NCBI RefSeq assembly: GCF_055900595.2
Contig: NZ_CM148325.1
Length of the DNA stretch: 64,000 nucleotides
Reading direction: 5' to 3' (one strand)
In this document: piece after piece, positions 1-64,000 of the stretch
How the letters are laid out: each line of letters begins with the position of its first letter
Position numbering within the stretch: position 1 is the first letter of the stretch
Notes under the pieces: model-generated
Databases searched by the model: none
The model's input: only the letters and a program-made list of their open reading frames with translations
Told to the model about the DNA's origin: nothing
Program-made: the position numbers and the translations under genes

Positions 1-573
1 GGTTTTACCGGCATAACCGAAGACATGTTAGCCCACTGGCAGTCATCGCTGGTTCTGCTGGCGCGTGACGCAAAAGGCTTTGCTTCGGTCTGTTATGACG
101 ACGAAGGGGCAATCAAAATCCTGATGCAACGGCTGTATGACCAGGGGCATCGTAATATCAGTTATCTCGGCGTACCGCACAGTGACGTGACGACCGGTAA
201 GCGACGTCACGAAGCCTACCTGGCGTTCTGCAAAGCGCATAAACTGCATCCCGTTGCCGCTCTGCCAGGCCTTGCGATGAAGCAAGGCTATGAGAACGTA
301 GCAAAAGTGATTACGCCTGAAACTACCGCGTTACTGTGCGCAACCGACACGCTGGCACTTGGCGCAAGTAAATACCTGCAAGAGCAACGCATCGACACCT
401 TGCAACTGGCGAGCGTCGGTAATACGCCGTTAATGAAATTCCTCCATCCGGAGATCGTCACCGTTGACCCAGGTTACGCCGAAGCTGGACGCCAGGCGGC
501 CAGCCAGTTAATTGCGCAGGTAACCGGGCGCAGCGAACCGCAACAAATCATCATCCCTGCCACCCTATCCTGA
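1..573 (+). CDS. treR: Trehalose operon repressor TreR, C-terminal part (5' end outside window)
   Basis: ORF 25..573 is in frame with position 1; LacI-family C-terminal sugar-binding domain; sits immediately upstream of treB-treC as in E. coli. Confidence 0.85.
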   Translation, partial: GFTGITEDMLAHWQSSLVLLARDAKGFASVCYDDEGAIKILMQRLYDQGHRNISYLGVPHSDVTTGKRRHEAYLAFCKAHKLHPVAALPGLAMKQGYENVAKVITPETTALLCATDTLALGASKYLQEQRIDTLQLASVGNTPLMKFLHPEIVTVDPGYAEAGRQAASQLIAQVTGRSEPQQIIIPATLS

Positions 574-612
574 TCGTTTCCTGAACGATAAATTGTGATC
601 TTCGCTGCGTTT

Positions 613-626
613 CGGGAACGTTCCCG
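613..626. promoter_or_regulatory. Perfect 14-bp palindrome CGGGAACGTTCCCG in the treB promoter region; candidate TreR operator
   Basis: Palindrome read directly in the sequence, about 65 bp upstream of the treB start; a TGTGA CRP half-site lies just upstream near 588-592. Confidence 0.5.
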
Positions 627-691
627 TTTTTAAATTTTTCCGCGCACTATATTCTGCAGCCAACCAAAAATGTCATCTGCCATGGGGCTTT

Positions 692-2113
692 ATGATGAGC
701 AAAATAAACCAAACGGATCTCGATCGGTTGATTGAACTGGTCGGCGGGCGCGGCAACATTGCGACGGTGAGCCACTGTATTACTCGCCTGCGCTTTGTCC
801 TCAACCAACCGGCCAATGCCAGACCGAAAGAGATTGAGCAACTCCCCATGGTGAAAGGCTGTTTCACCAATGCCGGGCAATTTCAGGTGGTAATTGGCAC
901 CAACGTGGGTGATTACTATCAAGCGCTGATAGCGACGACCGGACAGGCGCAGGTTGATAAAGAGCAGGTGAAAAAAGCTGCCCGGCAGAATATGAAATGG
1001 CATGAGCAGTTGATCTCTCATTTCGCGGAGATCTTCTTCCCGCTGCTGCCCGCGTTGATTAGTGGTGGTTTGATCCTCGGTTTTCGCAATGTGATCGGTG
1101 ATTTGCCCATGAGCAACGGTCAAACGCTGGCGCAAATGTACCCTTCCCTGCAAACGATCTACGATTTTCTATGGTTGATCGGTGAAGCGATCTTCTTCTA
1201 CCTGCCGGTCGGAATTTGCTGGTCAGCGGTGAAAAAAATGGGCGGCACGCCGATCCTCGGTATCGTGCTTGGCGTGACGCTGGTTTCCCCACAGTTGATG
1301 AACGCTTATCTGCTCGGGCAGCAGCTACCGGAAGTATGGAACTTTGGCATGTTCAGCATCGCCAAAGTGGGCTATCAGGCACAGGTTATTCCGGCACTGT
1401 TAGCCGGGCTGGCGCTGGGCGTGATAGAAACTCGCCTTAAGCGTATCGTGCCGGATTATCTCTATCTGGTGGTGGTGCCGGTCTGTTCGCTGATCCTCGC
1501 GGTGTTCCTCGCCCATGCGCTGATTGGTCCGTTTGGTCGCATGATTGGCGATGGCGTTGCCTTTGCGGTGCGTCACCTGATGACCGGCAGCTTTGCCCCC
1601 ATTGGTGCGGCATTGTTTGGCTTCCTTTACGCACCGCTGGTGATCACCGGCGTACACCAGACCACGCTTGCTATAGATTTGCAGATGATTCAAAGCATGG
1701 GTGGCACGCCAGTGTGGCCGCTTATTGCGCTGTCGAATATCGCTCAGGGCTCCGCCGTGATAGGCATTATCATTTCCAGCCGCAAGAGCAATGAACGCGA
1801 GATCTCCGTACCTGCCGCTATCTCCGCCTGGCTTGGGGTCACTGAGCCTGCAATGTACGGCATCAACCTGAAATATCGCTTCCCGATGCTGTGCGCGATG
1901 ATTGGTTCTGGTCTGGCAGGATTGCTATGTGGTCTGAACGGCGTTATGGCGAATGGCATCGGCGTAGGCGGCCTGCCGGGAATTCTCTCTATTCAACCGA
2001 GCTACTGGCAAGTGTTTGTGCTGGCAATGGCTATCGCCATCATCATCCCGATTGTACTCACTTCGTTTATCTACCAGCGGAAATACCGCCTGGGTACGCT
2101 GGACATTGTTTAA
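692..2113 (+). CDS. treB: PTS trehalose-specific EIIBC component
   Basis: 473-aa ORF beginning MMSKINQTDLDRL, PTS EIIB cysteine motif followed by a multi-pass EIIC domain; located between treR and treC. Confidence 0.9.
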   Translation: MMSKINQTDLDRLIELVGGRGNIATVSHCITRLRFVLNQPANARPKEIEQLPMVKGCFTNAGQFQVVIGTNVGDYYQALIATTGQAQVDKEQVKKAARQNMKWHEQLISHFAEIFFPLLPALISGGLILGFRNVIGDLPMSNGQTLAQMYPSLQTIYDFLWLIGEAIFFYLPVGICWSAVKKMGGTPILGIVLGVTLVSPQLMNAYLLGQQLPEVWNFGMFSIAKVGYQAQVIPALLAGLALGVIETRLKRIVPDYLYLVVVPVCSLILAVFLAHALIGPFGRMIGDGVAFAVRHLMTGSFAPIGAALFGFLYAPLVITGVHQTTLAIDLQMIQSMGGTPVWPLIALSNIAQGSAVIGIIISSRKSNEREISVPAAISAWLGVTEPAMYGINLKYRFPMLCAMIGSGLAGLLCGLNGVMANGIGVGGLPGILSIQPSYWQVFVLAMAIAIIIPIVLTSFIYQRKYRLGTLDIV

Positions 2114-2162
2114 TTTTCTTCGGGGCGCAATTGCGCCCCCTCGCATTTGCAGGAATAACGTA

Positions 2163-3818
2163 ATGACGAATCTTCCCCACTGGTGGCAAAACGGCGTTAT
2201 CTACCAGATTTATCCCAAGAGTTTTCAGGACACCACGGGCAGCGGTACCGGCGATTTACGTGGCGTTATCCAACGCCTGGACTATCTGCAAAAACTGGGC
2301 GTCGATGCTATCTGGTTGACCCCCTTTTATGTCTCTCCCCAGGTCGATAACGGATACGACGTAGCGAACTATACGGCGATAGATCCCACTTACGGTACGC
2401 TGGACGATTTTGACGAACTGGTGACGCAGGCGAAATCGCGCGGCATTCGTATCATTCTCGATATGGTGTTTAATCATACTTCTACCCAACATACCTGGTT
2501 TCGCGAGGCGCTGAGCAAAGAAAGCCCTTACCGTCAGTTTTATATCTGGCGCGATGGTGAACCAGAAACGCCACCGAATAACTGGCGTTCAAAATTTGGC
2601 GGTAGTGCGTGGCGCTGGCATGCGGAAAGCGAACAGTACTATTTGCATCTCTTTGCACCAGAACAGGCGGATCTCAACTGGGAGAATCCGACGGTACGCG
2701 CAGAACTGAAAAAAGTCTGTGAGTTCTGGGCCGATCGCGGGGTCGATGGGTTACGCCTGGATGTAGTGAATTTGATCTCTAAAGATCCGCGTTTTCCTAA
2801 TGACCTGGATGGCGACGGGCGTCGCTTCTACACCGACGGGCCACGAGCACACGAGTTTTTGCACGAGATGAACCGCGATGTGTTTACGCCTCGCGGTTTA
2901 ATGACCGTGGGTGAAATGTCCTCCACCAGCCTTGAGCATTGCCAGCGATACGCGGCACTAACAGGCAGTGAATTGTCGATGACCTTTAATTTTCATCACC
3001 TGAAGGTCGATTATCCCGGTGGTGAAAAATGGACGCTGGCTAAACCTGACTTTGTGGCGTTGAAAGCATTGTTCCGCCACTGGCAACAAGGAATGCACAA
3101 CGTGGCATGGAATGCCTTGTTCTGGTGTAACCACGATCAGCCGCGCATTGTTTCTCGTTTTGGTGATGAAGGGGACTACCGCGAACCTGCGGCAAAAATG
3201 CTGGCGATGGTGCTGCATGGCATGCAGGGAACGCCATATATCTATCAGGGCGAAGAGATTGGCATGACTAACCCACATTTCACGCGCATTACTGACTATC
3301 GCGACGTGGAGAGCCTCAATATGTTTGCCGAACTGCGCAACGATGGGCGTGACGCCGAGGAGTTATTGGCAATCCTCGCCAGTAAATCCCGTGACAATAG
3401 TCGCACGCCAATGCAATGGAGCAACGGCGATAATGCCGGGTTTACAACGGGTGAACCGTGGATTGGCCTGGGCGATAACTATCAAGAAATCAACGTAGAA
3501 GCCGCGCTGGCCGATGAGTCCTCGGTGTTTTACACCTACCAAAAGTTAATCGCACTGCGTAAGCAAGAAGCCGTCCTGACATGGGGCAATTACCAGGATC
3601 TGCTGCCAGACAGCCCTGTATTGTGGTGCTATCGCCGTGAATGGAAGGGGCAAACCTTGCTGGTCATTGCCAACCTTAGCCGTGAGATCCAACCCTGGCA
3701 GCCAGGGCAAATGCGCGGAAACTGGCAGCTTGTGATGCATAACTACGAAGAAGTCTCAGCACAACCCTGTGCCATGACTTTACGGCCTTTTGAGGCCGTC
3801 TGGTGGTTACAGAAGTAA
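2163..3818 (+). CDS. treC: Trehalose-6-phosphate hydrolase (GH13 alpha-glucosidase family)
   Basis: ORF-track start 2016 trimmed to the ATG at 2163 (MTNLPHWWQNGVIYQIYP), giving the recalled 551 aa; GH13 motifs present. Confidence 0.9.
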   Translation: MTNLPHWWQNGVIYQIYPKSFQDTTGSGTGDLRGVIQRLDYLQKLGVDAIWLTPFYVSPQVDNGYDVANYTAIDPTYGTLDDFDELVTQAKSRGIRIILDMVFNHTSTQHTWFREALSKESPYRQFYIWRDGEPETPPNNWRSKFGGSAWRWHAESEQYYLHLFAPEQADLNWENPTVRAELKKVCEFWADRGVDGLRLDVVNLISKDPRFPNDLDGDGRRFYTDGPRAHEFLHEMNRDVFTPRGLMTVGEMSSTSLEHCQRYAALTGSELSMTFNFHHLKVDYPGGEKWTLAKPDFVALKALFRHWQQGMHNVAWNALFWCNHDQPRIVSRFGDEGDYREPAAKMLAMVLHGMQGTPYIYQGEEIGMTNPHFTRITDYRDVESLNMFAELRNDGRDAEELLAILASKSRDNSRTPMQWSNGDNAGFTTGEPWIGLGDNYQEINVEAALADESSVFYTYQKLIALRKQEAVLTWGNYQDLLPDSPVLWCYRREWKGQTLLVIANLSREIQPWQPGQMRGNWQLVMHNYEEVSAQPCAMTLRPFEAVWWLQK

Positions 3819-3828
3819 GTATCCGCTA

Positions 3829-3860
3829 AGCCCCGGTAATACTGGTCATTCCGGGGTTTT
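3829..3860 (+). terminator. Rho-independent terminator downstream of treC
   Basis: GC stem AGCCCCGG ... CCGGGGTTTT followed by a T-run. Confidence 0.5.
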
Positions 3861-3879
3861 GCCTTTCAGTATGTTGTTT

Positions 3880-4070
3880 TTGTTGATTTTATAATCAAAA
3901 AATTCATTAAAAAATTTACATAACGCTGTAGCGCCCGTCATCCGTACGCTCTGCTTTTTACTTTGAGCTACATCAAAAAAAGTTCAAACATCCTTGATGC
4001 AAAGCACTATATATAGACTTTAAAATGCGTCCCGACCCAATATGTTGTATTAATCGACTATAATTGCTAC
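3880..4070 (+). promoter_or_regulatory. nrdDG promoter region with AT-rich palindromes; candidate NrdR boxes
   Basis: AT-rich tract upstream of nrdD containing palindromic CACTATATATAG (about 4005-4016), a CATCAA/TTGATG inverted pair (3971-3999) and TTGAT-N6-ATCAA (3883-3898); motif assignment is tentative. Confidence 0.35.
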
Positions 4071-4211
4071 TACAGCTCCCCACGAAAAAGGTGCGGCGTT
4101 GTGGATAAGCGGATGGCGATTGCGGAAAGCACCGGAAAACGAAACGAAAAAACCGGAAAACGCCTTTCCCAATTTCTGTGGATAACCTGTTCTTAAAAAT
4201 ATGGAGCGATC

Positions 4212-6350
4212 ATGACACCGCATGTGATGAAACGAGACGGCTGCAAAGTGCCGTTTAAATCAGAGCGCATCAAAGAAGCGATTCTGCGTGCAGCTAAAGC
4301 AGCGGAAGTCGATGATGCAGATTATTGCGCCACTGTTGCCGCGGTTGTCAGCGAGCAGATGCAGGGCCGCAGCCAGGTGGATATCAACGAGATCCAGACC
4401 GCCGTTGAAAACCAGCTGATGTCGGGTCCATACAAACAACTGGCTCGTGCTTACATCGAGTACCGTCACGATCGCGACATTGAACGTGAAAAACGCGGTC
4501 GCCTGAATCAGGAGATCCGTGGTCTGGTCGAGCAGACCAACGCCTCGTTGCTCAACGAAAACGCCAACAAAGACAGCAAGGTGATTCCAACCCAGCGCGA
4601 CCTGCTGGCCGGGATTGTGGCTAAACACTATGCACGTCAGCACCTGCTGCCGCGTGACGTGGTGCAGGCGCATGAGCGTGGCGATATTCACTATCACGAT
4701 CTCGATTACTCGCCGTTCTTCCCGATGTTCAACTGCATGTTGATCGACCTGAAAGGTATGCTGACCCAGGGCTTTAAGATGGGTAACGCCGAGATTGAAC
4801 CACCGAAGTCGATCTCTACGGCAACCGCGGTAACAGCGCAGATTATTGCTCAGGTCGCCAGTCATATTTATGGCGGCACCACCATTAACCGTATCGATGA
4901 AGTGCTGGCACCGTTTGTCACCGCCAGCTACAACAAACACCGCAAGACCGCAGAAGAGTGGAACATCCCGGACGCCGAAGGTTACGCTAACTCTCGTACC
5001 ATCAAAGAGTGCTACGATGCCTTCCAGTCGCTGGAGTACGAAGTAAACACCCTGCACACCGCCAACGGTCAAACACCGTTTGTGACCTTTGGTTTTGGTC
5101 TGGGCACCAGCTGGGAGTCTCGCCTGATTCAGGAGTCTATCCTGCGTAACCGTATCGCTGGCCTGGGTAAAAACCGCAAAACTGCGGTGTTCCCGAAACT
5201 GGTGTTTGCGATTCGCGATGGCCTGAACCATAAAAAAGGCGATCCGAACTACGACATCAAACAGCTGGCGCTGGAGTGCGCAAGCAAGCGCATGTATCCG
5301 GATATCCTGAACTACGATCAGGTAGTGAAAGTCACCGGTTCGTTTAAAACCCCGATGGGCTGCCGTAGCTTCCTCGGCGTGTGGGAAAATGAAAACGGCG
5401 AACAGATCCACGATGGTCGTAACAACCTCGGCGTGATCAGCCTGAACCTACCGCGCATTGCGCTGGAAGCGAAAGGCGATGAGGCCACCTTCTGGAAGCT
5501 GCTGGATGAACGTCTGGTGCTGGCACGTAAGGCGCTGATGACCCGTATCGCTCGTCTCGAAGGCGTTAAAGCGCGCGTGGCCCCGATCCTCTATATGGAA
5601 GGTGCTTGTGGCGTTCGTCTGAATGCTGACGACGACGTTTCTGAAATCTTCAAAAACGGTCGTGCGTCTATTTCGCTGGGTTACATCGGCATCCACGAAA
5701 CCATTAACGCGCTGTTTGGCGGCGAGCATGTGTATGATAACGAGCAGCTGCGCGCGAAAGGTATCGCCATTGTTGAACGTCTGCGTCAGGCGGTGGATCA
5801 GTGGAAAGAAGAAACGGGTTACGGTTTTAGCCTTTACAGCACGCCAAGTGAAAACCTGTGCGACCGCTTCTGCCGTCTCGATACCGCGGAGTTTGGCGTG
5901 GTGCCGGGCGTGACTGATAAAGGTTACTACACCAACAGTTTCCACCTCGATGTGGAGAAGAAGGTGAACCCGTACGACAAGATCGACTTTGAAGCGCCTT
6001 ACCCGCCGCTGGCGAACGGTGGCTTCATTTGCTACGGCGAATATCCAAACATTCAGCACAACCTGAAGGCGCTGGAAGATGTCTGGGATTACAGCTATCA
6101 GCATGTACCGTATTACGGCACCAATACGCCGATTGATGAGTGTTACGAGTGTGGTTTTACCGGTGAGTTTGAGTGCACCAGTAAAGGCTTCACCTGCCCG
6201 AAATGTGGTAACCATGACGCCTCCCGTGTGTCGGTGACTCGCCGCGTGTGCGGATATTTAGGTAGCCCGGATGCGCGTCCGTTTAACGCTGGTAAGCAGG
6301 AAGAAGTTAAGCGCCGCGTTAAACATTTGGGAAATGGGCAGATCGGTTAA
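4212..6350 (+). CDS. nrdD: Anaerobic ribonucleoside-triphosphate reductase (class III, glycyl radical)
   Basis: 712-aa ORF with an N-terminal ATP-cone, C-terminal cysteine zinc ribbon and a glycyl-radical motif (RVCGYLG). Confidence 0.9.
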   Translation: MTPHVMKRDGCKVPFKSERIKEAILRAAKAAEVDDADYCATVAAVVSEQMQGRSQVDINEIQTAVENQLMSGPYKQLARAYIEYRHDRDIEREKRGRLNQEIRGLVEQTNASLLNENANKDSKVIPTQRDLLAGIVAKHYARQHLLPRDVVQAHERGDIHYHDLDYSPFFPMFNCMLIDLKGMLTQGFKMGNAEIEPPKSISTATAVTAQIIAQVASHIYGGTTINRIDEVLAPFVTASYNKHRKTAEEWNIPDAEGYANSRTIKECYDAFQSLEYEVNTLHTANGQTPFVTFGFGLGTSWESRLIQESILRNRIAGLGKNRKTAVFPKLVFAIRDGLNHKKGDPNYDIKQLALECASKRMYPDILNYDQVVKVTGSFKTPMGCRSFLGVWENENGEQIHDGRNNLGVISLNLPRIALEAKGDEATFWKLLDERLVLARKALMTRIARLEGVKARVAPILYMEGACGVRLNADDDVSEIFKNGRASISLGYIGIHETINALFGGEHVYDNEQLRAKGIAIVERLRQAVDQWKEETGYGFSLYSTPSENLCDRFCRLDTAEFGVVPGVTDKGYYTNSFHLDVEKKVNPYDKIDFEAPYPPLANGGFICYGEYPNIQHNLKALEDVWDYSYQHVPYYGTNTPIDECYECGFTGEFECTSKGFTCPKCGNHDASRVSVTRRVCGYLGSPDARPFNAGKQEEVKRRVKHLGNGQIG

Positions 6351-6372
6351 TCTTCACTCTGCGCTAAGCAAA

Positions 6373-6500
<128 letters not shown>

Positions 6501-6507
6501 CGAAATA

Positions 6508-6972
6508 ATGAATTATCATCAGTACTATCCTGTCGACATCGTCAACGGCCCCGGCACTCGCTGCACCCTGTTTGTCTCCGGGTGTGTTCATGAATGCCCC
6601 GGTTGCTATAACAAAAGCACCTGGCGGGTAAATTCCGGTCAGCCATTTACCAAAGCAATGGAAGACCAGATCATTAACGATCTGAATGACACCCGCATCA
6701 AACGCCAGGGTATTTCCCTCTCCGGCGGCGATCCGCTGCATCCGCAAAACGTGCCGGATATTCTGAAACTGGTACAACGCATCCGCGCCGAATGTCCGGG
6801 TAAAGACATCTGGGTGTGGACAGGCTATAAACTCGACGAACTCAACGCTGCGCAAATGCAGGTTGTTGATTTGATTAACGTGCTGGTCGACGGCAAATTT
6901 ATGCAGGATCTAAAAGACCCTTCCCTGATCTGGCGCGGCAGCAGCAATCAGGTGGTGCATCATTTGCGTTAG
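6508..6972 (+). CDS. nrdG: Anaerobic ribonucleotide reductase activating protein (radical SAM)
   Basis: ORF-track start 6463 trimmed to MNYHQYYPVDIVNGPGTRC for the recalled 154 aa; radical-SAM cysteine cluster; follows nrdD. Confidence 0.85.
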   Translation: MNYHQYYPVDIVNGPGTRCTLFVSGCVHECPGCYNKSTWRVNSGQPFTKAMEDQIINDLNDTRIKRQGISLSGGDPLHPQNVPDILKLVQRIRAECPGKDIWVWTGYKLDELNAAQMQVVDLINVLVDGKFMQDLKDPSLIWRGSSNQVVHHLR

Positions 6973-7212
6973 TCACTCATCCAGTCGGACCTTAATGGCC
7001 TCCTGTGGGTTGGCCAGTCGTTCCCTGACAGTGCGTAACAAGGCTTCTTCACTATCACTGACAGTGAGCGTTTTTACCGGCATTCGTCCATTTTCCGCAA
7101 CGTACTGAAACAGCAGCCGCACTGCTTCAGTAGGCGTGATGTTTAATTTTTCCAGCACCGCATAAGCCTCATTTTTCAGTTTGTCATCCAGGCGGACGTT
7201 AAGTGTGGCCAT
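6973..7212 (-). CDS. RelB/DinJ-family antitoxin-like protein (ribbon-helix-helix), apparently solitary
   Basis: 79-aa ORF MATLNVRLDDKLKNEAYAVLEKLNITPTEAVRLLFQYVAENGRMP... that closely resembles E. coli RelB as I recall it; GGAGG Shine-Dalgarno 5 nt upstream; no toxin-sized ORF adjacent. Confidence 0.6.
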   Translation of the reverse strand: MATLNVRLDDKLKNEAYAVLEKLNITPTEAVRLLFQYVAENGRMPVKTLTVSDSEEALLRTVRERLANPQEAIKVRLDE

Positions 7213-7235
7213 TATGCCTCCGGTAATTATGAAAA

Positions 7236-7270
7236 GTGTAATGCATTATAGCATTACATATGCATTACAT
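7236..7270 (-). promoter_or_regulatory. Candidate promoter and operator of the RelB-like gene
   Basis: Inverted repeat GTAATGC/GCATTAC with the GCATTA(C/T)A motif three times; minus-strand TATAAT at 7245-7250 embedded in the palindrome, about 33 bp upstream of the start codon. Confidence 0.4.
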
Positions 7271-7402
7271 TCATTTCTGGAAAACGCCTCGCAAAAATGA
7301 GGACGACACGCAGGAATATGCCGTAGTGAAGATAGATATTGCGGTGATTTTACGAAGGGGAAGAAAGCGTTGGGCGGTAACGTTTCACCGCCCAATAAGG
7401 AA

Positions 7403-7792
<390 letters not shown>

Positions 7793-7841
7793 TCACTTCC
7801 TTTTTCTTATTAAGATTTGGCGCGGCAGGTCGCGCCTTTTT

Positions 7842-9194
7842 TTACTGCCCGGCGATTTTCATCTCCGGCAACAGCACAGAACCACACTGTATATTGCTGC
7901 GTGTTTCAATATCGTTACCGACGGTGACAATATTGCGCCACATATCTTTTAAATTACCTGCGATGGTGATTTCGCTAACCGGATACTGAATTTCGCCATT
8001 CTCTACCCAGAAGCCCGCAGCACCACGGGAATAATCACCGGTAATGGCACTCACGCCCTGGCCCATCAGTTCCGTCACCACCAGCCCGGTGCCCATCTCT
8101 TTGAGCATTTGTTCGAAGCTTAGCCCTTGTCCGGCAATCCGCCAGTTGTGAATACCGCCCGCATGTCCGGTGCTTTTCAGCCCCAGTTTCCGCGCCGAAT
8201 AGCTGGTCAGCAGCCACTGAGTCAGGATACCATCTTTGACGATATCGCGGCGCTCGGTGCGCACACCTTCGCTGTCGAATGGTGTAGATGCCAGTCCTTT
8301 CAGCAGATGCGGATGCTCTTCAATGGTCAGCCAATCCGGCAGAATTTGTTTACCCAGCGAATCCAGCAGGAAGGTGGATTTACGGTAAACCGATCCACCC
8401 GCTATCGCCCCCACCAAATGACCAAACAACCCTGTTGCCACTTCATTGGCAAAAATTACCGGCGCTTTCATGGTGGAAAGTTTACGCGGTGACAGGCGCG
8501 ATAAAGTACGGCGAGCACAGTCGGCCCCGACCCACTCTGGCGTCTGCAGATCGCTCATCGCGCGACCAATGGTGTAGGCGTAATCACGCTCCATATCGCC
8601 ATTTTCTTCGGCAATTACGCAGCTTGAGAGTGAATGACGCGTTGAGCAATAACCCTGCAACATGCCGTGGCTGTTGCCAAAAACTTTTACGCCGTAGTGG
8701 CTGTTAAAACTGCCGCCTTCGGTATTGGTGATGCGTTTATCCGCCTGTAATGCTGCCTGTTCTGCGCGAGCCGCCAGTTCAATAGCTTCATCCGGGGAAA
8801 CTTCCGCAGGGTGAAACAAGTCGAGATCCGGCGCGTCAAAGGCCAGCAGCTCTTTGTCTGCCACGCCGGCACAGGGATCTGGCGAGGTATAACGGGCAAT
8901 ATCCAGCGCTGCCTGTACGGTGCGGGCAATGGCCTGCGGGCTTAAATCGGTAGACGATGCGCTACCTTTACGGTTCTGGTGATAAACAGTGATCCCCAGC
9001 GCGCCATCGCTATTGAATTCAACATTCTCCACTTCACCATAACGCGTGCTTACGCTAATGCCGGTGGTCTTGCTGACGGCAACTTCCGCACCGTCCGATT
9101 TGCCTGAGGCCAACTCCAGCGCAGTGGAAACTGCTTCTTCCAGAATCTTGCGCTGCGCTTCAACTTGAGAGATTACTTTCATTGCAAGTGCCAT
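7842..9194 (-). CDS. pmbA: Metalloprotease PmbA/TldE
   Basis: 450-aa ORF starting [22 protein letters not shown]; TldD/PmbA family; conserved neighbourhood. Confidence 0.9.
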
Positions 9195-9287
9195 AATGTA
9201 GAGAGTTTCTCTGAAGTCTAACAGAGAACCGTTTTTCAGTGCGCATCTTAACTGGTAACATTAGCCTCTTTTTTTAAGGAGCCTGAG

Positions 9288-9839
9288 ATGACTAAGCAGC
9301 CCGAAGACTGGCTCGACGACGTTCCCGGTGATGACATCGAAGACGAAGACGATGAAATTATCTGGGTCAGTAAAAGTGAAATTAAACGCGATGCCGAGGA
9401 GCTAAAACGCCTTGGCGCAGAAATTGTTGATCTGGGGAAAAACGCGCTGGATAAGATCCCGTTAGACGCGGATCTGCGTGCGGCTATCGAGTTAGCCCAG
9501 CGTATTAAGATGGAAGGTCGCCGCCGCCAGTTGCAGCTCATCGGTAAGATGCTGCGCCAGCGCGACGTAGAACCGATCCGTCAGGCGCTGGATAAGCTGA
9601 AAAACCGCCACAACCAGCAAGTGGTGTTGTTCCATAAACTGGAAAACCTGCGCGATCGTCTGATCGAGCAAGGTGATGACGCCATCGCTGAAGTATTGAA
9701 TCTGTGGCCCGATGCCGATCGTCAGCAACTGCGAACTCTGATCCGCAACGCGAAGAAAGAGAAAGAAGGGAATAAGCCGCCGAAATCCGCGCGCCAGATT
9801 TTCCAGTATCTGCGTGAGTTAGCGGAAAACGAAGGGTAA
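9288..9839 (+). CDS. yjgA: Ribosome-associated protein YjgA (DUF615)
   Basis: 183-aa acidic/basic protein; sits between pmbA and mpl as in E. coli. Confidence 0.85.
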
Positions 9840-9859
9840 TTTTCGTTGTTGATGTGAGT

Positions 9860-9975
9860 ATGGTTTGCCGGATGCGGTGCACCTGTAGGCCTGATAAGAC
9901 GCATCAAGCGTCGCATCAGGCACTATGCTCAAATGCCGGATGCGGCGTGAACGCCTTATCCGGCCTACACACACT
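9860..9975. repeat. REP/BIME cluster between yjgA and mpl
   Basis: Two or more GCCGGATGCGG...TTATCCGGCCTACA units in inverted orientation; boundaries approximate. Confidence 0.7.
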
Positions 9976-9994
9976 ATATCAGGCTGAGGCAGAA

Positions 9995-11368
9995 TTACTG
10001 CGCGGCTTCCGCTTTCTTCGCTAGCCCATCCAGCAGTTTCTGATGAATTCCACCAAAACCGCCGTTGCTCATCACCAGAATATGGTCGCCAGGCTGAGCG
10101 GTTTTCACCACCATATCTGCCAGCGTATCAACATCGCCACTCCAGTGTGCAGGCTGAACGCAGGCTTCTGCCACTTCTGCGACCTGCCACGGAATATGCG
10201 CCGGTTGCAGCAGGAAGACTTCATCGGCACGACCTAATGAAGGTGCCAAATCGTCTTTGCAGATCCCCATTTTCATGGTGTTTGAGCGCGGTTCCAGCAC
10301 GGCAATAATGCGCGCCGTACCGCCAACTTTGCCGCGCAGCGCAGCCAGCGTTGCCAGAATCGCCGTCGGGTGATGGGCAAAATCGTCATACACCGTCACG
10401 CCATTTGCTTCTCCGCGCAACTCCAGACGACGACGAGCGTTAATAAACGAACCCAGCGCGTTAGCAGCATCTGCCGGCGCTACGCCAACATGACGGGCCG
10501 CCGCAATCGCCATCAGGCCGTTGTGCATATTATGTTCGCCCACCAGCGACCATTTCACTTCGCCCACTTTTTCGCCATCCAGCAAGACTTCCCATTCGGA
10601 AGCGTCAGTGGTCAGCTTTTTCGCCTGCCAGTGCCCCTGCTCGCCCACCAGCTCCTGCTCGCTCCAGCAGCCCATCGCCATGGTTTGTTTCAGGTTGATG
10701 TCGTTTTCCGGCCAGATAATACGCCCCTGCCCCGGAACGATACGCACCAGATGGTGGAACTGTTTCTGGATCGCTTTCAGGTCGTCAAAGATATCGGCAT
10801 GATCGAACTCAAGGTTGTTGAGGATCAGCGTACGCGGGCAGTAATGGACAAATTTAGAGCGTTTGTCGAAGAAGGCGCAGTCATACTCATCCGCTTCGAT
10901 AACAAAGAAGTCGCTTTCGCCTAAACGTGCCGAAACGTCAAAGTTCCCCGGAACACCGCCGATCACAAAACCCGGTTTATAGCCACACTGTTCCAGAATC
11001 CAGGTCGCCATTCCCGCCGTGGTGGTTTTGCCGTGTGTACCGGCAACGGCCAACACCCAGCGGTCACGCAGCACAAAATCGTGCAGCCACTGCGGGCCAG
11101 ACATATAAGGGATGTTTTTTTCCAGTACCGCTTCCACACACGGATTTCCACGGGTCATGGCGTTGCCAATGATCACCAGATCCGGCTGCGGGTCGAGCTG
11201 GCTGGCATCGTAACCCTGAATCAGTTCAATGCCTTGCTTCTCAAGTAAGGTGCTCATCGGCGGATACACATTGGCGTCCGAACCCGTTACTTCATGGCCT
11301 AACTGGCGCGCCAGCATCGCCAGACCGCCCATAAACGTGCCACAAATTCCTAAAATATGAATGCGCAT
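9995..11368 (-). CDS. mpl: UDP-N-acetylmuramate:L-alanyl-gamma-D-glutamyl-meso-DAP ligase (murein peptide ligase)
   Basis: 457-aa Mur ligase family protein with the GTHGKTTT P-loop. Confidence 0.9.
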   Translation of the reverse strand: MRIHILGICGTFMGGLAMLARQLGHEVTGSDANVYPPMSTLLEKQGIELIQGYDASQLDPQPDLVIIGNAMTRGNPCVEAVLEKNIPYMSGPQWLHDFVLRDRWVLAVAGTHGKTTTAGMATWILEQCGYKPGFVIGGVPGNFDVSARLGESDFFVIEADEYDCAFFDKRSKFVHYCPRTLILNNLEFDHADIFDDLKAIQKQFHHLVRIVPGQGRIIWPENDINLKQTMAMGCWSEQELVGEQGHWQAKKLTTDASEWEVLLDGEKVGEVKWSLVGEHNMHNGLMAIAAARHVGVAPADAANALGSFINARRRLELRGEANGVTVYDDFAHHPTAILATLAALRGKVGGTARIIAVLEPRSNTMKMGICKDDLAPSLGRADEVFLLQPAHIPWQVAEVAEACVQPAHWSGDVDTLADMVVKTAQPGDHILVMSNGGFGGIHQKLLDGLAKKAEAAQ

Positions 11369-11543
11369 ACGTCACTATCCTTTTTTAATCTGGCGCTCAT
11401 TTTACGCATATGTCGGGCAAGTGAGAAACGCATTTCAGGATAATCCGTAATTTGCTGGCGCGATTCACCTGAGCGCAACATTGAGATTATTTGTTAAGAT
11501 TGTTGCGGTCGCTTTACTCCATAAACATTGCAGGGAAAGTTTT

Positions 11544-12542
11544 ATGAAAACGTTAGGTGAATTTATTGTCGAAAAGCAGCACGAGTTTTCTCATGCTACC
11601 GGTGAGCTCACTGCTTTGCTGTCGGCAATAAAACTGGGCGCCAAGATTATCCATCGCGATATCAACAAAGCAGGACTGGTTGATATCCTGGGTGCCAGCG
11701 GTGCTGAGAACGTGCAGGGCGAGGTTCAGCAGAAACTCGACTTGTTCGCTAATGAAAAACTGAAAGCCGCACTGAAAGCACGCGATATCGTTGCGGGCAT
11801 TGCCTCTGAAGAAGAAGATGAGATTGTCGTCTTTGAAGGCTGTGAACACGCAAAATACGTGGTGCTGATGGACCCACTGGATGGCTCGTCCAACATCGAT
11901 GTTAACGTCTCTGTCGGTACCATTTTCTCCATCTACCGCCGCGTTACGCCTGTTGGCACGCCGGTAACGGAAGAAGATTTCCTCCAGCCTGGTAACAAAC
12001 AGGTTGCGGCAGGTTACGTGGTATACGGCTCCTCTACCATGCTGGTTTACACCACCGGATGCGGTGTTCATGCCTTTACTTACGATCCTTCGCTTGGCGT
12101 TTTCTGCCTGTGCCAGGAACGGATGCGCTTCCCGGAGAAAGGCAAAACCTACTCCATCAACGAAGGAAACTACATTAAGTTTCCGAACGGGGTGAAGAAG
12201 TACATTAAATTCTGCCAGGAAGAAGATAAGTCTACCAACCGCCCGTATACCTCACGTTATATCGGTTCACTGGTCGCGGATTTCCACCGTAACCTGCTGA
12301 AAGGTGGGATTTATCTCTACCCAAGCACCGCCAGCCACCCGGACGGCAAACTGCGTTTGCTGTATGAGTGCAACCCGATGGCGTTCCTCGCGGAACAAGC
12401 GGGCGGTAAAGCGAGCGATGGCAAAGAGCGTATTCTGGATATCATCCCGGAAACCCTGCACCAGCGTCGTTCGTTCTTTGTCGGCAATGACCATATGGTT
12501 GAAGATGTCGAACGCTTTATCCGTGAGTTCCCGGACGCGTAA
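11544..12542 (+). CDS. fbp: Fructose-1,6-bisphosphatase class 1
   Basis: ORF-track start 11481 trimmed to the ATG at 11544 ([15 protein letters not shown]), giving 332 aa; FBPase family. Confidence 0.9.
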
Positions 12543-12574
12543 TCTCCTGCGCCTCTCCATACGGAGAGGCGTTT

Positions 12575-13570
12575 TTATCGCTGCGCAATATTGACTCTTG
12601 TCACTGGCGAACTCTGGCGATTCTCCCACAGCACCGTTAATCCACGCTGTAAGGCAATAAAAATGAACAGCAAAATGCCGATGGCGATTTTCGTCCACCA
12701 GGAACTCAGCGTACCGTCAAAGTTGATATATGTCTGAATCAGTCCCTGAATCGCCACGCCAAAAAGCGTCCCAAGTACTGTTCCAACGCCACCGCTCAAA
12801 AGTGTACCGCCAATCACCACTGAGGCGATAGCGTCCAGTTCCACACCTACGCCCGCCAGCGCATATCCGGCTTGGGTATAAATCGAGAAAACAATCCCCG
12901 CCAGTGTTGCCAGCCCGGTGGAGAGCATATAAATGCGAATAGTGGTGCTGCGAGTGGAAATGCCCATCAGGTTCGCCGACGTCGCGTTGCCACCAATGGC
13001 GTATACCTGATTACCAAAACGGGTACGATGCGCGAGGAATATGCCGATAACCACCACCGCAAGCATCAGCAGCCCCATCGCACTTAAGCGACCGCCGCCA
13101 GGGATTTTCCATGCAAGGCTTGAGAGCGTGTCATAAACAGGATGATTTATCGGGATCGACTCTTCCGAAACGAGATAGCTGACGCCACGCAAAAAGAACA
13201 TTCCTGCCAGAGTAATGATAAACGCCGGGATCTTCAGGGCGTCGATCAAAAGCCCCATAAATGCGCCAAAGGCACAGCCCATCACCAGCACCAGTGGAAA
13301 CGCCAGCAGCGGCGAGAGGCCGAAATCGCCAATCACTTTTGCCAGAAACACGCCGGTAAAGGCGATCACCGAACCGACGGAGAGATCGATCCCACCGGAG
13401 AGGATCACAAAGGTCATGCCAACGGCGATGATCCCCAGAAAAGCGTTATCGGTCAGGATATTGCAGATCACTCTTGTGGAAGCAAAACCGGGAAACTGCG
13501 TCAGACAGTAGAGATAACCCAGCACAAAGACGCCGATGGTGATCATAAGCGGCAGGTTACGTTTTATCAC
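12575..13570 (-). CDS. yjfF: ABC transporter permease (galactofuranose-type sugar ABC system)
   Basis: 331-aa multi-pass permease; last gene of the ytfQRT-yjfF cluster. Confidence 0.85.
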   Translation of the reverse strand: MIKRNLPLMITIGVFVLGYLYCLTQFPGFASTRVICNILTDNAFLGIIAVGMTFVILSGGIDLSVGSVIAFTGVFLAKVIGDFGLSPLLAFPLVLVMGCAFGAFMGLLIDALKIPAFIITLAGMFFLRGVSYLVSEESIPINHPVYDTLSSLAWKIPGGGRLSAMGLLMLAVVVIGIFLAHRTRFGNQVYAIGGNATSANLMGISTRSTTIRIYMLSTGLATLAGIVFSIYTQAGYALAGVGVELDAIASVVIGGTLLSGGVGTVLGTLFGVAIQGLIQTYINFDGTLSSWWTKIAIGILLFIFIALQRGLTVLWENRQSSPVTRVNIAQR

Positions 13571-14582
13571 GGCTACGCACTCCTTTAATCAGACTGATAA
13601 AGCGTTGCGACTGAACAATCAGCACGCAAAGCACCACTACCGCTTTCACCACCTGGTTCATCTCTGGCGGAAAGCCAGAAAGTAAAATTCCGGTGTTCAT
13701 CCCCTGAATAATCAGCGCCCCTACCACTGAGAGCAGCAGGTTAAAACGCCCGCCCATCAGCGATCCGCCGCCAATCACCACCGCAAGAATGGCGTCCAGC
13801 TCCAGCCATAATCCGGCGTTGTTGGCATCGGCACCGCGAATATCCGCCGCCACGATAATGCCCGCAATCGCCGCACACAGCCCGCTCAACACATAAGTGA
13901 GCATGACGATGATTCGTGTGTTGACTCCGGCATTTTTTGCCGCCCGAATGTTGATACCAACGGCTTCGATAAACATCCCCAGTGCCGTTTTGCGGGTCAA
14001 CAGCCAGAAGAGGAGAAGCGTCAGTACCGCAATAATGACTGGTGTTGGCAGGAACACCAGCGATCCGCTGCCAAACCATGAGAGATCCGGCGAGTTAAAC
14101 GTGACGATCTGTCCGGAGGTGATCAGTTGCGCCACGCCGCGCCCGGCGACCATCAGGATCAGGGTGGCGACAAACGGCTGAATTTTGAGGATCGCTACCA
14201 GTATGCCGTTCCACAACCCCGCCAGGATGCCGGTGCCCAGGGCGCTTAACAAAACAATCGGCAGGCTGAATCCCGCGACCGTCATCGCAGCCGTTGTGGC
14301 TCCGGCGATAGCCATCACCGCCCCTACGGAGAGATCGATACCACCGGTGGCGATAACCAGCGTCATGCCAATCGCCAGTAGCGCAACCGGGGCGGCGCGA
14401 TTAAGAATGTCGATGGGGCTACCGAACAAACGCCCATCCTGAAGCACGACCTGCCAGAAATGCGGGGCCACCAGGCTATCGACCAGCAGCACCAGCAATA
14501 GCGCCGCCAGCTGCGGCATTCCCGTTGGCCAGCGAAAGCGCCTTTTCGACGGCGTAGTGTCCGGGAGAGATTGAGGCATCAC
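13557..14582 (-). CDS. ytfT: ABC transporter permease
   Basis: Permease ORF; start tentatively placed at the GTG at 14582 to give the recalled 341 aa (ORF track allows 14603); overlaps ytfR and yjfF ends. Confidence 0.8.
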   Translation of the reverse strand: MMPQSLPDTTPSKRRFRWPTGMPQLAALLLVLLVDSLVAPHFWQVVLQDGRLFGSPIDILNRAAPVALLAIGMTLVIATGGIDLSVGAVMAIAGATTAAMTVAGFSLPIVLLSALGTGILAGLWNGILVAILKIQPFVATLILMVAGRGVAQLITSGQIVTFNSPDLSWFGSGSLVFLPTPVIIAVLTLLLFWLLTRKTALGMFIEAVGINIRAAKNAGVNTRIIVMLTYVLSGLCAAIAGIIVAADIRGADANNAGLWLELDAILAVVIGGGSLMGGRFNLLLSVVGALIIQGMNTGILLSGFPPEMNQVVKAVVVLCVLIVQSQRFISLIKGVRSRDKT

Positions 14583-14592
14583 ACAGTTCTCC

Positions 14593-16095
14593 TTACGCCG
14601 CAATGGCGTTCATGATCGCCGGAACGGAAAGCTCTGCCAGCGGGATCTCCGCAACCTGTTTGCGATCGCGCATGATAATCACCCGGTCGGCATAGCCCAC
14701 CAGCTCTTCCAGTTCGGAGGAGATCACCAGCAGCGCCAGACCATCGGCGCATAGCGTTTCAATCAGGAGGATGATCTCAGCGTGGGCACCAACATCAATG
14801 CCGCGCGTTGGCTCGTCGAGGATCAGAAATTGTGGACGAGTCAGCAGCCAGCGAGAGAGCAGCACTTTTTGCTGATTGCCACCGGAGAGAAACTCAATCG
14901 GCTGTTCGGTGGAAGGTGTGCGAATGCCAAGCTGGCGGATAAAGCGTTCGGCAATCTCTTGCTGTTCTTTGCGCGAAATCGGCCGTAACCAGCCGCGCTG
15001 GGCCTGGAGAGCGAGGATGATATTTTCCCGCACCGAGGCGGCGGCGATGATGCCATCGGTTTTCCTGTCTTCCGGGCAGAAGCCGATACCCAGTACCGAC
15101 GCCTGATGTGGGGATCGCAGGGTTTGCTGTTTGCCTTTGATCAACGCCGTGCCGCTGTCAGCAGGTTTGATACCGAAGATCACTTCGGCGGTTTCGGTAC
15201 GTCCTGATCCCAGCAGACCTGCCAGTCCGACGATCTCGCCGGGGCGCACTTCGAGATCGAACGGTGCGATTGTTCCTTTTTTGCCGTAATTTTTGAACGC
15301 GGCAACGGGTTTGTCGCTTAACAATGTTCGCCCGGCACGCTGCAGCGCGTGGGTGTCCAGTTCGCGCCCCAGCATCATTTTTACCAGTTCGATCTGCGGT
15401 AGCTCGCGGGTTTCCCGACAGCCAACAAAACTGCCGTTGCGTAAGACAGTGATCCGATCGCTGACCTGATAGACCTGATCGAGAAAGTGAGTGACAAAGA
15501 TCAGGCTGACGCCGCGATCGCGCAACTGATGCATCAGGCCAAACAGTAACTCTACTTCCTGAGTGTCGAGGCTGGCGGTGGGTTCATCGAGGATCAGCAC
15601 TTTGGCGGAGAGATCAATGGCCCGACAAATGGCGACTATTTGCTGCATCGCCACCGAAAAGCGGTTGAGCGGTTCCCGCACGTCGAGGGAGAAACCGTAA
15701 GATGCCATCAGTTCGGTGGCGCGCTTTTCCATCTCTTTACGGCGTAGAAGGCCGAAACGTTTGGGTTCGCGACCTATGAATAGATTATCAGCGACCGACA
15801 TATTGGGTAGCAGGTTGACTTCCTGATAGACGGTGCCGATGCCGAGTTGTTGTGCGTGGGCGGTATTTTTCGGTGAGATAGTCTGGCCTTCCAGCCAGAT
15901 GGTGCCACGATCGGCGTGGTAGACACCGGTTAATGCTTTGATTAGCGTTGATTTTCCCGCCCCGTTTTCACCGAGCAGCGCCATGATTTCACCACGGCGC
16001 AGGCTGAAATCAACGTTGTCTAACGCTTTGACGCCGGGGAAAAATTTACTTAATCCTTCGGTGCGGAGGATTTCCTGGTGTTGGTTAGTATTCAT
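14593..16095 (-). CDS. ytfR: ABC transporter ATP-binding protein with duplicated ATPase domains
   Basis: Two Walker A/ABC signature sets (GENGAGKST ... LSGGNQQK); start trimmed to MNTNQHQEIL to give the recalled 500 aa. Confidence 0.85.
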   Translation of the reverse strand: MNTNQHQEILRTEGLSKFFPGVKALDNVDFSLRRGEIMALLGENGAGKSTLIKALTGVYHADRGTIWLEGQTISPKNTAHAQQLGIGTVYQEVNLLPNMSVADNLFIGREPKRFGLLRRKEMEKRATELMASYGFSLDVREPLNRFSVAMQQIVAICRAIDLSAKVLILDEPTASLDTQEVELLFGLMHQLRDRGVSLIFVTHFLDQVYQVSDRITVLRNGSFVGCRETRELPQIELVKMMLGRELDTHALQRAGRTLLSDKPVAAFKNYGKKGTIAPFDLEVRPGEIVGLAGLLGSGRTETAEVIFGIKPADSGTALIKGKQQTLRSPHQASVLGIGFCPEDRKTDGIIAAASVRENIILALQAQRGWLRPISRKEQQEIAERFIRQLGIRTPSTEQPIEFLSGGNQQKVLLSRWLLTRPQFLILDEPTRGIDVGAHAEIILLIETLCADGLALLVISSELEELVGYADRVIIMRDRKQVAEIPLAELSVPAIMNAIAA

Positions 16096-16104
16096 AGTTT
16101 CCCC

Positions 16105-16225
16105 CGTTGTAAAGCGTGCGCCAGATAAGACACAACAGCGTCGCATCAGGCATCTCGCACAACCGCCGGATGCGGCGTGAATGCCTTATCCGGCGGCCCA
16201 CAAGTCGGCATCAGGCATTGATGCC
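16105..16225. repeat. REP/BIME cluster between ytfQ and ytfR
   Basis: GCCGGATGCGGCGTGAATGCCTTATCCGGC units plus inverted partner; boundaries approximate. Confidence 0.65.
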
Positions 16226-16227
16226 CC

Positions 16228-17184
16228 TCAATACCCCATGTTTTTCTTCTTCTCTAACTCTTCTTTTGCAGTATCAGGCAGGTAAAGGGTGGACTTGGTC
16301 AGGGTCAGCTTTTCAGGCATGGTGCCGTCTTTTTTATATTTCTCCAGCGCATCAAAAGCGGGGCCTGCCATGTTCGGCGTCAGTTCAACGCTGGCGTTCG
16401 CTTCGCCATCAATCATCGCTTTGTAGATGTCCGGCACGCCGTCGATAGAGCCTGTCAGGATATCTTTGCCCGGTTTCAGGCCCGCTTCTTTAATTGCCTG
16501 AATTGCACCAATCACCATGTCATCGTTATGGGCGTAAACCATGCAGATGTTTTTGCCGTTGTTTTCCGCTTTGATAAAGCTCTCCATCACTTCTTTGCCT
16601 TTGCTGCGGGTGAAGTCACCTGACTGCGAGCGGATAATTTTGATATTTGGCGCATTCTTAATGGCTTCGGCAAAGCCTTTCTTACGGTCAATGGCGACGC
16701 TGGCCCCAACGGTGCCCTGCAGCTCCACCACGTTGCATGGTTTGCCATTCACTTCTTTTACCAGCCAGTCACCGATCAATTTGCCTTCGAGGATGTTGTC
16801 GGCAGTGACGGTGGTCATATAGAGAGATTTGTCTTTCACATCGATGGAACGGTCAAGCAAGAAGACCGGGATTTCGGCATCTTTCGCCTCTTTTAATACC
16901 GGCTCCCAACCGGTCGCTACCACCGGAGCGATAAAGATCGCATCCACCCCTTGCGCGACGAAGGAACGTACCGCTTTAATCTGGTTTTCCTGCTTTTGCT
17001 GACCATCGGCAATTTTCAACGTAATTCCGCGCTTTTCGGCTTCACTTTTCGCCACATTGGTTTCTGCGGCGCGCCAGCCGGATTCCGATCCGACCTGCGA
17101 AAATCCTACGGTTAATGGAGCGGCCAACGCCATAGACGACATGGCTGCCGAGACTGCAGAGACTACAAGTAAGCGTTTCCACAT
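16228..17184 (-). CDS. ytfQ: Periplasmic sugar-binding protein (galactofuranose-binding)
   Basis: 318-aa ORF with a signal peptide and periplasmic binding protein fold; first gene of the ABC cluster. Confidence 0.9.
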   Translation of the reverse strand: MWKRLLVVSAVSAAMSSMALAAPLTVGFSQVGSESGWRAAETNVAKSEAEKRGITLKIADGQQKQENQIKAVRSFVAQGVDAIFIAPVVATGWEPVLKEAKDAEIPVFLLDRSIDVKDKSLYMTTVTADNILEGKLIGDWLVKEVNGKPCNVVELQGTVGASVAIDRKKGFAEAIKNAPNIKIIRSQSGDFTRSKGKEVMESFIKAENNGKNICMVYAHNDDMVIGAIQAIKEAGLKPGKDILTGSIDGVPDIYKAMIDGEANASVELTPNMAGPAFDALEKYKKDGTMPEKLTLTKSTLYLPDTAKEELEKKKNMGY

Positions 17185-17493
17185 AGGGTTGTCCTCGTCG
17201 GGGTAATTATTATTGGTGAAAAGATGTTCGCGAAAAAACTATAGACAATTCGTTATGTAACGGATTGCGTTACATCACACTTCAAAAAAGTAAATAAAAC
17301 GTTAATCACAAGTTTGTAATCGCTTTCATCTCACTATGAAAAATGCGGCTACGGTTATGGATTTTCCTGCTCTGTAAACCTTCTTAAAACTGGCGAAAAA
17401 GGAAAATGAAGACGAAAACAAGCGAAGACATTCGGCGCGAGTTGGCTATAATACTCGGCACTTGTTTGCCACATATTTTTAAAGGAAACAGAC

Positions 17494-18024
17494 ATGAGCT
17501 TACTCAACGTCCCTGCGGGTAAAGATCTGCCGGAAGACATCTACGTTGTTATTGAGATCCCGGCTAACGCAGATCCGATCAAATACGAAATCGACAAAGA
17601 GAGCGGCGCACTGTTCGTTGACCGCTTCATGTCCACTGCGATGTTCTATCCGTGCAACTACGGTTACATCAACCACACCCTGTCTCTGGACGGTGACCCG
17701 GTTGACGTACTGGTCCCGACTCCGTACCCGCTGCAGCCAGGTTCCGTGATTCGCTGCCGTCCGGTTGGCGTTCTGAAAATGACCGACGAAGCCGGTGAAG
17801 ATGCGAAACTGATTGCTGTTCCGCACACCAAGCTGAGCAAAGAATACGATCACATCAAAGACGTTAACGATCTGCCTGAACTGCTGAAAGCACAGATCGC
17901 TCACTTCTTCGAGCACTACAAAGACCTCGAAAAAGGCAAGTGGGTGAAAGTTGAAGGCTGGGAAAACGCAGAAGCCGCTAAAGCTGAAATCGTTGCCTCC
18001 TTCGAGCGCGCAAAGAATAAATAA
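17494..18024 (+). CDS. ppa: Inorganic pyrophosphatase
   Basis: 176-aa [35 protein letters not shown]; family I PPase. Confidence 0.9.
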
Positions 18025-18038
18025 GTTCTTCTAGTGCC

Positions 18039-18078
18039 ATAACCCTGAACGCCGGGCTTCGGTTAGTAAGGGTTTTTT
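18039..18078 (+). terminator. Rho-independent terminator downstream of ppa
   Basis: Stem AACCCT ... AGGGTT followed by a T6 run. Confidence 0.5.
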
Positions 18079-18372
18079 ATGCCCGCGATAAATAAACTCT
18101 CTATTCCCCTATCATTATTCTCAGCGCTTGCAAGGCTTGAACGGTAAGAACAAGCAAACACGACCACCATTTTGCTGTTCATAGCCGCTTGCTGGAAATT
18201 AGCCGACCTCACTCATTCTCACCGTTCAAAGCATGCCCCCGTTTTACCCCTACGTAATTGTGAACGCCAGCAGAGTTTTTTATGCGTTTACGGATATGGA
18301 AAGCGGCTCGGAGAGAAAAGCTAAAGATGGGGAAGTTACAAAAAAAATCGCGAGATACATCGCATAAAACAA

Positions 18373-18400
18373 CGCCACCCGAAGGTGGCGTGCTTTTATT
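18373..18400. terminator. Hairpin terminator downstream of ytfP, possibly bidirectional
   Basis: GCCACC-CGAA-GGTGGC stem flanked by A/T runs immediately after the ytfP stop. Confidence 0.45.
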
Positions 18401-18401
18401 A

Positions 18402-18743
18402 TTACTTATCCCTGTCTAACCAGTCGCCGCTTTCAATTAGCTTTAATCCATCGACGGGTCGTTGATAAACGTACATCCATGCACTCCCGTACGGCGTCTG
18501 AATCAACTGGCGCGCGTATTCACCGCCCCTGGTGCGCAAGGCATCAAGTTCGGCCAGCGTGGCGTTGTCAATACGATAAACTTCACCGTGTACTGTTCCG
18601 TTCCCCGGAACTGCGCCTGGATAGTGGCCCAGGCTATACAACTGGTAGTTATCGATACTGAAATCGCCCAGTAACTGGGCATTGGTCATCCAGTGACTGT
18701 TGCCTTGTTTGTGGCGTAAACTGCCGTAGACAAATATTCGCAT
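18402..18743 (-). CDS. ytfP: Gamma-glutamylcyclotransferase-family protein
   Basis: 113-aa ORF MRIFVYGSLRHKQGNSHW (AIG2/GGCT-like); directly downstream of tamB. Confidence 0.85.
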   Translation of the reverse strand: MRIFVYGSLRHKQGNSHWMTNAQLLGDFSIDNYQLYSLGHYPGAVPGNGTVHGEVYRIDNATLAELDALRTRGGEYARQLIQTPYGSAWMYVYQRPVDGLKLIESGDWLDRDK

Positions 18744-18745
18744 TG

Positions 18746-24297
<5,552 letters not shown>

Positions 24298-24460
24298 TTA
24301 AACGGCTTAACAAAAATCCAGTAATATGGATTAAAAAGCAGACTAAACCCCAAATATTTCTTATGTTTTACTTTAGACCTATTCACGGTGGTTATTGTGT
24401 GCAAATACGTCTCTTGTTACAACCTTAACCCCAATGACCGATTTTCGGGAGAGCGACACC

Positions 24461-25099
24461 ATGAGTTTATTTGATAAAAAGCATCTGGTTTCCCCCGCCG
24501 ATGCCCTGCCTGGACGTAACACCCCGATGCCCGTAGCCACGCTGCATGCGGTCAATGGTCACTCAATGACCAATGTACCTGACGGAATGGAGATTGCCAT
24601 TTTTGCGATGGGTTGTTTCTGGGGTGTGGAGCGTCTGTTCTGGCAGTTACCCGGCGTTTACAGCACCGCCGCAGGTTACACCGGCGGATATACGCCAAAC
24701 CCCACTTATCGGGAAGTGTGCTCCGGTGATACTGGTCATGCCGAAGCGGTGCGCATTGTTTACGATCCTTCCGTCATCAGCTATGAGCAGTTGCTACAAG
24801 TATTTTGGGAGAATCACGATCCCGCCCAGGGAATGCGTCAGGGCAATGACCACGGCACGCAGTATCGTTCAGCGATTTATCCGCTGACCCCAGAACAGGA
24901 TGCCGCCGCTCGTGCCAGTCTGGAGCGTTTTCAGGCGGCGATGCTTGCCGCCGATGACGATCGTCACATCACCACGGAAATCGCTAACGCCTCACCATTT
25001 TATTATGCCGAAGATGACCACCAGCAATATCTGCATAAAAACCCATATGGTTACTGTGGAATTGGCGGAATTGGCGTCTGTCTGCCGCCGGAAGCATAG
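24461..25099 (+). CDS. msrA: Peptide methionine sulfoxide reductase A
   Basis: ORF-track start 24395 trimmed to the ATG at 24461 ([18 protein letters not shown]), giving 212 aa; GCFWG active-site motif. Confidence 0.9.
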
Positions 25100-25144
25100 C
25101 GTTACGGTTACAAATTCAGATTGTTGATAAAGTGAGCTTTGTAT

Positions 25145-25250
25145 ATGCCGGATGCGGCGTAAACGCCTTGCCAGGCCTACAAAACCCTCAAAATTCAATG
25201 TATTGCAGAGACTTCGTAGGCCTGAACAGCATAGCGCATCAGGCAGTTTT
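25145..25250. repeat. REP/BIME elements downstream of msrA
   Basis: GCCGGATGCGGCGTAAACGCCTTGCCAGGCCTACA and a downstream partial inverted unit; boundaries approximate. Confidence 0.6.
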
Positions 25251-25421
25251 GCATTTATCAGTCGTCTGAATTTTAACCCTCTGGCGACTTTACAGTACCT
25301 TACGCTATACTAGCCACTGAAAATGCCGGTTCACTTTCTTCGAATCGGCTTTCAATGTGTATTTCACACAAATTAATCAACTTCCCCTTCCGAGGATCTG
25401 GCCTGAAAGGTCGGATAAGAT

Positions 25422-26765
25422 ATGTTAAACAGTATTTTTGTCATACTCTGCTTGATCGCTGTAAGTGCGTTCTTCTCGATGTCCGAGATCTCACTTGCCG
25501 CTTCACGCAAAATCAAACTAAAACTGCTGGCTGATGAAGGCAATATAAATGCCCAACGCGTTCTGAATATGCAAGAAAATCCTGGCATGTTCTTTACCGT
25601 GGTACAAATCGGTCTTAACGCAGTGGCGATTCTCGGCGGTATTGTCGGTGATGCGGCGTTTTCTCCAGCTTTTCACAGCCTGTTTTCCCGCTATATGTCG
25701 GCGGAACTCTCTGAGCAACTGAGCTTTATTCTCTCTTTCTCGTTAGTAACTGGCATGTTTATCCTGTTTGCGGATTTAACTCCGAAACGCATCGGTATGA
25801 TTGCGCCAGAAGCGGTGGCTTTGCGTATCATCAACCCGATGCGCTTCTGCCTGTACGTTTGCACCCCGTTGGTGTGGTTCTTCAACGGCCTGGCGAATAT
25901 GATCTTCCGTATCTTTAAACTGCCAATGGTACGTAAAGATGACATCACTTCTGATGACATCTATGCAGTTGTGGAAGCAGGTGCACTGGCGGGCGTGTTA
26001 CGTAAACAGGAACACGAGCTGATAGAAAACGTCTTTGAGCTGGAATCCCGTACCGTTCCGTCGTCAATGACACCGCGTGAAAACGTGATTTGGTTTGATC
26101 TCCACGAAGATGAGCAAAGTCTGAAGAATAAGGTGGCGGAACATCCGCACTCGAAATTTCTCGTCTGTAATGAAGATATTGACCACATCATCGGCTATGT
26201 CGATTCTAAAGACCTGCTGAACCGCGTGCTGGCTAACCAAAGCCTGGCACTGAACAGCGGCGTACAAATTCGCAACACACTGATTGTGCCGGATACATTA
26301 ACCCTTTCAGAGGCATTGGAAAGTTTTAAAACTGCGGGTGAAGACTTCGCGGTGATCATGAACGAGTACGCGCTGGTCGTGGGGATCATCACCCTCAACG
26401 ACGTAATGACCACACTAATGGGCGATCTGGTCGGTCAGGGACTGGAAGAGCAGATTGTCGCCCGTGATGAGAACTCATGGTTGATTGATGGCGGCACCCC
26501 GATTGACGACGTAATGCGTGTGCTGGATATTGATGAGTTCCCGCAGTCAGGCAACTACGAAACCATCGGCGGCTTTATGATGTTTATGCTGCGTAAAATC
26601 CCGAAACGCACCGACTCGGTGAAATTCGCCGGCTACAAATTTGAAGTGGTGGATATCGATAACTACCGCATCGACCAGTTGCTGGTAACGCGGATCGACA
26701 GCAAGGCCACCGCCCTTTCGCCCAAACTGCCTGACGTTAAAGATAAAGAAGAAAACGTCGCGTAA
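25422..26765 (+). CDS. ytfL: CNNM/HlyC-CorC family membrane protein (DUF21 + CBS pair + CorC domain)
   Basis: 447-aa ORF with an N-terminal membrane domain followed by CBS and transporter-associated domains. Confidence 0.85.
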   Translation: MLNSIFVILCLIAVSAFFSMSEISLAASRKIKLKLLADEGNINAQRVLNMQENPGMFFTVVQIGLNAVAILGGIVGDAAFSPAFHSLFSRYMSAELSEQLSFILSFSLVTGMFILFADLTPKRIGMIAPEAVALRIINPMRFCLYVCTPLVWFFNGLANMIFRIFKLPMVRKDDITSDDIYAVVEAGALAGVLRKQEHELIENVFELESRTVPSSMTPRENVIWFDLHEDEQSLKNKVAEHPHSKFLVCNEDIDHIIGYVDSKDLLNRVLANQSLALNSGVQIRNTLIVPDTLTLSEALESFKTAGEDFAVIMNEYALVVGIITLNDVMTTLMGDLVGQGLEEQIVARDENSWLIDGGTPIDDVMRVLDIDEFPQSGNYETIGGFMMFMLRKIPKRTDSVKFAGYKFEVVDIDNYRIDQLLVTRIDSKATALSPKLPDVKDKEENVA

Positions 26766-26779
26766 CCCCAAGAAACATC

Positions 26780-26810
26780 AACGGCTCCTGAATCAGGAGC
26801 CGTCTTATTT
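26780..26810. terminator. Hairpin terminator between the convergent ytfL and ytfK
   Basis: CGGCTCCTGA-ATC-AGGAGCCG stem followed by a T-rich tract. Confidence 0.5.
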
Positions 26811-26827
26811 ACTGCATAGCACTTTGG

Positions 26828-27034
26828 TTAAGCCATCTCTGTTTGCAGACGCATAACCTGACGGTTAACTTCGGACATCACTGACAAATGCAGCTTATCC
26901 TTCACTTTTGGGATAAGAATCTTACCCTTATCAAATTCAAAAGCGCCAACGTCCTTGATGTATAACCGTCCACGGAACAGGATCTTTACGTACTTCGCCA
27001 CCTGCAGTGGGTTGTACCGTTGGAAAATTTTCAT
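26828..27034 (-). CDS. ytfK: Small protein YtfK (DUF1107)
   Basis: ORF-track start 27100 trimmed to [17 protein letters not shown], giving 68 aa. Confidence 0.8.
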
Positions 27035-27359
27035 TGTTATCTCCTGCTGAGTATTACGCCTTTGCGGTGCCACAATCGGCCCAACTATTATGAGGCGCAA
27101 ATTTTAATGCTTAGTGACTATAGACTATCCGGGTAATGTTTCCACCGCGTATAACTTTTTTTACCTAAAGGTTACAATTATTCAGAATTATCTTTTTACC
27201 GAAGCGCGGTCTTCAGTATAAGCATTCATTTTTCATATGATTTGTGCGCTTGACCGCAAACTGGCATCACACTTGCGGGAAATTCGATAAATAGCACATA
27301 TGATTAAAAGTCAGACCCCAAGTGGTCGGATCACCTGCATATCATAAGAAGGATACACC

Positions 27360-27914
27360 ATGACCCTACGTAAGATTCTGGCACTCACCTGCCTGCTGTT
27401 GCCGATGATGGCTTCCGCACATCAGTTTGAAACCGGTCAACGAGTGCCACCGATAGGCATTACCGATCGGGGCGAGTTAGTGCTTGATAAAGATCAGTTT
27501 AGCTACAAAACCTGGAACAGCGCGCAGTTAGTGGGAAAAGTGCGAGTACTGCAACATATTGCTGGTCGCACCTCTGCAAAAGAGAAAAACGCGACGCTGA
27601 TTGAAGCGATTAAATCAGCAAAGTTACCGCACGATCGTTACCAGACCACCACCATTGTGAACACCGACGACGCGATTCCGGGTTCTGGCATGTTTGTGCG
27701 CAGCAGTCTGGAGAGTAATAAAAAGCTTTATCCCTGGTCGCAGTTTATTGTCGATAGCAATGGCATCGCGCGCGGTGCCTGGCAGCTAGATGAAGAAAGT
27801 TCCGCTGTAGCGGTGCTGGACAAAGACGGTCGAGTGCAATGGGCCAAAGACGGTGCGCTCACTCAGGAAGAGGTGCAGCAAGTGATGAACCTGCTGCAAA
27901 AGTTGCTCAAATAA
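27360..27914 (+). CDS. ytfJ: Periplasmic protein YtfJ
   Basis: 184-aa ORF with a signal peptide; conserved neighbour of ytfK. Confidence 0.85.
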   Translation: MTLRKILALTCLLLPMMASAHQFETGQRVPPIGITDRGELVLDKDQFSYKTWNSAQLVGKVRVLQHIAGRTSAKEKNATLIEAIKSAKLPHDRYQTTTIVNTDDAIPGSGMFVRSSLESNKKLYPWSQFIVDSNGIARGAWQLDEESSAVAVLDKDGRVQWAKDGALTQEEVQQVMNLLQKLLK

Positions 27915-27945
27915 TGTTAATAACATAAATTCTGGAAAAATAAAT

Positions 27946-27976
27946 TTCCCCTATCGATATATATGGGATAGGGGAA
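27946..27976. terminator. Hairpin between the convergent ytfJ and ytfI-like genes
   Basis: TCCCCTATC ... GATAGGGGA inverted repeat; weak T-run. Confidence 0.4.
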
Positions 27977-28014
27977 TTAAGTCTCTGAGTTTTTACGCCG
28001 AACTCATACTAGTA

Positions 28015-28938
28015 TCAATAACCCTTATTCGCGTTTAACGGTTTTACCTCTTTTTTAAACGCTTCAATGGTAGATTTATATTTCTCGGAAATCTTTTCTT
28101 CGGTATAATTACCGTTTGCGGCCAGATTTGCACTTATAATCGCTTCCACTTGCTCGGTTATTTCCACTTGTTGGTAACCTGCATTAACCAGAAAATTATA
28201 AATAAGAGAGTAATCTTCACCCTGCAAAAAAATATAAGAGCCAGTTCGAAATTCCTCATCCCCTCCATAGATTTTAAGAGCAAAGCCCAAAGATTCTATG
28301 ACCATGGCATAATTTCCATTATTTATTTTCTCGCAAAAATACCATCCTTCACATTCTTTAATGCTACCTCCTGGCCCTTCAAGTTCAAATTTACCCCGTT
28401 TTAATTTGCTTACTACATTCTCAAAATAAGCAGAACCGTAAGACAAGCCACCCGCCGCCGTCCGAAAATAACCGTTAATCCTTTCAGGTATGTCAGACTG
28501 TTTTTTCTGCAAAATATCATAGGCATACAATCTTCTATTTTGTGCTAGTGGAAATTCACGGTTCTTAAAGTCTATAAATGAGTTATACTCATTTATTGTT
28601 ATAGAGATTTCTTCGTATTCAAATCCATTGCCTCGCAATGTCATTGTATATTCGGCACCGTTATCTTTAAGGCGGAAGCTGATAAGAAAATTATCCATGG
28701 CGTGAACGGTTTCATCTTTTGATGAAAGCACCTGATAACTATTTTTATCGATCTGTGTTGCTCTAAGAAAGAACTCCCTTAAAATTAACAGACTATCATA
28801 ATTCGAAATCCAATCCCTTTTCTTAAATGCATGCTGAATATTATTAAAGAAATTATTTGAATGTATTTTTGTATGCGATGACTTTACAAATAACTCCACT
28901 GCACCAAAAAAATTATTGTGTCTGATCTTGGGTAACAT
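28015..28938 (-). CDS. ytfI: Uncharacterized protein, AT-rich gene (YtfI-like by position)
   Basis: 307-aa ORF in a markedly AT-rich stretch with Asn/Lys/Tyr/Phe-rich composition; position between cysQ and ytfJ matches K-12 ytfI; no domain recognised. Confidence 0.6.
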   Translation of the reverse strand: MLPKIRHNNFFGAVELFVKSSHTKIHSNNFFNNIQHAFKKRDWISNYDSLLILREFFLRATQIDKNSYQVLSSKDETVHAMDNFLISFRLKDNGAEYTMTLRGNGFEYEEISITINEYNSFIDFKNREFPLAQNRRLYAYDILQKKQSDIPERINGYFRTAAGGLSYGSAYFENVVSKLKRGKFELEGPGGSIKECEGWYFCEKINNGNYAMVIESLGFALKIYGGDEEFRTGSYIFLQGEDYSLIYNFLVNAGYQQVEITEQVEAIISANLAANGNYTEEKISEKYKSTIEAFKKEVKPLNANKGY

Positions 28939-29150
28939 ATGACAACCTTATTATATTTGGTTATTCTATGTCGCCATTAAATATCTTGTTAAAGAAGTAA
29001 ACTATCAAAAAACGCTCATTATTAAAATATAACTTATTAGCGTTAGAATATTTACACTTTAAATACAATCCCTTTATATCTATAACTTTTTAGGTTGGAA
29101 ACAAATCAGGATGGCAGAATCAGGAAATACACTGTTTCTGCCATCTGTAT

Positions 29151-29891
29151 TTAATAAATAGAGACTCTGAACCCAGGATTCAGGAACGACTCGCGCGGGG
29201 TATAATCCAGCGGTTTACCCTGCCAGTCGTGAACGTGCGCTCCGGCCGCTGCCGCAACTGCGTGACCGGCAGCGGTATCCCAAATATTAGTTGGCCCGAA
29301 ACGCGGATAGAGTTGAGCCTGCCCTTCCGCCACCAGGCAGAATTTCAGCGAAGAGCCGATAGACGTGGTTTGATGTTCGCCAAGCTGTTGCAGATACTCT
29401 TTCAGCTCCGCATCCGCATGGGAACGGCTGATCACCACCAGCGGCGGGCGCGCATCGCGGACCTGAATCTGCTTGCGTACACCGCACTCTTCTTTCCAGG
29501 CTTTGCCGTCTGCCGCGCTGTACATTACGTTCATTACCGGCGCATACACCACACCTAAAATCGGTTTGCCGTGGTCGATGAGCGCAATATTAACGGTGAA
29601 TTCACCATTACGTTTAATAAACTCTTTAGTACCATCCAGCGGGTCTACCAGCCAGTAACGCTGCCAGTGTTGACGGACTTCCCAACCGGGAGGATCTTCT
29701 TCAGAAAGGACCGGAATATCCGGTGTCAGCGTACGTAAACCGTCCATGATAACGGTGTGTGCGGCAATATCCGCTGCCGTTACCGGAGAATTGTCCGCTT
29801 TGCTGACGACGTCCATCGGTTTCGTCCCGTCGTAGACCTGCATAATGGCATCGCCTGCATTCCGTGCAAGCTGGCATACTTGATCTAACAT
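29151..29891 (-). CDS. cysQ: 3'(2'),5'-bisphosphate nucleotidase
   Basis: 246-aa inositol monophosphatase-family ORF with the WLVDPLDGT motif. Confidence 0.9.
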
Positions 29892-30080
29892 TTCTCCACC
29901 TCGTCTCTGTGAGCGGTGTTAACTTGTTGTTTTACTTATACCCTATCGTTAAAGAATGCGCCAACTGTGATAGTGTCATCATTTTCAAAGCGTTAAATTG
30001 TGGCATTCTTCACTGTTCTAAAAGTAAGAGGTTTATTCTCCCTTTTCTTTCGAATTCCCGATGATAAAAGGATGTCCCTG

Positions 30081-32024
30081 ATGATTAAGTTTAGCGCAAC
30101 GCTCCTGGCCACGCTGATTGCCGCGAGTGTGAATGCAGCGACGGTCGATCTGCGTATCATGGAAACCACTGATTTGCATAGCAACATGATGGATTTCGAT
30201 TATTACAAAGACACCGCCACGGAAAAATTCGGACTGGTACGTACGGCAAGCCTGATTAACGATGCCCGCAATGAAGTGAAAAACAGCGTACTGGTCGATA
30301 ATGGCGATTTGATTCAGGGGAGTCCGCTAGCGGATTACATGTCGGCGAAAGGATTAAAAGCCGGAGATATTCACCCTGTCTATAAGGCATTGAATACGCT
30401 GGACTATACCGTCGGCACACTCGGTAACCACGAGTTTAACTACGGTCTGGATTACCTGAAAAATGCACTGGCAGGAGCAAAATTCCCTTATGTAAACGCC
30501 AACGTCATTGACGCTAAAACCAAACAGCCCATGTTTACACCGTATTTGATTAAAGACACCGAAGTGATCGATAAAGACGGAAAAAAACAGACGCTGAAGA
30601 TTGGCTATATTGGCGTCGTACCGCCGCAGATTATGGGATGGGATAAAGCTAATTTATCCGGGAAAGTGACGGTGAATGATATTACCGAAACCGTGCGCAA
30701 GTACGTGCCTGAAATGCGCGAGAAAGGTGCCGATCTCGTTGTCGTTTTGGCGCATTCTGGTCTGTCTGCCGATCCGTATAAAGTGATGGCGGAAAACTCA
30801 GTTTATTACCTCAGTGAAATTCCGGGCGTTAACGCCATTATGTTTGGCCATGCTCACGCCGTTTTCCCAGGTAAAGATTTTGCTGATATTGAAGGGGCTG
30901 ATATCGCCAAAGGCACGCTGAACGGCGTTCCGGCGGTAATGCCGGGCATGTGGGGCGATCATCTCGGCGTGGTCGATCTGCAACTCAATAATGACAGCGG
31001 AAAATGGCAGGTGACGCAGGCGAAAGCGGAAGCACGCCCGATTTACGATATCGCCAATAAAAAATCTCTCGCGGCGGAAGACAGTAATCTGGTCGATACG
31101 CTTAAAGCCGATCACGAGGCCACACGCCAGTTTGTCAGCAAACCAATCGGTAAATCTGCCGACAATATGTATAGCTATCTGGCGCTGGTGCAGGACGATC
31201 CGACCGTGCAGGTGGTAAACAACGCACAAAAAGCGTATGTCGAACATTACATTCAGGGCGATCCGGATCTGGCAAAACTGCCGGTGCTTTCAGCTGCCGC
31301 ACCGTTTAAAGTCGGTGGTCGCAAAAATGATCCGGCAAGCTATGTGGAAGTGGAAAAAGGCCAATTAACCTTCCGTAACGCCGCCGATCTTTACCTCTAT
31401 CCCAATACGCTGATTGTGGTGAAAGCCAGCGGTAAAGAGGTGAAAGAGTGGCTGGAATGCTCCGCCGGACAGTTTAACCAGATTGATCCCAACAGCACGA
31501 AACCACAGTCACTCATCAACTGGGATGGTTTCCGCACCTATAACTTTGACGTCATTGATGGTGTGAATTATCAGATTGATGTTACTCAGCCCGCCCGCTA
31601 TGACGGCGAGTGCCAGGTGGTTAATGCCAATGCGGAAAGGATTAAGAACCTGACCTTTAACGGCAAGCAGATTGATCCGAACGCGATGTTCCTCGTTGCC
31701 ACCAATAACTATCGCGCTTACGGCGGCAAATTTGCAGGTACGGGCGATAGCCATATCGCTTTTGCTTCACCGGATGAGAACCGCTCGGTGCTGGCAGCGT
31801 GGATTGCAGATGAGTCGAAGCGTGCGGGGGAAATTCACCCGGCGGCAGATAACAACTGGCGTTTAGCACCGATTCCTGGCGATAAGAAACTGGATATCCG
31901 TTTCGAAACCTCTCCGTCAGACAAAGCCGCGGCGTTTATTAAAGAGAAAGGACAATATCCGATGAATAAAGTCGCGACCGATGATATCGGCTTTGCGATT
32001 TATCAGGTGGATTTGAGTAAGTAA
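30081..32024 (+). CDS. cpdB: 2',3'-cyclic-nucleotide 2'-phosphodiesterase / 3'-nucleotidase (periplasmic)
   Basis: ORF-track start 30000 trimmed to the ATG at 30081 ([19 protein letters not shown]), giving 647 aa; calcineurin-like metallophosphatase plus 5'-nucleotidase C-terminal domain. Confidence 0.9.
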
Positions 32025-32047
32025 AACACTTTTCCCGTCTATAAATA

Positions 32048-32146
32048 TGAACCGCATCCGGCATTTATTGGCGGATGCGGTGCTGCTGCATCTTATCCGC
32101 CCTACAGGTCATGAACCGTAGGCCGAATAAGCGCAGCGCATCTGGC
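32048..32146. repeat. REP/BIME elements between cpdB and ytfH
   Basis: REP-like units around GGCGGATGCGG...CTTATCCGCCCTACAGG; boundaries approximate. Confidence 0.6.
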
Positions 32147-32148
32147 TG

Positions 32149-32529
32149 TTATGCCGCACGTTCATCCCGCACTGCCAACACCTCAGGCAAATTCAACTCA
32201 ATCCAGTCCGCCAGTGCAGCAACCTTTTCGCTCACCTGCTCGCCCAGCGGCGTGAGGCTGTATTCCACATGCGGCGGCACCACCGGATAAGAGATACGGT
32301 TAAGAAACCCATCCTGCTCTAACGCCTGTAACGACTGCGCAAGCATCTTTTCACTCACCCCACCCATCTTGCGGCGCAGGTCGCTAAAACGGTGCGTACC
32401 TTCGCGAAGCGCGACCAGAATCAATACCCCCCAACGGCTGGTGACGTGTTTCAACACCTCGCGCGACGGGCACTGTTCGGCGAAGAGGTTACCCTCTTTC
32501 AGTTGTTGCGACAGGCTAGCCTGGCTCAT
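32149..32529 (-). CDS. ytfH: HxlR-family transcriptional regulator
   Basis: 126-aa winged-helix ORF divergent from qorB. Confidence 0.85.
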   Translation of the reverse strand: MSQASLSQQLKEGNLFAEQCPSREVLKHVTSRWGVLILVALREGTHRFSDLRRKMGGVSEKMLAQSLQALEQDGFLNRISYPVVPPHVEYSLTPLGEQVSEKVAALADWIELNLPEVLAVRDERAA

Positions 32530-32616
32530 TCATACTTACCTTTTTGTACGTACTTACTAAAAGTAAGTTTAGGTGGTAGCGTATTTAAACACAAGACAAA
32601 CCGATGGAGGCTTCCC

Positions 32617-33477
32617 ATGATCGCAATTACCGGCGCAACCGGCCAACTTGGTCACCATGTTATTAACTCCTTACTGAAAACCGTTCCTGCCAGCCAAATA
32701 GTGGCTATCGCACGTAACCCGGCAAAAGCGCAGGCATTGAGCGCGCAAGGCATTACTGTACGTCAGGCTGAATACGGCGATGAGGCCGCACTGACATCTG
32801 CGCTTCAGGGAGTGGAAAAACTGCTGCTGATCTCTTCCAGCGAAGTGGGGCAACGTGCCCCGCAGCATCGAAATGTTATTAATGCCGCTAAGGCGGCGGG
32901 CGTGAAATTTATCGCTTATACCAGCCTGCTACATGCTGATACCTCCCCGCTCGGCCTCGCCGATGAGCACATCGAGACGGAGAAAATGCTGGCTGTTTCT
33001 GGCATCGCTTACACCTTGCTGCGCAACGGCTGGTACACCGAAAACTATCTCGCCAGCGCCCCGGCAGCACTGGAGCACGGCGTATTTATCGGTGCCGCGG
33101 GCGATGGCAAAATTGCCTCAGCTACGCGAGCTGATTATGCGGTAGCTGCGGCGCGCGTAATTAGCGAAGCAGGTCACGAAGGCAAGGTTTATGAACTGGC
33201 AGGTGATAGCGCCTGGACACTGACACAGTTAGCGGCGGAACTCACCAAACAGAGCGGCAAACAGGTTACCTATCAAAACCTGAGCGAAGCTGATTTCGCC
33301 GCGGCGCTGAAAAGCGTCGGTCTGCCTGACGGGCTGGCGGATATGCTGGCGGATTCTGACGTTGGCGCATCGAAAGGCGGCCTGTTTGATGACAGCAAAA
33401 CGCTTAGCAAATTGATTGGCCGCCCAACGACAACATTAGCCGAGAGCGTAAGCCATCTTTTTAATGTTAATAACTAG
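32617..33477 (+). CDS. qorB: NAD(P)H:quinone oxidoreductase (NmrA-like)
   Basis: ORF-track start 32392 trimmed to the ATG at 32617 (MIAITGATGQLGHHVI), giving 286 aa; Rossmann GATGQLG motif. Confidence 0.85.
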   Translation: MIAITGATGQLGHHVINSLLKTVPASQIVAIARNPAKAQALSAQGITVRQAEYGDEAALTSALQGVEKLLLISSSEVGQRAPQHRNVINAAKAAGVKFIAYTSLLHADTSPLGLADEHIETEKMLAVSGIAYTLLRNGWYTENYLASAPAALEHGVFIGAAGDGKIASATRADYAVAAARVISEAGHEGKVYELAGDSAWTLTQLAAELTKQSGKQVTYQNLSEADFAAALKSVGLPDGLADMLADSDVGASKGGLFDDSKTLSKLIGRPTTTLAESVSHLFNVNN

Positions 33478-33576
33478 TTAATTAAAGTGGCATCCTCCCG
33501 TATCCTCTCTGATAATGACGGGATGCGGGGAACGACTACGGTTGTTCCCTGAATATTTCTTCTGACAGATCAATGG

Positions 33577-34551
33577 ATGCCAGTAATGATTAGCGGCGTG
33601 CTGTACGCCCTGTTAGCAGGGTTGATGTGGGGGCTTATATTTGTCGGGCCGTTGATCGTGCCGGAATACCCGGCGATGTTGCAGTCGATGGGGCGTTATC
33701 TGGCGTTAGGGTTAATTGCGCTGCCCATTGCCTGGCTGGGACGCGTGCGTCTGCGTCAGTTGGCGCGTCGCGACTGGCTTACCGCCTTGATGCTCACTAT
33801 GATGGGCAACCTTATCTATTACTTCTGTCTTGCCAGTGCCATTCAACGTACTGGCGCGCCTGTTTCCACGATGATTATTGGCACCCTGCCGGTGGTGATT
33901 CCCGTTTTTGCCAATCTGCTTTATAGCCAGCGTGACGGTAAACTCGCGTGGGGGAAACTCGCCCCGGCGCTGGTTTGTATTGGCATCGGCCTTGCATGTG
34001 TAAATATTGCTGAGTTAGACCACGGACTCCCCGATTTTGACTGGGCACGTTATACCTCTGGCATCGTGTTGGCGTTAGTTTCCGTGGTCTGCTGGGCGTG
34101 GTATGCCTTGCGCAACGCCCGTTGGCTGCGGGAAAACCCAGACAAACATCCGATGATGTGGGCAACGGCGCAGGCGCTGGTCACGCTGCCGGTTTCTCTC
34201 ATCGGCTATCTCGTCGCCTGTTACTGGCTGAATACGCAAACGCCGGGCTTCTCCCTACCTTTTGGCCCCCGTCCGCTGGTGTTTATTAGTCTGATGATTG
34301 CGATAGCCGTGCTTTGCTCATGGGTTGGCGCACTCTGCTGGAACGTCGCCAGCCAGCGATTACCGACGGTTATCCTCGGACCGTTGATTGTTTTCGAAAC
34401 GCTGGCAGGTTTGCTGTACACCTTTTTACTCCGCCAGCAAATGCCGCCGCTAATGACGCTGAGCGGTATCGCGCTGTTAGTGATTGGCGTGGTCATTGCG
34501 GTCAGAGCCAAACCGGAAAAGCCTTTAACTGAACCTGTCTCAGAAAGTTGA
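33577..34551 (+). CDS. ytfF: EamA/DMT-family inner membrane transporter
   Basis: Roughly 321-324 aa multi-pass membrane protein; start could be 33577 or 33586. Confidence 0.8.
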   Translation: MPVMISGVLYALLAGLMWGLIFVGPLIVPEYPAMLQSMGRYLALGLIALPIAWLGRVRLRQLARRDWLTALMLTMMGNLIYYFCLASAIQRTGAPVSTMIIGTLPVVIPVFANLLYSQRDGKLAWGKLAPALVCIGIGLACVNIAELDHGLPDFDWARYTSGIVLALVSVVCWAWYALRNARWLRENPDKHPMMWATAQALVTLPVSLIGYLVACYWLNTQTPGFSLPFGPRPLVFISLMIAIAVLCSWVGALCWNVASQRLPTVILGPLIVFETLAGLLYTFLLRQQMPPLMTLSGIALLVIGVVIAVRAKPEKPLTEPVSES

Positions 34552-34658
34552 CACGCTGGCAGTGAGTTAAATAAGCCTCTGCTACGTAAGGGTTATAGCA
34601 TTTGCCTTAAAGATGCATTTAAAATACATCTTATATTATTAAGAATGAGGTATCAGCT

Positions 34659-35321
34659 ATGGCTTATCGCGACCAACCTTTAGGTGAACTGGCGCTCTCT
34701 ATTCCTCGCGCTTCGGCTCTGTTTCGTAAATATGATATGGATTACTGCTGCGGCGGTAAGCAAACGCTGGCGCGTGCGGCGGCACGTAAAGAACTGGATG
34801 TTGACGTCATTGAAGCCGAACTGGCAAAGCTTGCTGAACAACCGATTGAGAAAGACTGGCGTAGCGCCCCACTGGCGGAAATCATCGACCATATCATCGT
34901 GCGCTACCACGATCGTCACCGCGAGCAGTTGCCGGAGCTGATCCTGCAAGCTACCAAAGTCGAGCGCGTTCACGCCGACAAACCGAGCGTGCCAAAAGGG
35001 CTGACAAAATACCTGACCATGCTGCATGAAGAGCTTTCCAGCCACATGATGAAAGAAGAGCAGATCCTCTTCCCGATGATCAAACAAGGCATGGGTAGCC
35101 AGGCGATGGGGCCAATTAGCGTAATGGAAAGCGAGCACGATGAAGCGGGCGAACTGCTGGAAGTGATTAAACACACCACCAATAACGTCACACCGCCGCC
35201 GGAAGCCTGCACCACCTGGAAAGCGATGTATAACGGTATTAATGAATTGATTGATGACCTGATGGATCACATCAGCCTGGAAAACAATGTACTGTTCCCA
35301 CGCGCGCTGGCGGGTGAGTGA
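34659..35321 (+). CDS. ytfE: Iron-sulfur cluster repair di-iron protein (RIC)
   Basis: 220-aa [36 protein letters not shown]; hemerythrin-like. Confidence 0.9.
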
Positions 35322-35365
35322 TCTAAAAGCTGGATGGCATTGCGCCATCCAGCATGATAAAGCCG

Positions 35366-36778
35366 TTACTTCCGCAGTTCAGCAGTCCGCTTCTTACCAA
35401 TAAACAACCAGCCCAACCCCAGCGCGATAAACCACAGCGGGGTAACCAGCAGCGCCTGGCGAGTGTCATCTTCCAGTGTCAGCAACACGACCACGAACAC
35501 AAAGAACGCCATACATACCCAGCACATCAGCTTGCCGAGCGGCATCTTGTAGATCGACTTCTCATGCAGATGAGGTCGCTGTTTGCGATACACCAGGTAT
35601 GAGCAAAGGATAATCGTCCAGACGAACATAAACAGAATCGCGGAAACAGTCGTGATCATCGTGAACGCGCCAATTACACTTGGATTCACATACAACATCA
35701 CCACGCCGCCGAGCAGACAGATACAAGAGAAGGTCAGCCCTTTCGCGGGCACGGCGCGCTTAGAAAGTTTAGCGAACGCTTTCGGCGCAACACCTTCCTG
35801 GGCCAGACCAAACAGCATACGGCTGGTAGAGAAGACGCCGCTGTTAGCGGAAGACGCCGCAGAGGTCAGCACCACAAAGTTGATTACGCTGGCAGCCGCA
35901 GGCAAACCCACCAATACAAAAAGTTCAACGAACGGGCTTTTCTCCGGGACTACTGAACTCCACGGCGTCACGGACATAATCACAATCAGCGCGAAGACGT
36001 AGAACATAATGATACGGATCGGAATGGAGTTAATCGCGCGTGGCAGTGATTTCTCCGGATCTTTGGTTTCCGCAGCGGTTGTACCGACCAGCTCAATCCC
36101 CACGAAAGCGAATACCGCTATCTGGAATCCGGCAAAGAAGCCACTTAAACCTTTCGGGAACCAGCCGCCGTCATTCCACAAATGCGCAAACGACGCTTCC
36201 ACACCGGTCGGTGACTGGAAGTGCATCATGACCATGATCAAACCGACAACAATCAGTGACACGATGGCGACAATTTTGATCATCGCAAACCAGAACTCCA
36301 TCTCACCGAACATTTTCACGGTAGCGAGGTTGAGCGTCAGCAGCAGCACTATCACCGCCAGCGAGGCGACCCAGTCGGAGAGATCGGGGAACCAGAACTG
36401 AGCATAGGCCGTGATGGCCACCACGTCCGCCATACCGGTAACCACCCAACAGAACCAGTAGGTCCAGCCAGTAAAATACCCTGCCCACGGCCCCAGTAGA
36501 TCGGAAGCGAAGTCACTAAAAGATTTGTATTCCAGATTCGAAAGCAGCAATTCCCCCATTGCCCGCATCACGAAAAAGAGCATAAAACCGATGATCATAT
36601 AAACGAAGATGATCGACGGTCCGGCAAGACTGATTGTTTTACCGGAACCCATAAACAGCCCTGTACCAATGGCCCCACCAATGGCAATAAGCTGGATATG
36701 TCGGTTTGTGAGATTGCGCCGTAGCGACTGTTCAGCCGGAGCCTGTTCTTCGGCAACGACTTTTACCTGATCTACCAT
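35366..36778 (-). CDS. cycA: D-serine/D-alanine/glycine transporter (APC family)
   Basis: 470-aa 12-TM amino acid permease. Confidence 0.9.
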   Translation of the reverse strand: MVDQVKVVAEEQAPAEQSLRRNLTNRHIQLIAIGGAIGTGLFMGSGKTISLAGPSIIFVYMIIGFMLFFVMRAMGELLLSNLEYKSFSDFASDLLGPWAGYFTGWTYWFCWVVTGMADVVAITAYAQFWFPDLSDWVASLAVIVLLLTLNLATVKMFGEMEFWFAMIKIVAIVSLIVVGLIMVMMHFQSPTGVEASFAHLWNDGGWFPKGLSGFFAGFQIAVFAFVGIELVGTTAAETKDPEKSLPRAINSIPIRIIMFYVFALIVIMSVTPWSSVVPEKSPFVELFVLVGLPAAASVINFVVLTSAASSANSGVFSTSRMLFGLAQEGVAPKAFAKLSKRAVPAKGLTFSCICLLGGVVMLYVNPSVIGAFTMITTVSAILFMFVWTIILCSYLVYRKQRPHLHEKSIYKMPLGKLMCWVCMAFFVFVVVLLTLEDDTRQALLVTPLWFIALGLGWLFIGKKRTAELRK

Positions 36779-37086
36779 GTTTTTTTCTTCCTGTACCTGT
36801 CTGTGTTGTTCAGGCTCTGCGGCCTTTAGTCAGTCTATGATACGACGAATCTGTATCGGGACTCATCGATATTAGGTAACAATACGCGGGATGAATACTA
36901 AGATTTAGATCTAATGTTAATTTTATGTTTAAAGTGAGTGTCATATCACGGTGATAACGCGAAACAGCTCACAAAAATACACGCTTACGTGGTCTTTGCA
37001 ACACAAAATAGCGCCATTTGGCAAACTGAAGGGTTTATTGCTGAATGCCTGCTCCCCTCTGGCTCGAGGGGAACAGAATGCGCTGC

Positions 37087-37707
37087 TTAGAGGATTTCCA
37101 GCAGTTCGACTTCAAACACCAGGGTGCTGAACGGAGGGATGGACGCGCCTGCGCCACGCTCGCCATATGCCAGTTCCTGCGGGATAGTCAGTTCCCATTT
37201 AGAACCTACCGGCATCAGAGTCAGTGCTTCAATCCAGCCAGGGATCACGCCGTTAACCGGGAATTCAGCTGGCTCGCCGCGAGCGACGGAGCTGTCAAAC
37301 ACGGTGCCGTCGATCAGTTTTCCGGTGTAATGAACACGAACGCGGTCGGTACGTGCCGGAATTGCGCCTGCACCCTGGTTGATCACGCGGAATTGCAGGC
37401 CAGATTCGGTGCTATTCACACCTTCTTTTTTGGCGTTTTCTTCCAGGTATTTCACACCTTCAGCAGCCATCGCCTGGAAACGCTGACGACGAACGGCATC
37501 GGCGCGTTCGTGGATTTCACGCAGCGCGCGGTGCACCACATCAACCGGAACAGCCGGATGTTTGCCTTCCAGCGCATCGGCAATGCCTGCAACCAGTGCT
37601 TCTGGCAGCAGCCCTTCCAGGCCTGATTCACTCAGTTGTTGCCCTACCTGCAAACCAATGCCGTAGCTTGCTTGCGCTTCGATGGTGTCAAAAGTTGGGG
37701 TGGTCAT
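37087..37707 (-). CDS. fklB: FKBP-type peptidyl-prolyl cis-trans isomerase
   Basis: ORF-track start 37866 trimmed to [20 protein letters not shown], giving 206 aa; FKBP domain. Confidence 0.9.
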
Positions 37708-37924
37708 CGTATTTCCTTTCTTAGGGTATAAAGTAGCGGGCAGCATATCAGCCACACTTCTTTGGGTAAAACTTTGTCGCGGGAATGATGACAAATCCCG
37801 GGGAAAAAGAAACAATAGCAATATCCCGTATGAATATAATAAAGGCGGGTTTACCACGGACATCATAGCGTTAGCTTATTCATAGGCTATGATTGAGGAA
37901 CAAGACGCGGAGCAGGAGGAAACC

Positions 37925-38563
37925 ATGCCCGGGCGCTTTGAACTAAAACCAACCCTGGAGAAAGTCTGGCACGCGCCGGACAATTTTCGCTTCATGGACC
38001 CGCTACCGCCGATGCATCGTCGGGGGATCATTATTGCCGCTATTGTATTGGTGGTCGGATTTCTACTCCCGTCTGATGATACGCCAAACGCGCCGGTGGT
38101 GACGCGTGAAGCACAGTTAGATATTCAGTCGCAATCACAACCGCCGACAGAAGAACAGCTGCGGGCGCAATTAGTCACACCACAAAATGATCCTGATCAG
38201 GTGGCTCCGGTCGCTCCAGAACCGATACAGGAAGGCCAACCGGAAGAGCAGCCGCAAACCTCGCAAGTGCAACCTTTCCAGCCAGATAGCGGAATTGACA
38301 ATCAATGGCGCTCTTATCGTGTCGAACCCGGTAAAACAATGGCGCAGCTGTTCCGCGACCACGGACTGCCCGCTACCGATGTCTATGCAATGGCGCAGGT
38401 AGAAGGCGCAGATAAGCCACTGAGTAATTTGCAAAATGGGCAGATGGTGAAAATCCGCCAGAACGCCAGCGGCGTGGTGACGGGCTTAACCATTGATACG
38501 GGAAATAATCAACAGGTCCTGTTTACCCGCCAGCCGGATGGCAGTTTTATTCGCGCGCGGTAG
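37925..38563 (+). CDS. ytfB: OapA/LysM-domain cell-division-associated protein
   Basis: Start trimmed to [15 protein letters not shown] (about 212 aa); TM anchor, Pro/Gln-rich linker, C-terminal OapA-like domain. Confidence 0.75.
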
Positions 38564-39194
38564 ATGAAGGGTCAACCAGAAGCCAGCTAAGGATCGTCTC
38601 TTTGATGACCTTACGCCTGGCTTCCAGTGCCTGCGGTGAAACCATACTGATGTGATAAACCAGGCCAAGCGTATGTTGGTTGATCAAATAATATCCTCCA
38701 AGAGCAGCAATATTAATATTCACCTGCAACGGGTCGATATCTGGCTTAAAAATATTGCGCCGTTTGCCTTCAGCTAATAATGACTCCATTAACTGTAAGT
38801 GTGCGTGGTTAATTTCTAAAAGGCGCTGTGATTTTGCATAATGCACCCCTTTACTCTGGTTTTCACTATGCACAATTTTTAAAAACCAGGGGTTAGCAAT
38901 GTAATAATCCCAGGTGAAATCGATAATTTTCTCAATGGCTTTTTGTGGCGGAAGACCTGAGAAATCAAGGGATTTTTCTTTTTGCCGAATATCATTCCAG
39001 GTATATTCCAGCACTTCGATAAATAAATTTTCTTTATTACCAAAGTGATGATAAACCGTCTGTTTACTGCACTCCGCGGCCTTGACGATATTATCGACTC
39101 TGGCCCCTTCGTAACCATATTCGGCAAATTCATTAACCGCACATAACAACAGCTTTTCCTTCAGGCTTTGTACGTTGCTGGTATCAAGATACAT
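38547..39194 (-). CDS. TetR/AcrR-family transcriptional regulator, divergent from the island operon
   Basis: N-terminal TetR HTH ([45 protein letters not shown]); ATG at 39194 favoured over the GTG at 39254; occupies the position of K-12 ytfA. Confidence 0.7.
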
Positions 39195-39299
39195 TCCGCT
39201 TCCCCACGTCTTCTTCGTGATGACTATCTTAACCCGATTTGTTAGAAGCTCCACTAAAATGGCTAAAAACTCGCAATTTCATCGGGTTATCAAATGCTC

Positions 39300-39315
39300 T
39301 GTGATCATTATCGCA
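39300..39315. promoter_or_regulatory. CRP-like site TGTGA-N6-TCGCA in the divergent promoter region
   Basis: One mismatch to the TGTGA-N6-TCACA consensus; read by eye. Confidence 0.3.
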
Positions 39316-39316
39316 T

Positions 39317-39338
39317 ATCAACCAACTAGATGGTTGAT
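39317..39338. promoter_or_regulatory. Perfect inverted repeat ATCAACCA-N6-TGGTTGAT; candidate operator for the TetR-family regulator
   Basis: 22-bp palindrome between the divergent regulator and SDR genes, about 70 bp upstream of the SDR start. Confidence 0.4.
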
Positions 39339-39405
39339 CTTTCTTGCCACACATTGCAAGCTAATCGTCACTTAAGGAAATAATATTCAAAAAGAGGGTT
39401 ATTGT

Positions 39406-40197
39406 ATGAAGTCAACACGTCCTGTTGCTGTCATCACTGGAGCCGCACGTGGTATTGGAAAGGGCTGTGCACTGGAACTTGCGCGTGGCGGATTTAATCT
39501 GCTGATTAATGATCGTCCGGATGCCGACAGCGTAGAAAAATTACATGCCACACAACAAGAATGTCTGGCGGAAGGCGTGGAAGTGATTTGCTTCCCTGCT
39601 GATGTTGGCGATCTCTCCCTTCATGAAGAGATGCTCGACGCGGCGCAAAACCAGTGGGGACGTCTGGACTGTCTACTCAACAACGCAGGCATTTCAGTGA
39701 AAAAACGCGGTGACCTCCTCGACCTCGAACCAGACAGCTTCGACCAAAACATTGCCATTAACACCCGTGCGCCGTTCTTCCTTGCTCAGGCATTCAGTAA
39801 GCGATTACTGGCACAGCCGAAACCGGAAGCAGAACTGCCGCACCGCTCGATTATTTTTGTCAGTTCCATAAACGCCATCATGCTGGCGATGAATCGCGGC
39901 GAATATACCATTGCCAAAACTGCCGTCTCCGCCGCAGCTCGCCTGTTTGCCGCTCGCCTTTGCAATGAACAAATTGGCGTTTATGAAGTGCGCCCTGGCC
40001 TAATCAAAACCGATATGACCATTCCGGCAACGGCTTATTACGACGAACTGATTGCTAAGGGGTTAGTGCCGTGGGGACGTTGGGGTTATCCGGCTGATAT
40101 TGCCTCAACGGTCCGCGCGATGGCGGAAGGCAAACTGATTTACACCTGTGGTCAGGCGGTCGCCATCGACGGCGGCTTAAGTATGCCGCGCTTCTGA
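39406..40197 (+). CDS. Short-chain dehydrogenase/reductase (SDR)
   Basis: 263-aa ORF with the TGAARGIGKG Rossmann motif; AAGAGGG Shine-Dalgarno upstream. Confidence 0.75.
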   Translation: MKSTRPVAVITGAARGIGKGCALELARGGFNLLINDRPDADSVEKLHATQQECLAEGVEVICFPADVGDLSLHEEMLDAAQNQWGRLDCLLNNAGISVKKRGDLLDLEPDSFDQNIAINTRAPFFLAQAFSKRLLAQPKPEAELPHRSIIFVSSINAIMLAMNRGEYTIAKTAVSAAARLFAARLCNEQIGVYEVRPGLIKTDMTIPATAYYDELIAKGLVPWGRWGYPADIASTVRAMAEGKLIYTCGQAVAIDGGLSMPRF

Positions 40198-40206
40198 GGC
40201 TGAATC

Positions 40207-41049
40207 ATGAGAGATCTGTTACAACGCCCGGATTTATTCAGTATCAATACTGCGACACTGGGCTATAAAACACCGCTACCTGCCATTATTGATGCCTGCG
40301 CCGCACGCGGTATTGGCGCGATTGCCCCCTGGCGCAGGGAGTTACAGGGTGAAGATCTCCAACAAATCGCCCGCCAGCTTGCTGCCAGTAACATGAGCGT
40401 TTCCGGTTTGTGCCGTAGCACCTATTACACCGCGCCGACGCTGACGGAACGCAAACTGGCGATTGATGATAACCGCCGGGCGCTGGACGACGCCGCTGTA
40501 CTAAACGCCGCCTGTTATATGCAGGTGGTTGGCGGTCTGCCAATGGGAACAAAAGATCTGTACGAAGCGCGGGAACAAGTGAAACAAGGGATTCGCCAGT
40601 TGCTGCCACATTCGAAAGATGTCGGCGTGCCAATTGCGCTGGAGCCGCTGCACCCGATGACAGCTGCCGATCGCTCTTGCCTGTGCACGTTACGTCAGGC
40701 GCTGGACTGGTGTGATGAACTCGATCCCGATGGGGAGTTTGGCCTCGGCGTGGCGGTAGATGTCTACCACGTTTGGTGGGATCCGGATCTCGCCAGTCAG
40801 ATCCTGCGTGCCGGAAAACGCATCCTCGCGTTTCATGTTTCCGACTGGCTGGTGCCAACCACCGATTTAGTCAATGACCGGGGAATGCCGGGAGATGGCG
40901 TAATCAATATTCCGTCTATTCGTCGCCAGGTAGAAAATGCCGGATTTAACGGTGCTGTGGAACTGGAAATTTTCTCACCGTACTGGTGGCAGCAAGATAT
41001 TAACAGCACGTTGGATATTAGCGTCGATCGCATCGCGCATTATTGCTAA
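40207..41049 (+). CDS. Sugar phosphate isomerase/epimerase-like TIM-barrel protein (xylose isomerase-like fold)
   Basis: 280-aa ORF whose length and motif pattern fit the xylose isomerase-like TIM barrel family; 9-bp gap after the SDR gene. Confidence 0.65.
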   Translation: MRDLLQRPDLFSINTATLGYKTPLPAIIDACAARGIGAIAPWRRELQGEDLQQIARQLAASNMSVSGLCRSTYYTAPTLTERKLAIDDNRRALDDAAVLNAACYMQVVGGLPMGTKDLYEAREQVKQGIRQLLPHSKDVGVPIALEPLHPMTAADRSCLCTLRQALDWCDELDPDGEFGLGVAVDVYHVWWDPDLASQILRAGKRILAFHVSDWLVPTTDLVNDRGMPGDGVINIPSIRRQVENAGFNGAVELEIFSPYWWQQDINSTLDISVDRIAHYC

Positions 41050-41052
41050 GGA

Positions 41053-41835
41053 ATGATCATGAGTGACCAACCCGTTCTGTTCAGCAGAGCGGCGGCTTCC
41101 TGCCGCCTGACATTGAACCGTGAAGATAAATGTCATGCTATTAATGAAGAAATGATCGAATCTCTCGACCATTATTTAAATGAAATTGAAAACGACACCA
41201 CATTACGATTAGTCGAATTAACGGCAACCGGCGATAAATTCTTTTGTGCGGGCGGCGATATTAAATCGTGGTCGGCCTATTCGCCATTAGATATGGGCAG
41301 AAAATGGATTAAACGCGGCAATGACGTTTTTAATCGCCTGCGCAACTTACCCCAATTAACGGTTGCGAATCTCAACGGTCATACCATCGGCGGCGGTATT
41401 GAACTTGCCTTGTGCTGCGATATTCGTATTGCCCGCCCCAGTGCGAAATTCTCTAATCCGGAAGTAATGCTCGGCATGGTGCCTGGCTGGATGGGCATTG
41501 AACGCGTGCTTAATCAGGTCGGTCCGGTGGTCGGTCGCCAGATGCTGATGCTGGGTAAACGCCTGACGGCGCAGGAAGCTCAGGCGGCGAATTTAATTGA
41601 TGAAGTGGTAGAAAAAGAACAGGTGGAAAGCTGGATGGCGAATCAGTTAGCGCAGCTGGAAAAATGCGGTCCGGTGGCGCTCGCACATATCAAGCAACTG
41701 ATTCTGGCTCTAGAAAATAAACATGCTGATTACCCGCACCAGTTACTGGCTGGATTAATGTCCGCCACTCAGGATTGCCAGCAGGCGACGCGCGCATTTG
41801 CCGAAAAAAGTAGCGTGAGCTTCCAAAATCAATAA
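41053..41835 (+). CDS. Enoyl-CoA hydratase/isomerase (crotonase) family protein
   Basis: 260-aa ORF with FFCAGGDIKSW and GHTIGGGIELALCCD crotonase motifs. Confidence 0.75.
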   Translation: MIMSDQPVLFSRAAASCRLTLNREDKCHAINEEMIESLDHYLNEIENDTTLRLVELTATGDKFFCAGGDIKSWSAYSPLDMGRKWIKRGNDVFNRLRNLPQLTVANLNGHTIGGGIELALCCDIRIARPSAKFSNPEVMLGMVPGWMGIERVLNQVGPVVGRQMLMLGKRLTAQEAQAANLIDEVVEKEQVESWMANQLAQLEKCGPVALAHIKQLILALENKHADYPHQLLAGLMSATQDCQQATRAFAEKSSVSFQNQ

Positions 41836-41844
41836 GGAAATTGT

Positions 41845-43386
41845 ATGCGTAAGATAACAACCGCCGAGACACTGGCGGCGCAAATTCAGGACGGCGCAAC
41901 CATTGCCATTAGCGGTAATGGCGGCGGCATGGTGGAAGCGGACCATATTCTGGCTGCTATTGAAGCGCGTTTCCTGCAAACCGGACACCCGCGCGATCTG
42001 ACATTAATCCACTCACTGGGCATTGGCGATCGCGACTGCAAAGGCACTAACCGCTTCGCTCATGCAGAGATGCTCAAACGCATCATTGCCGGACATTTTA
42101 CCTGGTCGCCCAAGATGCAGGATCTGGTGAAAAACAATGCTATTGAAGCCTACTGCTTCCCTGGTGGCGTAATTCAGGCACTGCTGCGGGAGATCGGTGC
42201 CGGACGTCCAGGGCTTTTTACCCACGTTGGGCTGGGATCGTTTGTTGATCCGCGCAACGGCGGCGGTAAGTCGAACGCTAGCAGCACTGAGGATCTGGTA
42301 GAACTGATTGAAATCGACGGTGAAACCAAACTTCGTTATCGCCCCTTCAAAGTGGACTACGCGATTTTGCGTGGCACTTATGCCGATCCGCGTGGCAACG
42401 TCAGCCTCGAAGAAGAGGCGATTGATATGGATAGCTATTCCATGGCGCTGGCAGCACACAACAGCGGCGGCAAAGTGTTCGTACAGGTGCGCGATGTGCT
42501 GGAAGCTGGTGCCATTGAACCACGCCGGGTCAAATTACCGGGCATTCTGGTTGATGGCATCGTTGAACACCGCGAACAACCGCAAACCTATCTTGGCGGT
42601 TACGACCTGACCATCAGCGGTCAGCATCGCCGTCTAAGTTCTAACGACGCAATTGAACTGGTTAGTCATCCGGTGCGCCGCCTGATTGCCCGTCGGGCAG
42701 CACGCGAACTGGTGGCTGGCGCTTCAACCAACTTTGGCTTTGGCATTCCCGGCGGCATTCCTGGGGTTGCACTGCGCGAAGGCGTGCCTTATCAAAGTTT
42801 ATGGCTGAGCGTAGAACAGGGTGTACATAACGGCATGATGCTGGATGATGCTCTGTTCGGCTGCGCCCGCAACGCCGATGCCATTATTCCATCACTCGAT
42901 CAATTCGAATTCTACAGTGGCGGAGGGATCGATATCACCTTCCTCGGCATGGGAGAGATGGATCAGTACGGTAACGTCAACGTCTCCCATCTCAATGGCA
43001 ATCTCATTGGCCCCGGCGGATTTCTCGAAATTGCGCAAAACGCCCGTAAAGTGGTGTTCTGCGGCACGTTCGACGCCAAAGGTAGCACGATTGATGTAAC
43101 ACCAGATGGCTTGCATATCGCCCAGTCAGGTCAAATCCCTAAACTGGTTACCCAGGTGGAAAAAATCACTTTTAGCGCCGCCTACGCACAGCAAAGCGGT
43201 CAGGAAGTGTTGTATATCACTGAACGTGCAGTATTCCAGTTAACAGCAGAAGGCGTTGAATTAATTGAAATCGCACCAGGTGTGGAGATTGAGCGCGACA
43301 TTCTGCCGCATATGGCCTTCCGTCCAATTATCAATCAGCCACGCCTGATGGAAAGTAGCCTGTTTACGCCGATGGAGGATGCATGA
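41845..43386 (+). CDS. CoA-transferase family protein (fused alpha/beta, family I-like)
   Basis: 513-aa ORF with Gly-rich motifs typical of acyl-CoA:acetate/3-ketoacid CoA transferases and citrate lyase alpha-like proteins; 4-bp overlap with the next gene. Confidence 0.65.
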   Translation: MRKITTAETLAAQIQDGATIAISGNGGGMVEADHILAAIEARFLQTGHPRDLTLIHSLGIGDRDCKGTNRFAHAEMLKRIIAGHFTWSPKMQDLVKNNAIEAYCFPGGVIQALLREIGAGRPGLFTHVGLGSFVDPRNGGGKSNASSTEDLVELIEIDGETKLRYRPFKVDYAILRGTYADPRGNVSLEEEAIDMDSYSMALAAHNSGGKVFVQVRDVLEAGAIEPRRVKLPGILVDGIVEHREQPQTYLGGYDLTISGQHRRLSSNDAIELVSHPVRRLIARRAARELVAGASTNFGFGIPGGIPGVALREGVPYQSLWLSVEQGVHNGMMLDDALFGCARNADAIIPSLDQFEFYSGGGIDITFLGMGEMDQYGNVNVSHLNGNLIGPGGFLEIAQNARKVVFCGTFDAKGSTIDVTPDGLHIAQSGQIPKLVTQVEKITFSAAYAQQSGQEVLYITERAVFQLTAEGVELIEIAPGVEIERDILPHMAFRPIINQPRLMESSLFTPMEDA

Positions 43387-45455
43387 GTCAGCTTGATGAC
43401 ACCCTCCTTGATGCGCTGACGCACGTCACTTTCCCGAAGGGTTTTGCACAGGCAGAACCCGCATGGGTTGTCACGGTAGACGGTGTTGATTACCCACTCT
43501 GGCAAACAGATGCCCTGGTAGTCGGCAGTGGTGCAGCCGGGCTGCGTGCAGCTGTGGAACTTAAGCGCCGCCAGCAAAATGTGCTGATCGCCACCGCCGG
43601 GTTATATATGGGGACATCGGCATGTTCTGGTTCCGATAAACAGACGCTGTTTACCGCCGCTACCGCGGGCAACGGCGATAACTTCGCCAAACTGGCAGAG
43701 GCACTGGCGAGCGGCGGCGCAATGGATCACGATACCGCTTATGTTGAAGCGGTTGGTTCCCTGCACACTCTTGGCGGGTTGCAATATCTTGGTCTGGAAT
43801 TACCGGAAGATCGCTATGGCGCAATTCTTCGTTATCAAACCGACCATGACGAAGCCGGGCGAGCAACCTCGTGTGGGCCGCGGACCTCAAGGTTAATGGT
43901 GAAAGTACTGCTGGAAGAAGTACAGCGTCTCGCCATTCCAGTGTTGACCAGTGCAACAGTAATTAAACTGCTGCATCAGCGTGACGAAAACGGTGAAGAC
44001 CGCGTGGCGGGGGCAATCCTCGCGACCGGTCATCGTGCCCATAACCCATGGGGGCTGGCAATTGTGACTGCGCCCAATGTGGTACTGGCAACAGGAGGGC
44101 CTGGCGAGCTTTATCGTGACAGTGTGTACCCACACAAATGTTTCGGCTCGCTGGGGCTGGCGCTGGAAGAAGGTCTGACGTTAACGAATCTGACCGAAAG
44201 CCAGTTTGGTATAGGCACGCCGCGCAGCACCTTTCCGTGGAATTTATCCGGGACTTATGTACAGGTGATCCCATACATCTATTCGGTGGATGCCGGGGGC
44301 AACGAGTATAACTTCCTCGCAGATTACTATCGCACCACCCAGGAGCTGGCTTCAAACATCTTCCGTAAAGGCTATCAGTGGCCGTTTCACGCCACACGAG
44401 TGATGGATTTTGGCTCCAGCTTGTTAGATATGGCAGTAGCGCAAGAGCAGCAATCAGGACGTCAGGTATTTATGGATTTCAATCGCAATCCTGAACCTGT
44501 GCCGGGTGACCTGCCGTTCTCATTAGATCGACTGGACGACGACGTTCGCGCGTATCTGGAAAATAACGACGCTCTGGCACCATCGCCCATCGAACGACTG
44601 CAACGAATGAATCCGCTGTCTATCTCGCTGTATAAGATGCACGGTTACGATCTCACCACGCAGCCATTGCAGTTTGCCATGAATAATCAGCATATGAATG
44701 GCGGCATTGAAGTGGATATCTGGGGGCAAACCTCCCTGTCCGGCTGTTTCGCCGTGGGGGAAGTTGCTGGCACACACGGCGTCACTCGCCCTGGTGGTGC
44801 GGCATTGAATGCCGGGCAGGTTTTTGCTGTTCGTCTGGCACGTTTTATTGGTTGCACGCAAAAACGTAATATTGATGGAGATATAGCACAGCTGGTAGCT
44901 CCGGCACTGGCTTCTATAAGAGAGATCATTACTCAGGCGCACGATAACGGGACCGGGATGCCGTTGTCGGTTGTGAGGGAAAAAATTCAGGCACGAATGT
45001 CTGACCATGCGGGATTTATTTGTCATGCCGATAAAGTCCGACGCGCCACTCGTGATGCCCTGCTATTGAACGAATTTGTGCAACGGCATGGATTGGCAAT
45101 CAAACATGTGGGTGAAGTTGCCGAGCTGTTTATGTGGCGGCATATGGCGCTGACTTCTGCCGCGGTATTAACACAATTAACGCATTATATTGATGCTGGT
45201 GGTGGTAGCCGTGGGGCGCGTATGGTTATTGATCCACAAGGCAAATGCCTACCACAAACTCGTCGCGGCGCAAAAGAAGAATGGCGTTTTCGCTCTGAAC
45301 TCGCTGAAGACAAAAATCACAAATTAACAATTCAATATTCGCAAGGTTCTTTTATTACCGAAGTAAAGTCTTTACGTATGCAACCGTGTATTAACGGTAT
45401 TTACTTTGAAAAAAACTGGCCAGACTTTTTAAAGGGAGACATTTACACACAGTAA
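43383..45455 (+). CDS. FAD-dependent oxidoreductase of the succinate dehydrogenase/fumarate reductase/L-aspartate oxidase flavoprotein family, with a C-terminal extension
   Basis: 690-aa ORF with N-terminal VVGSGAAGLRAA dinucleotide-binding motif and C-terminal GEVAGTHGVTRPGGAALNAG motif. Confidence 0.7.
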   Translation: MSQLDDTLLDALTHVTFPKGFAQAEPAWVVTVDGVDYPLWQTDALVVGSGAAGLRAAVELKRRQQNVLIATAGLYMGTSACSGSDKQTLFTAATAGNGDNFAKLAEALASGGAMDHDTAYVEAVGSLHTLGGLQYLGLELPEDRYGAILRYQTDHDEAGRATSCGPRTSRLMVKVLLEEVQRLAIPVLTSATVIKLLHQRDENGEDRVAGAILATGHRAHNPWGLAIVTAPNVVLATGGPGELYRDSVYPHKCFGSLGLALEEGLTLTNLTESQFGIGTPRSTFPWNLSGTYVQVIPYIYSVDAGGNEYNFLADYYRTTQELASNIFRKGYQWPFHATRVMDFGSSLLDMAVAQEQQSGRQVFMDFNRNPEPVPGDLPFSLDRLDDDVRAYLENNDALAPSPIERLQRMNPLSISLYKMHGYDLTTQPLQFAMNNQHMNGGIEVDIWGQTSLSGCFAVGEVAGTHGVTRPGGAALNAGQVFAVRLARFIGCTQKRNIDGDIAQLVAPALASIREIITQAHDNGTGMPLSVVREKIQARMSDHAGFICHADKVRRATRDALLLNEFVQRHGLAIKHVGEVAELFMWRHMALTSAAVLTQLTHYIDAGGGSRGARMVIDPQGKCLPQTRRGAKEEWRFRSELAEDKNHKLTIQYSQGSFITEVKSLRMQPCINGIYFEKNWPDFLKGDIYTQ

Positions 45456-45547
45456 TTTTCAATATTTACTCTGTACCTGATTTTTATTGCCTATTACATG
45501 GAAATACCAACAACCAGGGTTTATTAATATAATTAAAAGGTTTAAAA

Positions 45548-46825
45548 ATGAATAAAATAAAGAATTATCGATGGCATATGATTGCCCTCGTATGCTTTAT
45601 CACTGTAATCAATTATCTGGACAGAACGGCGTTAGGTATTGCGGCTCCAACGATTATGGAGACAACCGGAATAACCAAAGAACAATATTCATGGATTGTC
45701 AGTGCATTCCAGTTGGCCTATACATTGGGGCAACCGGTAATGGGCTTCTTTATTGATACCGTGGGTCTGAAGTTAAGTTTTGCGATATGTGCCGCAATCT
45801 GGGGCCTGGCGACAATGGGGCATGCCTTGACAGGAACATGGTCAGGTCTGGCATTTATGCGCGCCCTGATGGGTTTCAGCGAAGCATCGGCAATTCCTGC
45901 GGGTGTAAAAACCGCATCAACATGGTTCCCGGCAAAAGAGCGTGGCGTGGCGACAGGTGTTTTCAATATGGGCACCTCACTCGGCGCGATGCTTGCTCCA
46001 CCGTTGATTGCCTGGTGCATTATGTTTCATAGCTGGCAATTTGCGTTTATTGTCTCAGGTAGCCTTGCTTTACTCGCGGCTTTATTTTGGTTCTTTTGTT
46101 ATAAAGATCCAAAAGATGCTAAACGCCTTTCTGATGAAGAGCGCCACTATATTGAGTCTGGGCAAGAACAGCATCTTAAAACAGATAAGAAAGAAAAAAC
46201 GTCAATCAAGCATATCCTCAGCCAACGTAATTTCTGGGGGATTGGCATCGCGCGTTTTCTCGCTGACCCGGCATGGGGAACCATTAACTTCTGGGTACCG
46301 ATTTTCTTCGTCGAAACGCTGCATTTTAGCCTGAAAGAAATTGCCATGTTCGTCTGGCTGCCTTTCCTGCTGGGCGATCTCGGCTGTTTAGCCAGTGGTT
46401 TTGTCGCGAAGTTCTTCCACGATCGCGGCGTGAGTTTAATTAACTCACGAAGAATTACCTTCACTATTGCAGCCGTCATTATGATGACGATTGGTCTGGT
46501 GAGTATTGTCGAAAATCCCTACATCGCCGTATTACTGATTAGCATTGGCGCATTCTCGCATCAATGTCTTTCTACTGTTGCAGCAACTCTGGGCGGTGAC
46601 CTATTCAAAAAAGACGAAGTAGCTACCGCTGTGGGTATGGCAGGAGCCTGTGCATGGAGCGGTCAGTTGATTTTCAACCTGTTTATCGGGGCATTCGTTC
46701 ACATTATTGGCTTCGCGCCGTTCTTTATTGCCCTGGCTTTCTTTGACATTATTGGTGCTATTGCGTTGTGGACGCTTATCAAAGTTAAAGATGAAGAACC
46801 ACAAGTACAGTTAGCTACCCACTAA
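45548..46825 (+). CDS. MFS transporter, anion:cation symporter (ACS) family, ExuT/GudP-like (acidic sugar or organic acid uptake)
   Basis: 425-aa 12-TM ORF whose N-terminus (NYLDRTALGIAAPTIME) resembles hexuronate/glucarate transporters. Confidence 0.8.
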   Translation: MNKIKNYRWHMIALVCFITVINYLDRTALGIAAPTIMETTGITKEQYSWIVSAFQLAYTLGQPVMGFFIDTVGLKLSFAICAAIWGLATMGHALTGTWSGLAFMRALMGFSEASAIPAGVKTASTWFPAKERGVATGVFNMGTSLGAMLAPPLIAWCIMFHSWQFAFIVSGSLALLAALFWFFCYKDPKDAKRLSDEERHYIESGQEQHLKTDKKEKTSIKHILSQRNFWGIGIARFLADPAWGTINFWVPIFFVETLHFSLKEIAMFVWLPFLLGDLGCLASGFVAKFFHDRGVSLINSRRITFTIAAVIMMTIGLVSIVENPYIAVLLISIGAFSHQCLSTVAATLGGDLFKKDEVATAVGMAGACAWSGQLIFNLFIGAFVHIIGFAPFFIALAFFDIIGAIALWTLIKVKDEEPQVQLATH

Positions 46826-47094
46826 TTATTTTAAATAAAAACGCTATAATTGAGGTTATGGCGTTTTTAAAGAAGCTTGAGTTATCGAACCTAGCTTACC
46901 AACGCGTTGTCAGTCATCTCCCCCCTCCCTGGTGCATCGTTATATCCGTGATGAGCGATTTTTGATATTAATATCTTTCACCATCCGCTATTTTCACCAC
47001 TTCAGAAAACAAACTTATTTTTATTAATATCAATTCTTTTTCTTTGAACATTCAACTGCGATATTTGTAAAAATATTAAACAGGCAACAATAAA

Positions 47095-47889
47095 ATGACA
47101 TTACCAACAACTATTTATTCATTCCCCGCATATTTACCTCGTTTTTCGTCCACCGACAAACCAGCAAAACTAAAATTTCATCAATACGCACGCGCTACAT
47201 TACTGTCAAATCGTGGAAGAGATCATAATTGCGATGGCAGACGTACTGTTGAGATCCACAAACTAGATCTCTCAGACTGGCAAGCATTCAATAAGCTAGC
47301 GACGAGGTGTAATACTTACGATGGAATAACAATGAATGGTGATAATTCTTTTGGATGGAACCATGAAGCTACATTAGATAATATTCACGCCCAGAAATAC
47401 AATAAAGCTTACGCGGGTGCGCGGTTAACCGCAGAACTGAAATATTTATTGCAAGATGTCGAATCCTTCGAACCCAACAGTAAATACACAATACACGAAG
47501 TGGTTTTGGGACCTGGTTATGGTACTCCAGACTATACCGGCCAAACGATAGGATACGTTGTAACCCTTCCTGCCCAAATGCCTAATTGCTGGTCATCTGA
47601 ACTACCAACAATCGATCTTTATATCGACCAACTTCGCACTGTTACAGGCGTTTCTAATGCCCTCGGATTCATCATTGCTGCATTGCTAAACGCGTATTCT
47701 GATTTACCCCATGATTTGAAAATTGGTCTACGTTCCTTATCAAATTCAGCCGCAATCTACTCGGGTTTAGGTTTCGAGCGAGTGCCGCAGGACCGAGACA
47801 TAAGGAGTGATCGTATGCATCTAACGCCAGCAAACCATCCTGACTTATGGACACAAGAGAATGGTGAATGGATCTACTTGCGAAATTAA
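47095..47889 (+). CDS. yjfZ: Uncharacterized protein YjfZ
   Basis: 264-aa ORF in an AT-rich context; length and position next to rplI match K-12 yjfZ as I recall it. Confidence 0.65.
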   Translation: MTLPTTIYSFPAYLPRFSSTDKPAKLKFHQYARATLLSNRGRDHNCDGRRTVEIHKLDLSDWQAFNKLATRCNTYDGITMNGDNSFGWNHEATLDNIHAQKYNKAYAGARLTAELKYLLQDVESFEPNSKYTIHEVVLGPGYGTPDYTGQTIGYVVTLPAQMPNCWSSELPTIDLYIDQLRTVTGVSNALGFIIAALLNAYSDLPHDLKIGLRSLSNSAAIYSGLGFERVPQDRDIRSDRMHLTPANHPDLWTQENGEWIYLRN

Positions 47890-47910
47890 TGCCTGACGAA
47901 AAATAGAAAG

Positions 47911-47939
47911 CAAAACGCCGACCAATGGTCGGCGTTTTT
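47911..47939. terminator. Bidirectional rho-independent terminator between yjfZ and the rpsF operon
   Basis: ACGCCGACC-AATG-GGTCGGCGT stem flanked by AAAA upstream and TTTTT downstream. Confidence 0.7.
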
Positions 47940-47959
47940 ACGTCTCGTTGAATAACGAA

Positions 47960-48421
<462 letters not shown>

Positions 48422-48450
48422 TCAAAGTCGTATTAATGGACCGTGACCGA

Positions 48451-48997
<547 letters not shown>

Positions 48998-49003
48998 CAG
49001 AAA

Positions 49004-49417
<414 letters not shown>

Positions 49418-49726
49418 TTATTCAGCCTCCTGTCTGGGTCAGCCGAATCCCGGGGAGGCAAGGAACGTGTTAAAGGTCGGCTGAAAAATGACGCGTTATA
49501 GTACTGACATACCCCGCTAAACTCAAGGCCAGCCGACAAATAAATCTCATCTTTCACCAAATCGTACTAACACGCTGATTTGAAGTTCATCACACTTCAT
49601 CATGGTGTTTTTTTGAACAACTGCATCAGAAATGGTCACCATCCACTTCTTTATCATTGATTAAAATTAAATCAGAAGATCACCACAAGAGGAGAGCACA
49701 CAAAGTCAGCCGTCGAGGAGGTATCT

Positions 49727-50002
49727 ATGTTCAGCCGTGTTTTAGCCCTTCTGGCTGTGCTTTTGCTAAGTGCAAATACATGGGCAGCCATTGAAATTAA
49801 TAACCACCAGGCCAGAAATATGGACGATGTGCAAAGCTTAGGCGTGATTTATATCAATCATAATTTCGCCACTGAAAGCGAAGCGCGTCAGGCATTAAAT
49901 GAAGAGACAAATGCGCAGGGCGCAACGTACTACCACGTGATTCTGATGCGGGAACCGGGGAGTAACGGCAATATGCACGCCAGCGCGGATATTTATCGCT
50001 AG
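49727..50002 (+). CDS. yjfY: DUF1471 (YdgH/BhsA/McbA-like) small periplasmic protein
   Basis: 91-aa ORF with a signal peptide; matches K-12 YjfY as I recall it. Confidence 0.8.
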   Translation: MFSRVLALLAVLLLSANTWAAIEINNHQARNMDDVQSLGVIYINHNFATESEARQALNEETNAQGATYYHVILMREPGSNGNMHASADIYR

Positions 50003-50040
50003 CACCAGGTATAACCAACGAAACATTGCCATAGTTTGCT

Positions 50041-50068
50041 TTGCCCCCTTCTCAGGGGGCTTTTTTAT
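50041..50068. terminator. Bidirectional hairpin terminator between yjfY and the YagU-like gene
   Basis: GCCCCCTTCTCAGGGGGC stem followed by TTTTTT. Confidence 0.5.
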
Positions 50069-50075
50069 GCGCCAT

Positions 50076-50627
50076 TCAACGAATAACGACTTCCGGATCC
50101 GGCTCATGAGTAATGCGATTACGTAAGTCGCGGCGCATAATTTCTATTATCCAGAACCAGAAAATGTGCCCAAGGATTTCAGATGCATATTCGTCAAAAG
50201 GCAATTGAGTGAGCGGCGGCGTTAAATTCAGCGCCGGGCAAAATATACCGTGGACTGCCACTGTCACAATAAGCCCTGCTAATATCCCCTGCCATAATTT
50301 CACTTTCGGGAAAATTTCCGCGACCACACAATACCCTATCGCAAAAACCAGTGAGAAGATGATATGCGTCACCATCACCGGGTTGATAATATGTTCCGAG
50401 AATGTATACACAGTTTGGGTTGGGTCGATCCCTAAATAATCCCGTAGAAAGATATACGGCGGATTAAACTCATCGCGACCACCGGAAAATGTGCGCGGTG
50501 GCAAGGGAACTTCCGCTCCCCATTTAACAAATGCTGAAATAATTCCTGAAAGTACACCCACAAGTAACGCAACGCCATAACGGCGACGCTGCGGATCCGT
50601 TCTGACAAACAATCCGTTGATAGCCAT
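50076..50627 (-). CDS. YagU/DUF1440-family inner membrane protein
   Basis: 183-aa ORF with RRRYG...[15 protein letters not shown]...[12 protein letters not shown]...RRDLRNRIT, resembling YagU as I recall it; I do not recall a gene here in K-12. Confidence 0.65.
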
Positions 50628-50723
50628 AAAAACACCTGTTGTTTATACGATTTTTTAACTGAAACGGCCCCGGAATCAGACCAATTACATCCCGCAGGAG
50701 GTAATAATTCCGGGGCGCACTGC

Positions 50724-51410
50724 TTACTTCTGCCCGTAATAGGCGTTAGGACCGTGCTTACGCATGAAGTGTTTATTCATGAGATAGCTGTCGATGTGAT
50801 TCAGTTGTGGGTTAATGCCGCGGGCAATCCACGCCATTTTCGCCACTTCTTCCATCACCACCGCGTTATGCACCGCATCGTGAGCATCTTTCCCCCAGGC
50901 GAATGGCCCGTGCTGATACACCACAATTCCCGGCGTATGCAGCGGCTCGGCGTCACCCAGCGTTTCGATAATCACTTTGCCAGTGTTTAGCTCGTATTCC
51001 CCCTGCACTTCTTCTTCGCTTAACCCGCGCGTACAGGGGATATCGCCAAAGAAGTAGTCAGCATGCGTGGTGCCTAATGCCGGGATCGCCAGCCCCGCTT
51101 GCGCCCATGCGGTGGCATGCGTGGAATGGGTATGGACAATGCCGCCAAGCGACGGATAACGACGGTAGAGTTCAAGATGCGTCGCAGTGTCGGAAGACGG
51201 ACGATACTCCCCTTCCACCACCTTGCCGCTCATATCAACCACCACCATATCGTTCGCTTTCATGCTTTCGTAGGCGACGCCGCTGGGCTTGATCACCACC
51301 AGCCCGCGTTCGCGGTCAATGGCGCTGACGTTGCCCCAGGTAAAGGTCACCAGCCCGTAATGCGGCAGATCCATATTGGCTTCAAACACCTGCTGTTTTA
51401 GCTTTTGCAT
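50724..51410 (-). CDS. ulaF: L-ribulose-5-phosphate 4-epimerase
   Basis: 228-aa class II aldolase/epimerase ORF; last gene of ulaABCDEF. Confidence 0.9.
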
Positions 51411-52264
51411 TATGCCGCCTCCACCATGCCGGCTTTAGCCATGCGCGCTTTCACCCAATCACGCGCTTTCGCCACTTCTGCCGCCGGGTCTTCCGCCGTT
51501 TCGCTCCACATCTCAATCAGGTACGGCCCGCAATAGCCACTCTGTTTGAGCGTTTCAAAGCAACGTTCGAAATCCACTACGCCTTCGCCAAACGGCACGT
51601 TTTTGAAGACGCCTGGTTTGGTGTCTTTCACATGCACCGCGACGATATGCCCGATCCCGGCCTGCAACTCCATCTGCACGTCGTTATCCCACGCCGATAA
51701 GTTGCCGATATCCGGGTAGAGCTGGAACCACGGGTTGTTGAGATAGTGCGCGTAACCCAGCGCCTTGCTGATGGAGTTCATCAACGGGTAATCCATGATC
51801 TCCATTGCCAGCGTCACCTGCGCGCGGCTCGCCATCTCAACGCTCTCTTTCAGGCCGTCACGGAAACGACGACGCGTTTCGTTATTGGCTTCCTGATAGT
51901 AAACGTCGTAGCCCGCCAGTTGGATCACGCGAATACCGACATCCTGGGCGAACTGGATAGCTTTGCGCATAATCTCCAGCCCCTGCGCCCGCACTGCGTC
52001 ATCTTCGCTGCCCAGCGGGAAACGACGATGAGCAGAAAGGCACATGGATGGTACGCGCACGCCGGTTTCAACAATCGCGTTCACCAGCGCCAGACGCTGC
52101 TCGCGGCTCCAGTCAAGGCGCGAGAGGCGATCGTCCGTTTCATCTACCGACATCTCGACAAAATCGAAGCCTAACGTTTTTGCCAGTTGCAGCCGTTCCA
52201 GCCAGCACTCCCCGGCGGGGAGCGCTTTTTCGTAGATGCCAAGCGGGATTTGTTTGGACAACAT
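51410..52264 (-). CDS. ulaE: L-ribulose-5-phosphate 3-epimerase
   Basis: 284-aa TIM-barrel ORF; 1-bp overlap with ulaF. Confidence 0.9.
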
Positions 52265-52273
52265 ATCCGCTCC

Positions 52274-52924
52274 TTAGCCCCACAGTTCGGCGATGGAACG
52301 TTTGAACTGACGCGCGGCTTCAACCGGAGAGGCGGCATCACGGATACTACGCCCAGCGATAAACACATGAATCGGAATGCCTTTGAACAGCGGCAGGTCT
52401 TCCAGCGCCAGGCCACCGGTGACGGTGACTTTGAAGCCCATATCGGAAAGACGTTTGATCGCGGTGATATCCGCTTCGCCCCACGCCACGCCTGCGGCCT
52501 GCGCGTCACGGCTGCGGTGATAAACAACCTGTTGAATGCCTGCGTCGCGCCACTGCTGCGCCTGTTCCCAGGTCCAGTAACCGGTCAGTTCGATCTGCAC
52601 GTCGCCATTAAACTCTTTTGCCACGTCCAGCGCGCCTTTGGCTGTGTTGATATCTGCACAGCAAATTACGGTCACCCAGTCAGCGTTGGCTTCAAAGCAC
52701 ATACGAGAAAGGATTTTTCCGGCATCGGCGATTTTGGCGTCTGCCAGCACGATTTTGTGCGAATAAAGCGCTTTCAGATCGCGAACCGCACGCACGCCTT
52801 CGCCCACGCACAGAATGGTGCCCACTTCGATAATGTCGACTTCTTCGGCAATCAGGCGAGTAGTTTCGTAGGCGCTAGCCATAGTCTGGTTGTCCAGCGC
52901 GACTTGCAACATCGGTAATGACAT
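52274..52924 (-). CDS. ulaD: 3-keto-L-gulonate-6-phosphate decarboxylase
   Basis: ORF-track start 53077 trimmed to [19 protein letters not shown], giving 216 aa. Confidence 0.9.
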
Positions 52925-52937
52925 TTTCAATTCCTTC

Positions 52938-53402
52938 TTAAGCAGCCGCGTTGGTGCGGTCAATGAGATCCAGGACTTCCTGCTCGGTACGGCAGGCGCG
53001 TAAACGGTCGAAATTCTCTTCATCTTCAAACAGGTTGACGATCTGCATGATGCCCACTTCCTGATGCGTGTTGGCATCGACTGCCGCCATCGTGATGAGG
53101 ATATCCACCGGGTCGTTATCTTCGTGGTTGAACTCCAGCGGCTTTTTCAGCGTCACCAGTGCAAAACCGGTTTTCTTGACGCCCTCTTCCGGGCGACCAT
53201 GCGGCATTGCCAGGCCCGGTGCGAGCACAAAGTACGGGCCGTGTTGTTCAACCGCATCCAGAATCGCCTGGTAGTAACGCGGCTCGACAACATCCGCCGC
53301 CACCAGCAGGTCAACGCCGATTTTCACTGCGTCCTGCCATGTCTCAGCTTCAGCCTGCAGACGGATAGATTTATTCTCCGCCAGCGAATCACGTAATTTC
53401 AT
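52938..53402 (-). CDS. ulaC: Ascorbate-specific PTS EIIA component
   Basis: 154-aa [29 protein letters not shown]. Confidence 0.9.
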
Positions 53403-53411
53403 AGCGCGCCC

Positions 53412-53717
53412 TTACTTCACGTCCTGCGGGAAATGTTCTTTGATCACTTCCAGCAGTTTCGGGCCAAAGTCAGCAGGAGAGAGCATGTTGCGCACGCCAA
53501 CGACATATTTGTTGCCGGTCACGGTGATCTCGCCCGCGATGTGCGTAGAAGCGATGATGATATCCGCGCCGCTCAACTCGCTTTTGTATTCACCAACCGC
53601 GCAGCTGTTTACCGTGTGGTCGATGTTCGACTGGGTTAAAAACTGGTCCACTTTCATCTTCATGATCATGGAACTGCCTTGTCCGTTACCACACACAGCC
53701 AGAATACGTACGGTCAT
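53412..53717 (-). CDS. ulaB: Ascorbate-specific PTS EIIB component
   Basis: Start trimmed to [16 protein letters not shown], giving 101 aa. Confidence 0.9.
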
Positions 53718-53732
53718 AATCAAAACTCCTTA

Positions 53733-55484
<1,752 letters not shown>

Positions 55485-56549
55485 ATGAGTAAAGTGAAAA
55501 GTATCACCCGTGAATCCTGGATCCTGAGCACTTTCCCGGAGTGGGGTAGCTGGTTGAATGAAGAAATTGAACAAGAACAGGTAGCTCCTGGCACATTCGC
55601 GATGTGGTGGCTAGGCTGCACCGGGATCTGGCTGAAATCTGAAGGAGGCACCAACGTTTGCGTCGATTTCTGGTGTGGTACTGGCAAACAAAGTCACGGT
55701 AACCCACTAATGAAACAGGGTCACCAGATGCAGCGCATGGCTGGCGTGAAAAAACTGCAACCGAACCTGCGTACCACCCCATTTGTTCTTGATCCGTTTG
55801 CGATTCGCCAGATCGACGCGGTACTGGCAACTCACGATCACAACGATCATATCGACGTCAACGTCGCTGCTGCCGTGATGCAGAACTGCGCTGATGACGT
55901 GCCATTTATCGGGCCGAAAACCTGCGTGGATTTGTGGATTGGCTGGGGTGTGCCGAAAGAACGTTGCATCGTGGTCAAACCGGGCGATGTCGTTAAAGTG
56001 AAAGACATTGAAATTCATGCCCTTGACGCGTTTGACCGTACTGCACTGATCACTTTGCCTGCCGATCAAAAAGCGGCTGGCGTACTGCCAGACGGCATGG
56101 ACGATCGCGCGGTAAACTACCTGTTCAAAACGCCGGGCGGTACCCTGTATCACAGTGGCGATTCCCACTACTCTAACTACTATGCGAAGCACGGTAACGA
56201 GCATCAGATCGACGTGGCATTAGGTTCATACGGTGAAAACCCTCGTGGTATCACCGACAAAATGACCAGTGCTGATATCTTGCGTATGGCAGAAGCGCTG
56301 AATACAAAAGTGGTTATCCCGTTCCACCATGATATCTGGTCAAACTTCCAGGCCGATCCGCAAGAGATCCGCGTACTGTGGGAGATGAAAAAAGATCGCC
56401 TGAAGTATGGCTTCAAGCCGTTTATCTGGCAGGTCGGTGGCAAATTTACCTGGCCGCTGGATAAAGACAACTTCGAGTACCACTATCCACGTGGTTTTGA
56501 CGATTGCTTCACCATTGAACCGGATCTGCCGTTCAAGTCGTTCCTGTAA
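55485..56549 (+). CDS. ulaG: L-ascorbate-6-phosphate lactonase (metallo-beta-lactamase fold)
   Basis: Start trimmed to [21 protein letters not shown], giving 354 aa; HDHNDH metal motif. Confidence 0.9.
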
Positions 56550-56656
56550 TCTGTCGTTTATACCGGATGGCGTGGAGAAGTTCGCGCTATCCGGCGTAGT
56601 ATTTCCTGGCTATTTCAAATATCATCTAAAAAAATCAAATTTTATCGGAATAGCTC

Positions 56657-57412
56657 ATGACTGAAGCACAAAGACATCAAATTCTCCTGGAAATGCTCGC
56701 ACAATTGGGCTTTGTGACCGTTGAGAAAGTCGTTGAGCGTCTGGGAATTTCGCCTGCTACCGCTCGACGCGATATCAATAAACTTGACGAAAGCGGCAAA
56801 CTGAAAAAAGTGCGCAATGGCGCAGAAGCCATCACCCAGCAGCGCCCACGCTGGACGCCGATGAATCTGCATCAGGCGCAGAACCATGATGAAAAAGTAC
56901 GTATCGCTAAAGCAGCCTCGCAGCTGGTGAATCCCGGCGAAAGCGTCGTCATCAACTGCGGTTCCACCGCGTTTCTGCTTGGGCGGGAAATGTGTGGCAA
57001 GCCAGTGCAAATCATTACTAATTATCTACCGCTGGCGAATTACCTGATCGATCAGGAGCATGACAGCGTGATTATCATGGGCGGCCAATACAACAAAAGC
57101 CAGTCCATCACCTTAAGTCCACAGGGCAGCGAAAACAGTCTCTATGCCGGGCACTGGATGTTTACCAGTGGCAAAGGACTGACCGCAGAAGGGTTGTATA
57201 AAACCGATATGCTGACGGCAATGGCAGAGCAGAAGATGTTGAGCGTGGTAGGGAAACTGGTGGTACTGGTTGATAGCAGTAAGATCGGCGAACGTGCGGG
57301 GATGCTCTTTAGTCGTGCAGATCAAATCGATATGCTGATCACCGGCAAAAATGCTAACCCGGAAATCCTGCAACAACTGGAAGCGCAAGGGGTCAGCATT
57401 CTGCGTGTTTAA
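56657..57412 (+). CDS. ulaR: DeoR-family repressor of the ula regulon
   Basis: 251-aa ORF with an N-terminal DeoR HTH and C-terminal sugar-phosphate-binding domain. Confidence 0.9.
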
Positions 57413-58158
57413 AGATGCTGCTGGAAAAATGTCACGGCAGCATCTAATGCCTCAGGCGTAATGCGGTGACGCACGCCTGGCTGCCATGAACAGGTTAGCA
57501 GTTTATCCCGTCCCGTCTCGCTTAAGGCCTGCTGCAAACGTAGTGATTCGTCGGCAGGCACGACGTCATCGTCAAGGCCATGCCACAGCAGTAGAGGTCT
57601 GTCACCAAGTTGTTCCAGGTGGTTTGTCGCTTCCCACTCTGCCAGCGGCGCGACAATGTTATTGAATTCATTCTGCTGTGCTGCCGTTTCAGGTATCAGC
57701 GGTGGAAACAGTGAACGGGCGAGCGATGTAAAATAGCCCGATCCCATCATGCTGGCGGTACATTTCACCGTGGGGTGGCGAGCGGTAATTCCCAGTGCCG
57801 TCATCGCGCCCATCGACGCGCCACCGACTGCCAGACGGTCAGCAAGCAGCCAGTTTTCTTCGGCTATTGCCGCACGTAAGGTAGTGAATTCCTGCATACT
57901 TTGTAGCAAAATTTGCCAAAATTGATTTAACCGCCGCGCTGCGTCGCCCCTAAAACGGCTACCGTGATCGGGCGCATCCGGCATGATCACCCGCAAACCA
58001 GCCTGCGCCAGCGCAACGGCAAAATAGCTATACACCAGACTGGACGAAGTAAAGCCGTGATAAAAAATCACGCACGGTAACGGGGTATCTTTTTGCCCGA
58101 CAGGATAAGCATGAAGAACGGGAATATCTGCCAGCACGCGCGAGTCTATTTCAATCAT
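57409..58158 (-). CDS. yjfP: Alpha/beta-hydrolase esterase
   Basis: 249-aa ORF with the GASMG nucleophile elbow. Confidence 0.85.
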
Positions 58159-58339
58159 CTGTCTCTCCTTTTTGTCTGGTATGACATGAAGAAATCCTTA
58201 GCACAAGTTTCTGCTGGCGGTATTAGTTCATAATGTTGAGATGTGGGTTACGCTTTCATCACGTTTTCATTCGAAAATCGCGTACCAGGTAACAATTCGG
58301 GAACATTCCCCCAAAGTTAAATTAATAAGGCACTACACT

Positions 58340-58669
58340 ATGGTTAGCAGGAAACGTAATAGCGTTATTTACCGGTTTGCCAGTTTATTATTGGTGTTGA
58401 TGTTAAGTGCCTGTAGCGCACTGCAAGGTACGCCACAGCCAGCACCGCCAGTAACGGACCATCCGCAAGAGATTCGCCGCGACCAGACGCAAGGGTTACA
58501 GCGAATAGGTAGCGTAAGCACGATGGTTCGGGGTTCTCCGGATGACGCATTAGCAGAAATCAGAGCGAAAGCTGTCGCTGCAAAAGCTGATTATTACGTT
58601 GTCGTCATGGTGGACGAAACCATTGTGACAGGACAGTGGTATTCACAAGCTATTTTATACCGTAAATAA
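58340..58669 (+). CDS. bsmA: Biofilm/stress-associated lipoprotein (DUF1471)
   Basis: ORF-track start 58241 trimmed to the ATG at 58340 (MVSRKRNSVIYRF...LSAC lipobox), giving 109 aa. Confidence 0.75.
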   Translation: MVSRKRNSVIYRFASLLLVLMLSACSALQGTPQPAPPVTDHPQEIRRDQTQGLQRIGSVSTMVRGSPDDALAEIRAKAVAAKADYYVVVMVDETIVTGQWYSQAILYRK

Positions 58670-58817
58670 ATCAGACAACTTATACAGCCAGCTTTACATT
58701 GCTTTGCGTCCCTATGCGTTTACCTGTGCACAATAAATTACCAGCTGGAAGCTCGGGCGTTTATTACCGCGATGGAATGCCCTGCAACATGTGGGGAAAC
58801 GAAAAATGGAGCTGACG

Positions 58818-59093
58818 ATGAAACAATTACTTGCCTCACCCTCGCTGCAATTAGTGACTTATCCTGCGAGCACCACGGCACAGTCTGCAGAATTCGCCAG
58901 TGCTGACTGCGTGACGGGCCTGAATGAAATAGGTCAGATCTCGGTTAGCAATATTTCAGGGGATCCGCAGGACGTGGAACGTATCGTGGCGTTAAAGGCC
59001 GATGAACAAGGTGCATCATGGTACCGCATTATTACCATGTACGAAGACCAGCAGCCTGATAACTGGCGCGTACAGGCGATCCTGTATGCGTGA
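58818..59093 (+). CDS. yjfN: DUF1471 family small secreted protein
   Basis: Start trimmed to MKQLLASPSLQL, giving 91 aa; paralogous in type to yjfY and bsmA. Confidence 0.75.
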   Translation: MKQLLASPSLQLVTYPASTTAQSAEFASADCVTGLNEIGQISVSNISGDPQDVERIVALKADEQGASWYRIITMYEDQQPDNWRVQAILYA

Positions 59094-59114
59094 GTGTCAT
59101 CTACAGCAAATGAA

Positions 59115-59155
59115 CAATGCCGGATGCGGCACCTGTGCCTTATCCGGCCAACAGT
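59115..59155. repeat. Single REP-like element downstream of yjfN
   Basis: GCCGGATGCGGCACCTGTGCCTTATCCGGCC. Confidence 0.5.
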
Positions 59156-59242
59156 TCCTGAAATTTCATTGTGTTAGTTGATAACACGTAATGCTGCTGT
59201 TGCCATTATAAGACGCGCTAGAATCACATCTGGCTGACTCGT

Positions 59243-60868
59243 TTATAAACATACTCCCCCCGTCGCCCGCAGCAATAAATCATTCTGGATCTGCTCTGAC
59301 AACCGCACGCCGCCGCGCGTATCAAACATCATCTGACACCACGCCTGCGCCATTGGCGGAGAGGCATATTTCAACATTTGCGCGCCGCAACCCAGCAGGA
59401 ATAGCTGACGAGTAATCTCTCGCCCCATTTCTTCAGCTGGCTTACGCAGTTGCTGCTGCAAACGACGAACCGCGCGATCAAAATAGCGATCCTGCCCTTT
59501 CACTTCCATAAACGCTTCCGACAGTAAGTCGTATACACCCGCCTGCTTATTAAGAACGCGCAATACATCCAGGCACATAATATTGCCAGAACCTTCCCAG
59601 ATGCTGTTCACCGGCATTTCCCTGTAAAGCCGCGGCAGCTCGCTCTCCTCGCAATAACCAATACCGCCCAGCACCTCCATCGCTTCGGCCACAAACGGCA
59701 TACCACGTTTGCAGATAACAAATTTCGCCGCAGGCGTAAATAAACGCGCCCACAAGGCTTCTTTGGCATCGGCACGCCGATCCCACGCTCGCGCAAGACG
59801 AAACAGCAACGCCGTTTGCCCTTCAAGCTGGAGAGCCATGCGGCTTAAGACATGACGCATCAGAGGCTGTTGGATCAATGGATTACCAAAAACATGGCGT
59901 TGATGTGCATGATAAATCGCCAGTGAGAATGCACGGCGCATCATGGCATGGCTGCCCAGAGCACAATCAAAACGTGTCATCCCGCCCATTTTCAGGATCA
60001 GGTGAATTCCTTCCCCTTCCTGCCCCAATAACCAGCCTATGGCATCCTGAAACTCCACCTCGCCGCTGGCGTTGGAGCGATTGCCCAGCTTATCTTTCAG
60101 CCGCTCCAGGCGAATCGCGTTGCGTTGCCCGTCAGGCAAAAAGCGCGGCACAAAAAAGCAGGACAAACCGCCAGTGGTCTGCGCCAGTACCAGATGCGCA
60201 TCGCTTTGCGGCACCGAGAAAAACCATTTATGCCCCACCAGCCGATAAGAGCCATCGTCCAGACGCTCTGCGCGGGTAGTGTTGCTCATCACATCGGAAC
60301 CGCCCTGCTTTTCCGTCATGCCCATGCCAATCAACAAACCGCGTTTTTGCCCACCTGGCAATAAGTGGGAATCGTAGCGATCGCTCAACAGCGGCGTGGT
60401 CCAGTCCTGAAACGGTGCGGGTAACATCTGTAATAACAATGGCGTGGCGGCAAAGGTCATCGTTATCGGGCATAACGACCCAGCCTCAACCTGTGCGTGC
60501 AACATAAAACGCGCCGCTCGCGCCACAAATGCGCCGGAGCGAGCGTCTTCTTCCCAGGCCAGATTGTGTACCCGATTGGTACATAACGCCTGCATCAGCA
60601 GGTGCCAGGCGGGGTGAAAACGCACATCGTCCAGACGGCGTCCTTGCGCATCGTAGCGCAATAATTCGGGCGGATTCACATTCGCCAGTCGCCCCAGTTC
60701 AAGGGATTCAGCCGTTCCTAACTGCTGACCAATACTGGCGAGAAAATCGCTATCCCAGCCAGCACCTTCACGCGTTACCGCTTCGCAGAGCGCGCCATCA
60801 GACAGGTATAAGTTGCTGTTATTTAATGGTATAGGTTGATTAAAAACGGTGTGAGTTTGCCAGTGCAC
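59243..60868 (-). CDS. aidB: Adaptive-response protein AidB (acyl-CoA dehydrogenase family)
   Basis: Start placed at the GTG at 60868 (VHWQTHTVFNQPIPL) to give the recalled 541 aa; the ORF track allows 60886. Confidence 0.85.
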   Translation of the reverse strand: MHWQTHTVFNQPIPLNNSNLYLSDGALCEAVTREGAGWDSDFLASIGQQLGTAESLELGRLANVNPPELLRYDAQGRRLDDVRFHPAWHLLMQALCTNRVHNLAWEEDARSGAFVARAARFMLHAQVEAGSLCPITMTFAATPLLLQMLPAPFQDWTTPLLSDRYDSHLLPGGQKRGLLIGMGMTEKQGGSDVMSNTTRAERLDDGSYRLVGHKWFFSVPQSDAHLVLAQTTGGLSCFFVPRFLPDGQRNAIRLERLKDKLGNRSNASGEVEFQDAIGWLLGQEGEGIHLILKMGGMTRFDCALGSHAMMRRAFSLAIYHAHQRHVFGNPLIQQPLMRHVLSRMALQLEGQTALLFRLARAWDRRADAKEALWARLFTPAAKFVICKRGMPFVAEAMEVLGGIGYCEESELPRLYREMPVNSIWEGSGNIMCLDVLRVLNKQAGVYDLLSEAFMEVKGQDRYFDRAVRRLQQQLRKPAEEMGREITRQLFLLGCGAQMLKYASPPMAQAWCQMMFDTRGGVRLSEQIQNDLLLRATGGVCL

Positions 60869-60951
60869 TGTGTCTCCCTCCATCAATGGCAGTTACCATT
60901 AGTATGGTCACTGCCACGGATTCCTGACAGAAAGAGATTGCTAAAACATTC

Positions 60952-62115
60952 TTAGCCAGCAATATAATGCGGAACGAAACGTGAGGTGTCTTTGGTGATC
61001 AGCGTGTTATCTTCACGGATCCCCATTCCGCACGCTTCATCATCAACAATCCAGCTACCAATGAGTGTGTAGCTATCGCCAAATCGTGGCAGAGGTTGAA
61101 ATGCCTGGTAGATCATCGGTTCATCGGCATAATCACCCTCAGCGTGGTCAACGACGTTATTCTGACCATCGAAAATGGTGACGTTACCGCCCTCGCGTGA
61201 GTAGATCGGTTTACGCACATAGCTTTCGCCAGCGGCAATCTGCGGTTTTTCGCCATCAAACCAGGATGCAAGTAGGTTAGGATGACCAGGAAAGAAGCGC
61301 CAAAGCAGCGGCATTAACCCTTTGTTGCTCAAGATACTTTTCCATAACGGCTCCACCCATTGCTCGCGGCGCTTGCGCAGCAGCGGACCGTTATCGTCAC
61401 GCATCATCCATTCCAGCGGATACAGCTTAAATGCACGCTGGATGACATTATCATCAAGATCGGTCAGTACACCGCCGACGCCTAAACCGAGATCTTCAAT
61501 GTAGATAAACCGTGACTCCTGCCCAGCCTGCTGAGCGCAGTCCTGCAAGTACAGCACAGTACTCCTGTCTTCGTCGGTATCCTGACAACAGCAGAAATAA
61601 AACGGTTCCCGACTGTAAAGCTCGCTAAAACGCGAAATCAGGCGTTCCTGAATGGCATTGTACTGATCGGCATCACGCGGAATACTGCCGCTACGCCGCG
61701 CATCTTCCAGCCACAGCCACTGGAAATAAGCCGACTCATACAATGAGGTCGGCGTATCGGCGTTGTACTCCAGCAGCTTCACCGGCGCATTACCACACCA
61801 GGCAAAATCCATCCGACCATACAGCGAAGGATCGCGTGCGCGCCAGCTTTCAGCGATCACATCCCAGTACAGCGGGGGGATCGCCAGTTGCGTCAGGATC
61901 TCTTCGTCTTGAACCGCACGATCCACCACCTCAAGGCACATCTGATGCAGTTCCGCAGTTGGTTTTTCGATCTGCTCTTCTATCTGCCGCAGAGTAAAGC
62001 GGTAAGCCAGACTCTCATCCCAATAAATTTCATTATCGATGATATGAAAGTCGAAACCGTTGTCGGCGGCGATCTGGTCCAGATCCCGTCGTACAGGAAC
62101 GTTGTGTCTCAGCAT
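60952..62115 (-). CDS. yjfC: Glutathionylspermidine synthase-like ATP-grasp protein
   Basis: 387-aa ORF; last gene of the yjfJKLMC cluster. Confidence 0.85.
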   Translation of the reverse strand: MLRHNVPVRRDLDQIAADNGFDFHIIDNEIYWDESLAYRFTLRQIEEQIEKPTAELHQMCLEVVDRAVQDEEILTQLAIPPLYWDVIAESWRARDPSLYGRMDFAWCGNAPVKLLEYNADTPTSLYESAYFQWLWLEDARRSGSIPRDADQYNAIQERLISRFSELYSREPFYFCCCQDTDEDRSTVLYLQDCAQQAGQESRFIYIEDLGLGVGGVLTDLDDNVIQRAFKLYPLEWMMRDDNGPLLRKRREQWVEPLWKSILSNKGLMPLLWRFFPGHPNLLASWFDGEKPQIAAGESYVRKPIYSREGGNVTIFDGQNNVVDHAEGDYADEPMIYQAFQPLPRFGDSYTLIGSWIVDDEACGMGIREDNTLITKDTSRFVPHYIAG

Positions 62116-62117
62116 GA

Positions 62118-62756
62118 TTAGCCTCCCCAGTGCCCACGGGCGCTGGAAGAACGACCATAGCCGCCGCGAGAAACAGTTGACGCTTTTCTGGTGGTAAAGC
62201 CGCCCGAGGAGTAAGACTCTTTTTTGCCAGAACCGGAGCGCCAGGAGTAATCACCGGAAGTATTGCGCCAGACGGGGCGGGAAGCAAATGAGGATCCACC
62301 GCTGTTATAAACGAACGGCTCATCGCGATCTTTACGAATAACCCGGCTTAATAAAAATCCAGAAATGACCGGGATCCAACTCTGTTCAACATTGTCGTAG
62401 TAGCAATTTTCGTACTTAGACTGACAATTCTGCTGAGTCATATTCTTCGGAACATCGGCATAAAATGCCGCTTTGGCATTGTTCCAGCCATGAGCACAGA
62501 TATCTGAATTATTACCGTCATCAATACAATCCTGCACTGTCGAGTAAAACGTTCCGTCACCGTCGTTATCGACATCACCACTATCGCCACAACCTTTCAA
62601 TACAAAAAAAGCTGCACCGCCCATTAGCGCCAACGTTAAGTATTTTTGTGCGTAGCGATTGCGTCGCGGCTCAAAAGGATTATTAGGTCTTCCAATGCGA
62701 CTGATCGCTCCGTGACCAATTTTACTGTTATTTCTTGATTTGCGTTTTCTGGCCAT
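62118..62756 (-). CDS. yjfM: DUF1190 protein
   Basis: 212-aa ORF with an N-terminal hydrophobic segment and a Gly/Ser-rich C-terminus. Confidence 0.8.
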   Translation of the reverse strand: MARKRKSRNNSKIGHGAISRIGRPNNPFEPRRNRYAQKYLTLALMGGAAFFVLKGCGDSGDVDNDGDGTFYSTVQDCIDDGNNSDICAHGWNNAKAAFYADVPKNMTQQNCQSKYENCYYDNVEQSWIPVISGFLLSRVIRKDRDEPFVYNSGGSSFASRPVWRNTSGDYSWRSGSGKKESYSSGGFTTRKASTVSRGGYGRSSSARGHWGG

Positions 62757-62765
62757 GATCGTCCA

Positions 62766-63164
62766 TTACCATGTCATACAAGCTGCGTTAAAAATACCGC
62801 CAGCCAGCGCGGCGGTTCCCATAAACATTCCTGCTGCGGTATTGTGATTAATAATTTTTTCGCTTAATGCTGGCATATAAAGTCTGACGCCAGCAAAAAC
62901 GAGTAACTGAATCACCAGTGCGATCCCGCCCCAGGCAAAATAATCCGGAATACTCACCGCATTGATTGCCGCACTAGATAATGGGATCACGTAACCCAAC
63001 AATGTACCACTGAACGCCAGTGCCGCCGCGGTATTATTGTTTTTAATTAACTGCCATTCGTTGTGCGGTGTAATTTTGGAGTAGATAAACAGAAAAATAA
63101 TCACCATAGCCACGCCAATAAAAAAATAGGCGCTAAAGGCAAGAAGTGAATCCAGTATATGCAT
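62766..63164 (-). CDS. yjfL: DUF350 small membrane protein
   Basis: 132-aa ORF with about four predicted TM helices. Confidence 0.8.
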   Translation of the reverse strand: MHILDSLLAFSAYFFIGVAMVIIFLFIYSKITPHNEWQLIKNNNTAAALAFSGTLLGYVIPLSSAAINAVSIPDYFAWGGIALVIQLLVFAGVRLYMPALSEKIINHNTAAGMFMGTAALAGGIFNAACMTW

Positions 63165-63181
63165 CGTAAACGTCCTTGTAA

Positions 63182-63841
63182 TTAACCAATAATATGAAGT
63201 GATGTCAGTGGGATATCAACACCCAGTGCGCGCGAAAATAACCACTCCGGCTCGCCGAGATCGTTAAAAGATTCCTCACCATTTAACAGCAAATATTCAC
63301 AGGTATCTTCGGTCACCTGCCGTTCATAGCCCATGGTAAAATTATGCACTTCCCATTTGGCGTGGTTTTGATTTTCAACTTTTTCCAGCATATAGACGGG
63401 TTCGATATTCCCCGGTTCTTCGCTGTTAAAAAATCGCTGCCAGCGTTTTTCCTGCCAGTTTAAAGTCATTGCCCCCATCGCTTTGGCATTGATCGCCTCG
63501 CGCCAGTGGCTCTCTTTACTGATACCGTAGCTCTCTTCATAGACAAAGAGCTTGATATCATCAATGTCATCAATATCTTCGCCGCCGGTGGTATTGATTT
63601 GCAGAAATTCATCGCCCGAAGTGTAGTAGCGGAAAATCTGACTACCGCCGCCCAGATCGATGTGGCTGACAGCGGCTACCGTAAATTCTTCACCCGGCAG
63701 CGCAATCAGCAATTCATCTTCCAGCAAACGAAACGCTAACGTGTCGAGCGTAAAGCCGCTATTGAGATGAAGTCCCAGTGGGCCACGTGCGATTGCAGGT
63801 TTATCATCCTTACCAAACAGACGCTTGAAAAAACTTGTCAT
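63182..63841 (-). CDS. yjfK: DUF2491 protein
   Basis: 219-aa soluble ORF; start codon overlaps the yjfJ stop (ATGA). Confidence 0.8.
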   Translation of the reverse strand: MTSFFKRLFGKDDKPAIARGPLGLHLNSGFTLDTLAFRLLEDELLIALPGEEFTVAAVSHIDLGGGSQIFRYYTSGDEFLQINTTGGEDIDDIDDIKLFVYEESYGISKESHWREAINAKAMGAMTLNWQEKRWQRFFNSEEPGNIEPVYMLEKVENQNHAKWEVHNFTMGYERQVTEDTCEYLLLNGEESFNDLGEPEWLFSRALGVDIPLTSLHIIG

Positions 63842-64000
63842 ATGCTTCCCTCAATGTCCTGCCATGCCACTTCTTCAGCCAAAATACGGTTATTGCCAAT
63901 AAGATGCAGCCACATACCGCCTTTAACTTCCGTTGCAATGACTGGATTCAGTTCCATTCCCCTACCATTTTTACAACTGCTTATTCCCAGGACGGTGGCA
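63838..64000 (-). CDS. yjfJ: PspA/IM30-family protein YjfJ, C-terminal end (5' end outside window)
   Basis: Open frame running from the window edge to the TGA at 63838-63840; too short for the ORF track; assigned by gene order. Confidence 0.5.
   Translation of the reverse strand, partial: ATVLGISSCKNGRGMELNPVIATEVKGGMWLHLIGNNRILAEEVAWQDIEGSI

Follow-up and report, generated by a model that had tools for sequence, protein, structure and literature searches.

The stretch of DNA analysed here, hereafter referred to as the window, comprises 64,000 nucleotides of contig NZ_CM148325.1 (RefSeq assembly GCF_055900595.2). In its list of open reading frames, treB and treC are followed on the same strand by nrdD and nrdG, which encode the anaerobic class III ribonucleotide reductase and its activase. 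NrdD, assigned from the ORF list and from the RefSeq annotation under the match, is an anaerobic ribonucleoside-triphosphate reductase of 712 amino acids, homologues of which carry the ATP-cone, NRDD and glycyl-radical Pfam domains. According to the ORF list, the stop codon of treC ends at position 3818 and the ATG of nrdD begins at 4212, so that the spacer between the two genes, 3819-4211, has 393 bp. Of 5426 complete E. coli genomes, 5425 gave a match to a 701-bp query around this spacer, in each case located between genes annotated as treC and nrdD, and the query is 100% identical to the sequence of a canine E. coli isolate. The interval 3880-4211 has a G+C content of 39%, compared with 51% for the window, and the segment 3863-3930 has only 21%. 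We conclude, with a probability of about 0.93 that includes the assignment of the individual sites, that the spacer is the promoter and leader of the E. coli nrdDG operon and that this control region integrates three signals, which enter through FNR, NrdR and DnaA. The substance of this conclusion is already published for the promoter of strain K-12. The features are collected in Table 1.

Table 1 Genes and control elements at the nrdDG locus. Positions are those of the window; a dot stands for a site given without strand; identity is the mean identity to the window base over 63 Enterobacteriaceae species.
Feature	Sequence	Position	Strand	Relative to +1	Identity	Remarks
treB		692-2113	+			ORF list
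treC		ends 3818	+			ORF list
treC terminator-like hairpin	CCCCGG...CCGGGG, then TTTTG	3825-3862	+			inverted repeat I2; upstream of the interval
AT-rich dyad	TTGATTTTATAATCAA	3883-3898	.	centre about -143.5		TTGAT-N6-ATCAA
Partly conserved blocks	AAAATTTACAT (3909-3920), GCGCCCGTCATCCGTAC (3931-3947)	3909-3947	.		0.68-0.70
FNR site 2 (distal, strong)	TTGAGCTACATCAA	3963-3976	.	centre -64.5	0.78	centre 3969.5; also shown as TTGAGctacATCAA
FNR site 1 (proximal, weak)	TTGATGCAAAGCAC	3994-4007	.	centre -33.5	0.92	centre 4000.5
NrdR box 1	GCACTATATATAGACT	4004-4019	.	-30 to -15	0.81	between the -35 and -10 positions
-10 hexamer	TAAAAT	4021-4026	+	-13 to -8	0.95	from published site positions and sequence
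Transcription start (inferred)		4034	+	+1		G in the present strain, A in K-12
Leader		4034-4211	+		0.40-0.50 outside sites	178 nt
NrdR box 2	ACCCAATATGTTGTAT	4035-4050	.	+2 to +17	0.87
Distal DnaA box	TTATCCACA	4100-4108	-	+67 to +75	1.00	perfect; single box
Direct repeat	GAAAGCACCGGAAAACG / GAAAAAACCGGAAAACG	4125-4162	+		0.36	repeat family D2
Proximal double DnaA box		4177-4196	-			two boxes with a 2-bp gap
Perfect box of the pair	TTATCCACA	4177-4185	-	+144 to +152	0.99
Weak box of the pair	TTAAGAACA	4188-4196	-		0.70
Shine-Dalgarno sequence	GGAG	4204-4207	+			from sequence; start codon ATG 4212-4214
nrdD		4212-6350	+			712 aa
nrdG		downstream of nrdD	+			ORF list

Binding sites for FNR were sought over the 64-kb window with a matrix made from 62 ChIP-seq-positive sites (Myers et al. 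2013, Table S6), nrdD being excluded. FNR site 2, with 17.9 bits, is the best match of the whole window, where 0.025 matches of this quality are expected at random. FNR site 1 has 10.7 bits and rank 12, with 4.4 such matches expected per 64 kb; it is sub-threshold and not significant when taken alone. The two sites are exactly 31 bp apart and each has the canonical N4 spacing between its half-sites. Pairs spaced by 31 bp, of either the FNR or the NrdR kind, were found in none of 40 random sequences, and for both regulators searches with the consensus agree with the matrix scans. Single FNR-like matches with up to two mismatches number 52 in the window, as compared with 32 expected. A CRP-like match in the region is FNR site 2 itself. 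The initial annotation had described TTGAT/ATCAA half-sites whose spacing does not fit FNR. The half-sites are present, TTGAT at 3883 and 3994 and ATCAA at 3894 and 3972. However, the unusual spacing applies only to the pair of perfect pentamers at 3883-3898, for which the FNR matrix scores are negative, while the two sites that do match, TTGAG-N4-ATCAA at 3963-3976 and TTGAT-N4-AGCAC at 3994-4007, are canonical.

For K-12, both binding of FNR at this promoter and an anaerobic induction that depends on FNR have been described. Myers et al. reported an FNR ChIP-seq peak at nrdD with the predicted site TTGATGTAGCTCAA (ln p of -14.45, against a threshold of -10.75), and in a K-12 supplementary expression table the ratio for nrdG and nrdD is 0.27-0.36. 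A 54-mer used for anoxic SAXS, which corresponds to positions 3960-4013 of the window with one mismatch located outside the motifs, carries the two sites, with published centres at -33.5 and -64.5; gel shifts and SAXS show that FNR occupies both of them in vitro. The site at -64.5 was reported to be necessary and sufficient for activation of nrdDG, while that at -33.5, which has a lower affinity, raises expression only when the -64.5 site is occupied. The nrdDG promoter resembles canonical class I and class II FNR promoters in the TTGAT-N4-ATCAA motif, in its dependence on an activator and in its weak -35. In contrast, its site centres, which are taken from the literature and refer to a start site known from a secondary citation, match neither standard class, since these have their sites at -61.5/-71.5 or at -41.5; in the data of Myers et al., 19 of 23 FNR-activated promoters have a site at -41.5 +/- 4. 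How polymerase is activated from -64.5 and -33.5 has been called 'a remaining mystery'.

The transcription start was placed from these published positions. The centres of the two FNR sites in the window, combined with -64.5 and -33.5, respectively, both give +1 at 4034, and we infer the start there from the secondary citation and the geometry. The primary mapping of the nrdDG transcription start is reportedly that of Boston and Atlung in 2003. In the supplements of Kim et al. 2012, which hold start-site data, nrdD is not mentioned. A simple sigma-70 scan found no full promoter and no usable -35, and the lack of a call is explained by the lack of a -35, as expected for an activator-dependent promoter. 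A perfect TATAAT lies in the leader at 4060-4065 without a matching -35. As an alternative -10 it was rejected: there is no -35 at 16-18 bp, and the FNR sites would fall at -71.5 and -102.5, in disagreement with the published positions. A terminator scan returned a single minus-strand terminator-like match across the start codon, which is meaningless. In the absence of oxygen, dimeric [4Fe-4S] FNR binds strongly to site 2 and weakly to site 1 and activates a promoter that has a good -10 and no usable -35.

The matrix for NrdR was built from four E. coli boxes only, namely those of nrdAB and nrdHIEF, with probe sequences taken from PMC12176259, and nrdDG was left out. NrdR boxes 1 and 2 score 14.2 and 13.6 bits and rank first and second in the 64 kb, where 0.05 and 0.13 matches, respectively, are expected at random. 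The consensus, a partly palindromic 16-mer with the core CwAtATaTwG, has two matches in the 64 kb, and these are the same two boxes. They are separated by a canonical spacer of 15 bp (4020-4034), which lies inside the required 14-17 bp, or about 31-32 bp from centre to centre, and spacers of 14-17 bp define the class bound by all tested NrdR proteins. The 57-mer of K-12 used in the binding experiments corresponds to window positions 3999-4055 with one mismatch, located in the spacer, so that the boxes are identical (PMC12176259); on this DNA, NrdR has a KD of about 150-160 nM in the presence of ATP-dATP or ADP-dATP, the value with ATP-dATP being about 160 nM (PMC12176259).

The palindromes that had drawn attention to the region coincide with these boxes. 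The 12-mer CACTATATATAG, initially described as a palindrome resembling an NrdR box, occurs once in the window, at 4005-4016, within box 1. It is not itself a palindrome, as the opposite strand reads CTATATATAGTG; perfect symmetry is limited to the 10-mer CTATATATAG inside it, at 4007-4016. The second AT-rich palindromic segment, noticed about 30 bp downstream, was recovered as well: it is CAATATGTTG, contained in box 2, an imperfect dyad whose centre is 31 bp from that of the first. Perfect palindromes of 10 bp number 58 in the window, with about 62 expected, and because they are not above chance, symmetry alone proves nothing. Unlike the palindromy, the agreement with the NrdR and FNR matrices does exceed chance. 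The proposal that FNR and NrdR control the operon is thus supported, with significant matches to both matrices in the interval: the NrdR boxes hold the first two ranks, and FNR site 2 the first rank, in 64 kb.

In the nrdD promoter the NrdR boxes overlap the region bound by RNA polymerase. FNR site 1 covers the -35 position and shares 4 bp (4004-4007) with the start of NrdR box 1. Together the two boxes extend over the stretch between -35 and -10, the start point of transcription and the half of FNR site 1 that lies downstream. NrdR bound there would keep RNA polymerase from the promoter and would compete with FNR for site 1. This proposal draws on the geometry and on data from Salmonella, in which mutants of the NrdR boxes derepress an nrdDG fusion and in which box 1 likewise overlaps an FNR site.

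Two perfect DnaA boxes, a third published input into this promoter, lie inside the interval and had been overlooked in the initial annotation. The sequence TGTGGATAA, the reverse complement of the DnaA consensus TTATCCACA, is found at both sites, and these are the only two perfect DnaA boxes of the 64-kb window, both in the nrdD leader; the entire K-12 genome has 32. On the minus strand the proximal site reads TTAAGAACA-gg-TTATCCACA, which is the arrangement of a 'double DnaA box', with the second box 2-3 bp away. For the distal box no recognisable partner was seen when the sequence was read by eye, the adjacent positions giving at most 4 of 9 matches. The double box reported under the DnaA ChIP-seq peak of nrdD, which is 62-fold over control, is tTTAAGAACAggTTATCCACAg (PMC11317965), and it is identical in the present strain. 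If the numbers of PMC11317965 follow NC_000913.3, the coordinate of the peak centre precedes the annotated start of nrdD by 79 bp and maps to about position 4133 of the window, between the two boxes.

Conservation was assessed on the nrdD loci of 80 Enterobacterales species obtained from a scan of a genome collection; the alignment rows, from which the identities in Table 1 were calculated, represent 63 Enterobacteriaceae species. The best 120 matches in a search for NrdD homologues all belong to Enterobacterales. The alignment shows a strongly conserved core that extends from FNR site 2 through NrdR box 2. Below this core the leader is variable, and fixed within it are only the two 9-mers for DnaA, the sequence flanking the proximal 9-mer and the ribosome-binding site; the segment ATGGAGnGATCATG, which comprises the Shine-Dalgarno and start-codon region, is kept across genera. 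The DnaA boxes are the most constrained elements of the region, above the FNR and NrdR sites. Of the 80 species, 69 have two or more perfect DnaA boxes in the 250 bp that precede nrdD, while the rest of the same 80 loci, 442 kb in total, contains 2 perfect boxes. Both boxes have the orientation seen in the window in 58 species, the distal one is inverted in 11 (in Edwardsiella, Hafnia, Limnobaculum, Yersinia, Dickeya and Serratia) and the boxes are absent from 7 of the 80. At FNR site 1, the other genera usually have TTGATGCAAATCAC. The direct repeat in the leader was considered as a functional element and rejected. It is confined to Escherichia, in the rows of the window, K-12 and E. albertii, and is probably not functional.

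Comparison with K-12 MG1655 shows the same locus, and in the alignment no base differs within either FNR site, either NrdR box, the -10 hexamer, the two DnaA boxes or the ribosome-binding site. Over positions 3905-4230 there are three differences, at 3924, 3983 and 4034, none of which is inside a known site. The differences are concentrated in 3820-3901, the 80 bp proximal to the terminator, and create in the window a perfect TTGAT-N6-ATCAA that is missing from K-12. The nrdDG promoter of Salmonella Typhimurium agrees with that of the window in how its FNR sites, NrdR boxes and DnaA boxes are ordered and spaced. Its FNR sites 2 and 1 are TTGTTCTACGTCAA and TTGATGCAAATCAC, respectively, the distal site being weaker and the proximal one stronger than in E. 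coli. The nrdAB operon of E. coli is likewise a ribonucleotide reductase operon controlled by two NrdR boxes with 15 bp between them and by a DnaA double box, and both operons have DnaA ChIP-seq peaks, although the signal is larger at nrdD (62-fold) than at nrdA (14-fold) (PMC11317965). In contrast to nrdDG, nrdAB is an aerobic operon that does not respond to FNR, and its DnaA boxes are upstream of the promoter, whereas those of nrdDG are in the transcribed leader.

The stretch upstream of FNR site 2 is less uniform. By megablast, 3819-3925 was matched in only 1093 of the 5426 E. coli genomes, while the promoter core and leader were matched in 5425, with the leader at least 99% identical in 4918. 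The K-12 counterpart of the AT-rich dyad is TTGATTTTTCAACCAG, which has no second half-site. Other genera have a partly symmetric dyad at the same position, most commonly TTGAATAATTAATCAG, or for example TCGATTTTTTAATCGA, and the dyad position and the two blocks downstream of it show 0.61-0.70 identity across genera, even where treC is not the neighbouring gene. The blocks at 3909-3947 gave no promoter-like site in the scan, and searches with the consensus sequences of NarL (heptamer and 7-2-7), ArcA, CRP and Fur returned no more matches than the density of the window would predict.

One of the nucleoid-associated proteins H-NS, Fis and IHF, or a regulator that has not been described, could bind 3863-3947 and modulate the FNR-dependent promoter. 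The low G+C content of 3863-3930 would suit such a protein, the conservation of 3863-3947 exceeds that of the leader outside its sites, and H-NS is listed in a recent paper among the factors that bind the nrdDG promoter. The consensus sequences of Fis and of IHF each match at the dyad with one mismatch. However, these matches are loose and low in information, there being 73-74 of them in the window, Myers et al. saw no enrichment of Fis, H-NS or IHF over the nrdD FNR site, and the dyad differs between E. coli strains. We regard binding of this kind as possible, though rather doubtful.

Much less probable is that the dyad contributes to anaerobic control by binding FNR, as a third site of non-canonical type, or some other protein of the CRP/FNR family. 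Its two pentamers, TTGAT and ATCAA, are perfect and inverted, and many genera, including species without treC upstream, keep a partly symmetric AT-rich dyad at this place. Against this, the FNR matrix gives -14 and -7.7 here and is strongly negative at every register, the commonest form elsewhere is not FNR-like, and the stretch varies widely among E. coli. K-12, the strain in which control by FNR was worked out, lacks the second half-site, and the published work explains activation with two FNR sites only. The dyad TTGAT-N6-ATCAA is outside the FNR input and is a strain-variable decoy.

An equally slim chance was given to the reading that the leader works through a fold of its RNA, for instance as a riboswitch, an attenuator or a thermosensor, with the conserved elements as RNA motifs. 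A leader of 178 nt is long, and the sequence around 4054-4120 can be drawn as a stem-loop. The folding energy of the leader, however, does not stand out from that of shuffled sequences (z = -1.28), of which 28 in 200 fold as well as the leader does. An Rfam scan of 3700-4400, with E values up to 10, returned noise, the best matches reaching 14-18 bits where the gathering thresholds are 35-112. Moreover, conservation in the leader is limited to the two 9-mers of the DnaA consensus and the ribosome-binding site. The inversion of the distal box in 11 distant species, which keeps a DNA site but not an RNA sequence, and the free variation of the sequence between the boxes speak for sites of a protein at the level of DNA and against RNA motifs.

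Finally, single FNR-like matches and perfect 10-bp palindromes are common enough in the window for the motifs to be suspected as chance features of an AT-rich spacer, a view rendered almost untenable by matrix ranks of 1, 1 and 2 in 64 kb (0.025-0.13 expected) with exact 31-bp spacings, by conservation across 63-80 species and by published binding data on identical sequences.

The reading that remains is that of a promoter and leader with sites for FNR, NrdR and DnaA. Judging from the geometry, DnaA bound at +67 and +144 would act on the elongating polymerase, and its most likely effect would be repression by a roadblock; there is a precedent for roadblocks by DnaA bound inside transcribed regions. 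This idea fits proteomic data that show higher levels of NrdD and NrdG both in cells with very little DnaA and in a DARS2 deletion. However, the two proteins are likewise increased after induction of the hyperactive DnaAcos, which a simple repressor model does not predict; this effect could arise through NrdR and dNTP depletion. We therefore give repression by a roadblock about even odds. The DnaA boxes might also do more than tune one operon, either as a roadblock dependent on DnaA-ATP that ties anaerobic dNTP synthesis to the initiation of replication or as a titration site about 70 kb from datA, and, separately, the 3909-3947 blocks and the AT-rich dyad might be the site of an undescribed regulator; we consider these proposals speculative and improbable.

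For the annotation of the genome these results matter little, as this is a textbook-level promoter in which every known site is unchanged in the copy in the window; the gain is the exact coordinates of all sites for the present strain. For the order as a whole, the near-invariance of the DnaA boxes in the leader across Enterobacterales supports the claim, made from ChIP-seq, that nrdDG belongs to the DnaA regulon.

The nrdD leader contains two perfect DnaA boxes, one distal and one proximal to the nrdD start codon, both of which are near-invariant across the Enterobacteriaceae. This pair of perfect boxes was absent from the initial annotation. Binding of DnaA at the nrdD leader has been published by ChIP-seq in 2024 (PMC11317965), and these boxes may have a regulatory effect, which we regard as putative. 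In Yersinia, Hafnia, Edwardsiella, Dickeya and Serratia, the orientation of the distal box is flipped.

The leader also includes a perfect TATAAT hexamer, which in other genera is replaced by TATTAT or TACAAT. The hexamer could serve as an alternative or minor promoter element, or its occurrence may be incidental; no -35 element was found 16-18 bp from it. K-12 and E. albertii carry an A at the inferred transcription start, base 4034, which is the final position of the NrdR spacer; this strain and most Enterobacteriaceae have a G there.

Upstream of the transcription start, a pair of blocks has a conservation of about 0.7 among the 63 Enterobacteriaceae species. The quarter of the treC-nrdD spacer next to the terminator, segment 3819-3925, is highly variable within E. 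coli: megablast matched it in just 1093 of 5426 genomes, with at least 99% identity in only 23. The remainder of the spacer is almost invariant within the species.

Features of the nrdD upstream region and leader, and other FNR-matrix matches in the window
Feature	Position	Location
Block pair AAAATTTACAT and GCGCCCGTCATCCGTAC	3909-3947	~90-125 bp 5' of transcription start
TATAAT, perfect hexamer	4060-4065 (+27 to +32)	inside nrdD leader
DnaA box, perfect, distal	4100-4108	nrdD leader
DnaA box, perfect, proximal	within 4177-4196	nrdD leader
FNR-matrix match TTGATTAAAATTAA, 15.2 bits	49657-49670	~60 bp 5' of small ORF starting 49729
FNR-matrix match GTGATTTATATCAA, 17.4 bits	49844-49857	within small ORF starting 49729

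The second- and third-ranked FNR-matrix matches in the window lie in or near this small ORF, the product of which begins MFSRVLALLAV and has a signal-peptide-like N-terminus.

Outside the Enterobacteriaceae, the nrdD upstream region of Edwardsiella, Hafnia, Yersinia, Dickeya, Serratia and relatives (loci L069-L081) is unlike the Enterobacteriaceae layout, having at most one FNR-like site, about 50 bp 5' of a strong NrdR box. The plus-strand DnaA box of Dickeya immediately adjoins a second NrdR box. The leader is about 100 bp shorter in Escherichia sp. ESNIH1 and Pseudescherichia vulneris (L059 and L061), where the FNR sites are located at -144 and -113 relative to the nrdD start codon. A perfect DnaA box is absent from both of these loci and from each of L063-L065; these loci are natural variants that could reveal the purpose of the DnaA boxes.

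Follow-up and report, generated by a model that had tools for sequence, protein, structure and literature searches.

The best-described relative of the gene considered here is relB of Escherichia coli K-12, which is part of the relBE operon of the Qin prophage and whose product is represented in PDB entries 4FXE and 2K29. In K-12 relBE the toxin RelE is a co-repressor (PMC2812701; PMC12301738), and the operator relO, lying across the −10 element, is built from the hexad [A/T]TGT[A/C]A (PMC2812701; PMC12301738). K-12 RelB lacking residues 70–79 keeps both the neutralisation of RelE and the repression of relO (PMC12301738). A second relative, the STM4449/STM4450 pair of Salmonella, has been catalogued as a relBE module (PMC8708949; also PMC3868539, a retracted survey). 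E. coli is reported to have an abundance of antitoxin genes that stand apart from any toxin gene, referred to as orphan or solo antitoxins (PMC10790755; see also PMC7192599).

Here we describe a relB gene located between nrdG and cybC in a 64,000-nucleotide stretch of E. coli chromosome (contig NZ_CM148325.1 of assembly GCF_055900595.2; we refer to the whole of this stretch as the window). Its product belongs to the same family as K-12 RelB and has the same length of 79 aa, with a ribbon-helix-helix N-terminus, a conserved Arg7 and a C-terminus that can be aligned over its whole length with the RelE-wrapping segment of K-12 RelB, and its putative operator, like that of K-12 relBE, overlaps the −10 element and has a TGTAA hexad core. 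Unlike K-12 relBE, the window gene has no relE after it, lies in the chromosomal backbone rather than in a prophage, and has an operator of three 8–9-bp repeats (two direct, with 11-bp spacing, and one inverted) where K-12 has four hexads arranged as two abutting 12-bp palindromes. The Salmonella enterica pair (LT2 tags STM4449/STM4450) occupies the orthologous site at the 3′ end of nrdG, which it directly adjoins; its RelB and RelE are 83.5% and 69% identical to those of the E. coli locus and the three TGTAATGC repeats of the operator are conserved exactly, but the toxin gene is present and the upstream neighbour is a PRD-domain gene, not cybC. Closest of all are intact relBE alleles at the nrdG–cybC site of other E. 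coli strains (RelB WP_000212715.1; RelE WP_001105433.1 and variants), which share 99% DNA identity with the window over relB, its promoter and the flanks, and relative to which the window lacks 283 bp comprising relE, and RelB lacks Leu80. The window gene resembles the surveyed orphan antitoxins of E. coli and Klebsiella in being an antitoxin homologue with no adjacent toxin; it differs from them in that the event that generated it can be resolved to the base pair and is recurrent. Our search of the literature for this locus or its deletion mechanism found catalogue mentions only and no paper describing either.

Results

A predicted RelB antitoxin gene abuts nrdG

The features of the locus are as follows, with coordinates given as positions in the window and the basis of each assignment in brackets.

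6508–6972, plus strand: nrdG, a context gene convergent with relB (ORF, annotation)
6973–6976, minus strand: relE-derived segment, a TGA stop codon and one further base (sequence reading)
6973–7212, minus strand: orphan relB coding sequence, 79 aa (ORF; NCBIfam, Pfam, K-12 RelB and PDB matches)
6977–6984, no strand assigned: deletion junction as read from the alignments, the single remaining 8-bp repeat TCATCCAG, which is CTGGATGA on the coding strand (alignments, junction table)
7217–7221, minus strand: Shine-Dalgarno sequence GGAGG, 4 nt before the relB ATG (sequence reading)
7237–7270, minus strand: putative RelB operator (repeats, chance estimate, conservation in Salmonella, invariance in toxin-bearing E. 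coli)
7245–7253, minus strand: putative extended −10 element TGcTATAAT, in the middle of the operator palindrome (sequence reading)
7370–7395, minus strand: terminator-like hairpin TTGGGCGGT...ACCGCCCAA, downstream of cybC (pattern scan, inverted repeats)
7403–7789, minus strand: cybC, encoding cytochrome b562, a context gene and the upstream neighbour on the relB strand (ORF, annotation)

An earlier reading of the window, made from its letters and open reading frames alone, had singled out a 79-aa minus-strand ORF as RelB-like. The ORF occupies 6973–7212 and has an ATG start, and homology searches bear the earlier assignment out. The NCBIfam RelB/DinJ equivalog NF008412 matches the 79-aa protein at E=1e-37 (128 bits; cutoff 96), TIGR02384 matches it with 72 bits (cutoff 45.65), Pfam RelB (PF04221) spans residues 1–76 (E=8e-16), and K-12 RelB is 47% identical to it over the full length. 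RelB of PDB 4FXE is matched at E=4e-20, with the C-terminal segment of the window protein aligning with K-12 RelB through residue 78 of that structure, and the RelB chain of 2K29 is matched as well. The N-terminal ribbon-helix-helix domain fits the RelB/DinJ family profiles, and RefSeq already annotates the protein (WP_000212714.1) as a RelB/DinJ family antitoxin. By homology, the ORF at 6973–7212 is thus identified as a genuine RelB/DinJ-family antitoxin gene. Its stop codon (6973–6975, TCA on the plus strand) follows the nrdG stop TAG (6970–6972) with zero bases between the two, just as had been read from the letters, and the distance to cybC, earlier put at about 190 bp, comes out the same, with the cybC stop 190 bp upstream of relB.

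Upstream of relB, the hexamer TATAAT at 7250–7245 on the minus strand lies between two inverted arms and is preceded by TGc. No good −35 element is present, and a strict two-hexamer scan for sigma-70 promoters gave zero matches, a result that fits an extended −10 promoter lacking a −35, so that TGcTATAAT is the one element from which the promoter is read; transcription of relB is predicted to start near 7238, within the inverted repeat. The hairpin at 7370–7395 parts cybC transcription from the relB promoter. We note that cybC is intact here (128 aa) and is annotated as a pseudogene (b4236) in K-12 MG1655.

Between nrdG and relB a pattern scan found no terminator, and the fold of the sequence is no better than that of shuffled sequence (z=−0.48); the nrdDG and relB transcripts may overlap as antisense. 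At the corresponding K-12 site (L006, 2857–2900), nrdG and the cybC pseudogene lie 44 bp apart, and the spacer contains a GC-rich hairpin, TTCCCTGTT...AACAGGGAA. This hairpin is absent from strains with relB or relBE, which have no terminator-like structure between the convergent nrdG and relB(E). On the other side of nrdG, the nrdD–nrdG spacer is filled at 6355–6480 of the window by REP/BIME-like palindromic units (GCCGGATGCGGCG..., CGCATCAGGC), and this gap varies by strain, from about 84 to 543 bp among the loci fetched. A scan of the whole window at Rfam gathering thresholds found nothing near 6900–7400, and no tRNAs were found. Elsewhere in the window the gathering-level matches (9888–9965, 16119–16195, 25303–25360, 29958–30080 and 49397–49481) correspond to naRNA4/CssrE (two copies), STnc450, the ES239 sRNA and the RpsF leader, all of them expected on an E. 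coli chromosome.

Three repeats form a putative operator around the −10 element

The octamer TGTAATGC occurs at 7237–7244 on the plus strand and at 7251–7258 and 7262–7269 on the minus strand. Read along the gene strand, this amounts to two direct ATGTAATGC repeats (7270–7262 and 7259–7251) with 11-bp spacing and an inverted copy, GCATTACA (7244–7237), and the last two repeats form the palindrome TGTAATGC-TATAAT-GCATTACA; the inverted repeats of the region have arms of 8 nt and 10 nt. Only four copies of TGTAATGC are found in the 64-kb window, against 2.9 expected per whole window, and three of them fall within 33 bp at the operator, which is far beyond chance. The fourth copy, at 8746–8753 on the plus strand, lies inside pmbA, and as an isolated copy it matches the chance expectation.

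The putative operator contains ATGTAA twice on the gene strand and TGTAA once on the other, flanking and overlapping TATAAT; TGTAA is also the core of the hexad in K-12 relO. In Salmonella (SARB27, L018, 2440–2500, upstream of STM4449), where the three repeats are preserved to the base, the spacers between them differ and the −10 reads TAAACT in place of TATAAT. Exact repeats set among varying spacers constitute what appears to be a phylogenetic footprint of function. The sequence-only reading had described a palindrome over TATAAT with the look of an autoregulated promoter; an element of this kind, still putative as an operator, gains from the number of the repeats, from their conservation in Salmonella and from their relO-like core.

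The toxin gene is absent from the window

The earlier reading had also remarked that no ORF of RelE/ParE size stands on either side of relB. The six-frame ORF listing contains none flanking relB, and tblastn searches of the whole window with RelE of the intact locus and with K-12 RelE gave a best E of 0.12 and no toxin remnant, which together rule out a hidden toxin in the window. A type II toxin-antitoxin locus of the relBE kind has an adjacent, co-transcribed toxin gene; here there is none, and alignment with intact alleles shows relE as deleted. The antitoxin ORF is intact and stands without a gene for a cognate toxin on either side, as in orphan antitoxins, and the window locus is a remnant, not a toxin-antitoxin system.

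Intact relBE modules occupy the same site in other E. coli strains

A comparison across E. coli genomes had been proposed as a way of finding strains in which the pair is still intact at the nrdG–cybC site. Our sample of 5426 complete E. coli genomes contains about 390, roughly 8%, that carry relB (80 aa) and relE (96 aa) between nrdG and cybC. The relB segment is present in 451 of the 5426, every time on the chromosome; a 40-base probe over the nrdG/relB junction of the window finds the toxin-less junction in exactly 60, and chromosomal copies of relE at least 90% identical number about 394. K-12 and most other E. coli have neither relB nor relE at this site, in keeping with the earlier remark that such a gene is not known from K-12. 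In the intact alleles, by annotation, a 96-aa RelE gene lies between relB and nrdG, overlaps relB by 11 bp and has a stop codon that abuts nrdG (intact loci inspected: L001, L007, L008, L015 and L019). The RelE of this locus is 65% identical to K-12 RelE, in an alignment over the whole RelE length.

The orthologous Salmonella pair beside nrdG suggests that the relBE module at the nrdG 3′ end is probably old, in which case its absence from K-12-like strains would be a secondary loss. We also encountered two other states of decay. In UPEC132 (L009, 1493–2014) relE is frameshifted and relB intact, and in SCPM-O-B-7615 (L004, 1090–1540) relE is frameshifted and the 5′ part of relB is deleted together with the promoter. 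Both states lie on strongly divergent nrdG/cybC haplotypes, with 30–39 differences in the 466 bp of nrdG.

A deletion between 8-bp repeats appears to have removed relE

Alignment of the window with intact alleles shows one gap, of 283 bp. At the end of relB and again at the end of relE, intact alleles have CTGGATGA on the coding strand, both times in one codon phase, and the two copies are 283 bp apart. Intact relB ends ...CGA CTG GAT GAA CTA TGA (RLDEL*) and intact relE ends ...CGG CTG GAT GAG TGA (RLDE*), and relB of the window ends ...CGA CTG GAT GAG TGA (RLDE*), with the stop codon of relE. The junction repeat extends to 11 bp (TCATCCAGyCG) if the variable base at 6985 is allowed for. Loss of the final Leu80 is the one difference between the window protein and the 80-aa RelB that the intact alleles encode. 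We note that the old relE start codon, which lies in the junction repeat, opens a 3-codon ORF (ATG AGT GAC TAA, 6981 to 6970, minus strand) that reads into the nrdG stop codon.

These alignments indicate that the window form arose by a 283-bp deletion between the 8-bp repeats that removed relE exactly. The deletion, by replication slippage or short-homology recombination between the CTGGATGA copies, joined relB codon 79 to the relE stop codon and left the promoter, the putative operator, the ribosome-binding site and 79 of the 80 RelB residues untouched. Loss of Leu80 should be harmless, because K-12 RelB still works when residues 70–79 are missing (PMC12301738). Salmonella relE ends ...KRL* and has no 3′ copy of CTGGATGA, and the hot spot for the deletion is therefore E. 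coli-specific. We considered the converse event, insertion of relE with an 8-bp target duplication, and rejected it: the Salmonella pair lacks the repeat, and the toxin-less alleles nest within the diversity of the intact haplotypes. An orphan antitoxin or the remnant of a decayed module were two of the possibilities raised from the letters alone, and both receive support from the intact pair at the same site and the precise 283-bp loss of relE.

Operator and RelB variants are found in toxin-less lineages

Of 450 genomes, 422 have one and the same 44-bp operator segment, and the remaining 28 carry variants with a single mismatch. No variant occurs among the toxin-bearing E. coli genomes, and the 28 variants match toxin-less genomes by count. 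In 25 O145-type genomes GCATTACA is changed to ACATTACA, and these are the same accessions as those with the O145-type junction; in WP8-S18 and AST262 the −10 TATAAT is changed to TAGAAT; and in EC42405 TGTAAT is changed to TGTACT, making three independent point mutations of the operator segment among toxin-less lineages.

RelB follows a similar course. The five intact haplotypes encode one invariant protein (WP_000212715.1), and three of the six toxin-less haplotypes encode RelB with D78G, with E55D and D78N, or with A72T; each of these substitutions falls in the half of the protein that binds the toxin. None of the six toxin-less haplotypes has a change in the N-terminal DNA-binding domain. 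The changes in the operator and in the C-terminal part of RelB are suggestive of relaxed constraint after toxin loss, a pattern that is not statistically firm with a sample as small as six toxin-less haplotypes. The relB reading frame is open in 25 of 25 genomes of the O145:H28 clade, which leaves room for selection for the retention of relB. The window allele itself shows no decay, its operator, promoter and protein all being ancestral, and its deletion is therefore probably recent.

RelE, on the other hand, varies among intact alleles while its partner RelB does not (relative to 50579417, MB50 has E31G, R45L, Q58L, L62R and A90V), and some of the toxins counted as intact may already be attenuated.

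The orphan RelB is best explained as a redundant relic

We consider it very probable that the window gene is a real relB gene, the surviving half of an old relBE operon whose relE was lost by deletion, and that it is at present most likely a functionally redundant relic. The relic is most likely recent and undecayed in the window lineage, with decay beginning in other toxin-less lineages. By analogy with K-12 RelB, transcription would proceed from the extended −10 promoter, and RelB dimers, bound to the TGTAATGC repeats on both sides of the −10 element, would repress transcription of their own gene. This repression is expected to be weaker than in intact strains, since RelE is a co-repressor, and the RelB that is made would have no cognate toxin to neutralise. 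We regard expression of the window allele under its own repression as probable.

An unlikely alternative to a redundant relic is that selection keeps the orphan RelB as a trans-acting immunity, or anti-addiction, factor directed against toxins that are plasmid-borne, prophage-borne, recombined or paralogous (such as RelE of Qin), a role that reviews have proposed for orphan antitoxins (PMC10790755). An active factor of this kind would accord with the intact ORF, promoter and operator of the window allele and with the retention of the gene in 60 genomes, including the whole O145:H28 clade of 25, and related toxins circulate in E. coli, K-12 RelE and a common plasmid RelE sharing 65% and 55% identity, respectively, with the RelE that was lost. 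The mobile elements themselves speak against it. Apart from a mislabelled E. coli chromosome (98.7% identity), RelB matches on plasmids comprise two records at 60–80%, the rest being below 60% and, among the matches listed, at most 47%; in the phage collection the sole close match to RelB is a mislabelled contig of the Salmonella chromosome. A closely related pair on a mobile element, as anti-addiction would call for, was thus found neither among plasmids nor among phages, and the plasmid homologues of RelE are paired with Phd/YefM antitoxins that have no similarity to the window RelB, for which reasons we rejected plasmids and phages as the source of an anti-addiction partner. Cross-talk between non-cognate pairs is, moreover, reported to be rare (PMC12301738). 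Finally, toxin-less lineages carry substitutions in the toxin-binding C-terminal half of RelB and mutations in the operator and −10 element, the opposite of what retention for neutralisation predicts.

The in-phase CTGGATGA repeats might also be viewed as an E. coli-specific hot spot by which the relBE module disarms itself, turning time and again into a solo antitoxin that is still expressed, with this solo RelB kept for a while to guard against re-acquired or related RelE. We give this little credence. Were it true, toxin loss would be a selected, recurrent route to immunity, not neutral decay.

Co-option of the ribbon-helix-helix protein was the third possibility raised from the letters alone, and our analysis lends it no support. 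It is less probable still that the protein has become a regulator of other genes, for instance nrdDG or cybC, or that an unterminated relB transcript acts as antisense to nrdG. In favour, the DNA-binding N-terminus is unchanged in six of six toxin-less haplotypes, and relB and the convergent nrdG have no terminator between them, at a position where the K-12 arrangement has a hairpin. Against this, the only other TGTAATGC in the 64 kb is the single pmbA site, the number expected by chance; the convergent layout is the same in intact alleles, so that the deletion created nothing new; and a conserved regulatory circuit would be hard to reconcile with the operator mutations of toxin-less lineages.

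The deletion appears to have arisen at least three times

We compared about 1270 bp of flanking sequence, consisting of nrdG, the stretch from relB to cybC minus the repeat, and cybC. Over this length the window allele differs from the intact MB50 allele at 7 positions, as against 38 for toxin-less IAI39 and 45 for toxin-less WP8. Toxin-less IAI39 differs at 5 positions from intact GF4-3 (5–6 when IAI39 and O145:H28 are both compared with GF4-3), and the toxin-less groups differ from one another by 38–47. For toxin-less WP8 the nearest intact allele is 50579417, with 5 differences in the relB–cybC segment and 3 in cybC, the two being close in those segments only. The IAI39-type intergenic haplotype is found in 45 genomes, 44 of them toxin-less and one (GF4-3) intact. 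Group-specific SNPs at 6971, 6981, 6985 and 7003, 2–20 bp to either side, bracket the junction within about 30 bp.

Two toxin-less haplotypes each have an intact sister only 5–7 differences away, against the 38–47 that separate the groups. From these distances and from the SNPs that bracket the junction we conclude that the deletion appears to have arisen independently at least three times, on three flanking haplotypes. That it arose only once and was spread across lineages by homologous recombination is highly improbable. In favour of a single origin, recombination is frequent in E. coli, every junction has the same 8-bp repeat, and mosaics exist at the locus, OkiPb01695 having a junction of WP8 type together with an intergenic segment of IAI39 type. 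Against it, the group-specific SNPs beside the junction would require implausibly short imported tracts of less than about 30 bp, and the intact sisters of two toxin-less haplogroups are, over the approximately 1270 bp, far closer to them than these haplogroups are to each other. The third haplogroup (WP8) is near an intact allele in the relB–cybC and cybC segments only.

The junction of OkiPb01695 (NZ_AP042570.1) has three mismatches to the window, and its mosaic structure implies that recombination broke this small locus somewhere in a stretch of about 300 bp. Additional deletion events may have left their mark in the T/C variation at 6985, but the sign is ambiguous: the matching relE position varies among intact alleles, and a later synonymous mutation is also possible. 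We dropped it as a firm marker of crossover points, intact alleles being polymorphic there (MS57-2 and GF4-3 have T).

Discussion

The relB gene of the window is an ordinary orphan antitoxin of low novelty, unusual only in how well its origin resolves. The annotation suited to it is that of an antitoxin remnant of the nrdG–cybC relBE module, not of a functional toxin-antitoxin locus. As such it offers a clean natural example of the making of an orphan antitoxin, in which a short repeat appears to have removed the toxin in frame on at least three separate occasions.

The site also provides a natural comparison between 390 toxin-bearing and 60 toxin-less genomes, in which constraint on the operator and on the toxin-binding tail of RelB seems to ease after loss of the toxin. 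Such a comparison may be of use for estimating rates of toxin loss, and for asking whether the conservation of toxin-antitoxin operators exists only to control the toxin.

Follow-up and report, generated by a model that had tools for sequence, protein, structure and literature searches.

The chpBS locus of E. coli K-12 (also ChpBI-ChpBK) is a type II toxin-antitoxin (TA) system of the MazEF/PemIK family (Masuda et al. 1993, as cited in PMC7167474). Decay of chromosomal TA loci within a species has been described as well (a 2009 study; Fiedoruk et al. 2015), and in the summary of that work given in PMC7167474 such loci keep a conserved location, being intact in some strains and degraded by deletions or nonsense mutations in others. 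The chpB and chpS genes themselves are accessory in E. coli isolates, with pan-genome and PCR surveys finding them in part of the isolates only (PMC6096937, PMC11059956). In their passages on these genes, the surveys score presence or absence, and the content of the site in negative strains is not described there. Variable presence and decay of chromosomal TA modules in E. coli are already described, and what we report here is ordinary gene decay; the added detail is the exact structure of a relic, its frequency of 43% and its age across species. Our literature search, which did not cover Fiedoruk 2015, Ramisetty and Santhosh 2016 or Mine 2009, returned nothing specific on a chpB remnant.

We analyzed the spacer between ppa and ytfP in a 64-kb stretch of DNA (hereafter the window), and we are highly confident that this spacer is a decayed allele of a chpS-chpB (MazEF-family, type II) cassette, not an unoccupied site. 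Like K-12 chpBS, it has the same ytfP-ppa position, and it keeps chpB nt 19-145, the last 5 nt of chpB and the chpS leader. Unlike K-12 chpBS, it is without antitoxin gene and operator, 67 of the 116 toxin codons are gone, frameshifts and stops interrupt the rest, and it is not a functional member of the family. The locus shares with the decaying chromosomal TA loci, as these are summarised in PMC7167474, the conserved location and the coexistence of intact and degraded versions. It differs from the loci in that summary in that one structural relic allele covers all chpB-lacking complete genomes and is common to E. albertii, so that we see an old two-allele polymorphism, not many recent independent lesions. 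Integration hotspots between core genes offer a further comparison: ytfP and ppa are conserved and the cargo between them is diverse by taxon, but nothing is inserted in the window, where the polymorphism comes from loss.

Remains of a chpS-chpB cassette in the ppa-ytfP spacer

The order ytfQ-ppa-ytfP-tamB in the window is that of K-12 with the orientation reversed (Table 1). In K-12 MG1655, chpS (b4224) and chpB (b4225) sit between ytfP and ppa in an 886-bp spacer, as the original prediction had stated. The window spacer (18025-18401) measures 377 bp and contains no ORF of at least 60 aa, the longest ORFs touching it being of 50, 49, 45 and 44 aa, which agrees with the first description of it. 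No intact ChpS, ChpB, MazE or MazF homologue was found by tblastn anywhere in the 64-kb window.

Table 1. Features of the ppa-ytfP spacer and its neighbors, in window coordinates
Feature	Position	Strand	Detail
ytfQ	16228-17184	-	neighbor on the ppa side
ppa (inorganic pyrophosphatase), left flanking core gene	17494-18024	+	176-aa ORF; ppa label in matching E. coli records
ppa terminator-like hairpin (AACCCU...AGGGUU) followed by U6	18041-18080	+	fold dG -12.4
chpB relic	18101-18230	-	18106-18230 = chpB nt 19-145; 18101-18105 = last 5 nt of chpB
9-nt junction filler GGGGCATGC (- strand), source unassignable	18231-18239	-	alignments; ~312 bp gone here
Remnant of chpS upstream leader (distal ~160 bp of the 211-bp K-12 ytfP-chpS spacer)	18240-18371	-	blastn
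Third small hairpin with T8, inside the leader remnant	18349-18364	-	
Bidirectional intrinsic terminator of ytfP (ACGCCACC-CGAA-GGTGGCGT)	18372-18391	both	dG -24.5 and -22.9; z -4.6 and -5.6
ytfP (gamma-glutamylcyclotransferase family), right flanking core gene	18402-18743	-	113-aa ORF; ytfP label in matching records
tamB	18746-22525	-	neighbor on the ytfP side

The spacer had been said to hold just two terminator hairpins. Both exist, but a chpB fragment, the chpS leader and the third hairpin with its T8 run are present too. The ytfP terminator shows the GC-rich stem-loop and U run of a Rho-independent terminator on both strands, and a close sequence variant of it is kept in Enterobacter and Kluyvera. 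The hairpin behind ppa consists of a stem and U6 with a weak folding energy, no better than that of shuffled sequences; it is nearly invariant across Escherichia alleles and delimits the chpSB cassette in Enterobacter and Kluyvera. Where chpSB is absent in these two genera, nothing but the two terminators and a short stretch of variable sequence is found, and where it is present, a leader of ~160 bp, chpS and chpB lie exactly between the terminators. Because the leader is absent from the empty Enterobacter and Kluyvera sites, we count it as part of the cassette, and the cassette-derived part of the window spacer, between the two terminators, amounts to about 270 of the 377 bp.

Alignment of the K-12 ytfP-ppa interval with the window by blastn yielded a chpB match at 18132-18230 (76.2% over 101 nt, E 1.9e-13), which local alignment extended to 71.7% over 127 columns, pairing window positions 18230-18106 with chpB nt 19-145. 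The end of chpB abuts this relic body and reads AATAG in the window and AATAA in K-12. The relic is interrupted by two frameshifts of 1 nt each and has stops in every frame; tblastn recovered ChpB aa 15-35 from it with an in-frame stop. Queried against 28 Gb of E. coli genomes, the relic segment gave E 1e-8, and its matches were relics or chpB only; with one place per E. coli genome, a repeat family is not the source of the chpB similarity at 18101-18230. The possibility of a ChpB-like ORF below the length cutoff, raised at the outset, is borne out as far as the presence of ChpB-like sequence goes, but this is a dead fragment, not an ORF.

On the two sides of the relic, 18240-18391 is 85.5% and the ppa-side flank (18025-18107) 89.5% identical to K-12 (both by blastn). 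No ChpS or MazE match was found in the spacer by tblastn, and alignment shows that the entire chpS gene is deleted. In K-12, Enterobacter and Kluyvera, the operator palindrome GTTATAC-N3-GTATAAC lies shortly before chpS; the window spacer does not contain it, and no promoter-like site was found in the leader and relic region. The correct placement of the relic was obtained by affine-gap global alignment, blastn and a four-way alignment; a clean deletion at the site, as suggested by default MAFFT, was an artefact in which the relic had been misplaced against chpS.

Of the components of a functional chpBS module, the window contains chpB homology at the orthologous position, and it has no toxin ORF (~110-116 aa, PemK/MazF fold), no antitoxin ORF (ChpS/MazE type, ~83 aa) and no promoter-operator. 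What it does present are the marks of a decayed TA locus, namely disabling lesions at the position of the intact module and both alleles segregating in the species. The proposal that the strain is without the module is correct for the 64-kb window, whose ppa-ytfP spacer has neither chpS nor the operator and retains of chpB only a frameshifted piece of ~130 nt. Since promoter and operator are missing, the relic is most likely silent, drifting DNA.

This structure can be explained by two deletions in an ancestral cassette of ~750 bp, which would have comprised leader, chpS and chpB between the ytfP and ppa terminators. Deletion 1 would have removed chpB nt 146-346, i.e., 201 bp in frame, with the loss of 67 of 116 codons. 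In K-12 chpB, TGGTGG occurs at nt 140-145 and again at nt 341-346, precisely the edges of this deletion, which may have arisen through replication slippage or microhomology-mediated deletion between these direct repeats. Direct repeats or insertion scars had been suggested as something to look for at the locus; repeats are present, in K-12, at the edges of the chpB deletion, but none flank the chpSB cassette, and a comparison of occupied with empty sites revealed neither flanking repeats nor an integrase.

Deletion 2 would have exchanged ~312 bp (the proximal leader with operator and promoter, all of chpS, and chpB nt 1-18) for the 9-nt filler, with ~130 nt of chpB and ~130 nt of leader as the leftovers. 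A GGTAAA microhomology considered for this second junction does not fit the 9-nt filler and was discarded. Addiction logic suggests that the toxin was disabled first, upon which the antitoxin would have become dispensable. The locus, with its in-frame toxin deletion between short direct repeats and its antitoxin gene gone, shows that a TA module can be lost by deletion despite addiction.

Frequency and age of the two alleles

We determined the frequency of the relic in 5426 complete E. coli genomes by blastn with 11-nt words and a 141-nt relic query, which matched 5425 of them. The relic allele (full-length matches at 80% identity or more) was present in 2325 genomes, with no annotated feature among the matches listed, and the chpB allele in 3100 genomes at about 76% identity, located on annotated chpB among the matches listed. 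A megablast search with K-12 chpSB likewise returned 3100 genomes. The allele shares in complete E. coli genomes are ~57% for chpSB and ~43% for the relic, and a second chpSB-like copy is nearly absent (5427 places in 5425 genomes). Of the 3101 chpSB matches in the E. coli genome collection, three were located on plasmids, not chromosomes. With megablast, the 141-nt query recovered relics in only 1652 genomes, an undercount that arises because divergent relic alleles (e.g., those of ST95-32 and SaT040) are missed.

These counts bear on the simplest alternative, an empty, never-occupied site in which the 377 bp would be ordinary intergenic DNA with two terminators. Such a site would have no ORF of at least 60 aa, as found, and spacers of 100-170 bp without chpSB do occur in many other Enterobacteriaceae. 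The window spacer, however, is more than 200 bp longer than these, with the excess made up of chpB and chpS leader homology, and no clean empty ppa-ytfP site exists among the complete E. coli genomes, 5425 of 5426 having either chpB or the relic. We consider a site that was never occupied scarcely conceivable, and the earlier suggestion that the strain never acquired the module is contradicted by the same census and by the wreck of the cassette in the spacer. In E. coli, essentially one ancestral cassette occupies the locus in two allelic forms, and the locus is not one where TA modules inserted repeatedly. By extension, chpBS-negative E. coli are not naive, in that they carry a fossil of fixed structure that goes unlabelled by standard annotation among the matches listed, which matters for the scoring of presence and absence, e.g., in GWAS and PCR surveys.

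E. coli HH45 (locus L006, 2198-2709) has the relic structure with a core that is 100% identical to K-12 chpB nt ~19-119, and its spacer also has an inserted GC-rich stretch of ~135 bp. It is the only relic seen with an annotation (a partial PemK/MazF pseudogene), owing to the K-12-like patch. The mosaic may stem from gene conversion between intact and relic alleles or from an assembly artefact.

Relic alleles with identical boundaries and colinear sequence were found in the window, ST95-32, SaT040, four further E. coli strains, E. albertii and 'E. coli' SCPM-O-B-8794, which represents a species of its own in the genome collection; the BS-01 relic has an extra small deletion at the leader-side junction. 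Colinearity and shared boundaries argue for a single decay event, and the occurrence of the same relic with the same boundaries in E. albertii indicates that the decay is old. The four most divergent relics (window, ST95-32, SCPM-O-B-8794 and E. albertii) are 6-17% apart from each other and 24-28% from chpB, and the relic is nearer to Escherichia chpB than to the chpB of other genera.

E. whittamii and the representatives of three further Escherichia species have intact chpSB as well. Between Escherichia species, it is 91-94% identical, compared to 91-97% for tamB, ytfP and ppa. The divergence of chpSB (6-9% from K-12) is similar to that of its flanks, suggesting long vertical residence and giving no sign of a recent import of the intact module. 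The leaders form mosaics that do not group by allele type, as exemplified by the leader of the relic-bearing SCPM-O-B-8794, which is 94.5% identical to that of the chpSB-bearing E1V33. Judged from these comparisons, both alleles are old, common to several Escherichia species and shuffled by recombination.

The same data can be arranged into another history, one that concerns the past of the locus and not the content of the window, in which the relic is ancestral in E. coli proper and K-12-like chpSB was re-imported from other Escherichia via homologous recombination in ytfP and ppa. A relic that is common to E. albertii, and that stands 24-28% from chpB as against 6-17% among relics, would be very old, consistent with such an ancestral state, and leaders not sorted by allele type are compatible with it. 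The HH45 relic with its 100% K-12 chpB core would add a case of gene conversion, if the spacer assembly is sound. Yet K-12 chpSB is 6-9% from that of other Escherichia species, matching its flanks and leaving a recent import unsupported, and a long-lived recombining polymorphism explains the presence of both alleles in several Escherichia species equally well. We regard re-import as possible but unlikely.

It appears improbable that selection maintains this ancient trans-species polymorphism, with the cost of the toxin balanced by a benefit such as phage or plasmid exclusion, or that the chpB hairpin described below is kept as a functional element. Old, cross-species alleles at intermediate frequency fit balancing selection or exaptation and neutral persistence with recombination alike.

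The hairpin within the relic

The - strand of 18099-18239 (chpB sense) is predicted to form a long hairpin of -47.9 kcal/mol with z -2.9, compared to z -0.8 for the + strand. Its stem contains many G-U pairs, a pairing available to the - strand alone. An equivalent hairpin (-53 kcal/mol, z -2.2) is predicted for K-12 chpB mRNA nt ~19-117 (locus L001, 2211-2309). The hairpin is thus already a feature of intact chpB mRNA, which suggests that it was inherited and did not newly evolve in the relic. In the 5' third of K-12 chpB mRNA, the UUUGAACGGGGAG... arm pairs with ...CUCUCCGUUCAAG, and neither Enterobacter nor Kluyvera chpB conserves these arms.

A strand-specific, G-U-rich fold with one deletion endpoint at the base of its stem could indicate that the chpB piece was exapted, i.e., kept as a structured RNA or DNA element such as an sRNA, a signal for recombination or replication, or an insulator that separates the convergent transcripts of ppa and ytfP. 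The pattern of divergence can be cited in its favor, as the hairpin segment has diverged by 6-12%, the relic tail by 8-29% and the leader by 9-20%, such that the hairpin part is 2-3 times less diverged than tail and leader, which strict neutrality does not predict. However, the rate of the hairpin segment is about that of the third codon positions of ytfP and ppa, with tail and leader being faster, and the fold itself was inherited from intact chpB mRNA. Compensatory changes were absent from all 35 pairs across a 10-allele alignment (covariation term +0.15), and the E. albertii relic has two pairs broken and folds no better than shuffled sequences (z 0.05). A promoter-like site is lacking as noted above, and an Rfam scan of 17900-18500 returned no family, only a chance S15-leader match inside ppa (E 0.5, below gathering). 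Together, these data make exaptation very improbable, and we retain the reading of the relic as decayed, probably drifting DNA.

Other cargo at the site and the rest of the window

We next consider the spacer beyond E. coli, using a species scan with YtfP (one genome per species) that provided 80 Enterobacteriaceae loci, E. fergusonii and S. enterica subsp. enterica not being among them. In the 69 loci with ppa in the fetched sequence, spacer length ranged from 99 bp to 5.1 kb. Many Citrobacter, Klebsiella, Kluyvera, Enterobacter and Raoultella species, as well as S. enterica diarizonae, had short spacers of ~100-170 bp. At the same offset, the chpSB module was found in Escherichia, Enterobacter asburiae, Pseudocitrobacter, a Kluyvera genomospecies, a Lelliottia species and isolate RIT691, with ChpB identities to K-12 of 64-97% across these loci.

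Independent wrecks of the module were observed in Citrobacter sedlakii (L029, 4638-4770), where a C-terminal ChpB fragment (aa 63-107) remains in a 347-bp spacer, and in Enterobacter cloacae DSM 26481 (L035, 8100-8168), where a ChpS fragment adjoins ppa behind 1.7 kb of other cargo.

Unrelated cargo in the spacer comprises a TonB-dependent receptor with YncE, an Hcp-domain protein with a long C-terminal extension, a GGDEF/EAL protein with CatA, a NadS-type HTH gene and an unannotated chemoreceptor-like ORF. Among E. coli, the interval was not one colinear match in 227 of 5425 genomes (4%), two of which were examined. In E. coli Z1323MEC0001 (L004, 4987-8896), the ytfP terminator is the junction with a P2-like prophage (integrase, Cox); the match ends at query position 896, corresponding to window position 18389. 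In E. coli N50 (L005, 5043-8537), an island with beta-glucoside PTS, glycoside hydrolase and LicT genes follows right after ppa and displaces the relic by ~4.7 kb.

The same core genes thus flank unrelated cargo in different genomes, as is characteristic of a hotspot, and the ppa-ytfP spacer is a variable site that is not specific to TA modules. The original prediction of a variable TA insertion hotspot holds as to the variability of the spacer, but most of the cargo is not of the TA type, and the E. coli polymorphism consists of two alleles of one cassette.

Over ~60 kb of colinear sequence, the window is 95.3% identical to K-12, and over ~8 kb around the locus it is ~95.1% identical to 'Escherichia sp. 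MOD1-EC7003'. Leader and flank haplotypes that differ by 10-15% from K-12 had seemed unusually deep, but this is an expected level, given that the whole window is only 95.3% identical. At 99% or above, the locus finds matches in only 8-15 of the 5426 complete E. coli genomes, N96 and 2020CK-00188 ranking first. The source of the window is a divergent E. coli lineage that is seldom sequenced, perhaps a cryptic clade.

Further differences from K-12 lie elsewhere in the window. An island of ~8 kb at the ytfA/yjfZ junction (38950-46926) is absent from K-12. By the look of their sequences, its ORFs putatively encode an SDR-type oxidoreductase, a sugar-phosphate isomerase-like protein, an enoyl-CoA hydratase-like protein, a 513-aa CoA-transferase-like protein, a 690-aa flavoprotein and an MFS transporter, and the ORF of a TetR-like regulator straddles the left edge of the island. 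Between yjfY and ulaF, 592 bp (50070-50661) are without a K-12 counterpart and include a 183-aa, membrane-protein-like ORF (50076-50627, - strand). Finally, the segment 6969-7393 measures 425 bp, compared to 39 bp in K-12, and adjoins a match to the K-12 cybC pseudogene, such that the window may contain a more complete cybC region.

Follow-up and report, generated by a model that had tools for sequence, protein, structure and literature searches.

The closest described counterpart of the locus analyzed here is ytfI of Escherichia coli K-12 (b4215; WP_000937655.1, "protein YtfI"), which lies between ytfJ and cysQ. The gene is catalogued and functionally uncharacterised; the literature contains mentions of ytfI, none addressing function, and a search under "b4215" returned nothing relevant. 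In the study of strain-specific segments bound by H-NS by Higashi et al. 2016 (PMC4720273), ytfI serves as the illustrated nucleating insert: in K-12 it is bound by H-NS in ChAP-seq data, with spreading to cpdB, cysQ, ytfJ, and ytfK (S10 Fig), and H-NS reaches these neighboring genes only in strains that have ytfI. The same study reports that H-NS-bound genes show raised dN. A further point of comparison is offered by the integrase-less islets found at core-genome junctions ("hot spots") in Enterobacteriaceae, with which the present locus shares a one-gene cargo between convergent core genes, the lack of a mobility gene, and a junction that carries unrelated cargo in other genera. Unlike those islets, it shows no visible mechanism of insertion, the sole possible footprint being an imperfect repeat of ~10 nt.

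Identity and composition of the ytfI islet

The 64,000-nt stretch of DNA that was analyzed (the window) contains an AT-rich insert with a single long gene.

27915..29150, no strand: ytfI islet, an AT-rich insert of 1236 bp separating the stop codons of convergent ytfJ and cysQ
28015..28938, minus strand: ytfI allele, 307 aa by ORF call, 79% amino acid identity to K-12 YtfI

The initial annotation had called this ORF ytfI-like, and a BLASTP comparison with K-12 YtfI (235 of 297 residues identical, E = 5e-179), together with the shared locus, establishes that it is an allele of K-12 ytfI. The window gene is surrounded by msrA, paeA, ytfK, ytfJ, cysQ, and cpdB. The two alleles share the islet junctions, both hairpins described below, the upstream spacer, and an equally low GC content, and they are 79% identical in protein and 85% in DNA over the full length. 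They differ in that the window protein has 307 rather than 312 residues, with a divergent C-terminal tail caused by an indel of 23–24 nt near the stop codon; in numerous substitutions across residues 150–240; in a better σ70-like match upstream of the window gene; and in the RefSeq label, which for the window allele is only "hypothetical protein" (WP_001355103.1/P0001, 95–96% identical to the window protein). The window allele also comes from a small, divergent E. coli lineage: the allele type was found in 20 genomes, and the lineage, as judged by mpl-fbp, numbers 17 genomes at 99% identity or more, the rest lying at ~97%; the two sizes agree. E. coli EC42405 is 100% identical to the window over mpl-fbp.

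The gene and both of its flanks had been described from the sequence as visibly richer in AT than cysQ and ytfJ, and calculation confirms this. The GC content of the islet is 0.336 versus 0.511 for the window, the lowest among all 1236-bp segments (z = −4.5); by part, it is 0.351 in the ORF, 0.32 in the left spacer, and 0.278 in the right spacer, as compared with 0.51 in ytfJ and 0.543 in cysQ. The GC3 of the ORF is 0.32 against 0.58 ± 0.066 in 39 long ORFs (z = −3.95), and its local codon-adaptation index is 0.583 against 0.692 ± 0.052 (z = −2.1). Composition and codon usage are thus clearly distinct from those of the flanks, and no homology to a housekeeping family was detected. The described enrichment of the protein in Asn, Lys, Tyr, and Phe is likewise real, at about twice the usual content: these residues make up 8.8, 7.8, 6.5, and 7.5% of YtfI versus 3.9, 4.5, 2.8, and 4.0% in 38 other ORFs, and the combined Phe, Tyr, Asn, Lys, and Ile fraction has a z-score of 4.7. 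As computed from its sequence, YtfI is a soluble protein of 35.4 kDa with a pI of 6.3 and no hydrophobic segment.

The stop-free run at ytfI extends over 310 codons, whereas the longest in 2000 dinucleotide shuffles is 171 (analytic P ~5e-12); ytfI is a real coding gene, and a chance ORF is excluded. It alone is kept between alleles, no conserved second ORF being present in the islet; neither an antisense ORF of 84 aa nor the short ORFs of the upstream spacer are conserved. No transposase or integrase ORF was found in the islet in the ORF list or with NCBIfam and Pfam, no terminal inverted repeats occur at its ends, and an Rfam scan of the islet returned no RNA family.

Hairpins and spacer at the islet ends

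The ORF had been described as bracketed by hairpins and AT-rich spacers, and a hairpin is indeed present at each end of the islet.

27899..27914, plus strand: 3′ end of ytfJ, which in islet-bearing strains reads ...LLQKLLK* (184 aa)
27946..27976, minus strand: left hairpin, a perfect 10-bp stem (27946–27955/27967–27976) with an 11-nt loop
28939..29100, minus strand: AT-rich spacer upstream of ytfI; the entire 212-bp spacer has 27.8% GC
28946–28949, minus strand: AAGG Shine–Dalgarno sequence of ytfI, by reading of the sequence
28992–28987 and 28968–28963, minus strand: σ70-like match upstream of ytfI, TTAACA and TAGAAT separated by an 18-nt spacer, 10 of 12 positions
29103..29152, minus strand: right hairpin, a 21-nt imperfect inverted repeat (29103–29123/29132–29152) directly past the cysQ stop codon

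Because AAAUUUAUUUUU follows the left hairpin on the minus strand, this element is likely the intrinsic terminator of ytfI, and it possibly terminates ytfJ as well, i.e., acts bidirectionally. Its 11-nt loop exceeds the limit of a simple terminator scan, which therefore missed it. The folding energy is −20.6 kcal/mol in a 90-nt context (z = −2.25 versus shuffles), more modest than that of the right hairpin (−21.3 kcal/mol, z = −4.86, with none of 200 shuffles folding equally well). The right hairpin is likely the cysQ terminator in islet-bearing strains; it is 92–96% identical among E. coli alleles and 84% identical in the L005 allele, and it is carried by the islet and missing from empty sites. 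Both hairpins are kept in every one of the seven alleles examined.

Promoter and terminator scans of the region did no better than chance. σ70-like matches are no commoner there than expected by chance, and the −35 element of the match upstream of ytfI is not conserved in K-12. The upstream spacer as a whole is more conserved than the gene (89–90% identity to K-12 versus 83% for the coding sequence).

An old insertion at the junction of ytfJ and cysQ

The islet is polymorphic in E. coli, being present in ~30% of complete genomes and absent from ~70%. About 3,760 of 5,420 matching genomes lie within the range of identity shown by empty-site matches, and all 27 half-coverage matches examined span exactly 1288 bp. 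In empty sites, ytfJ ends ...LLHKLINK* (185 aa) and overlaps cysQ by 11 nt, as seen by comparison of the junctions and in the annotation of E. coli HS. The gap between the two genes is at most ~70 nt in 74 of 80 species-representative loci of Enterobacteriaceae. Since the tails of the two genes meet or overlap in noncarriers and in nearly all the other Enterobacteriaceae sampled, the ancestral gene order lacked the islet, which is thus an insertion. The description of the gene as embedded in the core genome needs correction in that ytfI is itself no core gene but is subject to presence/absence polymorphism. The junctions are identical in seven alleles, which have both hairpins and the spacer in common, and the islet has a single origin. 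A candidate target-site duplication consists of imperfect copies of ~10 nt, TCAAATAATG on the left and TTAATAAATAG on the right, whose counterpart in empty sites is the one stop region where the two genes overlap; they are AT-rich and of low complexity, and their resemblance may be due to chance.

The same junction has received other inserts. In E. albertii it carries a 385-aa pentapeptide-repeat protein, unrelated to ytfI, in an insert of 33% GC; in Citrobacter youngae, a radical-SAM-like protein and a Cys/Gly-rich membrane protein; and in Kluyvera, a 291-aa ORF whose sequence suggests a putative serine hydrolase. An IS1 insertion at the ytfJ–cysQ junction was found in E. coli as well.

The islet is not a recent arrival. 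In three pairwise comparisons, dS in ytfI and in the flanks is 0.36 versus 0.15–0.23 (window and K-12), 0.69 versus 0.56–0.66 (K-12 and a lineage ~10% diverged), and 0.07 versus 0.04–0.07 (a further pair). This codivergence is only approximate, because ytfI dS is 1.6–2.4 times the flank dS in the window–K-12 pair. As dS in ytfI roughly tracks that of the flanks out to the ~10% diverged lineage, recent horizontal acquisition was rejected. The islet nevertheless has 32–35% GC in every allele; AT-richness is here no mark of recent acquisition. No donor could be identified, with no homologue in the other taxa, phages, plasmids, and viral contigs searched. Four other sampled Escherichia lineages have empty sites, three of them ~10% diverged and one, MOD1-EC7003, much closer to E. 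coli. It is therefore conceivable that the islet was exchanged laterally, long ago, together with its flanks.

Selection on ytfI

Between divergent alleles the dN/dS of ytfI is 0.21–0.43 (0.36 versus K-12), and it falls to 0.06–0.3 in codons 1–140; the ORF spans 303–312 aa in alleles that are 70–95% identical. The gene is thus under weak purifying selection. Its dN is nonetheless 0.13 as compared with 0.002–0.012 in the flanks, so that the window allele shares the elevated dN that Higashi et al. describe for genes bound by H-NS. The N-terminal half of the protein is conserved, the most conserved segment being residues 123–151 (DFKNREFPLxQNRRLYAxDILQKKQSDIP), whereas residues ~141–240 change fast. 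In codons 141–200, dN and dS are both raised and dN/dS is ~1, a pattern that suggests intragenic recombination between old alleles; positive selection in this stretch was not accepted, with dN/dS only ~1 and dS raised there too. Decay of the gene takes the form of an IS1 deletion, a frameshift, and a cluster of 729 sequences truncated to 251 aa. As 70% of E. coli do without ytfI and it is broken in some carriers, the gene is dispensable.

Relatives and predicted structure of YtfI

YtfI is an orphan of Escherichia and Shigella. A word-indexed search of 5.8e9 protein clusters returned only Escherichia/Shigella proteins of at least 66% identity, an exhaustive search of 1.84e9 representatives with a profile HMM recovered YtfI and fragments of it but nothing else, and among ~15 billion proteins no homologue outside these genera was found. 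The absence of a recognizable motif, noted at the outset, extends to profile searches: Pfam gave no match with the single sequence or with each member of a six-allele alignment, NCBIfam gave none, and a sequence-profile search of the PDB returned nothing (best match nitrogenase, E 0.8). There was no match in phage genomes by tblastn or in viral contigs, and four "plasmid" matches to ytfI proved to be E. coli records that were either mislabelled chromosomes (4.9 Mb) or of 655 kb. In PHROGs, a family of unknown function (phrog_3250) was matched by three of four alleles at E 0.002–0.004, which is weak and uninformative.

AlphaFold2 models were unusable both for full-length YtfI (pLDDT 44.6) and for residues 168–300 (pLDDT 48.7); a mixed α/β fold is predicted. 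A Foldseek search of the PDB with the poor model gave nothing at E ≤ 0.001. PUR-α repeats, the top matches, were rejected (E ≥ 0.2, probability ≤ 0.14, TM 0.1–0.2), and given these weak scores and a query model with pLDDT 44.6 they carry no weight.

Across 5027 PADLOC models (PADLOC-DB v2), the only defense-system match was to a fragment of Cas6b (PDLC02103), in which YtfI residues 112–152 align with positions 84–124 of the 240-position profile at E 3e-4 to 6e-3 in five of five alleles. The match was discounted as evidence: it spans just 41 residues, within the most conserved segment, or 17% of the profile, other Cas6 models are unsupportive, and YtfI has no Pfam or NCBIfam Cas6 match. Its recurrence in all alleles is not independent evidence, because it falls in the most conserved segment, and the fragment is probably a chance or composition-driven match. 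No cas genes occur among the ytfI neighbors and no CRISPR-like repeat at 27800–29300 of the window.

H-NS and the function of YtfI

Sites resembling the H-NS motif number 4.9 per kb in the islet against 1.3 per kb in the window, an excess that follows trivially from its AT-richness. The occupancy data of Higashi et al. pertain to the K-12 allele. What our comparison adds to that study is that the insert is old, of single origin, and located at a junction where inserts have arrived in other genera too.

On balance we favor, as the probable explanation, an old single-insertion AT-rich module whose gene is silenced by H-NS and encodes a conditional accessory factor. The 1.24-kb islet was inserted once, long ago, exactly at the ancestral overlap of convergent ytfJ and cysQ. 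As a self-contained module it would consist of a terminator hairpin, ytfI, an AT-rich spacer with the promoter, and a terminator that replaces that of cysQ; the window carries the form of the allele seen in a small, divergent E. coli lineage. The immediate and measurable effect would be in cis: ytfJ and cysQ each gain a new 3′ end and terminator, and the islet offers a patch for H-NS nucleation. H-NS would keep ytfI largely silent in ordinary growth, and YtfI would act only once silencing is lifted, as a nonessential factor conditional on niche or stress.

An alternative account, in which YtfI has no present function and a near-neutral, H-NS-silenced islet acts only in cis, through its terminators and an H-NS patch that damps the neighbors, seems to us unlikely. 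It would explain the high dN relative to the flanks, the pseudogenes and deletions in several lineages (a ytfI mutation is also listed in the laboratory strain JM83), the absence from 70% of E. coli, the greater conservation of the noncoding parts of the islet than of the coding sequence, and the spread of H-NS to the neighbors only where ytfI is present (PMC4720273). Amino acid changes are, however, still being removed, as indicated by dN/dS values of 0.2–0.4 at dS up to 0.8 and of 0.06–0.3 in codons 1–140, and an ORF of 303–312 codons has been kept open in DNA of 34% GC, where stops arise easily. Rather doubtful, in our view, is a role as a single-gene antiphage defense or conflict protein (e.g., an orphan immunity factor), with the variable middle as a partner interface and conflict maintaining the polymorphism. 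The orphan, AT-rich, and variably present gene, the locally fast evolution of codons 141–200, the pentapeptide-repeat protein at the same junction in E. albertii, and the weak matches to phrog_3250 and, reproducibly, to the Cas6b fragment would all suit such a role. Against these stand the lack of any significant PADLOC match beyond that fragment and the silence of the Pfam and NCBIfam Cas6 models; the frequent decay of ytfI; the want of phage or viral relatives; and a dN/dS never clearly above 1, with dS also elevated in codons 141–200, as expected under recombination or relaxed constraint. The neighbors from msrA to cpdB are housekeeping genes, with no defense island or mobile genes beside ytfI.

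The K/R-rich character of residues 123–151, the partial Cas6b match in all five alleles tested, the strand-strand-strand(-strand)-helix units predicted by both models, and the rank of PUR-α repeats in Foldseek would be in keeping with a binder of RNA or single-stranded DNA built on an RRM/RAMP-like or PUR/Whirly-like β-β-β-β-α repeat. We judge this improbable: the Foldseek scores given above derive from the model with pLDDT 44.6, no Pfam or NCBIfam match to Cas6 or PUR appears even at E ≤ 10, and YtfI, with a pI of 6.3, has no overall basic character. That YtfI is a toxin, alone or as part of a toxin–antitoxin pair, held harmless by H-NS silencing is very improbable even though the gene is solitary, AT-rich, and, in K-12, bound by H-NS. 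The islet has no conserved second ORF, YtfI contains no PADLOC or Pfam toxin domain, an E. coli proteome chip carried the K-12 protein (PMC3229523), and a strain with K-12 ytfI on an ASKA plasmid grows, having been selected for better growth in 3 mM NaOCl and recovered as HOCl-resistant (PMC8228696). That screen involved many unrelated genes, and the ytfI phenotype is not specific. The suggestion that solitary genes of this kind may be defense- or toxin-like is hence not borne out here, given a lone Cas6b fragment, housekeeping neighbors, no conserved partner ORF, and a clone that grows.

That ytfI is catalogued, and that it is foreign in character and bound by H-NS in K-12, was already known, and the present results open no long-standing question. 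As a bold conjecture, which we hold to be a long shot, YtfI may have founded a new family, without recognizable relatives, that arose or was captured in the Escherichia ancestor and takes part in conflict or stress, with the variable residues 141–240 as a specificity determinant and the ytfJ–cysQ overlap as a dedicated landing site for one-gene cargo of this sort throughout Enterobacteriaceae; if so, it would be, for example, a single-gene defense or immunity factor, or an RNA-binding regulator freed when H-NS silencing lifts. As an orphan that AlphaFold2 cannot fold, YtfI is a reasonable if small subject for work on uncharacterised genes. With regard to the locus, unrelated one-gene inserts have landed repeatedly, in several genera, where the 3′ ends of ytfJ and cysQ overlap, and strong AT-richness need not signify recent transfer, as the islet has stayed at 32–35% GC while codiverging with its flanks to a dS of ~0.7.

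An AT-rich islet between ytfJ and cysQ

The initial annotation described an AT-rich, ytfI-like gene at 27915-29150, and the feature is found at those coordinates. The islet fits exactly between the stop codons of ytfJ and cysQ and, as had been noted, ytfI is bracketed by hairpins.

Features of the islet and its flanks
27360-27914, + strand: ytfJ; its stop codon is the left edge of the islet
27946-27976: hairpin with a perfect 10-bp stem; a U-rich run follows the stem when read on the ytfI strand
28015-28938, - strand: ytfI ORF, 307 aa; the sole long ORF of the islet
29103-29152: hairpin with a 21-nt imperfect stem, directly past the cysQ stop codon; folding far stronger than that of shuffled sequence (z = -4.9)
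29151-29891, - strand: cysQ; its stop codon is the right edge of the islet

Calculation sets the islet apart from its flanks. Its GC content is 0.336 versus 0.511 for the window, the lowest among all 1236-bp windows (z = -4.5); its spacers have values of 0.32 and 0.278, versus 0.51 for ytfJ and 0.54 for cysQ. The GC3 of ytfI is 0.32 versus 0.58 ± 0.066 for the 39 long ORFs of the window (z = -3.95), and its codon-adaptation index, built from these same ORFs, lies 2.1 sd under their mean. The noted richness of the protein in Asn, Lys, Tyr, and Phe is likewise real, each residue occurring at about twice its frequency in other window ORFs. Elsewhere in the window, a 264-aa ORF (47095-47889, +) ranks last of the 39 long ORFs in both codon adaptation (0.51) and GC3 (0.355); it lies just past an MFS transporter gene and a flavoprotein oxidoreductase-like gene, has no NCBIfam match, and may be another AT-rich orphan-like gene.

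The neighboring genes msrA, paeA (ytfL), ytfK, ytfJ, cysQ, and cpdB are ordered as in E. coli. With 235/297 residues identical to K-12 YtfI (E = 5e-179), the ORF is an allele of K-12 ytfI, and it is under this name that the feature has been catalogued. Of 5,426 complete E. coli genomes, 20 have a near-identical copy (95-99% DNA identity), annotated in RefSeq as 'hypothetical protein'; the prevailing K-12/O157 type has 86% DNA identity to the window allele. Across mpl-fbp, 17 genomes are at least 99% identical to the window (EC42405 at 100%) and all others about 97%, and the flanks of ytfI differ by 4-5% between the window and K-12. The source of the window is a minor, divergent E. coli lineage, and the unusual 79% identity of its allele is explained by this divergence together with a fast-evolving protein. 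The cysQ-cpdB intergenic region adjoining the islet contains a full-length match to the ES239 sRNA (Rfam RF02756; 29958-30080, -; 149 bits versus a gathering score of 62).

Insertion into an ancestrally empty site

The islet is present in 1,622 of the 5,426 complete E. coli genomes. In islet-free genomes, every half-coverage row sampled has a ytfJ-to-cysQ match of exactly 1288 bp; the genes of E. coli HS overlap tail to tail by 11 nt, and YtfJ there ends in ...LLHKLINK versus ...LLQKLLK with the islet. Scanning species-representative genomes with YtfJ yielded 80 loci; at 74 of them the two genes overlap or are separated by no more than ~70 nt, as in Citrobacter, Salmonella enterica arizonae, Klebsiella, Raoultella, Enterobacter, Kosakonia, E. 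whittamii, and three further Escherichia lineages. Because of this distribution, the empty site is the ancestral state. Inspection of ORFs and repeats in the ytfI islet revealed neither a transposase or integrase gene nor terminal inverted repeats; an imperfect ~10-nt duplication at the overlapped stop region is the sole possible insertion footprint.

The YtfJ and CysQ proteins of the empty haplotype are identical in four E. coli strains from differing sources. Two empty-site genomes, E. coli '2019_APHA' (labelled O25b:H4-ST131) and an O104:H4 strain, show 0 differences over msrA, paeA, ytfJ, cysQ, and cpdB; such identity despite very different lineage labels suggests either that the empty haplotype was recently imported by recombination or that the labels are faulty. 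Within the 3' end of ytfJ lies a 10-nt inverted repeat, TGCAGCAAGT / ACCTGCTGCA (27874-27898, +), which in empty sites would fall just downstream of the cysQ stop codon and could serve there as a putative cysQ terminator. Kluyvera spacers contain CAGCAG/CTGCTG hairpins that resemble it.

An old insertion of probable single origin

An alignment of seven alleles (window, MFDS1022581, K-12, O157:H7, MDR_56, a 303-aa variant, and SCPM-O-B-8794, whose flanks are ~10% diverged) shows that the junctions, both hairpins, and an upstream spacer of recognizable conservation are common to all. The synonymous divergence of ytfI roughly follows that of the flanking genes, with dS values of 0.07 (flanks 0.04-0.07) for K-12 versus O157, 0.11 (0.06-0.11) for K-12 versus MDR_56, 0.36 (0.15-0.23; 1.6-2.4 times the flanks) for window versus K-12, and 0.69 (0.56-0.66) for K-12 versus SCPM-O-B-8794. 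The islet has therefore occupied the site since before these lineages split, and one old, single-origin event is the best-supported reading of the alignments. An old homologous-recombination exchange of the islet together with its flanks is possible; empty sites occur in four other sampled Escherichia lineages, three ~10% diverged and one, MOD1-EC7003, much nearer E. coli. Since all alleles still have 32-35% GC and the net drift from AT to GC among polarized substitutions is only slight, low GC is no mark of recency here. Of the proposed horizontal acquisition, insertion into the ancestral gene order is supported by the 74 empty loci, whereas recent transfer is contradicted by dS that roughly tracks the flanks.

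A weakly constrained gene

A stop-free run of 310 codons in 34%-GC DNA exceeds the shuffle maximum of 171 (n = 2000; P ~5e-12), and dN/dS between divergent alleles is 0.21-0.43 versus 0.02-0.08 for the flanks; ytfI is thus a real but weakly constrained gene. Constraint is strongest in codons 1-140 (dN/dS 0.06-0.35). In codons 141-200, dN/dS nears 1 in two of four pairs compared, a pattern that positive selection might produce; because dS is likewise raised there in the pair of K-12 and the protein allele P0003, intragenic recombination or relaxed constraint would fit at least as well. Between the window and K-12, the non-coding parts of the islet are 90-91% identical and the CDS 83%. Decay is common: ytfI is frameshifted in EcPF16, where cpdB is also split by IS1 (locus L094, 5697-8417), and in ETEC1738 (locus L003, 2864-4154) IS1 stands in place of ytfI and the ytfJ 3' end, an IS1-mediated deletion having spared only ~154 bp at the promoter-side end of the islet. 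A 251-aa N-truncated form has 729 member sequences, and the lab strain JM83 carries a ytfI mutation.

Homology and predicted properties of YtfI

The remote-homology and structural analyses returned no family: YtfI has no match in Pfam, NCBIfam, or PDB sequence searches, and the pLDDT of the AlphaFold2 models is 44.6 for the whole protein and 48.7 for the 168-300 segment. A search of 5.8 billion clusters retrieved solely Escherichia/Shigella proteins at least 66% identical to YtfI, a profile HMM against 1.84 billion representatives retrieved nothing beyond YtfI fragments, and no relatives occur in the phage genomes or viral contigs searched. Apparent plasmid-borne copies are mislabelled chromosomes or one 655-kb replicon. 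PUR-alpha repeats, the best Foldseek matches, carry no weight (E 0.2, TM 0.1-0.2). At 35.4 kDa, with a pI of 6.3 and no hydrophobic segment, YtfI is predicted to be soluble.

All five alleles tested give a weak, 41-residue match to PADLOC Cas6b (E 3e-4 to 6e-3), and three of four give a weak match to PHROG 3250, a family without assigned function (E ~0.002-0.004). Both fall inside the conserved 83-152 segment common to all alleles, so their repetition is not independent evidence. Identity as a Cas6 was rejected, as the match covers only 41 residues and other Cas6 models have none.

Other cargo at the junction

Inserts unrelated to the islet occupy this junction in other genomes. In Escherichia albertii NBRC 107761 (locus L010, 4550-6062) a 1.5-kb, 33%-GC insert sits exactly between ytfJ and cysQ; its 385-aa product has pentapeptide repeats (Pfam PF00805, E 3e-7) and no relation to YtfI. 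The 2.1-kb insert of Citrobacter youngae ATCC 29220 (locus L029, 4550-6681), with the ytfJ 3' end duplicated at its right edge, encodes a 350-aa radical-SAM/SPASM-like protein and a membrane protein rich in Cys and Gly, with GSSCGG repeats at its end. Two Kluyvera species (loci L064 and L067, 4550-5463) have a 0.9-kb insert with a 291-aa ORF whose sequence suggests a putative serine hydrolase, and in K. intermedia the junction is merely an 80-nt spacer with a hairpin.

H-NS binding and possible role

The initial annotation read the gene as probably H-NS-silenced; the binding part of this is published for K-12, where ytfI exemplifies a K-12-specific insert bound by H-NS (Higashi et al. 2016, PMC4720273). 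The same study reports that H-NS binding on cpdB, cysQ, ytfJ, and ytfK depends on the presence of ytfI and that dN is raised in H-NS-bound genes (PMC4720273). In an ASKA overexpression screen, ytfI was among 23 genes enabling growth in 3 mM NaOCl (PMC8228696), a non-specific result that nevertheless argues against toxicity of YtfI. Elsewhere, ytfI is mentioned for sigma-32 ChIP signals, which are disputed, and in two lists, one from a proteome chip and one of multi-stress genes; none of the literature mentioning the gene addresses its function.

The observation behind the annotation is confirmed and its interpretation upheld in part; the defence or toxin-like portion is not supported, given the short Cas6b match and the ASKA growth. 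A role of YtfI in conflict or nucleic-acid binding is only weakly hinted at. The best-supported reading is an ancient, single-origin, one-gene islet, H-NS-bound according to the K-12 data, whose product would be a dispensable, weakly constrained accessory factor restricted to Escherichia. In cis, the islet provides new 3' ends and putative terminators for ytfJ and cysQ, together with an H-NS patch.

Follow-up and report, generated by a model that had tools for sequence, protein, structure and literature searches.

A TetR-linked six-gene operon between ytfB and yjfZ, deleted from Escherichia coli K-12, with a possible role in the catabolism of a polyhydroxylated acid

The interval between ytfB and yjfZ holds a TetR gene and, divergent from it, an operon of six co-directional genes, preceded by a conserved palindromic candidate operator and an adjacent CRP-type site. 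The window analyzed is a stretch of 64,000 nucleotides (64 kb) from contig NZ_CM148325.1 (assembly GCF_055900595.2). In Escherichia, Klebsiella and Salmonella the locus is ancestral; K-12 has lost it by deletion. Its transporter is an exchangeable module, either MFS or TRAP. We tentatively propose, at somewhat less than an even chance, that the operon may serve the CRP/TetR-controlled uptake and catabolism of a polyhydroxylated monocarboxylic acid. This would most likely be an acid with a six-membered ring, of the uronate type or the quinate/shikimate type. The earlier note on this DNA did not recognize a characterized pathway. Consistent with this, neither a known pathway at high identity nor a function assignment for the operon or its flavoprotein family was found in the curated families (NCBIfam, Pfam), solved structures (PDB) or literature searched.

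Gene organization, regulatory sites and loss in K-12

All seven ORFs that the earlier note had placed between ytfB and yjfZ were found at their positions, and the ORF map agrees with its description of a compact operon with a divergent regulator gene. The TetR/AcrR-family regulator (38547..39194, minus strand, 215 aa) has TetR_N and TetR_C_29 domains. The plus strand codes for a classical SDR (39406..40197, 263 aa, with GAGGG ahead at 39394-39398), a xylose-isomerase-like TIM barrel (40207..41049, 280 aa), a crotonase-family enoyl-CoA hydratase (41053..41835, 260 aa, or 258 aa from 41059, the equivalent of the start in RefSeq homologues), a fused class I acyl-CoA:acetate/3-ketoacid CoA-transferase (41845..43386, 513 aa), a soluble flavoprotein with the FrdA/SdhA/NadB fold (43383..45455, 690 aa) and an MFS transporter of the anion:cation-symporter (ACS) family (45548..46825, 425 aa). 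Searches of NCBIfam, Pfam and PDB confirm the enzyme families named previously. The spacers had been given as 9, 3 and 8 bp, with one 4-bp overlap. The first two hold (SDR to TIM barrel, 9 nt; TIM barrel to crotonase, 3 nt, which becomes 9 nt if the RefSeq start is used), as does the overlap of the CoA-transferase stop with the flavoprotein start (ATGA), but the spacer between crotonase and CoA-transferase is 9 nt.

The MFS gene is preceded by an AT-rich spacer of 92 nt (45456..45547), which the earlier note does not mention. It is the exchange junction of the transporter module. The operon is closed by a terminator-like hairpin (46838..46869, plus strand; AACGCTATAA-TTGAGG-TTATGGCGTT and then a T-run). 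This hairpin was read directly from the letters and is not in the list from a simple terminator scan. Homology to Nissle stops at its last position, 46869 (blastn).

RefSeq homologues of the regulator have the 215-aa form (start MYLDT); the mechanical ORF runs on to a GTG at 39254. The 3' ends of the TetR gene and ytfB overlap by 17 nt. Homologues and orthologues carry Pfam domains PF00440 and PF17938, i.e., the HTH and the C-terminal domain. NCBIfam matches span residues about 7-155, and equivalog matches are only weak, the best being FadR of Bacillus, which senses acyl-CoA.

A 22-bp palindrome (ATCAACCAACTAGATGGTTGAT, 39317..39338) is the candidate TetR operator. As had been proposed, it lies between the divergent genes; it occurs only once in the window and is conserved in orthologous promoters. 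Related sites (AACYAAC-N3-4-GTTRGTT) were found in the TetR–SDR intergenic region of 13 of the 14 loci compared, which represent nine genera or lineages. Such sites are present in E. coli, E. albertii, Klebsiella, Salmonella type B (for cluster types, see below), Brenneria, Pseudescherichia and Mangrovibacter, and also in a Rhodocyclaceae MAG and one type F metagenome-assembly contig. The CRP-like site (TGTGATCATTATCGCA, 39300..39315), also reported earlier, adjoins the operator on its upstream side. It has one mismatch to TGTGA-N6-TCACA (9 of 10 core bases). Its position is conserved in orthologous promoters, with a perfect consensus in Salmonella type B and Brenneria and a near-consensus in Klebsiella. 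By count alone, CRP-like sites are not above chance in the window (2 found, 1.8 expected). A promoter scan found no clear -35/-10 pair.

What K-12 carries as the pseudogene ytfA is only the 3' 402 nt of this TetR gene, which is present here at full length. This bears out the earlier claim of a ytfA remnant: K-12-type genomes have the truncated TetR pseudogene, followed by yjfZ, and lack the six genes. When the window was compared with a K-12-derived genome by blastn, the segments absent from the latter were about 38950-39494 and 39597-46926 (about 7.9 kb), while 102 bp of the SDR gene (39495..39596, plus strand) survive. Because the TetR fragment and this SDR relic remain, the K-12 state represents a deletion rather than an insertion in the strain analyzed here. 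Comparison of gene neighborhoods showed that Klebsiella and Salmonella have the cluster in the same place. The enzyme block is present in about 3,114 of 5,426 complete E. coli genomes (~57%). The MFS transporter described here occurs in 1,685 of the 5,426, and a TRAP transporter takes its place in 1,446. The intact operon is kept by the probiotic strain Nissle 1917 and by the adherent-invasive strain NRG 857C.

Enzymes and transporters

The SDR has intact motifs (TGAARGIG at 11, NNAG at 92, YTIAK at 167). It matches NCBIfam PRK12745 with 420 bits, and families for KduD, FabG and glucose-1-dehydrogenase at 1e-33 to 1e-41; among structures, it matches PDB 4da9 (1e-56). A KduD identity was rejected (TIGR01832: 116.9 bits, cut-off 338.85). 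The TIM barrel has the PF01261 domain, the TIM fold and the conserved acidic and histidine metal ligands, and it is homologous to the uncharacterized Sinorhizobium meliloti protein SMc04130. Its closest characterized relatives are IolI (inosose isomerase), QuiC1 (3-dehydroshikimate dehydratase) and ketose 3-epimerases. As the best named relative, IolI, shares only 17% identity (1e-13 by profile), orthology to IolI, IolE, 3-dehydroshikimate dehydratase or ketose 3-epimerase was rejected. Matches to NCBIfam IolO, FrlC, Hyi and OtnI have 21-28 bits (cut-offs of 300 or more). The intact motif set of the SDR and the kinship of the TIM barrel to IolI, QuiC1 and ketose 3-epimerases point to the chemistry of a keto intermediate.

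The crotonase has its top NCBIfam match to an enoyl-CoA hydratase (1e-44), which is below every equivalog cut-off. Both catalytic glutamates are kept (Glu117 in GGGIE and Glu137 in NPE, equivalent to E144 and E164 of rat ECH). The CoA-transferase is of the class I YdiF/Pct/FadX type. It matches PDB 2ahu (YdiF) at 9e-114 across residues 6-508 and NCBIfam FadX with 381 bits (below the cut-off), it has GPGGF at 389, and its orthologues carry PF01144.

The flavoprotein belongs to an uncharacterized family. It has a Pfam FAD_binding_2 match (2.3e-25), and its AF2 model (pLDDT 88.7) was aligned to FrdA by Foldseek with TM 0.66/0.77 at 17% identity. The capping domain is not alignable to FrdA or NadB, and the protein has an additional beta-rich region at its C-terminal end. 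According to the HMM alignment, NadB H351 and R386 are kept as H437 and R469, while NadB H244 is replaced by Gly276. The histidine that binds FAD covalently (FrdA H44) is missing, the corresponding segment being GTSACSGSDKQ. The retained H437/R469 clamp, the glycine at the NadB H244 position and the absence of the covalent-FAD histidine suggest that the enzyme acts on a free monocarboxylate. An identity as fumarate reductase or succinate dehydrogenase was rejected, given that H44 is absent and that, of the two substrate His/Arg pairs (FrdA H232/R287 and H355/R390), only H437/R469 are kept, the H232 equivalent being Gly276. L-aspartate oxidase (NadB) was likewise rejected, with 99.6 bits to TIGR00551 (cut-off 452.75) and the replacement of H244. 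No gene for an Fe-S subunit was found near the flavoprotein gene, and no Fe-S, FMN or cytochrome partner genes are in the operon. The family comprises 419 clusters at 50% identity below 1e-30, ranging from Proteobacteria to Planctomycetota and gut Firmicutes, and its named database matches carry generic names only. Elsewhere, its homologues are neighbors of KdgK-like kinase, KDPG-type aldolase, Gfo/Idh/MocA and GMC oxidoreductase, and LacI genes.

For the MFS transporter, which had been described as ExuT/GudP-like, TIGR00893 is by far the best family match (315.1 bits, subfamily cut-off 395), which fits the D-galactonate/hexuronate/glucarate type. It is only about 50% identical to its counterparts in Klebsiella and Salmonella. 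Homology of the window to the TRAP variant stops at 45446. The TRAP binding protein is most similar to glucuronate/galacturonate-binding proteins (6e-72 to 1e-61), the ligands of which have been reported (PMC7660916, PMC11668362), and it keeps the Arg/Arg/Asn motifs of uronate binders (GARS, RVQ, AEN). An ACS-family MFS transporter that is swapped for a TRAP system with a uronate-binder-like binding protein argues for a carboxylate substrate.

Related clusters and the closest known systems

The combination of sugar-acid uptake and CoA enzymes is one configuration within a wider, modular cluster family. In the related clusters, the TetR, SDR and TIM barrel genes are constant and the flavoprotein gene is present in most types, while those for CoA-transferase and crotonase are optional. 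In types B and C, SDR, TIM barrel and flavoprotein form self-contained modules devoid of CoA-transferase and crotonase. Type C clusters include an IolG-like Gfo/Idh/MocA gene. The Salmonella type B and Brenneria clusters, which lack CoA-transferase and crotonase, have PcaK-like aromatic-acid transporters, and one betaproteobacterial sister cluster has a Liv-type ABC system. Thus, the types may differ in substrate class, which is not necessarily that of the sugar acids. One Rhodocyclaceae genome contains a complete type A cluster.

Type F clusters have an acyl-CoA dehydrogenase at the place of the flavoprotein, a hint that a thioester rather than a free acid could be the substrate of the flavin step. 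The TetR protein is of the same subfamily as that of the operon described here, and identities are 51% for the CoA-transferase, 56% for the TIM barrel and 48% for the SDR. The type F gene order was taken from two metagenome-assembly contigs (L093 and L094) rather than from S. meliloti itself, and one of the two (L093) has the same operator type. Homologues of the TetR_C_29 regulator, CoA-transferase, SDR, TIM barrel and crotonase in these loci correspond to S. meliloti SMc04130-SMc04134 (structures 3ju2/3qc0, 4dnh and 4da9). In this type, which is also uncharacterized, the acyl-CoA dehydrogenase and a DUF993 protein replace the FrdA-like flavoprotein. A betaproteobacterial cluster also has an acyl-CoA dehydrogenase, together with ETF and MaoC. 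None of the related clusters examined has genes of the dehydroquinase or shikimate-dehydrogenase type.

The E. coli cai operon (CaiT, CaiA, CaiB, CaiD), a catabolite-controlled accessory pathway of enterobacteria, converts carnitine to gamma-butyrobetaine. Compared by gene types, both systems combine a transporter, a CoA-transferase, a crotonase and a flavoprotein; the cai enzymes dehydrate the CoA ester of a beta-hydroxy acid and deal with the enoyl product. However, CaiB is a class III transferase (class I and YdiF-like here), CaiA is an acyl-CoA dehydrogenase (FrdA/NadB fold here), the regulator is CaiF instead of a TetR protein, and cai has neither an SDR nor a TIM barrel. The flavoprotein shares its fold with NadB, soluble fumarate reductases and the urocanate reductase UrdA, and non-covalent FAD and the His/Arg clamp with NadB. 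It differs from these soluble enzymes by its low identity (~17%) and by the glycine at the position of the second substrate histidine (NadB H244, FrdA H232).

Likewise, IolG/IolI/IolE and QuiC1 show only 17-19% identity, equivalents of IolD, IolB, IolC and IolJ are lacking, and, except in type C clusters, the partner dehydrogenase is an SDR rather than a Gfo/Idh/MocA protein. KduI/KduD and DhuI/DhuD, which convert 5-keto-4-deoxyuronate to KDG, resemble the present set in pairing an isomerase with an SDR reductase for a sugar-acid-derived diketone and in their hexuronate-type transporters. KduI is, however, a cupin and DhuI is RpiB-like, in contrast to the TIM barrel found here, and these systems lack CoA enzymes and a flavoprotein. 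The deoxyribonate pathway of Klebsiella michiganensis proceeds via acyl-CoA intermediates (Price et al. 2019, PMC6365646). It sets a precedent, as an enterobacterium here degrades a sugar acid by way of CoA thioesters, with MFS sugar-acid transporters and a CoA-transferase. However, it is encoded at another locus, involves a CoA synthetase, 3-hydroxyacyl-CoA dehydrogenase, thiolase, lactonase and glycerate kinase, and lacks a TIM barrel, an FrdA-like protein and a crotonase (PMC6365646).

Proposed pathway and alternatives

In the proposed pathway, the acid would be imported by the MFS transporter (in other strains, by the TRAP system). Either the acid itself or an early intermediate would release TetR from its operator, and cAMP-CRP would activate transcription. 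The SDR might oxidize a hydroxyl group to a ketone (or reduce a ketone). The metal-dependent TIM barrel could use this carbonyl for isomerization, epimerization or dehydration at the adjacent carbon, as IolI, IolE, QuiC and KduI-type enzymes do. The flavoprotein is predicted to hold a single free carboxylate in the His437/Arg469 clamp and to add or remove hydrogens across the C-alpha/C-beta bond, similar to urocanate reductase and other monocarboxylate enoate reductases. The YdiF/Pct-like CoA-transferase would form a thioester from acetyl-CoA, and the crotonase may then hydrate or dehydrate at the beta carbon. Together, transferase, crotonase and flavoprotein would recall the CaiB/CaiD/CaiA set of carnitine metabolism. 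The enzymatic steps are placed in this order entirely by inference. Because genes for a thiolase, an aldolase and a kinase are missing from the operon, the exit to central metabolism is conjecture; core enzymes could take over, KdgK/Eda in the case of a 2-keto-3-deoxy acid or thiolases in the case of a 3-ketoacyl-CoA. Whether this amounts to a new pathway type, a route for sugar acids or hydroaromatic acids that couples a CoA-transferase/crotonase pair to an enoate oxidoreductase for free acids, itself from a new FrdA/NadB-fold family, is rather doubtful. By analogy to Cai chemistry, one version may be a CoA-assisted beta-elimination on a monomeric uronate or a cyclitol carboxylate.

We consider it unlikely that all steps proceed on CoA thioesters in a pathway resembling beta-oxidation. 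The CoA-transferase would activate a short- or medium-chain hydroxy acid or an alicyclic acid, the crotonase would hydrate, and a core thiolase would complete the pathway; the flavoprotein would be a non-orthologous acyl-CoA dehydrogenase or enoyl-CoA reductase, the SDR a 3-hydroxyacyl-CoA dehydrogenase, and the TIM barrel would have a side role. CoA-transferase, flavoprotein, crotonase and SDR indeed make up a full turn minus the thiolase. Type F clusters, with proteins 48-56% identical, have a canonical acyl-CoA dehydrogenase at the place of the FrdA-like gene, the betaproteobacterial cluster adds ETF and MaoC, and the best, albeit weak, TetR match is the acyl-CoA-sensing FadR. Types B and C, however, keep SDR, TIM barrel and flavoprotein without CoA-transferase and crotonase, the flavoprotein retains the His/Arg pair by which enzymes of the FrdA/NadB family bind a free carboxylate, and its homologues are mostly in sugar-type neighborhoods. 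Moreover, the conserved TIM barrel would be left without a role.

Two further alternatives are specific pathways, one for a uronate and one for a hydroaromatic acid, both of which we regard as quite improbable. One is the salvage of a hexuronate that UxaC cannot use (e.g., L-iduronate, mannuronate or guluronate) to 2-keto-3-deoxygluconate (KDG). CoA-transferase and crotonase would remove the 4-hydroxyl group by CoA-assisted beta-elimination, the 4,5-unsaturated uronate would open to 5-keto-4-deoxyuronate, the TIM barrel would isomerize it (as KduI does), the SDR would reduce it (as KduD does), KDG would pass to KdgK/Eda, and the flavoprotein would handle an enoate. This agrees with the similarity of the TRAP binding protein to glucuronate/galacturonate binders and its retained ligand motifs, with the ExuT/GudP/DgoT subfamily of the MFS transporter, and with the KdgK-like kinase and KDPG-type aldolase genes beside flavoprotein homologues in Alphaproteobacteria and Phycisphaerae. 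Aldose-ketose isomerization, a typical chemistry of the PF01261 TIM-barrel fold, would also fit. Matches of the SDR to KduD families are at about 1e-33, but its 117 bits are far below the KduD cut-off of 339 bits. The closest characterized relatives of the TIM barrel use carbocyclic ketones rather than 5-keto-4-deoxyuronate, the flavoprotein would have no clear necessary role, and sister clusters have transporters of the aromatic-acid type. We know of no example of a CoA-dependent uronate elimination.

The carbocyclic ketones used by IolI and QuiC1 lead to the other specific pathway, the non-aromatizing catabolism or reductive use of a hydroaromatic acid such as quinate, shikimate or dihydroshikimate. 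The SDR would be a ring dehydrogenase and the TIM barrel a dehydratase or isomerase, the FrdA-like enzyme would saturate the double bond of a cyclohex-1-ene-1-carboxylate, and CoA-transferase and crotonase would begin ring processing as a CoA ester. The hallmarks of a monocarboxylate enoate reductase in the flavoprotein, the IolG-like gene in type C clusters and the PcaK- and Liv-type transporters of related clusters are consistent with this. Rhodocyclaceae, the family with the complete type A cluster in one genome, include Propionivibrio, fermenters specialized on quinate and shikimate. This support is circumstantial throughout, both E. coli transporters are of the sugar-acid type, and the related clusters examined are devoid of the dehydroquinase- and shikimate-dehydrogenase-type genes mentioned above.

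The physiology of E. coli has mostly been defined on K-12, which deleted this locus, while in more than half of the complete E. coli genomes the operon persists intact and is apparently under regulation. With the conserved operator, the TRAP binding protein and four crystal structures already available, the question of its substrate can be tested directly. Identification of the substrate would extend the nutrient niches that matter for gut or urinary colonization, and it would provide the first function for the large FrdA-like family, for the SMc04130-type TIM barrels and, by association, for DUF993. If the new pathway type is real, it would give a function to the flavoprotein family with its more than 400 clusters (at 50% identity), and most E. 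coli outside K-12, B2 and Nissle-type strains among them, would have access to a gut or urinary acid that is closed to K-12.

Gene layout and family assignments

The TetR gene is divergent from a compact six-gene operon between ytfB and yjfZ, as the earlier note had described, and the six-frame ORF list gives the same arrangement. In this list, ytfB (37889-38563, plus strand) is followed by the TetR gene (38547-39194, minus strand) and then, all on the plus strand, by the genes for the SDR (39406-40197), the TIM barrel (40207-41049), the crotonase (41053-41835; the equivalent of the RefSeq start is 41059), the CoA-transferase (41845-43386), the flavoprotein (43383-45455) and the MFS transporter (45548-46825). 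Downstream of the MFS gene lie yjfZ (47095-47889) and then rplI. The TetR-SDR intergenic region spans 211 bp. The spacers between the enzyme genes are, in order, 9 nt, 3 nt (9 nt with the RefSeq crotonase start) and 9 nt, followed by a 4-nt overlap, and the flavoprotein and MFS genes are separated by an AT-rich gap of 92 nt. A hairpin with a T-run (about 46838-46869) marks the end of the transcription unit and closes the operon.

The ytfB and TetR genes are convergent and have their last 17 nt in common (38547-38563), which leaves no space for separate terminators. Within the flavoprotein gene, the minus strand carries several long antisense ORFs of 80-167 aa (43660-45026), which are most likely by-products of composition and not genes. 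The window contains no tRNA genes.

The families attributed to the six gene products from the sequence alone hold in NCBIfam, Pfam and PDB searches. The SDR matches NCBIfam PRK12745 at 420 bits and has the motifs TGAARGIG, NNAG and YTIAK. The TIM barrel matches PF01261 (2.9e-37). For both proteins, identity with KduD, IolO, FrlC, Hyi or OtnI was ruled out, the scores being below the cut-offs. The crotonase has both catalytic glutamates and is of the true (de)hydratase type. The CoA-transferase is a class I, YdiF-like enzyme (PDB 2ahu, 9e-114). The flavoprotein has a FAD_binding_2 domain; scores and active-site residues rule out that it is a fumarate reductase or an aspartate oxidase. The MFS transporter has by far its best family match in TIGR00893 (315.1 bits, cut-off 395) and is probably of this type (galactonate/hexuronate/glucarate subfamily).

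Distribution, loss and exchange of the locus

The earlier note had named only a short ytfA remnant in K-12, and direct alignment bears this out. The six genes are absent from a K-12-derived genome, where the gap between ytfB and yjfZ holds only an N-terminally truncated TetR pseudogene (402 nt). The homology blocks correspond to window positions 37001-38949 and 46927-48500. Between them lie 102 bp with 81% identity to positions 39495-39596 inside the SDR gene. Because fragments of the regulator gene and of the first structural gene are left behind, the K-12 state is a deletion, with a loss of about 7.9 kb.

The five-enzyme block is present, at a coverage of at least 80%, in 3,114 of 5,426 complete E. 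coli genomes. Among these 5,426, the MFS gene of the window type occurs in 1,685, including Nissle 1917 and NRG 857C, while a three-gene TRAP transporter replaces it in 1,446. The alignment places this exchange at the 3' end of the flavoprotein gene. In Klebsiella oxytoca and in some Salmonella enterica, the genes lie in identical order and again at this position (cycA-fklB-ytfB / rplI). Since order and position are common to Escherichia, Klebsiella and Salmonella, the locus is ancestral in these genera and was lost repeatedly.

Decayed copies are found in some E. coli and Shigella. What appeared to be a second, paralogous locus in these species (207-aa TIM proteins) turned out to be a decayed form of this one. 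Genomes of the O157:H7 type have a TetR gene interrupted by an IS200/IS605 element (IS609) that carries tnpA and a gene for a TnpB/InsQ RNA-guided endonuclease; this is a second, independent route of inactivation. The neighbour yjfZ (DUF2686), which has no NCBIfam match, is variable. In Nissle it is replaced by genes for a frameshifted HipA-type toxin and an HTH antitoxin (L001:11470-13233). It is missing from the TRAP variant, and a gene for an EamA transporter takes its place in Klebsiella and Salmonella.

The enzyme block (39406-45455) is a rare allele, with a best match of 97.3% and 90-95% identity to about 3,060 genomes, whereas the MFS gene (45548-46825) is at least 99% identical in 972 genomes. 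A rare enzyme allele next to a common MFS allele suggests recombination near 45446-45547, which would coincide with the MFS/TRAP exchange junction. The tamAB-cpdB region (20000-32000) reaches at most 98.6% identity to any complete E. coli genome and only 90-95% in 1,439 of them. A divergent Escherichia lineage, not a mainstream phylogroup, seems to be the source of the window.

Related clusters and regulatory sites

For the comparison of gene neighbourhoods, one genome per species was scanned with a flavoprotein profile, and the matches were searched with the seven proteins by tblastn. Neighbouring ORFs were clustered, representatives were annotated with NCBIfam, and protein-anchored look-ups were added. 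This revealed a modular family of clusters, designated types A, B, C and F. Type A consists of TetR with SDR-TIM-crotonase-CoA-transferase-flavoprotein-transporter and occurs in Escherichia, Klebsiella and Salmonella, and also in a Rhodocyclaceae MAG, there with MaoC and TRAP. Type B has TetR with SDR-TIM-flavoprotein and a PcaK-like aromatic-acid MFS transporter (Brenneria and a transposase-flanked Salmonella island). Type C has an additional IolG/LgdA-like Gfo/Idh/MocA gene and another MFS transporter (Pseudescherichia, Mangrovibacter, Lentisphaeria, Opitutia, Coraliomargarita and one betaproteobacterium). Its 383-aa gene had been considered as DUF993, but is unrelated to it and Gfo/Idh/MocA-like. 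Type F was found on two metagenome-assembly contigs (L093 and L094) and combines TetR and a CoA-transferase with acyl-CoA dehydrogenase-SDR-DUF993-TIM; a crotonase is present in one of the two loci.

TetR, SDR and TIM barrel are present in all four types. The FrdA-like protein is found in types A to C, and its place is taken by an acyl-CoA dehydrogenase in type F. The module formed by CoA-transferase and crotonase is optional. On both type F contigs, DUF993 (PF06187) accompanies the TetR-SDR-TIM core and the acyl-CoA dehydrogenase. The type F TIM and DUF993 proteins match the Sinorhizobium meliloti structures 3ju2/3qc0 and 4dnh. The S. meliloti homologues of TIM barrel, DUF993 and SDR have been crystallised (3ju2/3qc0, 4dnh and 4da9, respectively), and no function was found for any of them.

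Flavoprotein homologues with 52-57% identity that lack the TetR/SDR/TIM core beside them occur in Rhizobium, Devosia, Rhodobacteraceae and Phycisphaerae. In the first three, they are accompanied by a LacI regulator, a sugar ABC transporter, two GMC oxidoreductases, a levoglucosan-dehydrogenase-like protein and a KdgK-like kinase, and in Phycisphaerae by an SDR and a KDPG-type aldolase. The genes that flank the Brenneria, Lentisphaeria, Opitutia and betaproteobacterial clusters are housekeeping or unrelated and were discarded as clues from context.

The TRAP proteins of the E. coli variant (L003:10987-13831) and the Rhodocyclaceae MAG (L092:15545-18637) share 75.5% (DctP) and 85.7% (DctM) identity, but the enzymes of the same clusters only 40-62%, which hints at horizontal movement of the transporter module between Beta- and Gammaproteobacteria. 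A Salmonella enterica contig (L091) carries a second, paralogous module with TetR and SDR-TIM-flavoprotein-PcaK-like MFS. Its enzymes are 58-69% identical to those of the window and its TetR 42.7%. DDE and mutator-type transposase genes on its flanks give the module the look of a mobile island.

The TetR-SDR intergenic region contains a 22-bp palindrome, ATCAACCAACTAGATGGTTGAT (39317-39338), which is the only copy in the window. Two bases upstream of it, TGTGATCATTATCGCA (39300-39315) has a CRP core with one mismatch, a motif that occurs at chance level by count. Intergenic regions from 14 loci were compared. The inverted repeat AACYAAC-N3-4-GTTRGTT is found in E. coli, E. albertii, Klebsiella, the Salmonella island, Brenneria, the Rhodocyclaceae MAG and the type F contig L093; it is doubled in Pseudescherichia and in Mangrovibacter and absent from the type F contig L094. 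Next to the repeat, Salmonella type B and Brenneria have a CRP-like site that matches the consensus perfectly. This conserved footprint supports an orthologous repressor with its candidate operator, together with putative catabolite control. The intergenic region has no Rfam match, and a sigma-70 scan of it gave no convincing promoter.

Substrate and proposed pathway

The AF2 model of the flavoprotein is confident (pLDDT 88.7) and has the FrdA/SdhA/NadB fold. Alignment to NadB by HMM, together with family invariants, shows that H437 and R469 correspond to H351 and R386 of NadB. NadB H244 (FrdA H232) is replaced by Gly276, and there is no His for covalent FAD attachment. In the FrdA/NadB family, the retained His/Arg pair binds the carboxylate beside the carbon being protonated. 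Urocanate reductase, a monocarboxylate enzyme, retains just this pair. Because the flavoprotein likewise retains the pair alone, we infer that it acts on a free monocarboxylate, which would be reduced or oxidised at the C-alpha/C-beta bond. Transferases of the YdiF/Pct type, to which the CoA-transferase belongs, usually act on acetyl-CoA and short acids.

The TRAP binding protein of the E. coli variant (WP_000695886.1) is closest to the glucuronate/galacturonate binders 4ovr, 4x8r, 4n8y, 4n15 and 4n91 (6e-72 to 1e-61; ligands according to PMC7660916 and PMC11668362) and retains the two Arg and the Asn that these use (GARS, RVQ, AEN). In E. coli, the transporter evidence speaks for sugar acids. 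Carbocyclic or aromatic-type acids are favoured by the nearest characterised relatives of the TIM barrel and by the transporters found in sister clusters.

Architecture, regulatory motifs, ancestry and modularity are directly supported. As a general scheme, we tentatively propose, at slightly less than even confidence, a CRP/TetR-controlled breakdown of a polyhydroxylated ring-type monocarboxylate via keto, enoate-redox and thioester steps. The acid would be imported, with induction via TetR and CRP. SDR and TIM barrel would generate a keto intermediate and rearrange it, and the flavoprotein would catalyse an enoate-type redox reaction, with the free acid as its substrate. CoA-transferase and crotonase would then carry out a thioester-assisted beta-(de)hydration; the trio of transferase, crotonase and flavoprotein is analogous to CaiB/CaiD/CaiA. 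The products may enter the core genome-encoded KdgK/Eda route or be passed to thiolases. It is unlikely that the route is instead beta-oxidation-like and proceeds wholly at the CoA level, with the FrdA-like protein in the role of an acyl-CoA dehydrogenase: the type F clusters speak for it, but evidence against it comes from types B and C and from the flavoprotein's carboxylate clamp.

Two further alternatives are specific versions of the general scheme with different substrates. A uronate would be converted to KDG via CoA-assisted 4,5-elimination, which we regard as quite improbable, and a hydroaromatic route of the quinate/shikimate type is similarly doubtful. The only precedent that we know of for a sugar acid processed via CoA is the deoxyribonate pathway of Klebsiella. 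That acyl-CoA pathway, from Klebsiella michiganensis (PMC6365646), was rejected as an identity, having another locus and another gene set.

The operon, which had not been recognised as a characterised E. coli pathway, is uncharacterised within the databases and literature searched. RefSeq product names are generic throughout, as are the named database matches of the flavoprotein and the TIM barrel. The nearest structures in the PDB come from structural genomics and carry no functional assignment (3ju2/3qc0 (SMc04130), 4da9, 4dnh). Literature searches for ytfA/yjfZ, the cluster products, DUF993/PF06187 and the S. meliloti homologues returned omics tables only and nothing functional. All the proteins fall into known superfamilies, and nothing about the regulatory layout is out of the ordinary. 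What is unusual is the undescribed combination of enzymes, the large flavoprotein family (419 clusters at 50% identity below 1e-30) in which no characterised member was found, and an operon that is common in E. coli yet missing from the laboratory reference strain. The operon makes a good target for direct tests, but does not amount to a categorically new type of system.
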